Virus record (IMG/VR): IMGVR_UViG_2874933748_000003 | Direction: 5' to 3' (one strand) | Length of the DNA: 22,597 nucleotides | Origin: a virus | Taxonomy: Duplodnaviria > Heunggongvirae > Uroviricota > Caudoviricetes | In this document: in pieces, positions 1 to 22,597 of the stretch | Layout: the number at the start of each line of letters is the position of its first letter | How positions within the stretch are numbered: the first letter of the stretch is position 1 | Notes under the pieces: model-generated | Told to the model about the DNA's origin: nothing | Databases searched by the model: none | Seen by the model: only the letters and a program-made list of their open reading frames with translations | Position numbers and translations under genes: made by a program

Positions 1-200
1 CACAACATCCGAGGACAGCATCGTCCGCCAGCCTACAGAAGTCCGGAAAGCCATGGAAGGTCGTTGGGAGGAGGTACGAATTCTATCATGCAAAAAATAC
101 GTAAAATCGATAACGCCTAGAAATCATTCAATACTCGCACTATCGAAAGTTTACCAGCCAACCGCGGCACGTTCCTGCATACGACGTGCCGCAGCTTCTG

Positions 201-764
201 TTATTCCACGATAAAATTCCTAACCGAATTCAAATCCTTCAGACTATTCAGCTCTTCCTTCAGCTCCCGCTGACGGCGATAAATCTCGTCATTGCGCTCA
301 ACCTGTGCCTGAGCCATTGCTGCCGCCAGTTCTTCCAGTTCCGGCATCGACTGTTTCACCTGCTGATTATCGGCATCACCCCACGTCATCACGTCCCGTA
401 CAATGTCGGATTTCGCAGCCATTACCACCGGATAAAGGCGGCCCAGTGAGTTGGGGCCAGCATTCCAGATACGACCGTTCCATTCAAACGTGAACGGCTT
501 CGCCTCCTGTTCTGTGCGCCATGCTTCAATTCCCTGACGTCTGGCCTCTCTGGCCGCTTCCAGCATTTCTGGTGTCACAGTGAATGGGGCTATCTCACCC
601 CATTTGCCACTTTGCAGTTCCTGCCAGATTCGCTGACCCGTCGGTGCGACATCATCAGCGGTGGCTGTGTAGGGGACTGCCTGGTCCCTGTCGTCAAAAA
701 AAACGTCACAGTCTACTGCGCCACTTTCGGTATAACGGGGATTAATGATTTTTTTAATTTCCAC
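201..764 (-). CDS. Hypothetical prophage protein with C-terminal coiled-coil; possibly a tail fibre assembly/chaperone protein by position only
   Basis: Long ORF 201-824; likely GTG start at 764 preceded by GAGGA 7 nt upstream; lies immediately distal to tail fibre remnants; no family recognised with certainty. Confidence 0.45.
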   Translation of the reverse strand: MEIKKIINPRYTESGAVDCDVFFDDRDQAVPYTATADDVAPTGQRIWQELQSGKWGEIAPFTVTPEMLEAAREARRQGIEAWRTEQEAKPFTFEWNGRIWNAGPNSLGRLYPVVMAAKSDIVRDVMTWGDADNQQVKQSMPELEELAAAMAQAQVERNDEIYRRQRELKEELNSLKDLNSVRNFIVE

Positions 765-902
765 GGTGCATTCCTCACGATGTGCGAATAAAAAGCCCGG
801 GCATTGCGCCAGAGACATGAGCATCCGGCACCCCGGACAGGGCGCTATATGACCCCGGTAATGAATGCTCTGAACATCCCGTAATGAAAAATTGTGGGGA
901 TG

Positions 903-1444
903 CTATATACGTTCCGGTGGGAGTACTGGGCACTGAAATCCCCACCGGTCCCAGTCGTGAGCCTCTGTATGACTGCCCCTGACAAGTCTGATGACTTTAT
1001 CACCGTCAGCTTCTCCACGGTACGCAGCAATAATCAGCCCGCCAATGTCAGGGTCTCCCCATCTGTTGCAGACAGAGCTCGCCACGATTCTGTAAATAAT
1101 ATCTTCTGTGGTTATATTTATTTTCACCCAGCCAGTCAGTCTGGATATGGGCCAGTAGCAGTAGCGGGTGTGATAAATGGGGCCGTTAATGCCGTAAAAA
1201 GTAAGGGATTTGGCTCTGTACCTCGGTTCTGTTGTCTCAGGGCGTGCATCAGTCCACCGGATGCTGAGCACCCCTTCAAACCGTGTGTCGGGTATGATGA
1301 TGTCGTAGGGGCCAGCAACGGAATATTCACCTGGCAGCGCATTCCTTACCCAGGCCAGGAAATCACTCTTAGTGTCAAAACGGATAACATCTTCAGGCAG
1401 AAAAGCACACCCAAAGCCGAATGCGCCGGGTATCGCCAGACGGC
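903..1444 (-). pseudogene. 3-prime remnant of a gene cut by IS600 copy A; possibly the C-terminal part of the side tail fibre gene
   Basis: ORF has no native start and runs upstream into the IS600 terminus at 1445; the opposite strand is also open over the same span, so strand assignment is uncertain. Confidence 0.3.
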
Positions 1445-1487
1445 TGAGGTGTACTGGCAATAGCGGACACTACCATTTGTTCTTTTT

Positions 1488-2302
1488 TTAAGCAGCCATC
1501 TGATGATATTTTTCCCTGAAGGCTGCCGGGGAGATATTCCCCAGACGAGAGTGACGACGCTGACGATTGTAGAAAATCTCAATGTATTCCCGTATTACTG
1601 AGATGGCTTCATCCCGGTTATTAAAACGATAGTGGCTCAGGCTCTCATTTTTCAGCGTTCCCCAGAAGCTTTCCATCGGAGCGTTGTCGTAACAGTTACC
1701 TTTACGCGACATTGATGTTTTCAGACCAGACTGCTCCTGTATGACCCGGTAATCGTATGCGCAGTACTGTGAACCTCGATCAGAGTGGTGGATTAGCCCG
1801 GCAGGTGGGCGCTGGCTCCTGAGCGCCATAAACAGGGCTTTACCTGTCAGCTCTTTTGTCATGCGCTCTCCATGGCGTAGCCGACAATTTCGCACGTATA
1901 AACATCTTTGATGCCAGCGAGGTACAACCATCCCTCCTGTGTGGCAACATACGTCAGGTCCGCCACCCAGACCTGATTTGGTGCTGTAGGAGCGAACGTC
2001 TGGTTCAGCAGATTTGGCGCAACTGGCAGATTGTGGTTCGAGTTCGTAGTCGCTCTGAACTTGCGTTTCTGCTTACAGCGTAGCCTTAGCTCCTTACGAA
2101 GACGTGCCAGTCGGTCACGACCAACGATGATGCCATTCTCTGCCAGCTCCGTCTGGAGCCGCCGGGTTCCATATGTTTCGCGAGTGCGGATATGTGCCAC
2201 CTTAATCTCCAGTTTTAGCCGCTCATCACTTTGTTTTCTGTCTGAGGGTTCATGCTGTACCCAGTTGTAATAACCGCTCTGGATACACCAAATACCTGAC
2301 AC
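1488..2302 (-). pseudogene. IS600 orfB transposase, frameshifted (split into ORFs 1859-2302 and 1488-1931)
   Basis: Translation matches intact OrfB of copy B; a G-run is one base shorter (GCCATGGAGAG versus GCCATGGGAGAG), breaking the frame. Confidence 0.8.
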
Positions 2303-2339
2303 ATCGCTTCAATGGGAAATTGTTGTCGCCATTGTTCGA

Positions 2340-2609
2340 TTAACGCGTATTTTTCAGCGACTCCTGTGCAAAATACGCTGTTGCTTTTTTTAATATATCT
2401 CGCTCAAGGCGAGCTTCATTTAACGCCTTACGCAGTTGCAGAATTTCAGATTCCAGTTCAGCCACCGTGCGGGAACCAGGAGTACCGAGCCCTTTTCTGG
2501 CGGCGGTAACCCATTGTCCTAAAGTGCCTTCAGGAAGAGATAATCGGGAAGCGCCTTCACTGATCGAAAGTTGATTTTCAAGAACCGTTCTGACAGCTTC
2601 AGCTTTGAA
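2340..2609 (-). pseudogene. IS600 orfA, missing its first ~10 codons
   Basis: Matches OrfA from KEFKAEAVRTV onward; canonical 7-A and 5-A tracts present; N-terminus replaced by IS21-family sequence. Confidence 0.75.
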
Positions 2610-3292
2610 CTCTTTAGAGGTATCGATACCGGCTGACCACACAGCGCTTCGGGAACGCTGTAACGATTACCACCAACCTCGATATAGCTGTCCCAGGACA
2701 CATGGCGGATATCGAAGTAACTGGTATCGAAGTCTGTATCCGGTAACGGCTGCAGATGTTCCTGCTCCAGCGCGAAGCGCTGTTCCGGCGTTTCTTTGAA
2801 CTGGCGAAGCTCCCGTTTGTCAGCCACATCGGCTATCCATTGCTCCAGTTGTTGATTGACATGAGTGAAGCTGTCGAACCTGCGGTACCGGACGAAGAAG
2901 TTCTCCTTGAGGTATTTCACCATCCGCTCAACCTTACCTTTTGTTCTGGCCCTGCGTGGACGGCATGCCCGTGGCAGGAAGTTATAGTGGTCAGCCAGCA
3001 ACAGGAATCCGGAGTTGAACACGACTTTCCCGTTGTTATTCTTCAGCACCGCAGCCTTCTGGTTATCAACCAGCACCGTTTTCACACAATCACCGAAGTA
3101 GCGGAAGGCGCGAACCAGTGATTCGTAGGTATGCTCAGCATCCTGTTTTGGTGCGGCGAAGACATGGAAGCTGCGGGAGAACCCCAGCGTATTAACCGCA
3201 AAGTTAACTTTGCACCGTTGCCCGGCAACCTCCACCTCAACTTCGCCCCAGTCATGCTGGAGCTGGTATCCAGGCTGAGTTTCGAAGCGAAC
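2610..3292 (-). pseudogene. istA: IS21-family transposase IstA, central/C-terminal segment
   Basis: Translation RFETQPGYQLQHDWGEVEVEVAGQRCKVNF...GNRYSVPEALCGQPVSI; ORF 2519-3235 in the track runs on into IS600 sequence. Confidence 0.7.
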
Positions 3293-3356
3293 TGAGGTAG
3301 CCTGAGTTTAACGGACACTCCTTCCTGAAATAGAATGGCATCAGAAGGAGCTAATA

Positions 3357-3656
3357 ATGAGCAGAAAAACCCAACGTTACTCTAAAGAGTTCAAAGCCGA
3401 AGCTGTCAGAACGGTTCCTGAAAATCAACTTTCGATCAGTGAAGGCGCTTCCCGATTATCTCTTCCTGAAGGCACTTTAGGACAATGGGTTACCGCCGCC
3501 AGAAAAGGGCTCGGTACTCCTGGTTCCCGCACGGTGGCTGAACTGGAATCTGAAATTCTGCAACTGCGTAAGGCGTTAAATGAAGCTCGCCTTGAGCGAG
3601 ATATATTAAAAAGCAACAGCGTATTTTGCACAGGAGTCGCTGAAAATACGCGTTAA
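3357..3656 (+). CDS. IS600 OrfA (variant C-terminus ...KSNSVFCTGVAENTR)
   Basis: 99-aa ORF with HTH-like N-terminus MSRKTQRYSKEFKAEAVRTV; first A-tract has 5 A and second has 4 A, versus 7 and 5 in copies A and C. Confidence 0.8.
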   Translation: MSRKTQRYSKEFKAEAVRTVPENQLSISEGASRLSLPEGTLGQWVTAARKGLGTPGSRTVAELESEILQLRKALNEARLERDILKSNSVFCTGVAENTR

Positions 3657-3693
3657 TCGAACAATGGCGACAACAATTTCCCATTGAAGCGAT

Positions 3694-4509
3694 GTGTCAG
3701 GTATTTGGTGTATCCGGAGCGGTTATTACAACTGGGTACAGCATGAACCCTCAGACAGAAAACAAAGTGATGAGCGGCTAAAACTGGAGATTAAGGTGGC
3801 ACATATCCGCACTCGCGAAACATATGGAACCCGGCGGCTCCAGACGGAGCTGGCAGAGAATGGCATCATCGTTGGTCGTGACCGACTGGCACGTCTTCGT
3901 AAGGAGCTAAGGCTACGCTGTAAGCAGAAACGCAAGTTCAGAGCGACTACGAACTCGAACCACAATCTGCCAGTTGCGCCAAATCTGCTGAACCAGACGT
4001 TCGCTCCTACAGCACCAAATCAGGTCTGGGTGGCGGACCTGACGTATGTTGCCACACAGGAGGGATGGTTGTACCTCGCTGGCATCAAAGATGTTTATAC
4101 GTGCGAAATTGTCGGCTACGCCATGGGAGAGCGCATGACAAAAGAGCTGACAGGTAAAGCCCTGTTTATGGCGCTCAGGAGCCAGCGCCCACCTGCCGGG
4201 CTAATCCACCACTCTGATCGAGGTTCACAGTACTGCGCATACGATTACCGGGTCATACAGGAGCAGTCTGGTCTGAAAACATCAATGTCGCGTAAAGGTA
4301 ACTGTTACGACAACGCTCCGATGGAAAGCTTCTGGGGAACGCTGAAAAATGAGAGCCTGAGCCACTATCGTTTTAATAACCGGGATGAAGCCATCTCAGT
4401 AATACGGGAATACATTGAGATTTTCTACAATCGTCAGCGTCGTCACTCTCGTCTGGGGAATATCTCCCCGGCAGCCTTCAGGGAAAAATATCATCAGATG
4501 GCTGCTTAA
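3694..4509 (+). CDS. IS600 OrfB transposase (DDE/integrase core), the only unbroken orfB in the window
   Basis: 271-aa ORF; both halves match the split orfB frames of copies A, D and E. Confidence 0.85.
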   Translation: MSGIWCIRSGYYNWVQHEPSDRKQSDERLKLEIKVAHIRTRETYGTRRLQTELAENGIIVGRDRLARLRKELRLRCKQKRKFRATTNSNHNLPVAPNLLNQTFAPTAPNQVWVADLTYVATQEGWLYLAGIKDVYTCEIVGYAMGERMTKELTGKALFMALRSQRPPAGLIHHSDRGSQYCAYDYRVIQEQSGLKTSMSRKGNCYDNAPMESFWGTLKNESLSHYRFNNRDEAISVIREYIEIFYNRQRRHSRLGNISPAAFREKYHQMAA

Positions 4510-4552
4510 AAAAAGAACAAATGGTAGTGTCCGCTATTGCCAGTACACCTCA

Positions 4553-4879
4553 AACTGTTCTTTTTGACGGACGCATTTTACGTTTGGGCTGGATGTAGTA
4601 ACGCAGCATGGAACGTCCGCCCGTATAACCCATTGCCTTAATCTCCGCGAAGATAACCTCGCTATTCCAGACATTCTCTGCCAGGCGCATGTCGATGTAA
4701 TCCATAAACGGTTTCAGCTTAACCATTTTGTGGCGGGTCTTTCTGGCTGGCGGTTCAGGGTATTTGAGGTAGCGTCTGACCGTCCGTTCAGAGCAACCAA
4801 TCTGAGTCGCAATATCGACGATGTACGCGCCCTGCTGGCGCATTTGCTTTATCATGTAAAAGTCCTCTCTGCTCAGCAT
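4553..4879 (-). pseudogene. istA: IS21-family transposase IstA, N-terminal HTH segment
   Basis: Translation MLSREDFYMIKQMRQQGAYIVDIATQIGCSERTVRRYL...KRKMRPSKRTV, then IS600 B. Confidence 0.75.
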
Positions 4880-4980
4880 GTTGATGTCCTTTCTGGTGTG
4901 AGAACCTTAAGGAAACAACATGTTGGGTGGAGCGGACAATCCAAATGGCGAATTACCGTCTTATATCACTGGCGCTGACA

Positions 4981-5292
4981 CTTCATCACCTCCGGACGTA
5001 AATCACCATCCTTTGGTGCATTCAGAAACGCGTTCAGTGTCCCCGGTGCATCAGTCGGTGCCACATCAATATCCCCGACACGGGTTGGCTGCCAGCCGTT
5101 ACAGTGAAGCGCAACCTCGTAATACCCCGGCTCAGCCTCAATCACATAAGCACCGTTATTGTCCGTCACGCAAGTGGCAACAACGTGTGCCACAACGGTC
5201 GGACTGGTTCTTCTGGCCCGCAGTTCAATCGCACAATTTACGACAGGTTTACCCGCCCCATCTTTCAGTACACCTGAAATCTTTACTGCCAT
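4981..5292 (-). pseudogene. stf: Side tail fibre gene, N-terminal ~104 codons only, truncated by the IS21-family insertion
   Basis: MAVKISGVLKDGAGKPV...GTLNAFLNAPKDGDLRPEV resembles the N-terminus of lambda Stf; frame continues into the IS terminus and stops. Confidence 0.75.
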
Positions 5293-5302
5293 ATTCACCC
5301 CA

Positions 5303-5328
5303 CAAAAAGCCCGCCTGAACCAGCGGGC
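5303..5328 (-). terminator. Intrinsic terminator-like hairpin downstream of lom
   Basis: Minus strand reads GCCCGC-TGGTTCAG-GCGGGC followed by TTTTTGTGGGG. Confidence 0.5.
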
Positions 5329-5355
5329 AGTCATAACACTGTGTTACCTGGCTAA

Positions 5356-5955
5356 TCAGAACTTATAACCGACACCCACGATGAAACCGTCAGTGCGCCA
5401 GTCACCACTGCCGGAACCTTCATAAGCAAGGTCAATGGCCACGGATTCGGTCGGGTTAAACTGCACGCCAGCCCCCCACGCCAGAGACGTGTTGCTGTGG
5501 CGACCGCCATCACTTCCGGTCAGCACATCGTGCGTTTTCCCCTTGTTGTCAGTTACGCGGAGATAATCCCCGGAGAAGGTCGACACACGGCTGTAAGCCA
5601 CGCCCGCCATCGCATACGCGCTGAACCATTCATTCACGCGCACAGACGGCCCCGCCATCACGCTGAACCAGCGGTTACGCACGGAATCCTCATGCCAGCG
5701 GGTATCGCTGTAATGCGTTTTTTGCTCATCTTCAGCGTTGGCATAACTGAATGACGTAATCAGCCCCAGCGTGTCCGTAAACTCATAACGGTATTTCACG
5801 TTAATGCCCTTCAGGTCATCGCTGCCTGGCATATCAGTATGGGTCTGAAGATACCCGGCGCTCAGCGTGGACTGATGTTCAGACGCCCATGCAGGCGCAC
5901 CGGATACGGCCAGACAGATGGCTGCGGACAAAATGGCTGCACAAACTTTACGCAT
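5356..5955 (-). CDS. lom: Lom-like outer membrane protein (Ail/Lom family), a lambda moron
   Basis: 199-aa ORF with signal peptide and C-terminal ...GVGYKF beta-barrel ending; positioned between J and stf as in lambda. Confidence 0.9.
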   Translation of the reverse strand: MRKVCAAILSAAICLAVSGAPAWASEHQSTLSAGYLQTHTDMPGSDDLKGINVKYRYEFTDTLGLITSFSYANAEDEQKTHYSDTRWHEDSVRNRWFSVMAGPSVRVNEWFSAYAMAGVAYSRVSTFSGDYLRVTDNKGKTHDVLTGSDGGRHSNTSLAWGAGVQFNPTESVAIDLAYEGSGSGDWRTDGFIVGVGYKF

Positions 5956-5977
5956 AATTACCTCTCGCTTTTCTGCA

Positions 5978-6004
5978 ATAAAAAAGGCACCATTTCTGGT
6001 GCCC
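5978..6004 (-). terminator. Intrinsic terminator between J and lom
   Basis: Minus strand reads GGCACC-AGAAAT-GGTGCC followed by TTTTTTATTG. Confidence 0.6.
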
Positions 6005-6022
6005 GTATCTGGGTTATAAAAT

Positions 6023-9000
6023 TCAGCTAATCGTGATGCCTGCAGTGGCTTTCTTCATCACCACAACCAGCAAATCGCTGATACTTGCTGTGGGATACCA
6101 GCCATTTACCAGCCATGCCGATACAGAAAACTCCAGCGTCATGTGACCGTGACCGGCAGGCATATCAATAACACCCGTATATATCAGCGTATTATCCAGG
6201 GTCGTTCGGTTATAAATTTCAGCACCGTTTTTCTTCACTATCAGGCGGCATGACGAATAAATATTGTTATTCTTCCGCTCATGTTTAGCACCGCGAAACG
6301 CCACCGCGGGAATAACAATTTGCCGATCAAACGGCTGATCGTCATAAACCCTGACGGTAATGGTCCCTGATGGCCACCTCTCCGGTGCCCGGGAGTCCCG
6401 TGGGAAAGGTTTGCCCACTGTTTTAACGAGATCGCCTTCAATCTGGTTCGCGGACAATTTTCCCAGAACCCGACAGTTCTTATTAATCGTGACGTTGTTG
6501 AGCGTCCCGGAGTTCGCGTTCACGTTACCGCTGATATCGGCATTTTTCGCCGTCAGCCGTCCGCCAGGTGTCAGGGAAAATGCCGGAGGATTACCGCCGC
6601 TGGTAATGGTCGGAGCCGTCAGGCATTTCAGGAACACGTCGTTCATGAATATCTGATCGCCCTGACCAACAAACATCGGCTTTGTGTTGCCATTCGCAGG
6701 ATTAATCATCGCAATCCTGTCTGCCGCCAGCAGCACCTGACTCTGCATTCCTGCTGGCGTATTCTCAATACCGGCACCGATACCCGCAATATAAAGGCGT
6801 CCGTCCTTCATCTGTTGCAGCTTCACAGCCCACATGCTGTTCAGGTTATTATTTGTATCAACCTGAACTTTCTGTATCTGCTGGATTGCAGCACTCTGAT
6901 TTTCCAGTTTTTTATTGACGGTTTGCGTGATTTCATTGCTGACATTCGTAATGGACGTCCTGATTTCAGTCAGGTCCGGCGCAAGCTGACCGTTATCAAT
7001 CTGCGTCCACAACTCCTTGCCGAGATGCGTTTTATTGATCAACCCTTTATAAAAATTCAGATAACCTTCTGCATCATCGCTCGCCCGACCGATGGCCTCC
7101 ACAAATGCCGATTTGCCAACGGTGTTCACACTGCGAACGTAAAAATAATAATCATGGCCCGGCCTGATATTGATACTGGCGGCTATCCAGTACAGCGCCG
7201 TGCCAAGATAGCGGGCGCTGGTTTCAACCTGCCTGATATCCGCAATCCGCTTTTCCGAAAACCAGAACTCAAACTGCACCGTCGGGTCATATACAGCCAG
7301 TTTCGGGACCGCCGTTATCTGAAAATACCCCGGTATCAGTTCAATAGTGACAGGCGCTGCCGGTGCCGCAATCCGGAACGATACCGACGCCGGATCGCCC
7401 TGCTGCCCCCGGGCATTTACCGCCCGGACTGTCAGACTGTAATTCCCCAGCGCCAGCTGCCTGAAGCGGTATGTGGTTTCCGTCGTCCTGGCTGTGCTGA
7501 CCAGCCGCTCACTGCCGTCGTCCGCTGCCACGGTCAGGCGAAGCAGGAAGCTCACACCCTTCACCACCTTCGGCGTGTCCCATCGCGCCAGCACCTGATA
7601 TTCCCCGCTGTCTGCGGTGACTTCGGCGGTCAGATGCTGCACCGCTGGCGGCGTGACACCATTCACCGTGCCGCGCCGGTCACCGTCAAAGTGTGCCCCG
7701 TTATCCACGATGGCCTCTTTTTCCGGCACATGCTGCACGGCGGTGATGGCATACGTGCCGTCGTCGTTCTCACGGATACTCACGCAGCGGAACAGACGCT
7801 GGCGCAGCGTCGGCAGCTTCAGCCCCCACACGCTGTATTCTGCAACGCCGTCAGGAACCCGGCTCACTTTCACCTTCACGCCGTCGGTGACGGACTGGAC
7901 CTCCACGCTGACCGGATTGCCACTTCCGTCAACCAGGCTTATCAGCGTGGTACCGGAGGACGGCAGCGTGATTTCACGGTCGAGCGTCAGCGTCCGGGTC
8001 TGGCTGTTCACCGCCAGTACGCGACCACCGGTGCTGATACCGGCATAATCATCATCGCAGATTTCAATGACATCACCCGGTACATGGCGAAGCCCTTCTG
8101 CGCCCACGCTGAAGTCCACGGTCTGCGTTTCCAGCAGTTCCGTTTTAATCAGCCACAGCCCGGCTCGGTGTGCCTGCCCCCGGCTGGTACAGCCAAAGGC
8201 ATCCATCTTCGTGACATTACGACCGTAACGGGCAATGGCCTGCGTATCCTCCACAAGCTCTGTCGCCGTCTCCCAGCCGTTATCTGGGTCAATCCAGTTC
8301 ACCTCAACGGCATTATGGCGGTCCTTCAGGGCGCTGAAGCTGTAGCGGAACGGCGCGCCATCGTCCGGCATCACCACATTACTGCGGTTATAGGTCCACA
8401 CCTTATCCGACGGTCGGTCCTGCACGAACGTCAGCATCTGTCCGTTCCATACCGGCATACAGCGCATCGCCGAGCAGAAATCACTGAGAACATCCCACGC
8501 CTTACGCTGTGTGGTCAGGTAAGAGTTACAGGTGATGCGCGGCTCCGTGCCGCCAAATCCGTCCGTCACTGACTGGTCGCAGTACTGGCCGATGACATAC
8601 AGCGCCCATTTGTCCACATCTGCCGCACCAAGACGTTTCCCCATGCCGTAGCGCGGATGAGTGAGCATGTCCCACAGACACCAGGCCATGTTGTTGCTGT
8701 ATGCTGGCTTAAGCGTTCCGTCCCAGATACCGCTGTATTGCCGCGTCTGCGGGTTATAGTTCGACGGCACCTGCAGAATGCGCCCGCGAAGATGATAATT
8801 GCGACTCACCTGCTGGTTACCGAACTGCTCTGAATCCACCTGCACGCCGACCAGCGCCGTGTTCGGGTAGCACTGTTTCACATCGATGATTTCGGTGTAC
8901 GACGACCAGAGCGTTTTGTTCTGCAGCTGGTCTGTGGTGCTGTCCGGTGTCATCCTGCGCATCCGGATATTAAACGGGCGCGGCGGCAGGTTACCCACCA

Positions 9001-9502
9001 CCACCGAGGCCAGATACTGCGAAGTGGTTTTGCCCTTAATGGTGATGTCTTTTTCCGTCACCCAGCCACCGTTACGCTGTATCTGAACCAGCAGGCGGAC
9101 TTCCGACGGATTCCGGTCACCCTTTGAGGTGGTTTCCACCAGTGCCTGCACACCGAAGGTCAGGCGCAGACGGTCGATGTTTGCCGACGTGATGGTCCGG
9201 GTGATCGGCGTGTCATATTTCACTTCCGTACCCAGCACCGTCTCGGAGCCGGAGGATTCAAAACCCTCCGGCGGTGTCTGCTCCTGCTCACCTGCACGGA
9301 ACACCACCGTAACACCGGAAAAGTTTGTCTTCCCCTCGCTGTCCAGGACCGGCGTACCGTTCAGCAGCACGCTTTTTAATCCATCCACCGGACCGTCAAC
9401 CGGCCCTTCGCTGATGGCATCAATCACACTCAGCAACTGCGTGGATTTCAGGTTGTCCTTCGCTTCGCGCGGGGTATGCCCCTTACTGCTGCCTTTACCC
9501 AT
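6023..9502 (-). CDS. J: Tail tip / host specificity protein J
   Basis: 1159-aa ORF colinear with lambda J from [20 protein letters not shown] onward. Confidence 0.95.
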
Positions 9503-9524
9503 TCCTCACGCTCCATAAACGACA

Positions 9525-9544
9525 AAACCGCCCGCAGGCGGTTT
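9525..9544 (-). other. GC hairpin plus U-tract in the I-J intergenic region, overlapping the J ribosome-binding region
   Basis: Minus strand reads AAACCGCC-TGCG-GGCGGTTTT GTCGTTTATGGAGCGTGAGGA ATG. Confidence 0.4.
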
Positions 9545-9562
9545 CACATAAAACATTTTGCA

Positions 9563-10204
9563 TCAGCGACCAATCACCACAACCTGACCACCATCCCCTT
9601 CGTCTGCCGTGCTGATCTCCTGAGAAACCACACGTGACCCCACGCGCATTTCACCGTACAGAACGGGCAGAACATTGCCCTGGGCAACCATGTTATCCAG
9701 TGACGAGAAATACGTGTTCTGCTTACCGTTATCCGTTGTCTGTGTACGGGGAGTTCTGGCTTTCGGTGCCAGCATCTGTGCAACACCGCCAAGCGTCATA
9801 CTGGCACCGAGAGAAAACAGCAGATTACTCGCCATAATTCCTACCCCCGGCATCCATATAGCAACCGCCATAACAGCCGCCCCCAGCACCGCCTGAAACA
9901 CACCGCCACTTTTAGCTCCCACCAGACGCGGTACTATGTGGATCACTGCACCATTTGCCAGCGGCTCATTAAGACGGGCAGACAATTCGGTTTCACCTGC
10001 ATCACGCCCGGCAATGCGCACCTGATACCAGCCGTCACTCAGTTTCTGACGAAACGCCGGGAGCTGTGTGGCCAGTGCCCGGATGGCTTCAGCCCCCGTT
10101 TTCACACGAAGGTCGATGCGGCGACCAAATCGTTGTAAATCCCCGTAAAGGCAGATGCGCGCCATGCCCGGTGACGCCAGAGGGAGTGTGTGCGTCGCTG
10201 CCAT
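9563..10204 (-). CDS. I: Tail assembly protein I
   Basis: 213-aa ORF starting MAATHTLPLASPGMARICLYGDLQRFGRRIDLRV, as lambda I; overlaps the 3-prime end of K as in lambda. Confidence 0.9.
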   Translation of the reverse strand: MAATHTLPLASPGMARICLYGDLQRFGRRIDLRVKTGAEAIRALATQLPAFRQKLSDGWYQVRIAGRDAGETELSARLNEPLANGAVIHIVPRLVGAKSGGVFQAVLGAAVMAVAIWMPGVGIMASNLLFSLGASMTLGGVAQMLAPKARTPRTQTTDNGKQNTYFSSLDNMVAQGNVLPVLYGEMRVGSRVVSQEISTADEGDGGQVVVIGR

Positions 10205-10845
10205 TTGTCGGTGTACCTCTCTCGTTTGCTCAGTTGTTCAGGAATATGGTGCAGCAGCCCGCCGTCACCGCAGTAAATGGCGGCATGATTCGGCACCGAT
10301 GAACCAAAACAGCACAGCAGCACATCGCCCGGCTGTGCCTCTGTCAGTGCGACACGGTAAAAACCCGTCACCTCCATATTGTCAAGATAGAGATTCTGAC
10401 CGTTACGCCACCAGTCATCCCCGCGATGAAAATCCGGCATCTCAATCCCTGCCAGATGATAAGCATCCCGGAACAGCGTGTAACAGTCCGTCACCCCGTG
10501 CTCAAAGCGCCGCCCGGTGAGATGCGGCACACAGCGGAACTTGTGAATCGCCCCCCGGCAGACCAGCCACCACGGCAAATCACTCTGCACCTGCAGCCGC
10601 CGGTCAGCCTCACTCAGCCAGGGCAGACCACCGGGATGACTGTGGACCAGCGCCACAATCTCACCCTGCATTTGTGCCCGCAGCCAGTCCTCCGGAGCCA
10701 TCCGGAACCGTTCCTCCGGCTCACCGGAGATATTCTCGCTGGGAAGATACCTGTCTCCCTCCGGCGTTCTTACCACGAAGCCACACGACTCCGCTGGCGC
10801 ACATCGCCGGGCGTGCGCCAGAATCGCTGATTCTGTCTGTGTCAT
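10102..10845 (-). CDS. K: Tail assembly protein K (MPN/JAB plus NlpC/P60-like)
   Basis: Internal ATG at 10845 gives MTQTESAILAHARRCAPAESCGFVV...; HSHPGG motif present; the track ORF 10102-11109 is an upstream read-through. An alternative shorter start at MAPEDWL is possible. Confidence 0.85.
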   Translation of the reverse strand: MTQTESAILAHARRCAPAESCGFVVRTPEGDRYLPSENISGEPEERFRMAPEDWLRAQMQGEIVALVHSHPGGLPWLSEADRRLQVQSDLPWWLVCRGAIHKFRCVPHLTGRRFEHGVTDCYTLFRDAYHLAGIEMPDFHRGDDWWRNGQNLYLDNMEVTGFYRVALTEAQPGDVLLCCFGSSVPNHAAIYCGDGGLLHHIPEQLSKRERYTDKWQRRTHSLWRHRAWRASAFTGIYNDLVAASTFV

Positions 10846-10849
10846 GGAT

Positions 10850-11548
10850 TTACTGAGAAAGTTTATTGATGGAAAGGAAACCGCCGAAATTACCGGTATT
10901 GTTGCGCAACTCACACCCGCGCATACACTTGCTGCATTTGTCCTTCCGGATATCCGTCGTTGGTTTGTCGAACTCGTCAGCCACTGCCCTGCCCGTGTAA
11001 CCACACTCATCAGAACGGTAAGTCCACATACAGGTATTCGCCAGCATGATACGCCCCGGGAAAACCGCGCCATCCGTCTCCGTTGGTGTGGCCAGCACAA
11101 AAGAGGCACTGACCGCGCTCAGTTCGCTGCACTGCTCGATGCGCCAGCGGCTGATCACCTCCTGTTCCGGATCGGCGTCGCTGTTTCCGTTGACGAAGTT
11201 CACCGCATCCAGAAAACGGGCGTAAACCTTACGCCTGACCACCGTTCCGCCGACCAGACTCTGCAGGTCTTCCGCCATCCCGGTGACCATTCCGTGCAGG
11301 TTAGAAACCGTCAGTGTCGGACGGGCAGCACTGCCCTTGCCGTTCAGTTCAAATCCCGTCCCCTGAATGGGGTATGCCTGATACTGCCGCCCCTGCCAGG
11401 TAACCGGCTCACCTTTTTCGTTCTGCTCATTACAGAAAAAATAACGTTCACCACCGACCTCTGTCAGATCGATTTCCCAGAGCACCACCTGGGCTGACTG
11501 AGTGAGGCGTGTCGTCTCATGATGTGTTTCCTGTGGAATATCCTGCAT
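10850..11548 (-). CDS. L: Minor tail protein L
   Basis: 232-aa ORF MQDIPQETHHETTRLTQSAQVVLWEIDLTEVGGERYFFCNEQNEKGEPVTWQGRQYQ matches lambda L. Confidence 0.92.
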   Translation of the reverse strand: MQDIPQETHHETTRLTQSAQVVLWEIDLTEVGGERYFFCNEQNEKGEPVTWQGRQYQAYPIQGTGFELNGKGSAARPTLTVSNLHGMVTGMAEDLQSLVGGTVVRRKVYARFLDAVNFVNGNSDADPEQEVISRWRIEQCSELSAVSASFVLATPTETDGAVFPGRIMLANTCMWTYRSDECGYTGRAVADEFDKPTTDIRKDKCSKCMRGCELRNNTGNFGGFLSINKLSQ

Positions 11549-11557
11549 CAGAGCCTC

Positions 11558-11887
11558 CTATGCCACGACCTGTTCAAAATCTGCCGTTATGGTTACCCAC
11601 AACGCCCCCACGCTTGCCGACCATTTACGACAAACCACCCTGATCGGCTTCCAGTCATAAGGTGGCGTCCACTGAAATGCGCGGACGCCACCGTGCCGTT
11701 CCAGAAAGGCTTTTAAAAATGGGTGTTCACCTTTACGAACACGTATCTTCACGCTGTAAGTCGACAACTGGTTATTCAGTCCCGCCGCACGACGCTGTTC
11801 ATAACCATCGCCCAGCTTCACTGTCACCACTTTCGGCTCTGATACCACATTCATATCCGGGCGCACTTTCCAGTGAAACGTCTCCAT
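11558..11887 (-). CDS. M: Minor tail protein M
   Basis: 109-aa ORF METFHWKVRPDMNV...WTPPYDWKPIRV...EFEQVVA resembles lambda M. Confidence 0.9.
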   Translation of the reverse strand: METFHWKVRPDMNVVSEPKVVTVKLGDGYEQRRAAGLNNQLSTYSVKIRVRKGEHPFLKAFLERHGGVRAFQWTPPYDWKPIRVVCRKWSASVGALWVTITADFEQVVA

Positions 11888-12226
11888 TACCGGTATGCTC
11901 CACTTAACCGGCCACCATCACGGGCCTGCTGTTGCATAAAGTCCGCGGCCGCTTTTTTCCCGAGGTCATAAACCACCTTCAGGGCAGCCGGACCTATCTG
12001 CCCGTTCGTGCCATCGTTATTGATCTCAATGTTGTACTGCGGGGCAAACATCACCATGCCTGAACCACCAGTATCCGCCACACCCCCCAGCTTACCATCA
12101 GCACCGCGACGCAGTGGCAGAATGGCTTCAGGTCCCGCTTCCCCCATCACACCCGCGCCTTTTGCAAAAGCAAAAAACGTCGGACGGTTAACCACCGTGC
12201 CACTGTAGCGACTCAAATCAGCAGAC
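11887..12226 (-). pseudogene. H: Tail tape measure protein H, C-terminal ~113 codons only, truncated by IS600 copy C
   Basis: ...FAPQYNIEINNDGTNGQIGPAALKVVYDLGKK...RDGGRLSGAYR matches the C-terminus of lambda H; upstream part of the track ORF (MSVKLRLPQ) is IS600 terminal sequence. Confidence 0.85.
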
Positions 12227-12705
12227 TGAGGTAGCCTGAGTTTAACGGACACTCCTTCCTGAAATAGAATGGCATCAGAAGGAGCTAATAATGAGCAGAA
12301 AAACCCAACGTTACTCTAAAGAGTTCAAAGCCGAAGCTGTCAGAACGGTTCCTGAAAATCAACTTTCGATCAGTGAAGGCGCTTCCCGATTATCTCTTCC
12401 TGAAGGCACTTTAGGACAATGGGTTACCGCCGCCAGAAAAGGGCTCGGTACTCCTGGTTCCCGCACGGTGGCTGAACTGGAATCTGAAATTCTGCAACTG
12501 CGTAAGGCGTTAAATGAAGCTCGCCTTGAGCGAGATATATTAAAAAAAGCAACAGCGTATTTTGCACAGGAGTCGCTGAAAAATACGCGTTAATCGAACA
12601 ATGGCGACAACAATTTCCCATTGAAGCGATGTGTCAGGTATTTGGTGTATCCAGGAGCGGTTATTACAACTGGGTACAGCATGAACCCTCAGACAGAAAA
12701 CAAAG
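12227..12705 (+). mobile_element. IS600 copy C, left ~480 bp only (IRL, orfA, start of orfB)
   Basis: TGAGGTAGCCTGAG at 12227; sequence runs to CAAAGTGA inside orfB, then the left end of copy D begins. Confidence 0.85.
12291..12593 (+). CDS. IS600 OrfA, canonical 100-aa form with the A7 slippery tract
   Basis: Ends ...RDILKKATAYFAQESLKNTR; 7-A and 5-A tracts; reading the minus-one frame from the A7 tract gives the OrfB N-terminus. Confidence 0.85.
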   Translation: MSRKTQRYSKEFKAEAVRTVPENQLSISEGASRLSLPEGTLGQWVTAARKGLGTPGSRTVAELESEILQLRKALNEARLERDILKKATAYFAQESLKNTR

Positions 12706-12769
12706 TGAGGTAGCCTGAGTTTAACGGACACTCCTTCCTGAAATAGAATGGCATCAGAAGGAGCTAATA

Positions 12770-13057
12770 ATGAGCAGAAAAACCCAACGTTACTCTAAAG
12801 AGTTCAAAGCCGAAGCTGTCAGAACGGTTCTTGAAAATCAACTTTCGATCAGTGAAGGCGCTTCCCGATTATCTCTTCCTGAAGGCACTTTAGGACAATG
12901 GGTTACCGCCGCCAGAAAAGGGCTCGGTACTCCTGGTTCCCGCACGGTGGCTGAACTGGAATCTGAAATTCTGCAACTGCGTAAGGCGTTAAATGAAGCT
13001 CGCCTTGAGCGAGATATATTAAAAAAGCAACAGCGTATTTTGCACAGGAGTCGCTGA
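12770..13057 (+). pseudogene. IS600 orfA with altered C-terminus (6-A tract)
   Basis: 95-aa ORF ending ...RDILKKQQRILHRSR; A-tract is one base shorter than in copy C. Confidence 0.7.
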
Positions 13058-13108
13058 AAAATACGCGTTAATCGAACAATGGCGACAACAATTTCCCATT
13101 GAAGCGAT

Positions 13109-13923
13109 GTGTCAGGTATTTGGTGTATCCGGGGCGGTTATTACAACTGGGTACAGCATGAACCCTCAGACAGAAAACAAAGTGATGAGCGGCTAAAACT
13201 GGAGATTAAGGTGGCACATATCCGCACTCGCGAAACATATGGAACCCGGCGGCTCCAGACGGAGCTGGCAGAGAATGGCATCATCGTTGGTCGTGACCGA
13301 CTGGCACGTCTTCGTAAGGAGCTAAGGCTACGCTGTAAGCAGAAACGCAAGTTCAGAGCGACTACGAACTCGAACCACAATCTGCCAGTTGCGCCAAATC
13401 TGCTGAACCAGACGTTCGCTCCTACAGCACCAAATCAGGTCTGGGTGGCGGACCTGACGTATGTTGCCACACAGGAGGGATGGTTGTACCTCGCTGGCAT
13501 CAAAGATGTTTATACGTGCGAAATTGTCGGCTACGCCATGGGAGAGCGCATGACAAAGAGCTGACAGGTAAAGCCCTGTTTATGGCGCTCAGGAGCCAGC
13601 GCCCACCTGCCGGGCTAATCCACCACTCTGATCGAGGTTCACAGTACTGCGCATACGATTACCGGGTCATACAGGAGCAGTCTGGTCTGAAAACATCAAT
13701 GTCGCGTAAAGGTAACTGTTACGACAACGCTCCGATGGAAAGCTTCTGGGGAACGCTGAAAAATGAGAGCCTGAGCCACTATCGTTTTAATAACCGGGAT
13801 GAAGCCATCTCAGTAATACGGGAATACATTGAGATTTTCTACAATCGTCAGCGTCGTCACTCTCGTCTGGGGAATATCTCCCCGGCAGCCTTCAGGGAAA
13901 AATATCATCAGATGGCTGCTTAA
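13109..13923 (+). pseudogene. IS600 orfB, frameshifted (ORFs 13109-13564 and 13480-13923)
   Basis: GACAAAGAGCTGAC has 3 A where the intact copy B has 4. Confidence 0.75.
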
Positions 13924-14016
13924 AAAAAGAACAAATGGTAGTGTCCGCTATTGCCAGTACACCTCACACTCTATCCAACAAACCACCCACAGTTAATCGG
14001 AATAAAAGCAGAGTGC

Positions 14017-14089
14017 TTATGAATGATCGCACGCCCGAAGGTTAGTATTTCTGCACAGCAATTTTGCAAAAAAAGGCGATCATTCATAA
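14017..14089. repeat. Perfect 14-bp inverted repeat TTATGAATGATCGC / GCGATCATTCATAA with a 45-bp spacer
   Basis: Arms at 14017-14030 and 14076-14089, in the 180-bp stub between the tRNA cluster and IS600 copy D. Confidence 0.6.
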
Positions 14090-14148
14090 CTTAAACGTCT
14101 TTCAGTCACTCCGGGATTTCCCATCATCGCAGACTGAAAGACTCTGAC

Positions 14149-14223
<75 letters not shown>

Positions 14224-14226
14224 ATA

Positions 14227-14302
<76 letters not shown>

Positions 14303-14304
14303 GC

Positions 14305-14381
14305 TGGCCCACCACCGAGGACTCGAACCTCGCACCGTCAACTTAGAAGGTTGATGCTCTATCCGGATGAGCTAGTGGTGG
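14305..14381 (-). tRNA. tRNA-Arg (anticodon UCU), with an unusual C1-G72 start to the acceptor stem
   Basis: Reverse complement CCACCACTAGCTCATCCGGATAGAGCATCAACCTTCTAAGTTGACGGTGCGAGGTTCGAGTCCTCGGTGGTGGGCCA; anticodon stem TCAAC/GTTGA, loop CTTCTAA. Confidence 0.8.
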
Positions 14382-14382
14382 T

Positions 14383-14459
14383 TGGTGGCCCTTGCTGGAC
14401 TTGAACCAGCGACCTGGCGATTATGAGTCGCTCGCTCTGACCAACTGAGCTAAAGGGCC
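14383..14459 (-). tRNA. tRNA with anticodon CAU, probably Ile2 (lysidine) type rather than elongator Met
   Basis: Reverse complement GGCCCTTTAGCTCAGTTGGTCAGAGCGAGCGACTCATAATCGCCAGGTCGCTGGTTCAAGTCCAGCAAGGGCCACCA; anticodon arm GCGACTCATAATCGC resembles E. coli ileX-type tRNAs as I recall them. Confidence 0.8.
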
Positions 14460-14546
14460 GGAGGCAGAATAATAACCATATGTCATCACATCTGCAAACT
14501 CATCTGACCACCAGCACGTTTAACGTCCTGTGCCGTTTTTCAGGTA

Positions 14547-14570
14547 TAAAAAAACCCGCATAAAGCGGGC
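14547..14570 (-). terminator. Strong intrinsic terminator between the Q-like gene and the tRNA cluster (candidate tR-prime)
   Basis: Minus strand reads GCCCGC-TTTAT-GCGGG followed by TTTTTTTATACC, about 80 nt downstream of the Q stop codon. Confidence 0.65.
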
Positions 14571-14648
14571 TCTTTCAAATGTCCATGTCTGCTATTCGCC
14601 TCGCGGTACAGCTTTGCGAAGCGTACAAGAATTGAAGCAGTTTTTACG

Positions 14649-15203
14649 TCAAAAAGCAATAACTTTTTTCTCTATACCAAAAGCCATAACCATTGGTTTG
14701 TACAAAATAAATTCTGCCACCTTTAGCCAATGCTCAATGCGTCTTTCACAGGTTCTTAAACTCCATTTCGGGTGTGCATCATTCAGCAGTTCAGCCATTT
14801 TGCGTTTGGTCATCCCCCGCCCCTCATACCGTTGCCGAAGGACGCTAATCAATCCTGGATGCTCTGCCAGCACCTCACTTATGACCCGATCAATACATAA
14901 CGCCTCTGCATCAGTACAATGCGCCAGCCAGCTCTTTTGCTTACCGTTAATCATATCCCGCAAAAAAGCCTCAAGTTCAGACTTGTTCAGACCTGCTTTT
15001 TTCATCCTCCGGAGCGCCTCGTTAATTGCCGTTTTTGTCAGCTTTTTAGAGGTCAACATCAGGTTAAACATATTCCCCGTCTTACCGCCACCAATATACG
15101 ACCAGCGCCCCCACATACGTAGTTTTCCCTGAATCCAGACACTTTCCAGCGTGGTGAGACGAAGGTGTTCTCCGCTTTTTCCTGTATTCGTTGGGTAAAT
15201 CAT
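14649..15203 (-). CDS. Late-gene antiterminator Q-like protein (QuuD/phage-82 type)
   Basis: ATG at 15203 preceded by AAGGAGGG; W-G-x-W motif near the N-terminus (LRMWGRWSY); position just upstream of a terminator and tRNAs; start overlaps the stop of the upstream gene (ATGA). Confidence 0.6.
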   Translation of the reverse strand: MIYPTNTGKSGEHLRLTTLESVWIQGKLRMWGRWSYIGGGKTGNMFNLMLTSKKLTKTAINEALRRMKKAGLNKSELEAFLRDMINGKQKSWLAHCTDAEALCIDRVISEVLAEHPGLISVLRQRYEGRGMTKRKMAELLNDAHPKWSLRTCERRIEHWLKVAEFILYKPMVMAFGIEKKVIAF

Positions 15204-15490
15204 AAATATCCCTCCTTTCTCCAGATTTCTTGTGTGCGAAAAACACCTTCTGCATGCATCAGGCGTAATTCTTCTTTGGTGTAATCGCTGGTTTTTACCC
15301 GCCCGTCGATTAAATCGTGGCACGAGCTACAGGCAATCGCTGCCTGCATATCGTGTGGCTTTATCGCTGTTCCGCACGTTCCCGCCAGTCGGTAATGCGC
15401 CAGCACAGACGTTTCCGGATCGTGATTGCAGTAGCCAGGAATTCTGACGGTGCACATCTGCCCCCGCGCCGCTTTACGTAAATCCACCAT
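15200..15490 (-). CDS. YbcO-like small Cys/His-rich protein (DUF1364-type) of the nin region
   Basis: 96-aa ORF with Cys/His cluster (CTVRIPGYCNHD ... CSSCHDL); translationally coupled to flanking genes (TAATG upstream, ATGA downstream). Confidence 0.5.
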   Translation of the reverse strand: MVDLRKAARGQMCTVRIPGYCNHDPETSVLAHYRLAGTCGTAIKPHDMQAAIACSSCHDLIDGRVKTSDYTKEELRLMHAEGVFRTQEIWRKEGYL

Positions 15491-16089
15491 TACGCAAACT
15501 CCAGCAGCTGCGCGGCCACATTTTCGACTTGTTCCGGAGAGGAAAATTTACGGAACAGAATCCAGTTCCACAGCACATTCAGAACAGATTTATAAACCTG
15601 CTGAAACTCGGTTTCGTCCATATTCGCAAAAGCGATGGATTTTGCCCGACGCCCGCGGCTACCGTCCGGATAAAAATGTTCGGTGTAAAATCCAGCCTGA
15701 ATGGTTACCCACTCGCGAAAAGCCTCAAACGACTTTAGCAATGCCGTATCCCGGGTTCTGCGTGTCGCAACTGTATTCAGATATTGCTCTGCGGCTTCGC
15801 TCAGAGCTGGCGTATGTTCCCGACCTACTGATTCGCACAGGTAATCAACGAAACCAGACAGCAGTTCTCGTTCGCGAGGCGTGATCGCCCCACCGACCGG
15901 AGTCCAGTAATCGAATCCCAGTTGCAGGAGTTTGAAAAAACGCTTGTGGAATGCGTAGTTACGCACACGCTTAAAGTCTGCGTGTATCCACTCACCTGTT
16001 TTGATTTGATGCAGAAAATCGCAACTCTCCGGCGTCGCCGGGAGAAGTAATCCGGAAGAGGTTTGTTTGATCAGTTGTATATGCGCCAT
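15490..16089 (-). CDS. nin-region protein of unknown function (possibly DUF1367-like)
   Basis: 199-aa ORF, same strand and tightly coupled to the downstream YbcO-like gene; family assignment is from memory only. Confidence 0.45.
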   Translation of the reverse strand: MAHIQLIKQTSSGLLLPATPESCDFLHQIKTGEWIHADFKRVRNYAFHKRFFKLLQLGFDYWTPVGGAITPRERELLSGFVDYLCESVGREHTPALSEAAEQYLNTVATRRTRDTALLKSFEAFREWVTIQAGFYTEHFYPDGSRGRRAKSIAFANMDETEFQQVYKSVLNVLWNWILFRKFSSPEQVENVAAQLLEFA

Positions 16090-16160
16090 CGTAGTTCTCC
16101 GCTGGCGCAGTAGAATGGGTGTTCAGCCCGTTATGTAGTATACCAGAATTAATGCCAATA

Positions 16161-16373
16161 CTAACAGGATGCTCTGACTCGCAATTCATCCAGCAGTTTA
16201 TCATTTCCCATAATGTCACTTACCCTCATCGGTAAAAAAATTGCCTTTCGACCATTACGATACATCATTGATTTTTTGGTTTCAGGGAAGTAATCCATTT
16301 CGACTATAACTGACAGGTCATCACGACGTATGACTGCGTATTTACTACTAAATAGTTTCTTTATTTTTTCCAC
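16161..16373 (-). CDS. Hypothetical 70-aa protein in an AT-rich stub
   Basis: GTG start at 16373 with CTGGAGG 4 nt upstream; no recognised family. Confidence 0.3.
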   Translation of the reverse strand: MEKIKKLFSSKYAVIRRDDLSVIVEMDYFPETKKSMMYRNGRKAIFLPMRVSDIMGNDKLLDELRVRASC

Positions 16374-16479
16374 GATGCCTCCAGGTTTATAAGTACAAAC
16401 GGTTATATCAACATAGAGACAAAAGGTGATGCTGCCAACTTACTGATTTAGTGTATGATCGTGTTTTTGAGGTGCTCCA

Positions 16480-16755
16480 GTGGCTTCTGTTTCTATCAGC
16501 TGTCCCTCCTGTTCAGCTACTGACGGGGTGGTGCGTAACGGCAAAAGCACTGCCGGACATCAGCGCTATCTCTGCTCTCACTGCCGTAAAACATGGCAAC
16601 TGCAGTTCACTTACACCGCTTCCCAACCCGGTACGCACCAGAAAATCATTGATATGGCCATGAATGGCGTTGGATGCCGGGCAACTGCACGCATTATGGG
16701 CGTTGGCCTCAACACGATTTTACGTCACTTAAAAAACTCAGGCCGCAGTCGGTAA
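16480..16755 (+). CDS. insA: IS1 InsA
   Basis: 91-aa [46 protein letters not shown]. Confidence 0.9.
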
Positions 16756-17177
16756 CCTCGCGCATACAGCCGGGCAGTGACGTCATCGTCTGCGCGGAAA
16801 TGGACGAACAGTGGGGCTATGTCGGGGCTAAATCGCGCCAGCGCTGGCTGTTTTACGCGTATGACAGTCTCCGGAAGACGGTTGTTGCGCACGTATTCGG
16901 TGAACGCACTATGGCGACGCTGGGGCGTCTTATGAGCCTGCTGTCACCCTTTGACGTGGTGATATGGATGACGGATGGCTGGCCGCTGTATGAATCCCGC
17001 CTGAAGGGAAAGCTGCACGTAATCAGCAAGCGATATACGCAGCGAATTGAGCGGCATAACCTGAATCTGAGGCAGCACCTGGCACGGCTGGGACGGAAGT
17101 CGCTGTCGTTCTCAAAATCGGTGGAGCTGCATGACAAAGTCATCGGGCATTATCTGAACATAAAACACTATCAATAA
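16674..17177 (+). CDS. insB: IS1 InsB frame (expressed as the InsAB-prime fusion by frameshifting)
   Basis: 167-aa ORF overlapping insA in the minus-one frame. Confidence 0.9.
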
Positions 17178-17284
17178 GTTGGAGTCATTACCAAAAAAAC
17201 CGCCGAAACGGGTTAAGTGCGGGTGCGTTGAGGATGCCTGACACATCAAAGGTGGCGGGAGATTACTCTCCCGCCTGGTCACTC

Positions 17285-17440
17285 TTACTCTCTAGATTCG
17301 TAGTCTACGAAAACAGCGACCTCCGTCTGGCCGATTCGGATTCGTACCTCGCAGAGGTCTTTCCTCGTTACCAGTGCCGTCACAATGACGGTTAAACAGA
17401 TGACGATCAGGGCGATTAACATCGCCTTTTGCTGCTTCAT
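17285..17440 (-). CDS. hok: Hok/Gef family membrane toxin (HokD/RelF-like)
   Basis: MKQQKAMLIALIVICLTVIVTALVTRKDLCEVRIRIGQTEVAVFVDYESRE; ATG at 17440 preceded by AAGGAG; a GGCGGGA/TCCCGCC stem-loop lies just 3-prime of the stop. Confidence 0.85.
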   Translation of the reverse strand: MKQQKAMLIALIVICLTVIVTALVTRKDLCEVRIRIGQTEVAVFVDYESRE

Positions 17441-17783
17441 AGCCTGCTTCTCCTTGCCTTTCGGCACGTAAGAGGCTAACCTACATTTGTGAGACATAGA
17501 TTGGGCCTCAGATTAATGTTAAGCGTCTTGCAGGACGCGTAATGTTAACTGGGGCTTTTCTCTGTCTGCCTTACAGTGACATACCCGAGGCAGACAGCCT
17601 CAAGCACCCGCAGCAATCTTACCGACACCGATAAGAAAACGCTATTTTTTATTGCCAGCACCATCTATCCAGGCTAGTTTATCTGCGTCAGAACGGCGCA
17701 ATGCGCTCGCCTGAGATACGTTTACTTGCCATGGTAACAACAGGTAACGGCAATTGCTGTTTCTGTTTTGTTTCCTTCAAAAA

Positions 17784-17817
17784 CCCCGGACCATCAATCC
17801 GGGGTTTTTGTTTGTTA
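17784..17817. terminator. Bidirectional intrinsic terminator
   Basis: CCCCGGA-CCATCAA-TCCGGGG flanked by an A-run and TTTTTGTTTGTT; lies 3-prime of the DUF551 gene on the minus strand. Confidence 0.6.
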
Positions 17818-17894
17818 ACCCCAACGGCAAATCGAATACACCACCAGCGCCACCGCCATCGCAATTCCTACCGTGGTGAATGCCTCAGGCCAGG

Positions 17895-18260
17895 TCATTG
17901 ATTCACCTCCTGCGGTGGTTCCGGTAGCGGCATCCAGTGAGTTGAGCTCTCTACTTCAACGCCGTCTTTGTCCACAAAAGCCATCTTATTCCCGCCACGA
18001 GTGGGGCAAAAAACCTTATCCCAGGAACCGGGGAATACATTCCCGAGATCATCGAGAAGAATCACATCGCAATATTCAGCAGGAACTGCATCACTACAGC
18101 TTATCCAGCCAGCCGGAGCTACCGGAGAGTTGCCAGCCTTACGCATGGCCATTTCCACGATTTCAACCATATCTCCTGGTGGAATTTTACAAAGTTGCCC
18201 AATACATTTCTGCTGCCTGGCATATTCGAGAATGTGCTCCAGTTTGGTTCGATTAATCAT
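17895..18260 (-). CDS. DUF551-like phage protein
   Basis: 121-aa ORF with C-terminal ...FCPTRGGNKMAFVDKDGVEVESSTHWMPLPEPP motif typical of DUF551; start overlaps the stop of the upstream gene. Confidence 0.55.
   Translation of the reverse strand: MINRTKLEHILEYARQQKCIGQLCKIPPGDMVEIVEMAMRKAGNSPVAPAGWISCSDAVPAEYCDVILLDDLGNVFPGSWDKVFCPTRGGNKMAFVDKDGVEVESSTHWMPLPEPPQEVNQ

Positions 18261-22597: not shown

Follow-up and report, generated by a model that had tools for sequence, protein, structure and literature searches.

Close to the left end of the DNA analysed here, a stretch of 22,597 nucleotides from a Caudoviricetes record (IMGVR_UViG_2874933748_000003), hereafter the window, a segment next to a terminus of the insertion sequence IS600 is open on both strands, and the question arises which strand is coding and from which gene the segment is derived. 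The two overlapping ORFs, a plus-strand ORF of 189 aa with a GTG start (894..1463) and a minus-strand ORF of 185 aa with a TTG start (903..1460), lie where the original prediction had placed a pair of open frames. The minus frame had been described as devoid of a native start and running into the IS600 terminus, and the plus frame as ending with codons supplied by the IS. Both descriptions agree with the sequence: the TTG and the first five codons of the minus ORF are IS-derived, its stf-derived portion being 903-1444, and the last six codons of the plus ORF, together with its TAG stop (1461-1463), are located inside the IS600 terminus. The segment had also been proposed, with the strand left undecided, as a candidate 3' part of the tail fibre gene stf, which is cut on the far side of the IS cluster. 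According to the present analysis, positions 775-1444 on the minus strand very probably correspond to the non-functional 3' part of stf in a decayed lambdoid prophage adjoining the sitABCD iron/manganese transporter genes.

The coding strand and its antisense image

With a codon score and an openness probability trained on the window's own phage genes, six-frame scoring over 179 codons put the codon log-likelihood at -9.8 bits in the plus and -17.3 bits in the minus frame. Codon usage was rejected as the means of deciding the strand, the two open frames being inseparable by these values, as the original prediction had already suspected from reading the codons. Homology decides where codon scoring cannot. 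The minus frame matches the PHROGs family phrog_2636, annotated as 'tail fiber protein' (E 2.3e-61, residues 6-164 versus profile positions 339-503 of 568), and shares in tblastn 32-41% identity with annotated tail fibre genes of Av-05, 18-1-2/19-1-2, Goslar and Rac-SA53, the fibres so matched belonging to lytic phages. Searches of the plus frame against Pfam and PHROGs and by tblastn gave no match at a threshold as permissive as E<=1. Pfam contains no family for either frame, the sense frame being recognised by PHROGs only. The translated search recommended by the original prediction thus identified the minus frame as a tail fibre and left the plus frame without a match; neither a lack of homology for both frames nor a likeness of the plus frame to an unrelated gene was encountered. 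On the strength of these matches, the coding strand is the minus strand only.

In the codon-aligned antisense phase, stop codons arise solely from the sense codons TTA, CTA and TCA. In both ORFs the codons are delimited at positions that are multiples of 3, so that the plus codons are the reverse complements of the sense codons, and the sense frame, with its 10 Leu and 8 Ser codons, contains zero TTA, CTA or TCA. The plus ORF is open because of this shared phase and of the lack of these three codons in the sense frame. With the codon usage of the local phage genes, the chance of zero TTA, CTA or TCA amounts to ~0.39; the double openness is not above chance and needs no special explanation. Homologues from E. 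coli (loci L001-L003) and from S. dysenteriae (L014, 91% identical) contain at least three stops per antisense frame, whereas their sense frame is stop-free. The plus ORF is neither kept in diverged homologues nor provided with protein homologues, as would be expected of an antisense gene. The ORF 894-1463 is an antisense image of the sense frame and no gene, and is in every respect comparable to the 'shadow' ORFs found opposite genuine genes, its codon-aligned antisense phase included.

The stf gene and its 3' end

The remaining parts of stf both belong to the minus strand. The 5' fragment (4981..5292) consists of codons 1-104 and matches positions 1-104 of the 134 positions of PF08400 (E 1.6e-36); the cut 'at codon ~104' of the original prediction is exact, window 5292->4981 comprising 104 codons. 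The fragment aligns to positions 7730-8041 of the E. coli VL40 locus (L003), with a junction after stf nt 312. The 3' remnant (775..1444) corresponds to nt 746-1416 of the intact gene of 1416 nt, as indicated by blastn, translation, alignment and the match to phrog_2636, and is 96.8-97.3% identical in blastn to the intact E. coli loci L001-L003; in the window it measures 670 nt, owing to the loss of one base. At the exact junction, the IS600 end ...CACCTCA is followed by GCCGTCTGG, which begins at stf nt 746.

The two fragments are found united in other chromosomes. In E. coli VL40 the genes are arranged in the order ompN - uspF - sitABCD - DUF4376 - stf (471 aa) - lom - J, and FDAARGOS_943 (L002) displays an identical stf - lom - J order at a different site. 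A megablast search with positions 150-1444 identified ten E. coli chromosomes holding the entire stretch at 94-97% identity, annotated there as 'prophage tail fiber N-terminal domain-containing protein' and 'DUF4376 domain-containing protein'. Window positions 1-1444 align to L003 5852-7296 and window positions 4981-6040 to L003 7730-8791; exactly 433 nt are missing between the two stf pieces of the window and are replaced by the IS cluster. Because L003 is collinear with the window on both flanks and the gap of exactly 433 nt falls inside stf, both fragments are to be read as the two ends of one gene, and a single gene of 471 aa spans both of them in L002 as well as in L003. The proposal that the remnant represents the distal part of the cut fibre gene is supported by this arrangement, both pieces being covered by the L003 gene.

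The ancestral stf comprised ~471 codons and had a DUF4376 gene downstream; its product began with an N-terminal domain of the lambda-Stf type, continued with a shaft rich in Ala and Gln and with a domain of ~160 aa, and ended in a conserved C-terminal tail. The intact L003 Stf matches PF08400 at E 2e-48 and, in a PDB sequence search, its N-terminal domain matches the solved tail fibre chain 9e7m_Ta (E 3.5e-22). In this respect, the window gene resembles the lambda-type stf genes of E. coli and Shigella lambdoid prophages (PF08400): it is located after J and lom and possesses the PF08400 N-terminal domain, its intact orthologue in L003 likewise matches a solved tail fibre N-terminal domain (9e7m), and its organization is likewise modular, with an Ala-rich shaft preceding an exchangeable distal module and an accessory gene downstream. 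It differs from them in being split by IS elements, deprived of 433 nt and frameshifted. The intact orthologues of VL40 (WP_490181964.1) and FDAARGOS_943 (WP_197940023.1) show 94-97% nucleotide identity on both retained parts and share neighbourhood and gene order with the window, but they are uninterrupted and have a run of five C residues (C5), whereas the window copy is split and has a run of four (C4). With the IS split, the loss of 433 nt and the 1-nt frameshift, no uninterrupted translatable stf is left in the window; the gene is a pseudogene of the PF08400 Stf family and no working member of it.

The extent assigned to the minus frame by the original prediction was correct for the part 903-1444, which agrees with the ORF and with the IS boundary, but not for the end at 903, the remnant continuing to the native stop codon TGA at 775..777 on the minus strand. 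The frame ends early, at the premature TAG 903..905 (minus strand) produced by the frameshift, because one C is missing at 976..979, where an alignment with E. coli CFSAN029787 reveals a C4 run in place of the C5 run of the intact homologues. In all the E. coli homologues the gene extends 128 nt beyond the window ORF, up to a TGA equivalent to 775-777, and frame 1 of the minus-strand translation ends with ...GLFIRTS* as in the intact genes. The 22 out-of-frame residues preceding the stop at 903-905, i.e., those of SHTEAHDWDRWGFQCPVLPPERI after its first, shared S, differ from the native continuation QSYRGSRLGPVG...GLFIRTS, which is conserved across the family; the native end replaced by the frameshift reads QSYRGSRLGPVGISVP...PGSYSALSG...GLFIRTS. 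The C5 frame yields the motifs GSRL, PGxYxALSG and GLFxRIx, nearly invariant in 53 aligned relatives, whereas the C4 frame does not, and the C5 frame is considered ancestral because of this near-invariance of the native-end motifs.

The C5 run occurs in L001-L003, L006, L007 and L009-L013, and the C4 run in the window, in L008 and in a S. flexneri draft (L005). Eight near-identical chromosomes of ~4.8 Mb, 99.8-99.9% identical to the window over the collinear stretch (8.8 kb in five of these sisters, 4.6 kb in L008 and L010, and 2.6 kb in L012), all possess the stf/IS600 junction; C5 is found in seven of them and C4 in one, L008. These chromosomes include CP023645, which is accompanied by a plasmid (CP023646) assigned in its record to Shigella sonnei. 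The junction gave zero exact matches in a genome-contig collection, probably because only one genome per species is included there. The S. flexneri draft, made of short contigs, encodes the protein P0001 with the C4 run and with the central part of stf still present; since P0001 is frameshifted yet retains central stf, the frameshift and the IS-linked deletion are independent of each other. The C4 run may reflect true polymorphism, a homopolymer sequencing error in the assembly being the less likely cause; single-base indels also account for the remaining differences from the sisters, all of them situated in the IS600 copies. Substitutions relative to the S. dysenteriae copy are distributed by codon position as 13/14/7, devoid of a third-position excess, the E. 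coli copies having been compared likewise. Such a pattern, which lends no support to purifying selection acting on the sense frame, is what a fibre tip that evolves fast or decays would be expected to show.

The IS cluster and the surrounding prophage

Along the minus strand, the order is stf codons 1-104, the left end and istA of an IS21-family element, IS600 copy B, more of istA, IS600 copy A, and stf from nt 746 on. Copy A (1445..2619, minus strand) has an intact orfB-side end starting at 1445 (TGAGGTGTACTGG... / TGAGGTGTACTGGCAATAGCGG...) and is truncated inside orfA, with its first 87 nt missing. Its TGAGG... terminus and its identity of 99.2-99.5% over 1175 nt to three full IS600 copies of the window, as measured by self-blast, identify it as IS600, a member of the IS3 family, and its orfB is broken up by single-base deletions. 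The IS21-family element is represented by an internal istA segment (2620..3292, minus strand), bluntly joined to the truncated copy A at 2619/2620, and by the 5' part of istA with the left terminal repeat (4553..4980, minus strand), which reads TGTCAGCGCCAG... on the minus strand from 4980. Both segments are separated by the full-length copy B (3293..4552, plus strand), inserted in istA and bordered by an AAC duplication (3290-3292 and 4553-4555). Removal of copy B and of one AAC reconstructs a contiguous sequence of 1098 nt (2620-3292 + 4556-4980), 99.9% identical to the istA of IS21-like elements from Shigella sonnei plasmids.

The 2619/2620 junction is blunt, shows no microhomology and lies inside both IS600 A and istA, at neither terminus; because of this internal position, it was not created by a transposase working on an IS end. 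Copy A has lost its far end, hence its single flank, whereas copy B has its 3-bp AAC duplication. The simplest history that we infer from this anatomy would involve the insertion of the IS21-family element after stf codon 104 and, separately, that of IS600 copy A before nt 746. One deletion would then have taken away 433 nt of stf together with the first 87 nt of IS600 A and, from the IS21-family element, its distal half of ~1 kb, which contained istB, the right end and the last part of istA. The second IS600, copy B, is seated within the remaining istA, and a further loss of 1 nt in the C5 run would have truncated the frame at 903 in the window. Compared with other IS-mediated pseudogenes of Shigella, in which IS600 of the IS3 family, IS21-family elements and IS1 participate, the locus exhibits the same ends TGAGG...CCTCA with a 3-bp duplication, and the same nested insertions, internal deletion and recombination between copies; nothing in it is unusual.

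Copies A and B lack single bases present in most sisters (at 1869, 2278, 3607 and 3715), losses that split orfB in copy A and modify the final part of orfA in copy B. The set of missing bases varies from one chromosome to another, L009 being identical to the window at 2278, and these losses correspond either to real decay or, the DNA being repeated, to homopolymer/assembly errors. The sisters also differ in what lies beyond the IS600 copies: L008 and L010 have IS600 B joined to the copy at 12706, and in L012 the stf remnant adjoins a full-length IS600 whose left flank, near int/xis, is unrelated. Such differences indicate that recombination between IS600 copies is ongoing.

The neighbouring genes are those of a lambdoid tail module, with stf downstream of J and lom. 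The minus-strand genes upstream of stf comprise, according to Pfam, the tail genes M, L, K (JAB + NlpC/P60), I and J, together with the outer-membrane gene lom; lom (5356-5955, minus strand) matches the Ail_Lom family at E 4.1e-129, and the tail tip gene J (6023-9502, minus strand) contains the GpJ domain set. Downstream of stf, an intact DUF4376 gene (201..764, minus strand) matches PF14301 (E 4.9e-14) and phrog_1141, 'tail fiber protein' (E 1.2e-86), and may encode a putative fibre accessory protein or chaperone, or a distal fibre subunit. It takes the place occupied by a Tfa-type gene in lambda, no match to PF02413 being found in Pfam. The longest DUF4376 ORF begins at 824 and overlaps the native end of stf, but the true start is likely the GTG at 764, which is preceded by GAGGAA 6 nt upstream; the match to phrog_1141 begins at residue 19 and the gene is annotated as 188 aa in E. 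coli 401651. The identical protein occurs in 189 blocks of a public collection, and a PDB sequence search revealed no solved relative of it.

Farther to the right, a partial IS600 (12221-12708) directly precedes a full copy (12701-13966). This pair stands between the remnant of the tail gene located upstream of M (ORF 11887-12252) and the late-regulation genes that come next, i.e., a DUF1133/Q-like gene (14649-15323), YbcO and DUF1367. The prophage seems to have lost its head genes and most of its tail genes. Two IS1-sized repeats of 770 bp (16425-17194 and 19941-20710), 99.7% identical, enclose DUF551 and HNH-endonuclease ORFs, and a fourth IS600 copy (20843-22106) is followed by a phage integrase fragment (22091-22597, PF00589).

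Alternative readings, the distal module and the fate of the remnant

Three other readings of the locus deserve consideration. A genuine gene at 894-1463, either overlapping stf in antisense or newly made by the IS600 insertion, can practically be dismissed: its length of 189 codons and a codon score at least as good as the sense frame's (-9.8 vs -17.3 bits) are outweighed by the zero matches in Pfam, PHROGs and tblastn at E<=1, by a codon alignment with the sense frame which renders its openness expected at P ~0.39, by the three or more stops in L001-L003 and L014, by a stop codon that sits in IS600, and by the lack of any promoter-like site. It is very improbable, too, that the remnant comes from the fibre gene of another prophage and was brought beside the N-terminal piece of stf by an IS-mediated rearrangement. 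Such an origin could be imagined since the IS600 copies have recombined in the sister genomes L008, L010 and L012, and since a myovirus-like prophage of E. coli CFSAN029787 carries the C-terminal module, together with DUF4376, with another PF08400 N-terminus ahead of it, an arrangement which shows that the distal module is swapped between fibres. However, VL40 and FDAARGOS_943 join in one gene the N-terminus of the window (94.5% nucleotide identity, lom included) and its C-terminus, the VL40 gene has the matching sit/uspF/ompN flank, and the pieces of the window omit exactly the intervening 433 nt, so that L003 already largely refutes a foreign origin.

The remaining reading concerns the expression of the remnant, which could be translated from the TTG supplied by IS600 as a truncated protein and retained with DUF4376 for some host function. 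In the sisters with the C5 run, the ORF starting at this TTG measures 228 aa and is called as a gene in L007, L009 and L013, the downstream DUF4376 gene is intact with its identical protein in the 189 blocks mentioned above, and the junction is kept in all eight chromosomes examined. Against these observations stand the lack of a promoter-like site, no sigma-70-like match being found within 100-1700, and of a Shine-Dalgarno sequence before the TTG at 1460; a break of the frame that recurs in the window, L008 and the S. flexneri draft L005 and speaks against selection; and the two stops that separate the remnant from the orfB of IS600. A readthrough fusion with this orfB was rejected for the same reason: the frame is shared, but two stops intervene. 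Moreover, a trimeric fibre tip devoid of its shaft and N-terminal anchor is unlikely to fold or to attach, which would apply to the tip left here without its trimerising shaft. Expression of this kind is very improbable, and there is equally little reason to believe that Shigella sonnei keeps the chimeric 228-aa ORF and DUF4376 for its own benefit, e.g., for a surface or exclusion function. A decayed stf is the preferred reading, and its remnant most likely makes no protein, as would be expected from the absence of a native start and of any recognisable promoter or ribosome-binding site upstream of the IS-supplied TTG. The protein of the 185-aa ORF is not on record in the public collection.

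The domain carried by the remnant belongs to a small family, distinct from the distal module of the lambda/T4 gp37-like type, with 74 clusters at 50% identity. A HMMER search of 1.84 billion cluster representatives with the 179-aa remnant retrieved these 74 relatives, 57 of them at E<=1e-10. Most relatives are fibres of 250-1000 aa in which 50-70 residues separate the end of the domain (query residues 1-157) from the C-terminus, and in three long relatives the domain is located near the N-terminus. The N-termini of the relatives vary, being of the lambda-Stf type in most of those inspected and of another type in P0029. Two or three tandem copies of the domain occur in the long fibres P0018, P0019 and P0027, each preceded by a linker 'LGLKSAATMxxQSDIxDRTxGRLAxPGAFGFG'. 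In E. coli CFSAN029787 (L001, 8052-17296), the module and DUF4376 occupy the sit-proximal end of the myovirus-like prophage, which contains baseplate J/gp47, spike and hub genes and a second pair of fibre and assembly genes, an instance of module exchange between siphovirus-type and myovirus-type tails at one chromosomal site.

No Pfam model covers this family and no solved structure is available for it, a PDB sequence search with the intact protein returning solved relatives for the N-terminal domain only. AlphaFold modelling with the alignment of 53 sequences reached a pLDDT of 87 and a pTM of 0.67, a model built from a shallow alignment having been discarded (pLDDT 34.7). Foldseek found no match in the PDB at E<=0.001, the best one being a phi812 baseplate chain (E 0.018), and the model displays a moderate fold resemblance to phage receptor-binding proteins. 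Together with the near-C-terminal position of the domain, this resemblance suggests that the module is probably distal and receptor-binding.

No paper describing this stf remnant was found in the literature searched. As a by-product of the analysis, a small family of distal modules devoid of a solved structure has come to light, for which a confident AlphaFold model would be obtainable. With respect to annotation, the coding strand, the true end of the pseudogene and the relationship between the two stf fragments, which belong together, are settled: the 185-aa ORF (228 aa in the sisters) is to be marked as a stf pseudogene fragment, the 189-aa plus-strand ORF should not be called, and the start of the DUF4376 gene is probably better placed at the GTG. 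The locus as a whole is an example of ordinary IS-driven prophage decay in a Shigella-type genome, a kind of decay that is already known.

Follow-up and report, generated by a model that had tools for sequence, protein, structure and literature searches.

We analyzed a cluster of insertion sequences (IS) at positions 1445-4980 of a 22,597-nt stretch of viral DNA, referred to here as the window. Read along the minus strand, the order of the elements is codons 1 to 104 of the side tail fibre gene (stf), IS21, IS600 copy B, IS21 again, a blunt joint, IS600 copy A and the 3' part of an stf gene, beyond which come a DUF4376 gene and then sitDCBA. The coordinates are collected in Table 1. Every element of the cluster lies within this span, and a chance match can be excluded because the identities are 99 to 100% across hundreds to thousands of bases.

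Table 1. Features of the IS cluster and of its flanks in the window, in order of position.
Feature	Position	Strand	Basis and remarks
DUF4376 gene, at the tail fibre assembly (tfa) position	201..824	-	PF14301 match
3' part of tail fibre gene	775..1444	-	First base corresponds to nt 599 in the sit-linked Stf (422 aa) and to nt 746 in the lambdoid Stf (470 aa)
IS600 copy A, nt 88-1264	1445..2619	-	Alignment to IS600 reference
Deletion scar, IS21 nt 1098 joined to IS600 nt 88	2619..2620		...GGTATCGATAC/CTCTAAAGAG..., the slash marking the joint; blunt
IS21 nt 426-1098, istA up to about codon 332 of 390	2620..3292	-	1 mismatch in 673 nt
AAC target duplication of IS600 copy B	3290-3292 and 4553..4555	+	Plus-strand AAC corresponds to IS21 nt 426-428 (GTT); read from sequence
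IS600 copy B, complete, with both terminal repeats	3293..4552	+	Full-length alignment (nt 1-1264) to the IS600 reference from E. coli
IS21 nt 1-425, left terminal repeat (TGTCAGCGCC...) and istA codons 1-108	4556..4980	-	0 mismatches to reference
Truncated side tail fibre ORF, 108 aa	4966..5292	-	ORF list, PF08400, EIEC alignment

The truncated stf is preceded directly by the ORFs of J (1159 aa) and Lom, as in the lambdoid side tail fibre locus. Its 108 codons are made up of stf codons 1 to 104 (5292-4981) and four codons encoded by IS21 (CQRQ), followed by a TGA stop, which confirms the insertion of an IS21-family element at about codon 104 that an earlier note on this DNA, made from the sequence, had described. 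The stf codons are identical (312/312 nt) to those of the intact 470-aa stf of EIEC CFSAN029787 (protein WP_046880233.1), and residues 1 to 104 matched PF08400, the N-terminal prophage tail fibre domain (E=1e-36). In S. boydii and S. flexneri records, the same stf allele continues past codon 104 without interruption. The exact 108-aa product has been deposited from S. sonnei (FORC11_1838 / ALZ55769.1), and draft S. sonnei contigs end at or just inside the IS21 edge, with partial products of 99 to 104 aa on at least 1000 contigs.

As the reference for IS21, we used a 2131-bp copy (L002:2501-4631) encoding a 390-aa IstA and a 265-aa IstB (istB at nt 1274-2071), which is flanked by a 4-bp TATA target duplication. 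Alignment to this copy bore out that the remnant is derived from istA and sharpened its assignment from the IS21 family to IS21 itself. There was a single mismatch in 1098 nt (G to A at IS21 nt 628, window 3090); along similar lines, the remnant istA DNA was 99.9% identical to an annotated IS21 istA, and the rejoined IstA (ca. 332 of 390 aa) matched PF00665 (rve), PF22483 (Mu-transposase C-terminal) and HTH_23. With complete IS21 the remnant has nt 1-1098 in common, which cover the left terminal repeat (at 4980, unchanged from the reference) and the portion of IstA that bears the HTH and DDE (rve) domains. However, it represents only the left 52% of the element, and its istA is split by IS600. 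The right end is missing, the sequence stopping at nt 1098, and the alignment to the reference found no IS21 beyond this point at the cluster, so that the last ca. 58 IstA codons, istB and the right terminal repeat are gone. The right junction, and with it any second copy of a target duplication at stf, went with the deletion. With only one of its ends, istA broken and istB gone, the remnant cannot transpose.

IS600 is a member of the IS3 family, 1264 bp long, with orfA and orfB, a programmed -1 frameshift and a 3-bp target duplication. Copy B, which is oriented opposite to both IS21 and stf, has each of the two terminal repeats, the reading frames orfA and orfB, and a 3-bp duplication. When positions 3293-4555 (copy B and one AAC) were removed in silico, IS21 was restored exactly, with istA in frame; this excision confirmed that a complete IS600 interrupts istA with a clean AAC duplication and that istA resumes in frame on its other side, as had been claimed. 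The copy measures 1260 nt in the window, against 1264 nt both in the reference and in FORC_011, an independent S. sonnei assembly. The four missing bases fall in A-runs or at a CCAGG site, and all are present in FORC_011. For instance, the frameshift run reads A5 in the window, with another A missing 36 nt later, while at the same locus FORC_011 shows the usual A7 and its frame is unbroken. Altogether, the locus holds three or four copies of IS600.

Copy A has the orientation of IS21 and stf, opposite to that of copy B. It is 99.5% identical to the reference over nt 88-1264 and keeps its right terminal repeat at 1445, but lacks the first 87 nt, that is, the left terminal repeat and orfA codons 1 to 7 with the native start. 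An in-frame GTG in the IS21 part provides a substitute start (ORF 2340-2642, reading MWSAGIDT-SKEFKAEAV...), from which, in other S. sonnei genomes, gene callers predict an OrfAB of 385 aa. Being one-ended, copy A cannot transpose either, so that it and the IS21 remnant are both frozen in place; though immobile, it has a full-length transposase ORF and might supply IS600 transposase in trans.

At the joint between IS21 and copy A, we had to depart from the earlier note. A truncated IS21 without istB is indeed fused there to the interior of an IS600 that is opposite to copy B, but the breakpoint is at 2619/2620 and not at 2609/2610, 10 nt away. The joint is blunt; we looked for microhomology or pseudo-ends at the scar and found none, with no bases shared. 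Nor did the description of the cluster as a three-layer nest hold in full. Copy B does lie inside IS21, while copy A is joined to it through a deletion scar. That IS600 can enter IS21 is evident from copy B itself and from a separate, independent insertion ca. 270 nt further upstream in IS21 on S. sonnei virulence plasmids, and copy A could in principle be another such case, a genuine third layer. The alignments to the IS600 and IS21 references refute this, given that its left terminal repeat is absent with the rest of the first 87 nt, its right end adjoins stf rather than IS21, there is no target duplication and no IS21 is found on its far side. A transposase-mediated adjacent deletion was also considered as the origin of the scar and was rejected, as both breakpoints are inside the elements and not at IS ends.

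Given that the region is rich in repeats, we examined whether the junctions, chiefly 2619/2620, could be misassemblies from collapsed or misjoined IS copies, an artifact that the earlier note had itself considered. The window does differ from FORC_011 by seven single-base deletions, at 975, 1869, 2278, 3607 (two bases), 3642 and 3715, located in short runs of the same base or at CCAGG/CCTGG sites. Against this, the 40-mers over all five junctions are present and identical in FORC_011, and five further complete chromosomes align to the window from end to end, straight through the arrangement. In addition, many draft contigs end at the stf/IS21 joint, as a real repeat edge predicts. Misassembly is thus refuted by the independent assemblies. 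The frameshifts of the window in the IS600 copies and in the 3' end of stf are not shared by FORC_011 and are probably sequencing errors and not biology; the latter is a 1-nt deletion at ca. 975 that breaks the frame of the 3' part in the window only and is absent from FORC_011.

The gene neighborhood of the five loci that align from end to end was shared by 19 of the 24 complete S. sonnei chromosomes read, the other 5 differing at the locus. The arrangement was fixed early in S. sonnei. Neither the joint of IS21 (nt 1098) to IS600 (nt 88) nor those of IS21 to copy B had a spanning match in 5,426 complete E. coli genomes, and in 72,556 plasmids the best matches ended at the joint, with none among the matches listed spanning it. 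The exact DUF4376 protein is that of S. sonnei Ss046 (AAZ88441.1), found on 190 contigs. Later changes at the IS600 copies were also seen among S. sonnei strains. In one (L024), window positions 4557-12702 were lost between copies B and C; another (L022) has a deletion and an inversion at these copies, and a third (L026) once more has copy A at its full length, with a different prophage beside it.

From these data we propose the following history. IS21 entered stf, the gene following J and lom, after codon 104, an event recorded by the left junction. IS600 copy B entered istA between IS21 nt 425 and 429, duplicating 3 bp, and copy A entered an stf 3' region further downstream, for which the right end is the witness. 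A blunt, nonhomologous deletion would then have taken the right part of IS21 (nt 1099-2131) and the first 87 nt of copy A, together with all that lay between them. Because those ends are gone, we infer the insertion sites at the left side of copy A and the right side of IS21. Blunt joints without microhomology are less usual for spontaneous deletions, which counts against this last step. Afterwards, more deletions and inversions have arisen in some strains, with the IS600 copies as the homologous stretches. The earlier count of at least three sequential events is thus raised to a minimum of four, namely, three insertions and one nonhomologous deletion.

The gene order of the whole window matches that of a lambdoid map (int, Q, tRNAs, [gap], H', M, L, K, I, J, lom, the 5' and 3' parts of stf, and tfa). 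At its right end, intR (22107-22597) is 100% identical to the intR adjoining ttcA in EIEC, while the outer end of the prophage bears sitABCD; sitD begins just past the left end of the window, and in S. sonnei loci sitDCBA-uspF-ompN are downstream of the DUF4376 gene. We consider it very probable that the window is a decayed S. sonnei prophage at the ttcA/intR (Rac) site and that positions 1445-4980 are a pile-up of transposable elements produced by ordinary steps. At 12226, the remnant of the tape-measure gene is joined to an IS600, and the sequence resumes in a tRNA cluster at 13967; measured on the EIEC lambdoid prophage, the stretch missing between these points is a gap of 17.4 kb. The prophage had thus lost its lysis, head and most tail genes before, and the IS cluster is a functionless scar. 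The claim that the tail fibre is permanently inactivated holds, but it is of little consequence, with ca. 17 kb of lysis, head and tail genes already missing.

The prophage is also of mixed origin, and this bears on whether the two halves of stf were ever one gene. On either side of the IS600 at 12227-13966, the sequence is of the EIEC lambdoid type: one flank is the tape-measure remnant, and in the other, positions 13967-14260 are 100% identical to that type, its tRNA-Gly included. The switch to the Rac-site type falls within the shared tRNA cluster, at ca. 14260, rather than at the edge of an IS. In EIEC CFSAN029787, the two halves of stf are ca. 640 kb apart: the 5' half, with J and lom, is in a lambdoid prophage at mlrA/btsS, and the 3' half, with DUF4376 and sitABCD, is in a prophage of the baseplate type at ttcA/intR. 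A baseplate-type prophage is also found beside sit on one draft contig and on two more complete chromosomes from the Shigella group, and these sit-adjacent prophages carry their own stf of 421 to 422 aa. Since the relatives examined keep the halves in different prophages, they may come from two different stf genes. The earlier statement that the cluster lies inside the side tail fibre gene is hence secure for the 5' flank, which is stf, while the 3' flank may belong to a different stf gene. The deletion would have removed ca. 1.4 to 1.6 kb if both halves came from one gene and tens of kilobases of prophage DNA if they came from two.

We lean slightly toward a single gene. The Rac-site prophage would have been a natural mosaic from before the first IS insertion, with lambdoid J-lom-stf-DUF4376 directly upstream of sit, and IS21 and copy A would have hit one stf at sites 290 to 430 bp apart, followed by a local deletion. 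The colinearity with the lambdoid map and the presence of lambdoid-type sequence on both sides of the IS600 at 12227-13966 are in agreement with this, and the position of the type switch in the tRNA cluster favors one hybrid phage. Besides, IS21 sits (at stf nt 312) upstream of where copy A entered (nt 599 or 746), which is the order required if the deletion was internal to one gene. No leftover partner locus was seen either: among the best 120 matches to the mlrA-type DUF4376, none labelled S. sonnei reached 96%, and the closest S. sonnei paralogue among those looked up, at the smpB site, had 95%. What a single gene does not easily accommodate is the baseplate-type late region, with its own stf, of the sit-adjacent prophages in EIEC CFSAN029787, the two Shigella-group chromosomes and the draft contig. 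J-lom-intact stf-DUF4376-sit was seen in no genome examined, and one more recombination (through stf/tfa homology) is needed than with two genes.

The other possibility, to which we give somewhat less than an even chance, is that a double prophage arose when a lambdoid phage recombined, at the shared tRNA cluster, into the resident baseplate-type prophage bearing sit, with IS21 hitting the lambdoid stf and copy A the resident one. The joint at 2619/2620 would then be a large deletion between these genes, or a later IS600-by-IS600 exchange would have brought the halves together. Every non-sonnei relative examined has the halves in different prophages, a single event would account for both the truncated IS copies and the joining, and exchanges at these IS600 copies do occur among S. 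sonnei strains, as described above. On the other hand, it would take a coincidence for the two insertion sites to lie in a compatible order. The reciprocal joint (IS600 nt ...87 with IS21 nt 1099...) was unmatched in a contig collection that holds no S. sonnei, in which the real joint was likewise unmatched. A protein search for the leftover middle of stf in S. sonnei returned other stf paralogues, from a baseplate-type prophage and from a Mu-like prophage at smpB; among the matches listed, which did not give full-length proteins, none was fused to the right end of IS21. The single nucleotide polymorphism (SNP) at 1409, the sole one next to the junction, agrees with the lambdoid type; as an argument against two genes it is weak, given gene conversion. 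Indeed, the 3' ends of the sit-linked and smpB-linked stf genes of S. sonnei are practically identical, pointing to such conversion. We tried the SNP pattern in the stf 3' end as a guide to the EIEC paralogue of origin and rejected it; SNPs near the copy A junction do not discriminate between one gene and two because the 3' ends appear homogenized between paralogues.

Rather than harm confined to a single gene, the cluster could mark the graft joint of a lambdoid late region onto the sit-carrying Rac-site prophage, with the blunt scar being a large deletion that resolved a double prophage. The IS600 copies would then act as a continuing recombination hub, as the 5 of 24 chromosomes that differ at the locus suggest. 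We put this forward tentatively, as an idea that is less likely than not.

The five fixed junctions make the locus a precise, species-wide marker for S. sonnei. It is also an example of how IS insertions, illegitimate deletion and IS600-by-IS600 exchanges erode a sit-bearing prophage while leaving the sit iron/manganese transporter untouched, although its importance beyond bookkeeping is small. In a nonexhaustive literature search, we found no individual description of this locus. Of the 12 IS types listed for S. sonnei 53G, IS21 and IS600 are two, and the number of IS copies per Shigella chromosome ranges from 229 to 348 (Hawkey et al. 2020, PMC7373316). A passage of Seferbekova et al. (2021, PMC8072062) describes IS as a cause of pseudogenes and as substrates of rearrangement.

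In comparison with the J-lom-stf-tfa locus of lambda-type phages, the window shares J, lom and an stf with PF08400, followed by the DUF4376 gene at the tfa position, but its stf is split and has lost 290 to 430 nt or more of its middle. With sitABCD prophages at the Rac site it has in common intR at the other end and sitDCBA-uspF-ompN beyond, whereas the tail of the sit-linked prophage is of the baseplate type in the relatives examined and here it is of the lambda type. With regard to the gene loss and rearrangement driven by IS in Shigella, the cluster is the same in kind, the rearrangements being illustrated here by L022, L024 and L026; it is ordinary decay of the already known kind for which Shigella genomes are noted.

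After in silico excision of window 3293-4555, we aligned the remainder to a complete IS21 copy (L002; 2131 bp, with istA of 390 aa and istB of 265 aa). The earlier note had spoken of an IS21-family element; the family was right, but the term was too loose, since by this alignment (1 mismatch over nt 1-1098) the element is IS21 itself. The stretch read as istA (2610-3292) proved to be IS21 nt 426-1098 from 3292 down to 2620, and istA resumes in frame beyond IS600 copy B, as had been claimed: the rejoined IstA is continuous (...RPSKRTVRFETQPGYQ...), carries HTH, rve, and Mu-transposase C-terminal domains, and ends at ca. residue 332. Neither istB nor the right end was found in the alignment to the complete IS21; being one-ended, the remnant cannot move. 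Copy B, which interrupts istA, is structurally complete, and the AAC on both of its sides (3290-3292 and 4553-4555) is IS21 nt 426-428 in two copies, a clean 3-bp duplication, exactly as described before. Another IS21, on the S. sonnei Ss046 virulence plasmid pSS_046 (L019; NC_007385.1, 142748-145087), has been hit independently by IS600 in its 5' part, ca. 270 nt further upstream, with the two elements oriented to each other as IS21 and copy B are in the window; IS21 seems to have been hit repeatedly by IS600.

Features of the prophage window
Feature	Position	Strand	Remarks
DUF4376 gene	201-824	-	after stf 3' part
Tail fibre gene, 3' part	1444 to ~775	-	by alignment to 422-aa and 470-aa Stf
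IS600 copy A	1445-2619	-	aligns to IS600 nt 88-1264
IS21 nt 426-1098	3292-2620	-	1 mismatch to reference
IS600 copy B	3293-4552	+	aligns to entire 1264-bp IS600 reference, both terminal repeats
IS21 nt 1-425	4980-4556	-	0 mismatches to reference
Truncated stf ORF	starts 5292	-	MAVKISG; after lom
lom	5356-5955	-	ORF, after J
J	6023-9502	-	ORF
Partial IS600, nt 1-479	12227-12705		abuts following full IS600
Full IS600	12706-13966		directly after partial IS600
tRNA-Gly, Thr, Arg, Met	14149-14459		within 13967-14900 stretch
IS1	16425-17192
Small ORF	17285-17497	-	ends ...MKQQKAMLIALIVICLTVIVTALVTRKDLCEVRIRIGQTEVAVFVDYESRE; in stretch matching Hok/Gef region of EIEC Rac-site prophage
IS1	19941-20708
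Fourth IS600	20848-22106		cuts intR at 22106
intR remnant, last 491 nt	22107-22597		100% identical to EIEC intR next to ttcA

The late genes of the window all lie on the minus strand. The truncated stf ORF encodes a prophage tail fibre N-terminal domain (PF08400, residues 1-104, E=1e-36 in a domain search), and over its first 312 nt it does not differ from an intact 470-aa stf gene, which in the comparison genome, EIEC CFSAN029787, lies downstream of J and lom in a lambdoid prophage at mlrA. The IS21 left end (TGTCAGCGCC...) begins right after codon 104 (AAG), and the insertion point and early stop proposed in the earlier note were borne out: the IS adds four codons (CQRQ) and then a stop, for a product of 108 aa. 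Exactly this product has been deposited for Shigella sonnei as FORC11_1838 (ALZ55769.1). In records of S. boydii and S. flexneri, this stf allele runs on beyond codon 104.

Copy A, identical to copy B at 1169 of 1176 aligned positions, has lost its left terminal repeat together with the start and first 7 codons of orfA. An IS21 truncated without istB and fused to the interior of copy A had been correctly recognized (IS21 ends at nt 1098 and copy A starts at nt 88), but alignment to the references moved the joint by 10 nt, from 2609/2610 to 2619/2620 (...GGTATCGATAC/CTCTAAAGAG...). In these references, IS21 continues with G and IS600 has A just before the breakpoint; compared with both, the joint had no shared base and no pseudo-end. 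Since both breakpoints lie inside the elements, the joint is a non-homologous deletion scar; their interior position also led us to reject a nested insertion of copy A and a transposase-made adjacent deletion. Thus, the proposed three-layer nest holds for copy B within IS21, but copy A was joined through the scar. Copy A is one-ended and so cannot move, and it has a substitute start, an in-frame GTG within the IS21 part (ORF 2340-2642, MWSAGIDT-SKEFKAEAV...), from which gene callers predicted a 385-aa OrfAB in other genomes.

The nest is real and essentially fixed, and in the records seen it is specific to S. sonnei. Assembly artifacts were ruled out, as 40-mers spanning all five junctions were found in the independent S. 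sonnei assembly FORC_011 (CP010829.1; 99.89% identity to window 1-13494) and five loci (L020, L021, L023, L025, and L027) align to the window straight across the IS cluster. The DUF4376 protein (AAZ88441.1 of S. sonnei Ss046) occurs on 190 contigs; of the 24 complete-genome contigs read via this protein, 19 had the arrangement (5 assigned by alignment and 14 by common neighbouring genes). Draft contigs break off at, or just within, the IS21 edge, and partial stf products of 99-104 aa are found on at least 1000 S. sonnei contigs. Rearranged versions also occur in S. sonnei. L024 (CP146298.2) has lost window 4557-12702, with the tail genes, through exchange between IS600 copies B and C, and L022 (CP045524.1) has a deletion plus an inversion at the locus. 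In L026 (CP151391.1), copy A is full length again, with the xis/int of another prophage near yebY upstream, which would be the expected outcome of an IS600-by-IS600 crossover.

The stf 3' part begins at nt 599 of the 422-aa Stf, that is, nt 746 of the 470-aa Stf, and sitDCBA, uspF, and ompN lie just beyond the window edge, past the DUF4376 gene. Given the intR match at its right end, the window is one locus, a Rac-site prophage with sit at the outer end. We slightly favor a single hybrid stf gene that suffered a deletion of ca. 1.4-1.6 kb: the lambdoid map and the window are colinear, in stf coordinates IS21 sits upstream of copy A, and lambdoid-type sequence flanks the IS600 at 12227-13966 on both sides (a tape-measure remnant on one, 13967-14260 on the other), with the switch to Rac-site type at ca. 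14260, within the common tRNA cluster and away from any IS edge. However, in EIEC CFSAN029787 the two stf parts occupy different prophages. There, the mlrA/btsS lambdoid prophage, which ends with ipaH, holds J-lom-stf 5' (97-99.7% identity to the window), and ca. 640 kb off a baseplate-type prophage at ttcA holds the stf 3' end together with DUF4376 and sit. Two further complete chromosomes of the Shigella group and a draft contig likewise have the baseplate-type prophage beside sit. If there were two genes, a double prophage would have been resolved by deletion of tens of kilobases of prophage DNA.

SNPs near the copy A junction, which at first looked informative about stf origin, were rejected as a test: they are blurred by gene conversion, the sit-linked and smpB-linked stf 3' ends being virtually identical. 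The stf 3' end (826-1444) is practically identical to the smpB-site S. sonnei paralogue (L029, 2777-4045), and both have common variants absent from EIEC and other Shigella-group loci seen, a pattern suggestive of gene conversion among tail fibre genes of prophages in the same S. sonnei genome. The iron/manganese transporter sitABCD, prophage-end cargo adjoining the DUF4376 gene outside the window (compare window 1-200 and locus L003, 15300-18749), is intact while the surrounding prophage decays; in the relatives examined, it is attached to the baseplate-type prophage, not the lambdoid one.

The earlier interpretation holds for the most part but is incomplete: it counted at least three sequential events, and the minimum history is four. 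IS21 entered stf, IS600-B, necessarily later, entered IS21, IS600-A entered an stf 3' region, and a deletion later than the first and third events would have fused IS21 nt 1098 to IS600 nt 88. Compared with FORC_011, seven single bases are missing from window 1-12300, one each at 975, 1869, 2278, 3642, and 3715 and two at 3607. Every one of them falls within a short homopolymer or at a CCAGG/CCTGG (Dcm) site, and other IS600 copies (12706-13966 and 20848-22106) show losses of this type as well. These are probably long-read consensus errors; the frameshifts that they seem to cause in IS600 orfA/orfB and at the stf 3' end should not be taken as biology.

Elsewhere, the IS600 pair at 12227-13966 bridges a 17.4-kb gap from the last ca. 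114 tape-measure codons to the phage tRNA cluster; lost with that DNA were the genes for lysis, terminase, head, and tail shaft and the greater part of the tape-measure gene. FORC_011 differs from the window by ca. 178 nt within IS600 at this pair. As claimed, the tail fibre is dead, but the prophage had been non-viable already. The stretch 13967-14260 (including tRNA-Gly) matches the EIEC mlrA-site lambdoid prophage at 100% identity and the Rac-site one at 94%, and from 14261 on identity to the latter is 100%; judging from this change of match, a mosaic crossover lies inside the phage tRNA cluster. The small ORF at 17285-17497 is probably a prophage toxin gene, going by its matching stretch, and at the equivalent place in the S. 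sonnei locus L024 gene calling gave a Hok/Gef gene.

IS600 and IS21 both belong to the IS resident in S. sonnei; the number of IS copies per Shigella chromosome is 229-348 (PMC7373316). Pseudogenes and rearrangements in Shigella have been attributed to IS (PMC8072062). Nothing at this locus is new in kind; it is a textbook instance of IS-driven decay.

Follow-up and report, generated by a model that had tools for sequence, protein, structure and literature searches.

A head-to-tail IS600 pair in a defective lambda-like Shigella sonnei prophage: probable scar of an IS-driven adjacent deletion

The stretch of DNA analysed here (22,597 nucleotides, hereafter the window) carries five copies of the insertion sequence IS600, labelled A to E, and two of them create an evolutionary puzzle: How did a complete copy of the element, D, come to lie in direct orientation against the interior of a truncated one, C, with the two copies touching each other, the remains of a phage tail gene on one side and phage tRNA genes on the other? 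The answer that we consider highly probable is that this arrangement is the scar of an adjacent deletion driven by IS600 in a Shigella sonnei prophage that is lambda-like and defective, in which the left end of copy D was joined to a distant site. The steps leading to this answer concern the identity of the elements, the reality of their junction, the nature of the flanking genes and the molecular reaction that could have connected them.

The elements are bona fide IS600 of the IS3 family, every defining feature tested being present. In the window, their sequences share at least 99% identity with entries annotated as 'IS3-like element IS600 family transposase'; IS600 copies are 1259-1264 bp long and terminate with imperfect inverted repeats running from 5'-TG to CA-3' (TGAGGTAGCCTG... 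and ...CAGTACACCTCA). Profile matches identify orfA as PF01527 and orfB as PF13276, PF00665, PF13683 and PF13333, and a near-identical copy carries the RefSeq annotation 'programmed frameshift', orfA and orfB being fused by -1 frameshifting at an A-run that occupies IS positions 315-321. Target-site duplications (TSDs) of 3 bp are present around copy B (AAC), around the IS600 that occupies the site of D in another assembly, L087 (CP061367.1; CAC), and around 12 further copies in S. flexneri and E. coli.

Among the copies of the window, B (3293-4552, plus strand) is complete, as is E (20848-22106, plus strand), which lacks a TSD, being flanked by TAG at the left end and TTG at the right, and probably took part in recombination or deletion. 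Copy A (1445-2619, minus strand; IS positions 88-1260) is without its first 87 bp and abuts an istA-like fragment of the IS21 family (2519-3235, with rve and Mu-transpos_C_2 domains), their join (window 1445-3235) being another truncated-IS junction. Copy C (12227-12705, or to 12708 if a shared TGA is counted; plus strand; IS positions 1-475) retains the IRL, the whole of orfA (12291-12593; PF01527, 2.2e-19) and the A-run frameshift region, and breaks off after 74 nt of orfB. Over ~480 nt it matches the other copies at 99% identity, and chance similarity is therefore no concern. Copy D (12706-13966, plus strand) is complete and shows the full layout of the IS3 family, HTH_Tnp_1 followed by HTH_21 and rve, but is devoid of a target-site duplication, as noticed in the first-pass annotation, since its flanks differ (left, AAG or GAC; right, CAC).

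Within the window, orfB of copy D is split in two (13109-13564 and 13480-13923) by a one-base difference in the A-run that is absent from most other assemblies, and a fused transposase of 385 aa is called for this copy in other assemblies. The A-run at the frameshift site counts 7 residues in C (12540-12548), 6 in D (13018-13024) and 5 in both B (3606-3612) and E (21161-21167), and 7 in all three IS600 units of assembly L004 (CP023645.1). These differences within the window are probably homopolymer errors of its assembly, and the split orfB of D is probably a peculiarity of assembly or strain. Because homopolymer lengths vary, the reading-frame calls for the IS600 copies of the window are unreliable, and homopolymer differences between copies, which vary between assemblies, have been set aside as evidence. 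Copies D and E also have in common a one-base loss that splits orfB (also at 13554). A different alteration of D, an internal deletion of 178 bp (IS ~791-965, equivalent to window 13494-13671) which removes part of the DDE domain, is found in strain Ss046 (L100, CP000038.1) and in assembly L010 (CP151349.1), and is not in the window.

The junction between C and D reads ...GAAAACAAAG/TGAGGTAGCC, with the slash marking the join (AAG/TGA, 12703-12708). Intact IS600 reads ...AACAAAG/TGATGAGCGG at that point, and the left terminus of the element is TGAGGTAGCC. The early observation that C ends inside its own orfB at 12705, exactly where D starts, is borne out, with the added detail that the TGA at 12706-12708 corresponds to IS positions 476-478 of C and equally to positions 1-3 of D; these 3 bp can be assigned to either copy, because the continuation of C and the start of D both read TGA. 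The target context of the join is CA-AAG-TG. One candidate, a tandem IS dimer (IS)2, was rejected: The junction connects IS position 475 to the IRL and, since no IRR is present in it, the C/D pair is not a tandem dimer.

Before giving evolutionary meaning to this junction, one has to consider an assembly misjoin or a collapsed repeat, a possibility for which the first-pass annotation had asked a check. The IS600 copies of the window differ mainly in homopolymer lengths, which suggests sequencing noise, but an artefact of this kind is practically excluded, because an identical 45-mer spanning the junction occurs in 16 of the 17 independent chromosomes that have the locus. These include Ss046 (CP000038.1) and FDAARGOS_90 (CP014099), both named as S. 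sonnei (PMC5447701). The 17 distinct chromosomes (4.57-4.94 Mb) were retrieved by look-ups of the window proteins M, L and Q-like, and the 16 junction-bearing assemblies derive from different projects and technologies, with Ss046 being Sanger-finished; protein fragments derived from the locus are also labelled Shigella sonnei. An exact search for the 45-mer in a collection of species-representative genomes gave no match, S. sonnei having no representative of its own in it, while a BLAST comparison of the junction with complete E. coli genomes aligned every IS600 copy to both halves and merged them. The C/D junction is real, and it is fixed across S. sonnei.

On the left of the pair, the first-pass annotation had placed copy C in the tape-measure gene, and this location is confirmed. 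The left end of C cuts a lambda-type tape-measure gene of which the last 112 codons and the stop remain (11887..12226, minus strand). This remnant aligns to uninterrupted genes annotated 'phage tail tape measure protein', and its protein matches are named tape measure protein, some of them from Shigella sonnei; the uninterrupted E. coli homologues read through the insertion point of C as ...CAGCAGAC/TGATAAA or /TGGTAAA. The remnant is followed on the same strand by the tail genes M, L, K, I, J and lom, in the order H-M-L-K-I-J-lom that is recognizable from PF05939 (M), PF05100 (L), PF00877/PF14464 (K), PF06805 (I), GpJ domains and Ail_Lom.

On the right of the pair, an intergenic segment (13967..14148) which constitutes the original right flank of D extends from the tRNA cluster towards the position of the deleted holin gene, and is collinear with positions 4001-4185 of E. 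coli FDAARGOS_943 (L001), located between a tRNA and a class II holin gene; an Rfam search of 13967-14148 gave no match to an RNA family. Contrary to the first-pass annotation, the right end of D does not border a tRNA stub. Four complete phage tRNAs (Gly-tcc, Thr-tgt, Arg-tct and Met/Ile-cat; 14149-14459, minus strand) were found by ARAGORN at 182 bp from the right end of D, and none is truncated, because Rfam matches all four from end to end (RF00005, 1-71/71 x4). Upstream of the tRNAs lies a DUF1133/Q-like late-gene regulator (14649..15203, minus strand; PF06576 and PF06530 are recorded for an identical protein), an indicator that the early-late boundary of the prophage has been retained. 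Relatives have holin, lysozyme, Rz and terminase genes on the far side of the intergenic segment. The genes of the window, all on one strand, thus run collinearly from Q-like and tRNAs, through a gap, to H' (the tape-measure remnant), M, L, K, I, J and Lom. As judged from this collinearity, they would derive from a single lambdoid prophage that is minus its lysis, packaging, head and proximal tail genes. The IS load of the prophage comprises IS600, IS1 and the IS21-family fragment. Two direct copies of IS1 (16425-17190 and 19941-20700, 99% identical) bracket ~2.7 kb of early genes (Hok/Gef, DUF551, HNH), and one or both of them are missing from the S. sonnei assemblies L004, L007 and L011.

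Which side of the pair preserves the original situation? Assembly L087 (CP061367.1) has an IS600 at exactly the site of D, arranged as ...GGAAAGCAC/IS600/CACTCTATCC with a perfect TSD, CAC; the corresponding empty site in E. coli FDAARGOS_943 reads GGAAAG/CAC/TCT. This assembly carries an identical Q-like protein, its right flank is 100% identical to the window over 1500 bp and, past the left end of the IS600, it retains holin, lysozyme, Rz and a DUF1441 terminase-region gene that are absent from the window. In the window, the left flank of D is replaced from base 1 of the IS, while the right flank is unchanged. Copy D is consequently the resident copy at its original site, with its right junction original, because L087 presents a simple insertion flanked by CAC with late genes beyond the left end. 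The loss of the late region from exactly the left terminus of D is the signature of an IS-anchored adjacent deletion. The deleted segment presumably measured ~15-20 kb, a very rough figure that we take from the lambda map.

The undeleted configuration, which had been recommended for comparison with related genomes, was found for the side of D only, in L087. Searches of complete E. coli genomes for IS600 at either outer flank site gave no single-piece match, a protein search for a full-length, near-identical tape-measure gene in relatives gave fragments only, look-ups with the tail proteins M and L retrieved S. sonnei-type loci only, and no genome was found that combines an intact prophage with a full-length copy C. 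The closest annotated relative on the tRNA side, E. coli FDAARGOS_943, has a myovirus-like tail module that is not collinear. In other assemblies, the short proteins P0019, P0051, P0068, P0049 and P0061 consist of a DUF1441, phage-lysozyme or Minor_tail_Z domain fused to a C-terminal tape-measure part that shares 92-98% identity with the remnant; other such prophages have therefore undergone independent deletions that stop in this 3' portion of the gene.

The adjacent deletion that we favour would have proceeded as follows. Copy D was inserted, with the TSD CAC, in the interval that separates the phage tRNAs from the holin gene, and a later transposase reaction at its left end would have connected this end with a more distant site of the prophage. 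The intervening DNA, with the holin, lysis, terminase, head and most tail genes and stopping short of the last 112 tape-measure codons, would thereby have been removed, and the left end of D would have come to abut position 475 of C, the copy that itself begins in the tape-measure gene; the join would have been made at a CA-NNN-TG site, mildly preferred by IS600. Transposases of the IS3 family cleave a single strand at one terminus of the element, and the 3'-OH so freed is transferred to the same strand, close to the opposite terminus; the product is then resolved by replication (PMC1636345). We infer a one-step strand transfer of this type by the 3'-OH of the left end of D, rather than a new insertion followed by recombination: If the cleaved left end attacked the same strand beyond the element, replication would yield a daughter with an adjacent deletion, whereas attack on a sister copy would yield a partial duplication.

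Three histories yield the same sequence: The left end of D could have been joined to a full copy C in the tape-measure gene, a new element could have been inserted in C and then recombined with D, or the left end of D could have made a deletion reaching directly into the tape-measure gene, with C being a later partial duplicate. Two variants of the locus show further junctions. Assembly L004 (CP023645.1; reverse complement of 10670-13002, matching window 12227-13966) has three tandem units, C (1-475), X (1-586) and complete D; its X/D junction, ...GTTGGTCG/TGAGG, falls at an interior TGA where the intact element reads ...GGTCG/TGACCG. In assembly L083 (CBDDMI010000001.1; reverse complement of 3800-5318), C is reduced to positions 1-255 in front of D, with a junction ...CTGGA/TGAGG, versus CTGGA/ATCTG in the intact element, that shows no microhomology; C seems to have been shortened here by one more deletion starting from D's left terminus. 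Both new junctions begin exactly at the first base of D (TGAGG), and X cannot come from unequal crossing-over between C and D, because its length is not 479 bp. The expectation that the tandem pair would be a substrate for further amplification or deletion thus holds in L004 and L083, by way of new left-end junctions and not of C/D unequal crossing-over. The left end of D, or of an incoming IS600, repeatedly joins the interior of IS600 at this locus.

A tandem duplication could also arise within one IS600, without a transposase, by replication slippage or through TGA...TGA microhomology, and the 3-bp TGA does appear at the C/D and X/D junctions as well as at the tape-measure site. Such an origin is very improbable, however, since every junction starts at IS position 1, which would happen in about 1 in 1260 cases per event if random, and the junction of L083 has no microhomology; moreover, C and D differ at position 126.

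The partial duplication in L004, formed with the flanks unchanged, also affects the meaning of the C/D junction itself, which need not be the junction of the phage-gene deletion, because the L004 join was formed without flank loss. The first-pass annotation had explained the locus by an IS-mediated deletion extending from D into C. What stands of that explanation is that the junction is real, that D has lost its left flank and that the late genes are missing; what stands only as a possibility is the identification of the C/D join with the deletion junction and of C with a former full copy. C may never have been an independent insertion: The left end of D could first have made a deletion reaching directly into the tape-measure gene (H'/D), with the first 475 bp of D duplicated later. 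The 586-bp duplication of L004 provides a precedent at the same locus, the tape-measure site CA-GAC-TG(A) is itself a preferred target, and the IS600 of L087 as well as three S. sonnei copies of D have C at position 126, as copy C has. We nevertheless hold this sequence of events to be doubtful, for C and D differ at position 126 in 14 of the 17 genomes, requiring a later change in D, and the single-copy state H'/D was not seen among the 17.

The remaining history, in two steps, starts with a new IS600 inserted in the same orientation at positions 473-475 of a full-length C, after which homologous recombination with D deleted the interval between them. It would produce exactly the observed sequence, at a target (CA-AAG-TG) that is of the kind preferred in ordinary insertions, and IS-in-IS insertions are common, with S. 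flexneri having a full IS600 abutting IS600 (1167-1260). The left part of D also points in this direction, since it has T at position 126, like copy A, where the L087 copy has C, and it differs from the L087 copy also at position 35. Against it, two events would be needed for each of the junctions at 475, 586 and 255, each with precise recombination, and the nested full-copy intermediate was not seen in 17 genomes. The nucleotide at position 126, the single reliable SNP, carries little weight: Copy C has C, unit X has T, and D has T in 14 genomes and C in 3 (n = 17), so that this site is not decisive, because it is polymorphic among S. sonnei assemblies. Altogether the two-step history is a serious possibility, even if we would not choose it.

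Is there a reason why these ends were joined where they were? The target survey covered unique IS600 flanks from 68 loci of species-representative genomes (mainly S. flexneri SFBU1023 and a 4.44-Mb chromosome labelled E. coli), together with the other loci of the analysis. TG occurs at +4/+5 past the right end in 9 of 42 flanks, compared with a background of 7% (p = 0.002, uncorrected for the 10 offsets inspected), and CA at -5/-4 ahead of the left end in 8 of 48 (p = 0.018, likewise uncorrected for 10 offsets); both counts are the highest among those offsets. These ~45 sites hint at a weak target bias of IS600, CA-NNN-TG, which would be palindromic and similar to the element's own IRR-NNN-IRL junction. 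The tape-measure target reads CA-GAC-TG. In three of the four left-end joins, those at the tape-measure gene, 475 and 586, TGA continues the target after the join, and in two of them CA lies three bases upstream (CA-GAC-TG and CA-AAG-TG). In view of this bias, the joins are better explained by transposase acting at its ordinary preferred targets than by breakage at random.

IS-in-IS events and pairs of a complete element with a fragment are common in these genomes, where IS911, IS2 and IS629 are found inside IS600. Between IS600 positions 444 and 478 there are an IS911 at 444-446 (L087), an IS2 at 444-448 (L084), an IS911 at 469-471 (L062) and the IS600 at 473-475 of the window (12703-12708). 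Four independent insertions or junctions of IS3-family elements in ~35 bp, just past the frameshift region, suggest a local insertion hot spot. The S. flexneri SFBU1023 pair (L059, 1884-3241) is a mirror image of the one in the window, a complete IS600 followed by IS600 1167-1260, with outer flanks GCA/AAC. In the early region of another prophage (L085, UGZB01000001.1; reverse complement of 9465-11021), a complete IS600 is followed by a GAC spacer and then by IS600 1-290, the only genuine IRR-3 bp-IRL join encountered, as in tandem dimers or circles; its GAC spacer equals the 3 bp on the left of copy C, either by a coincidence of 1 in 64 or through some link. Beyond the deletion itself, we propose only tentatively, as a possible but rather unlikely generalization, that the left end of D is a recurring source of one-ended strand transfer, its cleaved 3'-OH attacking CA-NNN-TG sites in place of the partner end and so generating adjacent deletions and partial self-duplications, and that IS600 444-478 is an insertion hot spot for the IS3 family. 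Three distinct junctions (475, 586 and 255) are already segregating at this single S. sonnei locus.

IS-mediated decay of prophages is well known in Shigella, and the event described here is an IS scar of a known and ordinary kind, in a sequence that has been public since the Ss046 genome; our understanding of IS-driven genome decay in this genus is unchanged. Mildly new are only the repeated formation of left-end junctions at this locus and the weak preference for CA-NNN-TG. The scar is a record of how the lysis and morphogenesis genes disappeared from one S. sonnei prophage, and the joins around it constitute a small natural data set on IS600 end joining. For assembly and annotation, the C/D pair counts as a true tandem repeat, of the sort that tends to be collapsed with short reads. 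Since the scar is species-wide and variants with an extra or a shorter unit exist, it could serve as a lineage marker.

Compared with known systems, the element itself is no different from the IS600 of Shigella and E. coli, a copy-out-paste-in member of the IS3 family, except that copy C is a 5' fragment and the orfB of D is split here. Adjacent deletions anchored at IS ends are classically associated with IS1 and IS903, while to our knowledge IS3-family elements are not classically known for them. The locus resembles such deletions in having one endpoint exactly at an IS terminus, the other flank kept and no TSD around the surviving copy. It also recalls the tandem dimers and circle junctions of IS911 type (IRR-3 bp-IRL), with two direct copies head to tail and a CA-NNN-TG context resembling IRR-NNN-IRL, but the C/D junction joins the interior position 475 to the IRL, with no IRR. 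An experimental parallel is provided by IS30, a copy-out-paste-in element in which deletions have been observed to run from an inverted repeat into the interior of a second IS copy (PMC9333248). As in this locus, deletions of IS30 dimers may end in the 'inner sequences' of another copy (PMC9333248); the S. sonnei case differs in that it involves a member of the IS3 family, has left no IRR-IRL junction that would point to a dimer intermediate and is deduced from natural genomes. Finally, the locus is of the same kind as the IS-driven prophage decay of Shigella at large, of which it represents one specific, species-wide instance with the loss of lysis and morphogenesis genes.

Follow-up and report, generated by a model that had tools for sequence, protein, structure and literature searches.

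The differences in tract length among the five IS600 copies of this window, the whole 22,597-nucleotide stretch of DNA that was analysed, were very probably consensus errors of long-read sequencing, an artefact and not biology, and the pattern of changes pointed to Oxford Nanopore as the most likely platform. The underlying element was a textbook IS600, and the differences did not belong to the genome itself. With the errors set aside, the window would contain five ordinary IS600 insertions, two of them truncated, with the canonical sequence in each. The errors would consist of homopolymer under-calls (A7 to A6 or A5, A5 to A4, A4 to A3, and G3 to G2) and mis-calls at Dcm-methylated CCAGG.

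The window was a piece of the Shigella sonnei chromosome and contained a decayed lambdoid prophage with IS600 and IS1 elements. Five copies of one 1.26-kb element were recognised from their repetition and from an alignment of all five. Outside them, the window was composed of the minus-strand lambdoid tail genes gpJ, I, K, L, and Lom, together with two IS1 copies. The insertion sequences were arranged as follows.

1445..2619, minus strand: IS600 copy A, 5'-truncated, IS600 positions 88-1264 present
3293..4552, plus strand: IS600 copy B, full length, 1260 bp, with a 3-bp AAC target duplication
12227..12705, plus strand: IS600 copy C, a remnant truncated at its 3' end, with positions 1-479 present, that abuts copy D
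12706..13966, plus strand: IS600 copy D, 1261 bp
16425-17192: first IS1 copy, in direct orientation with the second, beginning with the IS1 terminal repeat
19941-20708: second IS1 copy, likewise beginning with the IS1 terminal repeat
20848..22106, plus strand: IS600 copy E, 1259 bp

The canonical IS600 was 1264 bp long, and copies B, D, and E all became 1264 bp when the missing bases were put back. Copy B was flanked by AAC/AAC, and truncation or rearrangement had left the other four copies without a clean target duplication. The first 300 bases of the two IS1 copies were 99% identical to each other. In the region 12227-13966, the missing 3' part of copy C was not found after copy D. The C/D structure looked as if one IS600 had inserted into another and an adjacent deletion had then occurred, and this arrangement was common to other S. 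sonnei assemblies. The segment between copies A and B (2519-3292) contained an IS21-type transposase fragment, a 238-aa ORF on the minus strand, for which the orthologous product carried the Pfam domains rve and Mu-transpos_C_2; copy A was cut at IS600 position 88 against this fragment.

A canonical orthologue (L015:14960-16223) was aligned with PGAP-annotated IS600 in E. coli genomes with 99.9% identity over positions 1-1264, and the copies in the window were the same as this orthologue after the deletions were restored. Compared with the known IS600 of the IS3 family in Shigella and EIEC, the window differed only by the deletions judged to be errors and by two SNPs common to other assemblies. 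The element had TG...CA ends (TGAGGTAGCC... and ...GTACACCTCA). PGAP named the product 'IS3-like element IS600 family transposase' and described its CDS as a two-piece join with the label 'programmed frameshift'. The canonical OrfA was composed of 100 aa, ending in ...ILKKATAYFAQESLKNTR, with orfB in the -1 frame. A computed -1 slip on tt-A_AAA_AAA-g gave an OrfAB of 385 aa, which was the length of the PGAP product, and precomputed Pfam matches on the orthologous 385-aa products were PF01527 HTH_Tnp_1, PF13276 HTH_21, and PF00665 rve, the last of which is the DDE catalytic domain of OrfB. These results agreed with the earlier note, which had taken the canonical A_AAA_AAA window as a slippery site leading into orfB in the -1 frame.

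Of the five copies, only copy C had a frameshift window that was canonical throughout, with orfA at 12291-12593 (100 aa) and the heptamer A_AAA_AAA at 12542-12548. The two-ORF arrangement of a programmed frameshift was found in the canonical form and in the frameshift window of copy C, and it was absent from copies B, D, and E as they stand in the record. Immediately 3' of the heptamer, a hairpin was predicted at ~12555-12590 of copy C with a modest stability (-13.1 kcal/mol, z = -1.7). Its stem was formed by GCGUAUUUU/AAAAUACGC and three outer pairs, and the second A-tract of the pair at the end of orfA served as the 3' arm. The fifth A of this tract was a bulge, so that the A4 form retained the stem. 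Selection on A-tract 2 through the hairpin was considered and rejected, since the fold was modest and the A4 form lost just the bulged A.

The slippery heptamer of lysine codons in the orfA/orfB overlap and the downstream stem-loop were similar to the -1 frameshifting of the IS3 family (IS911, IS3, and IS150 type), whereas the heptamer of IS600 was A_AAA_AAA in place of the more studied A_AAA_AAG. Among IS1 and IS3 family elements, V_VV.A_AA.R and A_AA.R are the prevailing motifs (PMC4066793). No frameshifting assay of IS600 was found in the searched literature. IS600 is among the five IS expanded in all Shigella species, each with its greatest recent activity in S. sonnei (PMC7373316), and this high recent activity fits intact copies and not wholesale decay.

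The copies were compared at five sites, for which the canonical tract-spanning strings are TTAAAAAAAGC, CTGAAAAATAC, ATCCAGGAGC, CATGGGAGA, and GACAAAAGAG. A-tracts 1 and 2 are the pair at the end of orfA, given below as numbers of A.

2385-2391 and 2350-2354, minus strand: copy A, A-tracts 1 and 2, 7/5
3608-3612 and 3643-3646, plus strand: copy B, A-tracts 1 and 2, 5/4 (A7 to A5, A5 to A4)
12542-12548 and 12579-12583, plus strand: copy C, A-tracts 1 and 2, 7/5
13021-13026 and 13057-13061, plus strand: copy D, A-tracts 1 and 2, 6/5 (A7 to A6)
21163-21167 and 21198-21201, plus strand: copy E, A-tracts 1 and 2, 5/4 (A7 to A5, A5 to A4)
1854-1857 and 4140-4143: copies A and B, orfB GACAAAAGAG tract, A4
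13555-13557 and 21695-21697: copies D and E, orfB GACAAAAGAG tract, A3 (A4 to A3)
1870-1871: copy A only, GGG to GG
12653-12656: copy C, canonical AGGA at the CCAGG site (CCAGG at 12651-12655)
2278-2280: copy A, AGA at the CCAGG site, one G gone
3716-3718: copy B, GGA at the CCAGG site (CCAGG to CCGG)
13131-13133 and 21271-21273: copies D and E, GGG at the CCAGG site (CCAGGA to CCGGG)

The tract lengths of the A-tract pairs reported in the earlier note were confirmed by the alignment and the pattern-match coordinates, as were its counts for the orfB tract and for the GGG run of copy A. Its statement that the frame of orfB relative to orfA varies by copy also agreed with six-frame translations, in which no copy as written had a canonical orfA and slippery window together with an uninterrupted orfB. 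The fifth site, GTATCC[AGGA]GCGG at IS600 position 425, was absent from that note. It was altered in 4/5 copies, in three ways. CCAGG is the Dcm motif, and no other single clue pointed to nanopore as strongly as this site.

Each of the changes in IS600 relative to the 1264-bp canonical element was a net deletion. In addition to the five sites, the copies carried two copy-specific SNPs. At IS600 position 107 (12813 in copy D, 2600 in copy A), copies A and D had GGTTCTTG and copies B, C, and E had GGTTCCTG; near position 104-105, AAAGCTGAAG was present in copy A alone.

In order to compare the same locus in other assemblies, exact-protein look-ups with gpJ and the neighbouring 221-aa protein were used, which gave ~15 S. 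sonnei chromosomes with 10 kb of flank. The IS600 insertions occupied the same sites and had the same flanking DNA, and the copy-specific SNPs were conserved across assemblies; therefore, orthologous copies were compared. Copies A-D were canonical at all sites (7/5, AGGA, GGG, and A4) in L002, L004, L005, L007, and L010, and copy E was canonical at all sites in L012, L013, L015, L016, and L019. In the orthologues of copy B, A-tract 2 (T5) and CCAGG were intact in 10/10, and A-tract 1 was A7 in 6/10 and A6 in the remainder. Seven orthologues of copy E with identical flanks had A7 (five) or A6 (two) at A-tract 1, and the other four sites were canonical. The orthologues of copy A were canonical at the CCAGG and GGG sites, except for GG in L008.

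The 5/4 tracts, the A3 tracts, and the exact CCAGG mis-reads of the window were present in none of the other S. sonnei assemblies compared. The A6 of copy D recurred in L001 and L006 alone, in which every copy had A6, and A6 was found in some copies of L003 and L009. Only the GGG to GG change of copy A was shared, with L008, which was itself error-prone: in this assembly copy D showed A5 to A4 and CCAGG to CCAG, and copy A showed GGG to GG. Each deviating assembly thus departed from the canonical form in a manner of its own, and these assemblies also had private ±1 homopolymer changes in unique DNA.

The earlier note had suggested that the 5/4 pattern shared by copies B and E was a variant that had transposed. 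Both insertion sites were shared with other strains and were canonical there, and thus the 5/4 pattern was not inherited through transposition. The note had also left a choice between transposase pseudogenes supplied in trans and sequencing errors. The error option was supported, as the orthologous copies were mostly canonical, and the pseudogene option was not.

The whole 22.6 kb was compared with a multi-assembly consensus, and 14 discrepant sites were found, of which 12 were in IS600 and the other 2 in unique DNA. Each was either a homopolymer deletion or a CCAGG change. The 12/14 discrepancies inside IS600 fell in 24% of the window (binomial P = 2e-6), and indels were enriched 19-fold in IS600. 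The non-homopolymer discrepancies were at CCAGG in 5/5 sites, while CCWGG made up 0.9% of bases. Homopolymers of at least 5 were wrong in 5/26 cases in IS600 and 1/80 elsewhere (P = 0.003), and Dcm motifs were wrong in 4/10 cases in IS600 and 1/37 elsewhere (P = 0.005). The two discrepancies in unique DNA were as follows.

~980: G5 to G4, which cuts a tail-fibre-like ORF to 185 aa, compared with 228 aa elsewhere
1017-1018: AG to GT in CCAGG (minus-strand reading), Q to R

At 1017-1018, the CCAGG had AG changed to GT in the window and the A deleted in L008. The two outcomes at one motif indicated base-calling and not inheritance.

These data bear directly on the reading in which the indels are real, so that most IS600 copies of the isolate would be recent transposase pseudogenes formed by slipped-strand events, with intact copies acting in trans. 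The frames are truly broken as written, homopolymer runs are natural indel hotspots, for which AAAAAAA is partly avoided in genes (PMC4066793), and S. sonnei has many IS600 copies, so some loss would be tolerable (PMC7373316). However, a single isolate of the very clonal S. sonnei would need 12 independent frameshifts within the 5.4 kb of IS600, whereas the 17 kb of flanking DNA had only 2 changes, both of which were also of error type. The changes in IS600 were deletions throughout, the non-homopolymer changes were exactly on CCAGG with no C to T among them, and the same copies were canonical in most other assemblies of the locus. Furthermore, the same classes of change appeared in another assembly in different copies. 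Real indels were thus very improbable.

Two related sources of genuine mutation were considered and rejected. A mismatch-repair mutator did not account for the 19-fold enrichment of indels in IS600, the consistent deletions, and the placement of non-homopolymer changes on CCAGG. Deamination of 5-methylcytosine at CCAGG did not fit the lack of C to T changes.

The composition of the changes was well matched to nanopore consensus errors. In Enterobacteriaceae sequenced by nanopore, ~70% of consensus errors were in CCAGG/CCTGG and homopolymer lengths accounted for most of the rest (PMC6591954), and in E. coli O157 the discrepancies between nanopore and Illumina data were dominated by A to G mis-calls inside CC(A/T)GG (PMC6703438). 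The window shared with these errors the shortening of homopolymers or the involvement of CCAGG, the A to G change and single-base loss in the motif, and the concentration in a multi-copy repeat. Most plausibly, the errors would have persisted mainly in IS600 because multi-copy repeats are not reliably corrected by short-read polishing, and this weakness of polishing in repeats may explain the 19-fold enrichment in the multi-copy IS. Errors of this kind are known to remain in repeats after polishing with short reads.

Several observations fitted the consensus errors less well. The IS1 copies, which are also repeats, were error-free, with no window-specific discrepancy relative to other assemblies, the A6C frameshift window included. 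IS600 has two Dcm motifs, of which a single one was affected, and the other A7 tract of the element (position 1220) was correct in 4/4 copies in the window, so that the errors were site-biased and non-uniform. In addition, slippage in homopolymers also gives rise to true mutations, and the 5/4 pattern shared by copies B and E and the GGG and A3 shared by copies D and E could in principle have come from gene conversion. It was nevertheless very unlikely that the deletions were real, whether as unusually fast decay aimed at IS600 or as on/off switching of the transposase frameshift window at the DNA level in one S. sonnei isolate, with the 5/4 and GGG/A3 patterns carried from copy to copy by gene conversion.

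An artefact of another source was likewise highly unlikely. Such a source might be 454 or Ion Torrent homopolymers, low-coverage PacBio CLR, or a polisher that mixed reads among the IS600 copies. Homopolymer deletions are shared by several platforms, mis-mapped polishing reads would also enrich errors in repeats (PMC8812927), and the shared patterns (B equal to E, D close to E) could be due to cross-mapping. CCAGG was garbled at IS600 position 425 and, independently, at 1017-1018; this fitted nanopore and was unexplained by the other sources. This alternative differed from nanopore consensus errors in the platform alone and led to the same biological conclusion.

A wider survey of IS600 was carried out with a relaxed pattern that allowed any tract length, applied to species-representative genomes and metagenome contigs. 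It recovered 38 IS600 windows in the species-representative genomes (S. flexneri SFBU1023, E. coli ECMA0423, and one stray contig) and 34 further windows in the metagenome contigs. Together with one more E. coli copy, which brought the genomic copies to 39, the other IS600 copies were 7/5, AGGA, GGG, and A4 in 73/73 where the site was covered. The exact 5/4 string was found in none of the species-representative genomes or metagenome contigs, for which the relaxed pattern served as the positive control. The earlier note had allowed for a reference IS600 whose canonical form is 5/4; the 7/5 form in 73/73 other copies, which PGAP calls as the programmed-frameshift CDS, spoke clearly against this.

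Three products specific to the window were looked up as exact proteins, and none was on record: an OrfA of 99 aa from the 5/4 form, a chimeric ORF of 147 aa from the A3 form, and the truncated tail ORF of 185 aa. This carried no information on the platform and was weak evidence of rarity, because pseudogenes annotated by PGAP are left without a protein product. A low-coverage contig of an assembly named 'Streptomyces sp. UG1' (L036, NZ_JBNGGG010000135.1, 1380 bp, coverage 1.3) carried a canonical IS600, and this contig was almost certainly enterobacterial contamination.

The survey also bore on phase variation, in which the A7 and A5 tracts would slip in the DNA and switch the transposase of IS600 copies reversibly on and off. 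The slippery A7 was the most variable site, in the window (3/5 copies) and in other assemblies, and the hairpin downstream of this A7 has A-tract 2 as its 3' arm. Against this, the 73/73 copies outside these long-read-style S. sonnei assemblies, including the 34 metagenomic copies, were 7/5. The reading of A6 in all copies of two assemblies was a uniform miscall that fits platform error and not stochastic switching, and the changes in the orfB A4 tract, GGG, and CCAGG had no regulatory logic. Phase variation was therefore extremely unlikely.

With consensus errors as the explanation of the tract differences, the transposases with frameshifts in this record would be artefacts, as would the tail-fibre ORF cut short at ~980, and none of them should be counted as pseudogenes. 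The frameshifts of the record are unfit for inferring IS activity or decay in Shigella, or variant frameshift signals. The A7-based windows of programmed frameshifting are the exact points at which a long-read consensus fails, and as a result surveys of recoding sites that use long-read assemblies will meet spurious 'variants'.

In the S. sonnei assemblies of L001, L006, and L011 (CP104423.1, CP104410.1), A6 replaced A7 in every IS600 frameshift window examined, and ±1 homopolymer changes were also present in unique DNA. The A6 throughout these assemblies looked like a systematic under-call. Some 385-aa joined products were still reported by PGAP in them.

In the S. sonnei assembly of L004 / L005 (CP019689.1, 4617915-4650811), the tail block (L, K, I, J, and Lom) was present twice, ~9.4 kb apart, with IS600 between the two blocks. 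The doubled block would be a tandem duplication flanked by IS600 or else an error of assembly.

What the first reader, a model, noticed from the sequence alone, without database searches (positions are those of the whole stretch)
14017..14089. Perfect 14-bp inverted repeat in the stub where a late moron promoter would be expected
TTATGAATGATCGC and its exact reverse complement are separated by 45 bp containing TTTTGCAAAAAAAGG. The element sits in the only unique sequence left between the tRNA cluster and IS600 copy D. It could be a long RNA stem-loop in the late transcript, a regulator operator pair, or the ends of a tiny mobile element.
Basis: seen in the sequence. Interest (0 to 1): 0.4.

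Follow-up and report, generated by a model that had tools for sequence, protein, structure and literature searches.

The report
Conserved RNA hairpin behind phage tRNAs
The perfect 14-bp inverted repeat is real and is the basal stem of the middle hairpin of an unannotated, roughly 190-nucleotide three-hairpin RNA that many lambda-like prophages of E. coli and its relatives carry right after their tRNA genes, upstream of the lysis genes; what it does is not known.

Summary
TTATGAATGATCGC (14017-14030) and its exact reverse complement (14076-14089) lie 45 nt apart. About 0.02 such repeats are expected per randomised window.

It is not an operator pair, a tiny mobile element, a terminator or a small gene. 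It is helix P2 of hairpin H2. H2 is the middle domain of a three-hairpin structured RNA (H1 14097-14142, H2 14017-14089, H3 13967-14016) read on the minus strand, which is the phage late strand.

The order is Q antiterminator, late promoter and tR', four tRNAs, then this element. In intact relatives an intrinsic terminator and the holin gene follow. Here the IS element has removed them.

The element occurs in 536 of 5426 complete E. coli genomes, and in Shigella, Enterobacter, Phytobacter and Yokenella prophages and phage HK639. It is never annotated there and matches no Rfam family. Stems covary, and one-sided changes are G-U type on the late strand only (272 G-U against 11 on the other strand). 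The hairpins are shuffled as modules between phages.

My best reading is an RNA processing and stability module of the tRNA trailer and late-operon leader. The RNA structure is shown; the function is inferred. It is of moderate interest as an undescribed phage RNA motif.

The parts
14076..14089 (-). 5' arm of helix P2 of hairpin H2 on the late-strand RNA (UUAUGAAUGAUCGC). This is the right arm of the reported repeat.
   Evidence: It is paired in the consensus structures of A1 and A2.
14017..14030 (-). 3' arm of helix P2 of H2 (GCGAUCAUUCAUAA). This is the left arm of the reported repeat.
14017..14089 (-). Hairpin H2, a three-way-junction domain. It comprises P2 (14 bp); P2a (14065-14072 paired with 14048-14055, 8 bp, with the 9-nt loop AAAUUGCUG at 14056-14064); and a small P2b hairpin CC-UUCG-GG (14034-14041).
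   Evidence: MFE and centroid folds. RNAalifold on 37 and on 24 sequences. Pair counts: P2 92.5% paired, P2a 96.8% paired, against 32-57% for slid controls.
14097..14142 (-). Hairpin H1. It has an 11-bp perfect basal stem plus 2 further pairs, an asymmetric internal loop (5 + 2 nt) that looks like a box C/D-type kink-turn (bulge G14128 A14127 U14126; G14125.A14110; A14124.G14111), and a 4-bp cap with a tetraloop.
   Evidence: The internal-loop residues are invariant or nearly invariant in A1. The kink-turn reading is my inference from the sequence pattern.
13967..14016 (-). Hairpin H3: an 8-bp basal stem, a 7-nt bulge, 5 bp, a 2x2 internal loop, 4 bp and the hexaloop GUGGGU. It contains the conserved GGGUGGUUUGUUGG. 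Its last closing base is lost at the IS junction.
   Evidence: The basal stem has 3 pairs with compensatory changes. H3 also occurs alone in other phages.
13958..14151 (-). The whole three-hairpin element as matched by covariance model R1 (219.7 bits). The last few model positions run into the IS.
14149..14459 (-). Phage tRNA cluster directly upstream on the late strand: tRNA(CAU) called Met by ARAGORN and Ile in RefSeq, then Arg(UCU), Thr(UGU) and Gly(UCC). H1 starts 6 nt after the tRNA-Gly CCA end.
14548..14570 (-). Intrinsic terminator (GCCCGC-UUUAU-GCGGG plus a U run). By position it is tR', ending the short transcript from the late promoter downstream of Q.
   Evidence: Sequence. Weak leader- and isrK-like Rfam matches at 14546-14633. 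The assignment as tR' is inferred from position.
14649..15323 (-). Q-type late antiterminator gene (DUF1133 / Phage_antitermQ).
12770..13966 (+). Its end at 13966 replaces the terminator, the holin and the rest of the late region that follow H3 in intact relatives.
   Evidence: The junction is seen by comparing the window with phage 689R5.

Best explanation
The inverted repeat is the basal helix (P2) of the middle hairpin of a conserved structured RNA of about 190 nt with three hairpins. It is encoded on the minus strand as the 3' trailer of the prophage tRNA cluster, inside the Q-dependent late-operon leader.

Shown:
- The repeat is exact and not expected by chance.
- Its arms pair in a structure kept by compensatory and G-U changes across diverged lambdoid phages.
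- The pairing only works on the late strand.
- The element starts within a few nucleotides of a tRNA 3' end.
- In intact phages it is followed by an intrinsic terminator and then the holin gene.
- It is neither coding, nor a terminator, nor a dispersed repeat.

Inferred mechanism:
- After induction, Q-modified RNA polymerase reads through tR' and transcribes the tRNAs and the element. In lysogens, read-through of tR' or a weak promoter in front of the tRNAs may give low expression.
- Excision of the tRNAs by RNase P and RNase E leaves the element as the new 5' end of the downstream RNA, or as a separate fragment ending at the terminator.
- Its long helices act as a processing and stability module. 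P2 of 14 bp can stack on P2a of 8 bp or on the abutting 8-bp H3 stem, giving about two helical turns. The helices would mark where the tRNA part is separated from the lysis mRNA (RNase III and/or RNase E) and would shield the new ends from exonucleases and from 5'-end-dependent RNase E attack.

I put about 0.85 on the structured-RNA part and about 0.35-0.4 on the processing/stability mechanism.
For: Repeat and chance:
- The repeat is exact and expected 0.02 times per window.

Fold:
- The late strand folds to -61.4 kcal/mol, z = -4.1.

Conservation:
- 536 of 5426 complete E. coli genomes, 580 places, all chromosomal, no annotated feature.
- Phages 689R5, PhiR47_1, 606R7 and phi467 at about 97% identity, and HK639 at 75%.
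- Shigella, Enterobacter hormaechei, Phytobacter and Yokenella.

Structure:
- In A1, 98.3% of 2144 cells pair, against 37-46% for slid controls. Eight pairs have changes on both sides.
- In a non-redundant H2 set, P2 is 92.5% paired, with UA/AU, AU/GU/GC and GC/UA/AU exchanges. RNAalifold recovers P2 and P2a on its own, with 7 compensatory pairs.

Strand:
- 272 G-U and 37 non-pairs on the late strand, against 11 G-U and 298 non-pairs on the other strand.

Context:
- Q, tR', tRNAs, element.
- Intact relatives continue with a terminator and the holin.
- Of 62 distinct full elements, 52 have a tRNA 3' end within 15 nt upstream and at least 39 have a terminator within 100 nt downstream.

The helix seems to be the conserved feature:
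- Diverged versions after H1 in L288 and L257 keep a long stem but have a different interior.

The element is an island of similarity in a mosaic:
- It sits next to at least five Q genes of different length (window 224 aa, 689R5, HK639, L123, L124, CFSAN029787). Only the window's Q was put through a family search. It also sits next to different lysis genes.
Against: No expression, end-mapping or cleavage data exist for this element, so nothing here shows processing.
- P2 alone (14 bp) is short for RNase III. The two-turn helix needs coaxial stacking, which I cannot test.
- Simple stabiliser hairpins would not need the near-invariant internal loop of H1 or the conserved core of H3. Those features point to a specific partner.
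- The terminator that follows the element is not explained by a role in stabilising the lysis mRNA.
- Covariation comes mainly from two clades plus a few intermediates, so the number of independent events is small.
- Part of the loop invariance in A1 is an artefact of how sequences were collected, by exact 14-17-mer patterns.
Confidence: 0.55

Rival explanations
1. The element is a trans-acting stable RNA. Once released between the tRNA 3' end and the downstream terminator, it accumulates and acts on the host. It could be a decoy or sponge for a host protein (an RNase, Hfq, ProQ or a defence sensor) or a base-pairing regulator that uses its conserved loops.
For: - The unit tRNA end, three hairpins, A/U-rich linker, intrinsic terminator with U tail is self-contained. 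It resembles RNAs released from stable-RNA operon trailers.
- The H1 internal loop and the H3 core are nearly invariant while the stems covary.
- It is independent of the neighbouring phage proteins, which fits a host partner.
- The Q-to-holin interval is a known home of prophage sRNAs such as the Pas sRNAs.
- E. coli rrn operons carry sRNA genes between dual terminators, made by read-through (PMC8144298, listed, abstract only).
Against: - Solo H3 copies in L228, L224 and L274 sit in 5' leaders 20-45 nt before a start codon with no terminator in between, which looks cis-acting.
- In L070 the element lies between tRNA genes rather than at the end of the unit.
- The conserved G/U-rich stretch of H3 is mostly base-paired, not a free seed.
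- No conserved complementary target turned up in the two phage genomes scanned. Host genomes could not be scanned.
Confidence: 0.25
2. The element is a cis-regulatory leader that controls transcription into the lysis genes. It would be a riboswitch or attenuator working with the terminator behind it, or a polymerase-modifying antiterminator RNA like put of HK022.
For: - A structured domain followed within 13-40 nt by an intrinsic terminator and then a gene is the classic attenuator layout.
- It lies in a promoter-proximal operon leader, as put RNAs do.
- H3 alone is found just after tR' and in a 5' UTR.
- HK639 has four terminators in this leader.
Against: - These phages encode Q, which already makes the polymerase terminator-resistant.
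- I saw no conserved alternative pairing between the element and the terminator stem when reading. The terminators differ in sequence between clades.
- Model R1 finds nothing in the HK022 early region where the put sites lie (best 7.4 bits, E = 0.74, in the late leader).
- Read by eye, there is no resemblance to the HK022 putR region or to the putL-like RNA annotated in HK639.
- No Rfam riboswitch or leader matches the element.
Confidence: 0.1
3. The hairpins have no function of their own. They would be passenger sequence that travels with the tRNA cassette and is kept only by recent common descent.
For: - Most copies in E. coli are 95-99% identical, so much of the apparent conservation is shallow.
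- Modules are lost or swapped freely.
- The window's own prophage is defective, yet the element is intact.
Against: - Pairing is kept at 75% identity through changes on both sides and through G-U changes on one strand only.
- The flanks outside the element and the tRNA do not align between clades.
- The modules show no significant similarity to the neighbouring tRNAs.
Confidence: 0.07
4. It is a DNA-level element: a pair of operator half-sites for a regulator, a cruciform or single-strand DNA hairpin signal, or the terminal inverted repeats of a miniature transposable element.
For: - The repeat is perfect in this window.
- G-T mismatches are also tolerated in single-stranded DNA hairpins, so the strand asymmetry alone does not exclude a single-strand DNA role.
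Against: - In 13 of 24 non-redundant relatives the arms carry an A.C mismatch plus G-U pairs, so the duplex DNA is not palindromic there.
- The arm centres are 59 bp apart.
- No regulator gene co-varies with the element.
- There are 1-3 copies per genome, always in one context. The hairpin alone gives the same 580 places as the full element.
- There are no plasmid copies in E. coli, and only one Salmonella plasmid match at 79%.
- No target duplication is visible.
Confidence: 0.03

Closest known systems
RNase III processing hairpins of phage polycistronic transcripts (T7 early and late sites such as R1.1; lambda N-leader and sib). From my own knowledge.
   Same: They are long imperfect helices with internal loops, placed between functional units of a long phage transcript. 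They work on the sense RNA, and after cleavage they leave protective hairpins at the new ends.
   Different: No cleavage has been shown here. P2 is 14 bp and reaches two helical turns only by stacking. H2 is a three-way junction. H1 and H3 have conserved loops that RNase III sites do not need.
Small stable RNAs co-transcribed with phage tRNA clusters (T4 species 1 and species 2 RNAs). From my own knowledge.
   Same: They are structured RNAs of 100-200 nt encoded in a phage tRNA cluster and released by the tRNA-processing machinery. Their function is still unknown.
   Different: T4 is a virulent phage with a different transcription programme. Sequence or structure similarity was not tested here because no T4 RNA model was available.
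GOLLD and ROOL RNAs (PMC5737381)
   Same: They are structured non-coding RNAs of unknown function, often next to tRNA genes and in prophages.
   Different: They are 3-4 times larger, with many multistem junctions and pseudoknots, and occur mostly in other phyla. Rfam models for them did not match the window.
RNAs derived from stable-RNA operon trailers (3'ETS-leuZ, from my own knowledge; the rrA/rrB/rrF sRNAs between the dual terminators of rrn operons, PMC8144298, listed, abstract only)
   Same: The RNA lies between the last stable RNA gene and an intrinsic terminator. It is made as a by-product of an antiterminated or read-through transcript.
   Different: Those RNAs are short and act, or are proposed to act, through Hfq or CsrA binding. 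This element is a large, mostly base-paired three-domain fold.
put antiterminator RNAs of HK022 and HK639 (PMC9378689; HK639 annotation)
   Same: They are cis-encoded structured RNAs in a lambdoid operon leader, upstream of terminators.
   Different: put RNAs are about 70 nt with two stems, lie in the early operons, and replace a protein antiterminator. This element lies in the late leader of phages that have Q. It shows no similarity to the HK022 putR region or HK639 putL-like sequences read here.
Prophage sRNAs of the Q-to-holin interval (PasA/PasC, PasD/STnc100, EcOnc RNAs)
   Same: They occupy the same genomic neighbourhood in lambdoid prophages.
   Different: PasA is antisense to the late strand, and the stretches of PasA and PasD printed in the paper's supplement are unrelated. 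STnc100, AgvB, AsxR and Esr41 models did not match.

Membership tests
Intrinsic (Rho-independent) terminator | A G+C-rich hairpin with a short loop, followed at once by a U run. | tested here: not met
   The terminator scan finds none in 13900-15400. P2 encloses 45 nt. On the late strand the first U-rich stretch starts 9 nt after the stem, inside H3. The real terminator lies after H3 in intact relatives.
Miniature transposable element / IS terminal inverted repeats | Multiple dispersed copies in unrelated contexts, with target-site duplications at the ends. | tested here: not met
   There are 1-3 copies per genome, and 580 places identical for the hairpin alone and for the whole element. No flanking duplication is visible.
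Operator pair / palindromic protein-binding site | The two half-sites are conserved as a DNA palindrome and linked to a cognate regulator gene. | tested here: not met
   The arms are non-palindromic in 13 of 24 relatives (an A.C mismatch plus G-U type changes). The neighbouring genes vary.
Structured non-coding RNA element (general) | Base pairs are maintained by compensatory and wobble changes, with strand specificity and no coding signal. | tested here: met
   The overlapping 38-codon ORF shifts frame among near-identical copies.
Any Rfam 15 family | A score at or above the family's gathering threshold. | tested here: not met
   Only tRNAs and sok pass in the window. Nothing covers H2 or H3 even at E <= 10; the one overlap with the element is a 12-bit C/D-box snoRNA match (sR38, 14078-14134, E = 4.4) across H1 and the edge of H2. 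Nothing in loci with solo H3 or diverged H2.
put-type polymerase-binding antiterminator RNA | Two-stem RNA of about 70 nt similar to HK022 putL/putR. | tested here: not met
   Model R1 finds nothing in the HK022 early region. Reading the HK022 putR region and the HK639 putL-like sequence shows no resemblance.
put-type polymerase-binding antiterminator RNA | Promotes terminator read-through by binding the beta' zinc-binding domain. | not testable with these tools
   This needs in vitro transcription or reporter assays.
RNase III processing site | About two helical turns of double-stranded RNA. | tested here: inconclusive
   P2 has 14 bp (up to 16 in the HK639 clade). P2 + P2a or P2 + the H3 stem reach 22 bp only if stacked. 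Diverged versions have 16-20 bp with a 2x2 loop.
RNase III processing site | Cleavage by RNase III in vivo or in vitro. | not testable with these tools
   No data. This needs rnc mutants or purified enzyme.
Hfq-dependent sRNA | A terminator hairpin with a U tail preceded by an A/U-rich single strand. | tested here: inconclusive
   This is present in intact relatives but deleted in this window by the IS. It is absent after some solo H3 copies.
Hfq-dependent sRNA | An accessible conserved seed and identified targets. | tested here: inconclusive
   Conserved stretches are mostly paired. No conserved target was found in two phage genomes. Host genomes were not scanned.
Kink-turn (for hairpin H1 only) | A C stem, a 3-nt bulge, then tandem sheared G.A and A.G pairs. 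| tested here: inconclusive
   The sequence pattern fits: C-G, bulge GAU, then GA opposite GA. These residues are invariant or nearly so in A1. Variants keep GA...GA (GAAGAAGGG and GAGGAAGGG). A weak C/D-box snoRNA match of 12 bits lies here. The three-dimensional geometry cannot be tested.

The most novel reading that the evidence does not exclude
The three hairpins form a compact, specifically recognised RNA: a kink-turn in H1, a three-way junction in H2 and a conserved G-rich hairpin in H3. This would be a new class of phage-encoded functional RNA. It would be made in large amounts from the late promoter together with the tRNAs, and would bind and redirect a host factor such as an RNase, a tRNA-targeting defence nuclease or the translation machinery. 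That would make it an enterobacterial counterpart of the unexplained tRNA-linked phage RNAs (T4 species 1/2, GOLLD, ROOL).
Probability: 0.2. Interest if true: 0.75.

Novelty: new member of a known kind. Interest (0 to 1): 0.45.

Why it matters
About one in ten complete E. coli genomes carries this element, as do Shigella and other enterobacteria. It sits in the most strongly transcribed leader of their lambdoid prophages, yet no record annotates it and no Rfam family covers it.

If it directs how phage tRNAs are cut away from the lysis and structural mRNA, it adds a missing step to the lambdoid late programme. That programme also drives toxin genes in related phages. If instead it is a stable RNA that acts on the host, it would be a new phage-host interface.

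Either way it gives a tractable E. coli model for the old question of why phages place structured RNAs of unknown function next to their tRNA genes. For genome annotation, covariance model R1 could flag the element and mark the Q-to-holin leader.

Tried and rejected
- Rfam at gathering and at permissive thresholds, on the window and on five related loci. Only tRNAs, sok and chance-level hits appeared.
- Full-text search for six conserved words of the element, as DNA and as RNA. No paper holds any of them.
- Pas sRNAs of the Q-to-holin region. PasA is on the other strand, and the printed stretches of PasA and PasD are unrelated.
- HK022 and HK639 put RNAs. No similarity by model search or by reading the HK022 putR region and HK639 putL-like sequences.
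- Small protein. A 38-codon ORF starts in the 5' arm, but run-length changes in the poly-U shift its frame among near-identical copies, giving peptides of 10 to more than 38 residues in three frames.
- Antisense targets of the conserved loops within phages 689R5 and HK639. Only the trivial self-complement scored, and nothing was shared between the two genomes.
- Origin of the hairpins from the neighbouring tRNAs. A shared GAUGAUG between H1 and tRNA-Gly is not significant (p = 0.18; all pairs p >= 0.08).
- Terminator, operator and miniature-transposon readings. These are rejected as set out in the membership table.
- Promoter in the stub. None was predicted there. The only promoter-like site near the tRNA cluster lies upstream of it, at 14469-14498.

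Full report
**1. The observation**

The window has TTATGAATGATCGC at 14017-14030 and its exact reverse complement at 14076-14089, with 45 nt between them. The spacer contains TTTTGCAAAAAAAGG at 14062-14076. With up to two mismatches, the 14-mer occurs nowhere else in the window.

First-order Markov randomisations of the window gave on average 0.02 perfect 14-nt inverted repeats with a gap of at most 100 nt. One is observed. A second perfect repeat of 11 nt lies beside it, at 14097-14107 / 14132-14142.

**2. Where it sits**

- All four tRNA genes (14149-14459) are on the minus strand.
- Upstream of them on that strand lie a Q-type antiterminator gene (14649-15323; DUF1133 / Phage_antitermQ) and a short region that ends in an intrinsic terminator (14548-14570). 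By position this terminator is tR' of the late promoter.
- To the left, an IS3-family element ends at 13966. Beyond it come tail genes.
- In intact relatives the order on the late strand is: Q, tRNAs, the sequence equivalent to 13967-14148, an intrinsic terminator, then the holin gene (phage 689R5; E. coli CFSAN029787).

The stub is therefore the 3' trailer of the phage tRNA cluster and part of the leader of the lysis genes. The IS has removed the terminator and everything up to the tail genes.

**3. What it is**

The late-strand RNA of 13967-14148 folds into three hairpins, at -61.4 kcal/mol with a z-score of -4.1:

- H1 (14097-14142).
- H2 (14017-14089). Its basal 14-bp helix P2 is the reported repeat. 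Inside P2 lie an 8-bp helix P2a with a 9-nt loop and a small CC-UUCG-GG hairpin.
- H3 (13967-14016).

The same sequence occurs as follows:

- In 536 of 5426 complete E. coli genomes, at 580 places, always chromosomal and never annotated.
- In four sequenced coliphages at about 97% identity, and in phage HK639 at 75%.
- In Shigella flexneri, Enterobacter hormaechei, Phytobacter ursingii and Yokenella regensburgei.

An alignment of 37 distinct full-length copies gives a consensus structure of 58 pairs. In it, 98.3% of cells form standard pairs, against 37-46% when the partners are slid by 1-3 columns. Eight pairs show changes on both sides.

A non-redundant set of 24 H2 sequences gives 92.5% pairing for P2. 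Exchanges include UA/AU, AU/GU/GC and GC/UA/AU. RNAalifold recovers P2 and P2a without guidance, with seven compensatory pairs.

The repeat is perfect only in the window's clade. In the HK639 clade P2 has a conserved A.C mismatch and G-U pairs.

Over the whole structure the late strand has 272 G-U pairs and 37 non-pairs. The complementary strand would have 11 G-U pairs and 298 non-pairs. The structure therefore belongs to the transcript of the late strand. A covariance model built from the alignment scores the window at 219.7 bits over 13958-14151.

**4. Modularity and context**

The hairpins are exchanged as modules. Among distinct instances I counted:

| Arrangement | Distinct instances |
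|---|---|
| H1-H2-H3 | 62 |
| H2-H3 | 18 |
| H1-H2 | 7 |
| H3 alone | 8 |
| H1 alone | 5 |

- Of the 62 full elements, 52 have a tRNA 3' end within 15 nt upstream. The tRNA is Gly, Met, Glu or Ser in different phages.
- At least 39 of the 62 have an intrinsic terminator within 100 nt downstream.
- H3 alone is found just after tR' in other Q-to-holin leaders. It is also found in the 5' untranslated region of a gene whose product begins MKVYIAGPMTN.
- Diverged versions of H2 keep a long stem after H1 but have a different interior.
- The element sits next to Q genes of at least five different lengths and to different lysis cassettes. Between clades, similarity stops at the borders of the tRNA and the element. 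It is a conserved island in a mosaic.

**5. What it is not**

- **Terminator:** none is predicted, and no U run follows P2 directly.
- **Small gene:** the 38-codon ORF that starts in the 5' arm shifts frame among near-identical copies.
- **Miniature transposon:** the copies are few, always in the same context, identical for hairpin and whole element, and without target duplications. One Salmonella plasmid has a 79% match.
- **Operator pair:** the arms are not a DNA palindrome in half of the relatives, and no regulator travels with them.
- **Known RNA family:** no Rfam family matches, even at permissive thresholds.
- **Pas sRNA:** it is not one of the Pas sRNAs that occupy the same neighbourhood.
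- **put RNA:** it is not like the HK022 putR region or the HK639 putL-like RNA. The carefully annotated HK639 record marks a putL-like RNA, an M3-like RNA and four terminators in this leader, but nothing on the element itself.
- **Literature:** no paper in the library contains its conserved words.

**6. How it most likely works**

The steps shown are the structure, the strand, the position, the conservation and the exclusions above. The rest is inference.

After induction, Q-modified polymerase reads through tR' and transcribes the tRNAs and the element. In lysogens, leak-through of tR' could give low expression. So could a promoter-like site just upstream of the first tRNA (TTTGCA-18-TATTAT, 14469-14498, with a counterpart in 689R5). 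HK639 has no room for such a promoter.

Removal of the tRNAs by RNase P and RNase E would leave the element at the new 5' end of the downstream RNA, or as a separate fragment ending at the terminator. Three observations shape my reading:

- The hairpins abut tRNA ends.
- The long helix persists even when its interior is replaced.
- P2 can stack on P2a or on the directly adjoining H3 stem, to reach about two helical turns.

From these, my best reading is a processing and stability module. It would mark the cut between the tRNA part and the lysis mRNA, and would protect the resulting ends. This is what RNase III hairpins do in T7 and lambda transcripts (my own knowledge). I give this about 0.35-0.4.

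The near-invariant internal loop of H1 and the conserved core of H3 are not explained by that model. The H1 loop fits a box C/D-type kink-turn pattern. These features keep alive a trans-acting or protein-binding stable RNA (about 0.25). A cis-acting attenuator or antiterminator gets about 0.1, passenger sequence about 0.07, and a DNA-level role about 0.03.

**7. Comparison with known systems, and novelty**

The closest analogues in kind are:

- RNase III processing hairpins of phage transcripts.
- The small stable RNAs of the T4 tRNA cluster.
- The tRNA-adjacent prophage RNAs GOLLD and ROOL (PMC5737381).
- RNAs released from stable-RNA operon trailers (PMC8144298, seen only as an abstract).

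Membership in any named family was either tested and not met or could not be tested. I therefore file it as a new member of a known kind: a phage-encoded structured RNA linked to tRNA genes and the late leader.

**8. Limits**

- There are no expression or cleavage data.
- Homologues were gathered by exact 14-17-mer patterns, which inflates loop invariance and limits divergence.
- The covariation rests mainly on two clades plus intermediates.
- E-values from the short-calibrated model are rough.
- Host genomes could not be scanned for targets.

**Verdict**

The repeat is one helix of a larger, widespread and so far undescribed RNA element whose function remains to be shown.

Noticed in passing
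window 14097-14142 (minus strand): Hairpin H1 next to the finding has an 11-bp perfect stem. Its invariant asymmetric internal loop fits a box C/D-like kink-turn pattern (AUGAUGG opposite CGGA; bulge GAU; tandem G.A and A.G). Rfam gives a chance-level C/D snoRNA match here (12 bits).
   Followed up: partly
L274 5584-5671, L252 3147-3301, L271 4845-5033; L228 1944-2051, L224 4847-4954, L270 4418-4527, L257 12557-12663, L267 2267-2361: An H3-like hairpin with the core GGGGUGGUUUGUUGGGU and freely covarying closing stems occurs on its own in other phages. In some it lies just after tR' in Q-to-holin leaders. In others it lies in the 5' untranslated region of a gene whose product begins MKVYIAGPMTN. 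It may be an independent RNA motif.
   Followed up: partly
window 17435-17609 (minus strand): There is a full-length sok antitoxin RNA (Rfam RF01794, 118 bits), so a hok/sok-type toxin-antitoxin locus lies in the prophage early region.
   Followed up: no
window 14469-14498 (minus strand); L001 4501-4529: A sigma-70-like promoter match (TTTGCA-18-TATTAT, 9 of 12) ends about 10 nt before the first tRNA. A similar site lies at the same place in phage 689R5. If active, the tRNAs plus the element plus the terminator would form a self-contained unit expressed in lysogens. HK639 has no room for it.
   Followed up: partly
window 14383-14459 (minus strand): ARAGORN calls the first tRNA Met (CAU), but RefSeq annotates the identical gene in CFSAN029787 as tRNA-Ile. 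With Arg(UCU), Thr(UGU) and Gly(UCC), the cluster would then read the rare A-ending codons AUA, AGA, ACA and GGA.
   Followed up: partly
window 14546-14633 (minus strand); L228 2021-2086: The short region between Q and the tRNAs ends in a strong terminator. It gives weak matches to leader RNAs and to isrK (about 20-25 bits, below threshold), as expected for a short late-promoter transcript like lambda 6S or StxS.
   Followed up: no
window 13109-13923 and 21249-22063, compared with 3694-4509: Two IS3-family copies have their second transposase ORF split into overlapping pieces of 151 and 147 codons. A third copy has one ORF of 271 codons. So two copies seem to share the same frame disruption.
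   Followed up: no
window 16451-17177 and 19967-20693: Two stretches carry identical sets of ORF lengths (70, 91, 167 and 96 codons). From my own knowledge, 91 and 167 codons fit insA and insB of IS1. This was not checked with any tool.
   Followed up: no
L123 2673-3098; L004, L029, L069, L087 upstream of H2: In L123, RefSeq annotates a small HNH endonuclease gene between the tRNA and the element. In L004, L029, L069 and L087 different sequence abuts H2 and the 5' arm of P2 is altered (TTTTTGCGTGAGCGC) but still pairs; whether a gene lies there was not checked. If homing endonuclease genes are involved, they may use this conserved RNA gene as a landing site.
   Followed up: no
window 14068-14074; L141, L148, L149, L166 downstream terminators: Run lengths vary among near-identical copies. 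The poly-U at the H2 junction has 6 to 9 U. The terminator after H3 is shortened in some E. coli and Shigella copies (GCCCGCTTTTGCGTTTTTTT and GCCCGCTTTTGCGGTTTTTT), which weakens its stem.
   Followed up: no
L002 4190-4250 (HK639): In HK639 the element is preceded only by the 3' two-thirds of a tRNA-Gly(UCC) gene. ARAGORN finds no intact tRNA-Gly there, so the element is kept although its usual tRNA neighbour is truncated.
   Followed up: partly

Follow-up and report, generated by a model that had tools for sequence, protein, structure and literature searches.

A probable complete hok/mok/sok toxin–antitoxin cassette beside an IS1 copy in a decayed lambdoid prophage of Shigella sonnei

Positions 17193–17621 of the window, by which we mean the whole 22,597-nucleotide stretch of caudoviral DNA analysed here (IMG/VR record IMGVR_UViG_2874933748_000003), very probably constitute a complete hok/mok/sok type I toxin–antitoxin cassette, the Shigella sonnei allele of the hokW/mokW/sokW type, carried by a lambdoid prophage. 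The host element is a decayed lambda-like prophage; its repeated elements in the window are IS1, in two copies, and IS600, in several. The Rfam covariance model RF01794 (‘sok’) matches the minus strand at 17435–17609 over its entire length (model positions 1–157 of 157), with a score of 118.1 bits and an E value of 1e-26; the gathering score of the model is 59 bits. Comparable scores are obtained at hokC of K-12 (118 bits), at hokW of 933W, in Rac and at an R1-like plasmid locus (87 bits). Over 405 nt, the locus shares 92.7% nucleotide identity with phages 933W and VT2-Sakai; its identity to an IS1-free Escherichia coli allele, in strain FDAARGOS_944, is 99.6–99.7%. A first-pass annotation of the same DNA had described a relF-like toxin with ‘no sok-like RNA’. 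Its observations on the sequence were mostly right, but this key interpretation was wrong: the covariance search, with its full-length match, speaks against the absence of Sok. Both the kind of element and its location are familiar, and the biology is already known. The features of the locus are collected in Table 1.

Table 1. Annotated and predicted features of the cassette and the adjoining insertion sequence, in window coordinates.
Feature	Position	Strand	Description
Putative hok promoter, -10 TAAGAT	17616–17621	-	6 nt ahead of the predicted +1 at 17609; putative assignment
Full-length hok mRNA (predicted)	17193–17609	-	about 410–417 nt: leader, mok/hok, 3' UTR, fbi, terminator
tac element, 5' GGGUGCUUGAGG	17598–17609	-	from predicted folds; element names after PMC9841398
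5' leader hairpin	17562–17597	-	arms 17562–17571 and 17588–17597; between tac and ucb; conserved
ucb (anti-SD of mok), AAGCCCC	17551–17557	-	from predicted folds
Putative Sok antisense RNA gene	17489–17559	+	71 nt; transferred from the sokW annotation; overlaps the mok start codon by 9 nt
Sok promoter (predicted)	17454–17482	+	-35 TTGCCT at 17454–17459, 17-nt spacer, -10 TAACCT at 17477–17482
mok frame	17285–17497	-	70 codons; ATG at 17497; in frame with hok, common stop codon
hok toxin gene	17285–17440	-	51 aa; ATG at 17440, stop at 17285–17287; T36I variant
3' UTR hairpin, stable, GGCGGGAGA / UCUCCCGCC	17254–17275	-	compensated changes in other loci
fbi element, CCUCAACGCACCC	17221–17233	-	kept in 933W, Rac and others
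hok terminator (predicted)	17193–17212	-	short hairpin 17200–17212; U7 run 17193–17199 touching IS1
IS1 copy 1	16425–17192	+	768 bp; insA and insB' frames intact (91 aa, 167 aa); convergent with hok

The toxin gene is intact and has a good ribosome-binding site, as the first-pass annotation had observed: an AAGGAG at 17450–17455 lies 9 nt ahead of the ATG. The product, MKQQKAMLIALIVICLTVIVTALVTRKDLCEVRIRIGQTEVAVFVDYESRE, has the length of about 50 residues that is typical of Hok/Gef toxins, and Pfam family PF01848 is recorded for a protein identical to it. Under the name Hok/Gef family [Shigella sonnei], exactly this protein is recorded on at least 1000 contigs. Three Hok genes were counted in strain Ss046 in a published survey (PMC2887945).

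The hok frame is extended upstream by 19 codons (57 nt) to the mok ATG, which is preceded at a distance of 7 nt by a GAGG at 17506–17509, so that mok has its own Shine–Dalgarno sequence (SD), as in the hok/sok family. In the PHROG collection the frame matches family 251, ‘MokW-like host killing’, with an E value of 1e-31; a 27-aa ORF at 17815–17898 gave no family in the PHROG search. The in-frame extension had been noticed before, with the advice to compare it with the expected mok layout. It is the usual layout of the subfamily and no anomaly: it is also found in mokC/hokC and mokW/hokW, the offset is 57 nt in eight of the nine loci compared, and among the 149 protein records retrieved, 98 have a length of 70 aa. 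The in-frame mok ATG is the start that gene callers commonly choose. The ninth locus, of Rac type, has an offset of 58 nt owing to a one-base insertion. Published work concludes that what counts is the act of translating mok as far as the start of hok, and not the Mok product (PMC9841398); the in-frame arrangement agrees with this.

The hok mRNA region is covered by the alignment to 933W, Rac, K-12 hokC and the R1-like locus, and the RF01794 model begins at 17609, the predicted +1. We infer the position of the hok promoter from the TAAGAT hexamer, whose spacing to the predicted +1 agrees with that of the -10 in R1 hok, as judged from the R1-like locus; in R1, the -10 TATGAT spans -12 to -7 (PMC9841398). 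TAAGAT is aligned with TAGAAT and TATAAT of other loci. The -35 is poor, with TAGCGT at 17639–17644 matching two of six positions.

Three states are predicted for this RNA. The minimum-energy fold of the full-length molecule (17609 to 17194) has an energy of -163.1 kcal/mol (z = -7.4); in it, tac pairs with fbi through 12 base pairs with one bulge, and ucb pairs with the mok SD region. When the last 40 nt or so are omitted, tac pairs with ucb instead, and the mok SD is placed in a small hairpin with dcb (GUCUCA). In the consensus fold of the leader alone, calculated for seven loci, tac pairs with the adjacent downstream sequence, forming a metastable hairpin. These predicted states match the published model of R1 (PMC9841398), and the switch from tac/fbi to tac/ucb pairing that marks the hok/sok family is thereby reproduced in silico. 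The stable hairpin in the 3' UTR would be the stop for 3' trimming.

Inside the leader, a 9-bp inverted repeat, CTGTCTGCC and GGCAGACAG, had been reported as a fold-back control. The repeat is real, at 17562–17570 and 17589–17597, one base lower than first given, but its role is a different one: it forms the leader hairpin between tac and ucb, which is a helix of the Rfam model, and the fold-back element fbi sits in the 3' UTR. The hairpin is paired in 95.7% of cells over seven hok loci, and one of its pairs varies as G-C, A-U, U-A and G-U across them. A slide control gave 90.6% paired compared with at most 49%. The covariation score, calculated from seven leaders in which most pairs are invariant, is reached by 48 of 500 shuffles and is not significant. 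Both tac and ucb are invariant in the seven loci, so the tac/ucb helix gives no covariation signal. The seven leaders thus lend the helices thin support, consisting of the slide control and the one compensated pair. Our argument is built on homology and on the score of the Rfam model, and not on covariation.

On the opposite strand, we place the antitoxin gene by transfer from sokW, which is annotated at 677–747 in our extracts of 933W and VT2-Sakai. Across this part the alignment to both phages runs in register with the window, without gaps, and therefore the mok, hok and Sok annotations transfer directly. The predicted fold of the Sok RNA has a single-stranded 5' tail of 14 nt, a long hairpin and then GGGGCUUUU at the 3' end, with an energy of -29.2 kcal/mol (z = -5.3). 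The promoter stretch is identical to that of sokW from 933W in the alignment. Its -10 is a weak match, agreeing in three of six positions. Precisely this TAACCT is altered by the primers YO-421/422 of the ‘pro-less’ sokW construct, in which antitoxin activity is abolished and which is partially rescued by sokW supplied in trans (PMC8621323). [quoted passage not shown] A generic promoter scan of 17100–17950 returned no sigma-70-like site. We give this negative result no weight because the thresholds of the scan also exclude the validated sokW hexamers.

The strand of the Rfam match calls for care. The match ends at the hok AUG, and in K-12 the model falls on the strand of hokC while sokC is annotated on the opposite one. 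RF01794 therefore describes the leader of the hok mRNA, with the Sok antisense gene inside it, and Rfam ‘sok’ matches are to be read as lying on the hok strand, with Sok itself on the other strand within the match. Judged by homology to sokW, the identical promoter and the predicted tail-plus-hairpin fold, the locus carries the Sok antisense gene of the hok/sok family.

On the 3' side of hok lies the first of the two IS1 copies. Its ends read GGTGATGCTGCCAAC... on one side and ...GTTGGAGTCATTACC on the other, and its length, inverted repeats and frames are those of IS1; Pfam IS1 domains are recorded in the S. sonnei loci. Simple IS1 insertions are bordered by directly repeated target DNA, usually of 9 bp. 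Copy 2 (19941–20708) has AACTCATCTT on both sides. At copy 1 the 9-bp flanks are GAGACAAAA and AAAAAAACC, with no target duplication, and 92 bp separate the end of its right inverted repeat from the hok stop; both the abutment of a Hok/Gef locus by such an IS1 and the distance of about 90 bp had been recognised correctly.

Comparison with relatives shows what is missing. In the closest IS1-free relative, E. coli FDAARGOS_944, the match to the window runs as far as 16424 on the left side and resumes at about 17193 on the right side; the two flanks map to positions 5864 and 5997 of our extract from this genome. Between them the relative has about 135 bp of AT-rich, non-coding DNA, which is missing at the left end of IS1 copy 1. 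Using 500 bp on each side as query, we found 141 E. coli genomes with both flanks in order, usually 132–135 bp apart among the full-length matches listed. A few of the genomes listed, H108 and H126 among them, have a gene for a Doc-family toxin inserted in the spacer. Close relatives have neither relBE nor any other gene there. The loss linked to IS1 is thus small, a non-coding spacer of about 135 bp and no genes. DNA has indeed been lost at this IS1, as had been proposed. The absence of relBE had also been noted correctly, and it is irrelevant, since relBE is equally lacking at this site in close relatives. When the spacer of FDAARGOS_944 was scanned for promoters, candidates came up on the plus strand only, at about chance level, and we claim no promoter loss.

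The six S. sonnei loci that we read, Ss046 (CP000038) included, all carry an identical junction between hok and IS1. An exact-match scan of genome contigs for this junction gave no match, and the S. sonnei source was recognised by way of the exact Hok protein. Junction-spanning searches of E. coli complete genomes did not find the junction either. E. coli 2018-11-3CC has an independent IS1 that lies 5 nt further out from the hok terminator, and in E. coli PI7 an IS1 is about 240 nt away.

The simplest origin of the missing duplication and spacer is an adjacent deletion by IS1. Recombination between two IS1 copies, inserted either some 135 bp from each other or in separate prophages, would also yield a hybrid element with unrelated flanks, and we regard it as possible but rather doubtful. 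S. sonnei has many IS1 copies, and this one does take part in rearrangements: in one genome its far side is joined to genes of a Mu-like prophage. Identity to FDAARGOS_944 is also lower further left (94.9%) than across hok and the genes beyond (99.7%). However, the 500 bp on either side of the element match the same relatives in the same order and orientation (98.8% overall to FDAARGOS_944), and no foreign flank is seen. A joint formed by recombination between prophages, to which the contrast in identity might have pointed, was rejected on the same ground, because the 500 bp immediately to the left match these relatives well. Adjacent deletion and IS1–IS1 recombination give the same end product, and the two look alike by sequence alone.

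Whichever route was taken, the cassette itself was spared. Where FDAARGOS_944 has a run of U8, IS1 abuts one of U7, which leaves fbi and the hairpin of the terminator unharmed. Compared with most relatives, the terminator has a weaker stem, other loci having the stronger CCCGC-UUCG-GCGGG; it is equally weak in the IS1-free relative. Given this weak stem, we assume that the hok mRNA ends at the U7 run.

A structurally complete cassette could still be silent in S. sonnei, a relic in a decaying, IS-ridden prophage, and we think this unlikely. Possible causes of silence would be a non-toxic Hok T36I, a dead hok promoter, or disturbance of the 3' end by the weak terminator and IS1. Isoleucine at position 36 is a minority residue, present in 16 of 130 homologues where 112 have threonine, the hok promoter has a poor -35, the stem of the terminator is weakened, and the prophage carries the two IS1 and several IS600 copies. 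Precedents exist as well, since chromosomal hok loci are reported as degenerate in some strains (PMC2887945) and IS186 interrupts hokC of K-12 at 20 bp beyond the stop. On the other hand, all RNA elements are intact, and the near-identity to the IS1-free E. coli allele extends over the cassette. I36 recurs in several distinct hok backgrounds, which argues that it is at least tolerated. The main text of the FASTBAC-Seq paper holds no loss-of-function data for D37 of R1 Hok, the equivalent residue. The weak terminator and promoter are common to the IS1-free relative, and IS1 lies outside the mRNA here, unlike in the K-12 cases.

We also considered whether IS1, placed against the weak U-run and transcribed towards hok, alters the 3' end of the hok mRNA or supplies a second antisense RNA over fbi and the 3' UTR. 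This is very improbable. If it were true, IS1 would shift the timing of hok activation while leaving the locus undisrupted, a mode of influence unlike that in K-12, where insertion sequences have truncated hok loci. The IS1 of 2018-11-3CC, 5 nt from another hok terminator, hints that such placement recurs. IS1 prefers AT-rich DNA, and this explains the recurrence equally well.

That the locus is an orphan toxin of hokD/relF type, whose Sok and relBE partners were lost, possibly through an IS1 deletion, or were never present, is extremely improbable: the generic promoter scan without any site, the lack of relBE in the window and the ‘HokD’ label given by PGAP to close homologues (a label that derives from protein similarity only) would fit it, but the RF01794 match, the alignment to sokW and the limited homology to hokD refute it, as the whole leader is present, the putative Sok gene and its -35 and -10 match validated sokW (PMC8621323), and IS1 is found on the 3' side of hok, opposite to the side that relBE occupies in Qin, at a site where relatives have no more than a 132–135 bp spacer. 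An identifiable Sok gene with an intact promoter is also what the first-pass annotation had itself named as refuting its reading, and by homology such a gene is present.

Returning to the complete cassette, we take its transcription, toxicity and mode of action from homology with hok/sok of R1 and hokW/sokW of Sp5. A weak promoter with the -10 TAAGAT would produce a hok mRNA of about 410 nt. In this transcript, tac (GGGUGCUUGAGG) would pair with fbi (CCUCAACGCACCC) and the ucb box would hold the mok SD, leaving the mRNA untranslated and unbound by Sok. Slow trimming from the 3' end would take off fbi, upon which tac would pair again with ucb and the mok SD would shift into the hairpin with dcb. 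Translation of mok could then start at 17497, 57 nt upstream and in frame, and would open the hok start. Sok, about 71 nt long and expressed on the plus strand (17489–17559) from TTGCCT-17-TAACCT, would pair with the processed mRNA around the start of mok and thereby trigger its destruction. Were Sok to decay and not be replaced, Hok would be made and would damage the inner membrane. All elements of the cassette are intact, and IS1 sits directly past the terminator U-run, where the AT-rich spacer of about 135 bp was lost, most simply by adjacent deletion. In S. sonnei the module might assist lysis upon induction, as with hokW, or stabilise what remains of the prophage, or have no role.

In practical terms, the locus should be annotated as a complete hok/mok/sok module that includes a gene for Sok RNA, and not as an orphan ‘HokD’. 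The missing target duplication of IS1 marks the loss of a 135-bp spacer, fixed in the S. sonnei genomes examined, and not a loss of genes. Beyond correct annotation, the importance of these results is small.

Among known systems, hokW/mokW/sokW of 933W and VT2-Sakai (Sp5) resembles the cassette most fully. As here, a Hok of 51 aa and an in-frame Mok of 70 aa share a stop, sokW is 71 nt long, lies on the opposite strand and overlaps the mok start by 9 nt, the Sok -35 and -10, tac and fbi are the same, and the carriers are lambdoid prophages. Three residues of Hok differ, the protein here having T36I and a C-terminal RE instead of EK. The 5' tail of Sok and the first mok codons also differ at several positions, which may limit cross-talk. 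Upstream of the -10, the hok promoter region is unrelated to that of 933W, whose 3' end diverges past fbi. The position in the phage map is another one, and here IS1 follows the terminator.

The hok/mok/sok locus of R1 (parB) has the same architecture, with tac, ucb, the mok SD, dcb, fbi and a Sok antisense to the mok start. Its sequence similarity is distant only, and it resides on a plasmid, whereas the cassette described here belongs to a prophage. In R1 the mok ATG (116–118) and the hok ATG (174–176) are 58 nt apart and out of frame (PMC9841398), compared with 57 nt in frame here. With respect to the Rfam consensus, the Sok hairpin of our locus has a 16-nt insertion.

hokD (relF) of the K-12 Qin prophage, also lambdoid, shares hok, the hok SD, the 3' UTR hairpin, fbi and the terminator with our locus, at 92% identity over 261 nt. 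The homology is limited to window positions 17194–17454 and stops at the hok SD; in Qin, relE and relB take the place of the leader, the mok start, the Sok gene and the hok promoter, and the hokD region gives no RF01794 match. Since hokD shares only the SD, coding region and 3' UTR and lacks a match to the model, we regard our locus as the complete form and hokD as the truncated one. The alignment to hokD/relF therefore does not bear out a relF-like locus: the arrangement of that type, with hok directly after relBE and no leader, mok start or Sok, is not found here.

hokC/mokC/sokC (gef) of K-12 likewise has an in-frame mok that is 19 codons longer than hok and a Sok that overlaps the mok start by 9 nt, and there too an insertion sequence adjoins the 3' side of hok. 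In hokC, the IS186 20 bp past the stop removes fbi and the terminator. In contrast, the IS1 described here lies 92 bp past the stop and beyond the terminator, and thus takes nothing from the hok mRNA.

The spacer that separates the 70-aa phrog_1813 gene from the hok terminator looks like a site where morons insert. In some E. coli relatives, AH19B041, M19 and M15 (H108, H126 and H127), this same spacer has an inserted gene for a type II toxin of the Doc (death-on-curing) family. The AT-rich spot downstream of hok also seems to be a repeated landing site for IS1. Independent IS1 insertions in the same orientation lie downstream of other hokD-like loci in E. coli 2018-11-3CC (L008), where the element adjoins a truncated recombinase gene, and in E. 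coli PI7 (L009). S. sonnei CP151349 (L012, 3218 onward) carries the hok-IS1 junction as in the window. On the far side of this IS1, Mu-like transposase genes stand in place of the nin-region genes, a sign that IS1 has mediated a rearrangement in that strain.

Features located in the window and at related loci
Feature	Location	Strand	Remark
IS600 copies and part-copies	window 1445-2619, 3293-4552, 12227-13966, 20848-22106		99.4% to annotated IS600
Four prophage tRNA genes	window 14149-14459	-	Gly-TCC, Thr-TGT, Arg-TCT, CAT-anticodon tRNA
RF01794 match	window 17435-17609	-	Rfam
RF01794 match	locus L003 402-554		Rfam
27-aa hydrophobic ORF	window 17815-17898	-	MTWPEAFTTVGIAMAVALVVYSICRWG
IS1 near hokD-like locus	L008 (E. 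coli 2018-11-3CC, NZ_AP021895) 1555-1668		just 5 nt past terminator T-run
IS1 near hokD-like locus	L009 (E. coli PI7) 1555-1908		~240 nt away

Together, the several IS600 copies or part-copies and the two IS1 copies mark the prophage as heavily degraded. The third IS600 interval in the table holds an overlapping or partly duplicated pair, and its end at 13966 lies a short way left of the tRNA cluster. In that cluster, the CAT-anticodon tRNA is annotated as Ile in a relative but is called Met by ARAGORN. IS1 copy 2 is flanked by a 10-bp repeat, AACTCATCTT (window 19932-19940 and 20709-20718); the IS1 flanking repeat is usually 9 bp. This copy breaks the 5' end of a gene whose counterpart in E. 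coli FDAARGOS_944 is intact (L001 8407-8763).

Within hok, codon 36 reads ATC in place of the ACC of the closest E. coli allele (window 17333-17335), giving Hok T36I. Threonine is the majority residue at this position (112 versus 16 with isoleucine), and isoleucine is found in several unrelated hok backgrounds. The terminator stem (window 17200-17212) is of a weakened form, CCCGU...GCGG, common to the window and FDAARGOS_944; at the other hok loci compared (L006, L002 and L009) it is CCCGC-UUCG-GCGGG.

The sense of the Rfam model RF01794, named 'sok antitoxin', is that of the hok mRNA leader, and the model ends at the hok AUG. Its matches accordingly sit on the hok strand, with the actual Sok gene inside the match on the opposite strand. 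The same holds in K-12, where the match is on the hokC strand and sokC is annotated on the other.

The start of the 27-aa ORF overlaps the stop of the DUF551 gene as ATGA, and a strong GC-rich hairpin (window 17778-17810) follows the ORF. It had no match in a PHROG search and is without annotation in the relatives. Its start sequence is contained in a cloning primer of the study of hokW/sokW of Sp5 (PMC8621323), so the ORF lies near hokW in Sp5 as well.
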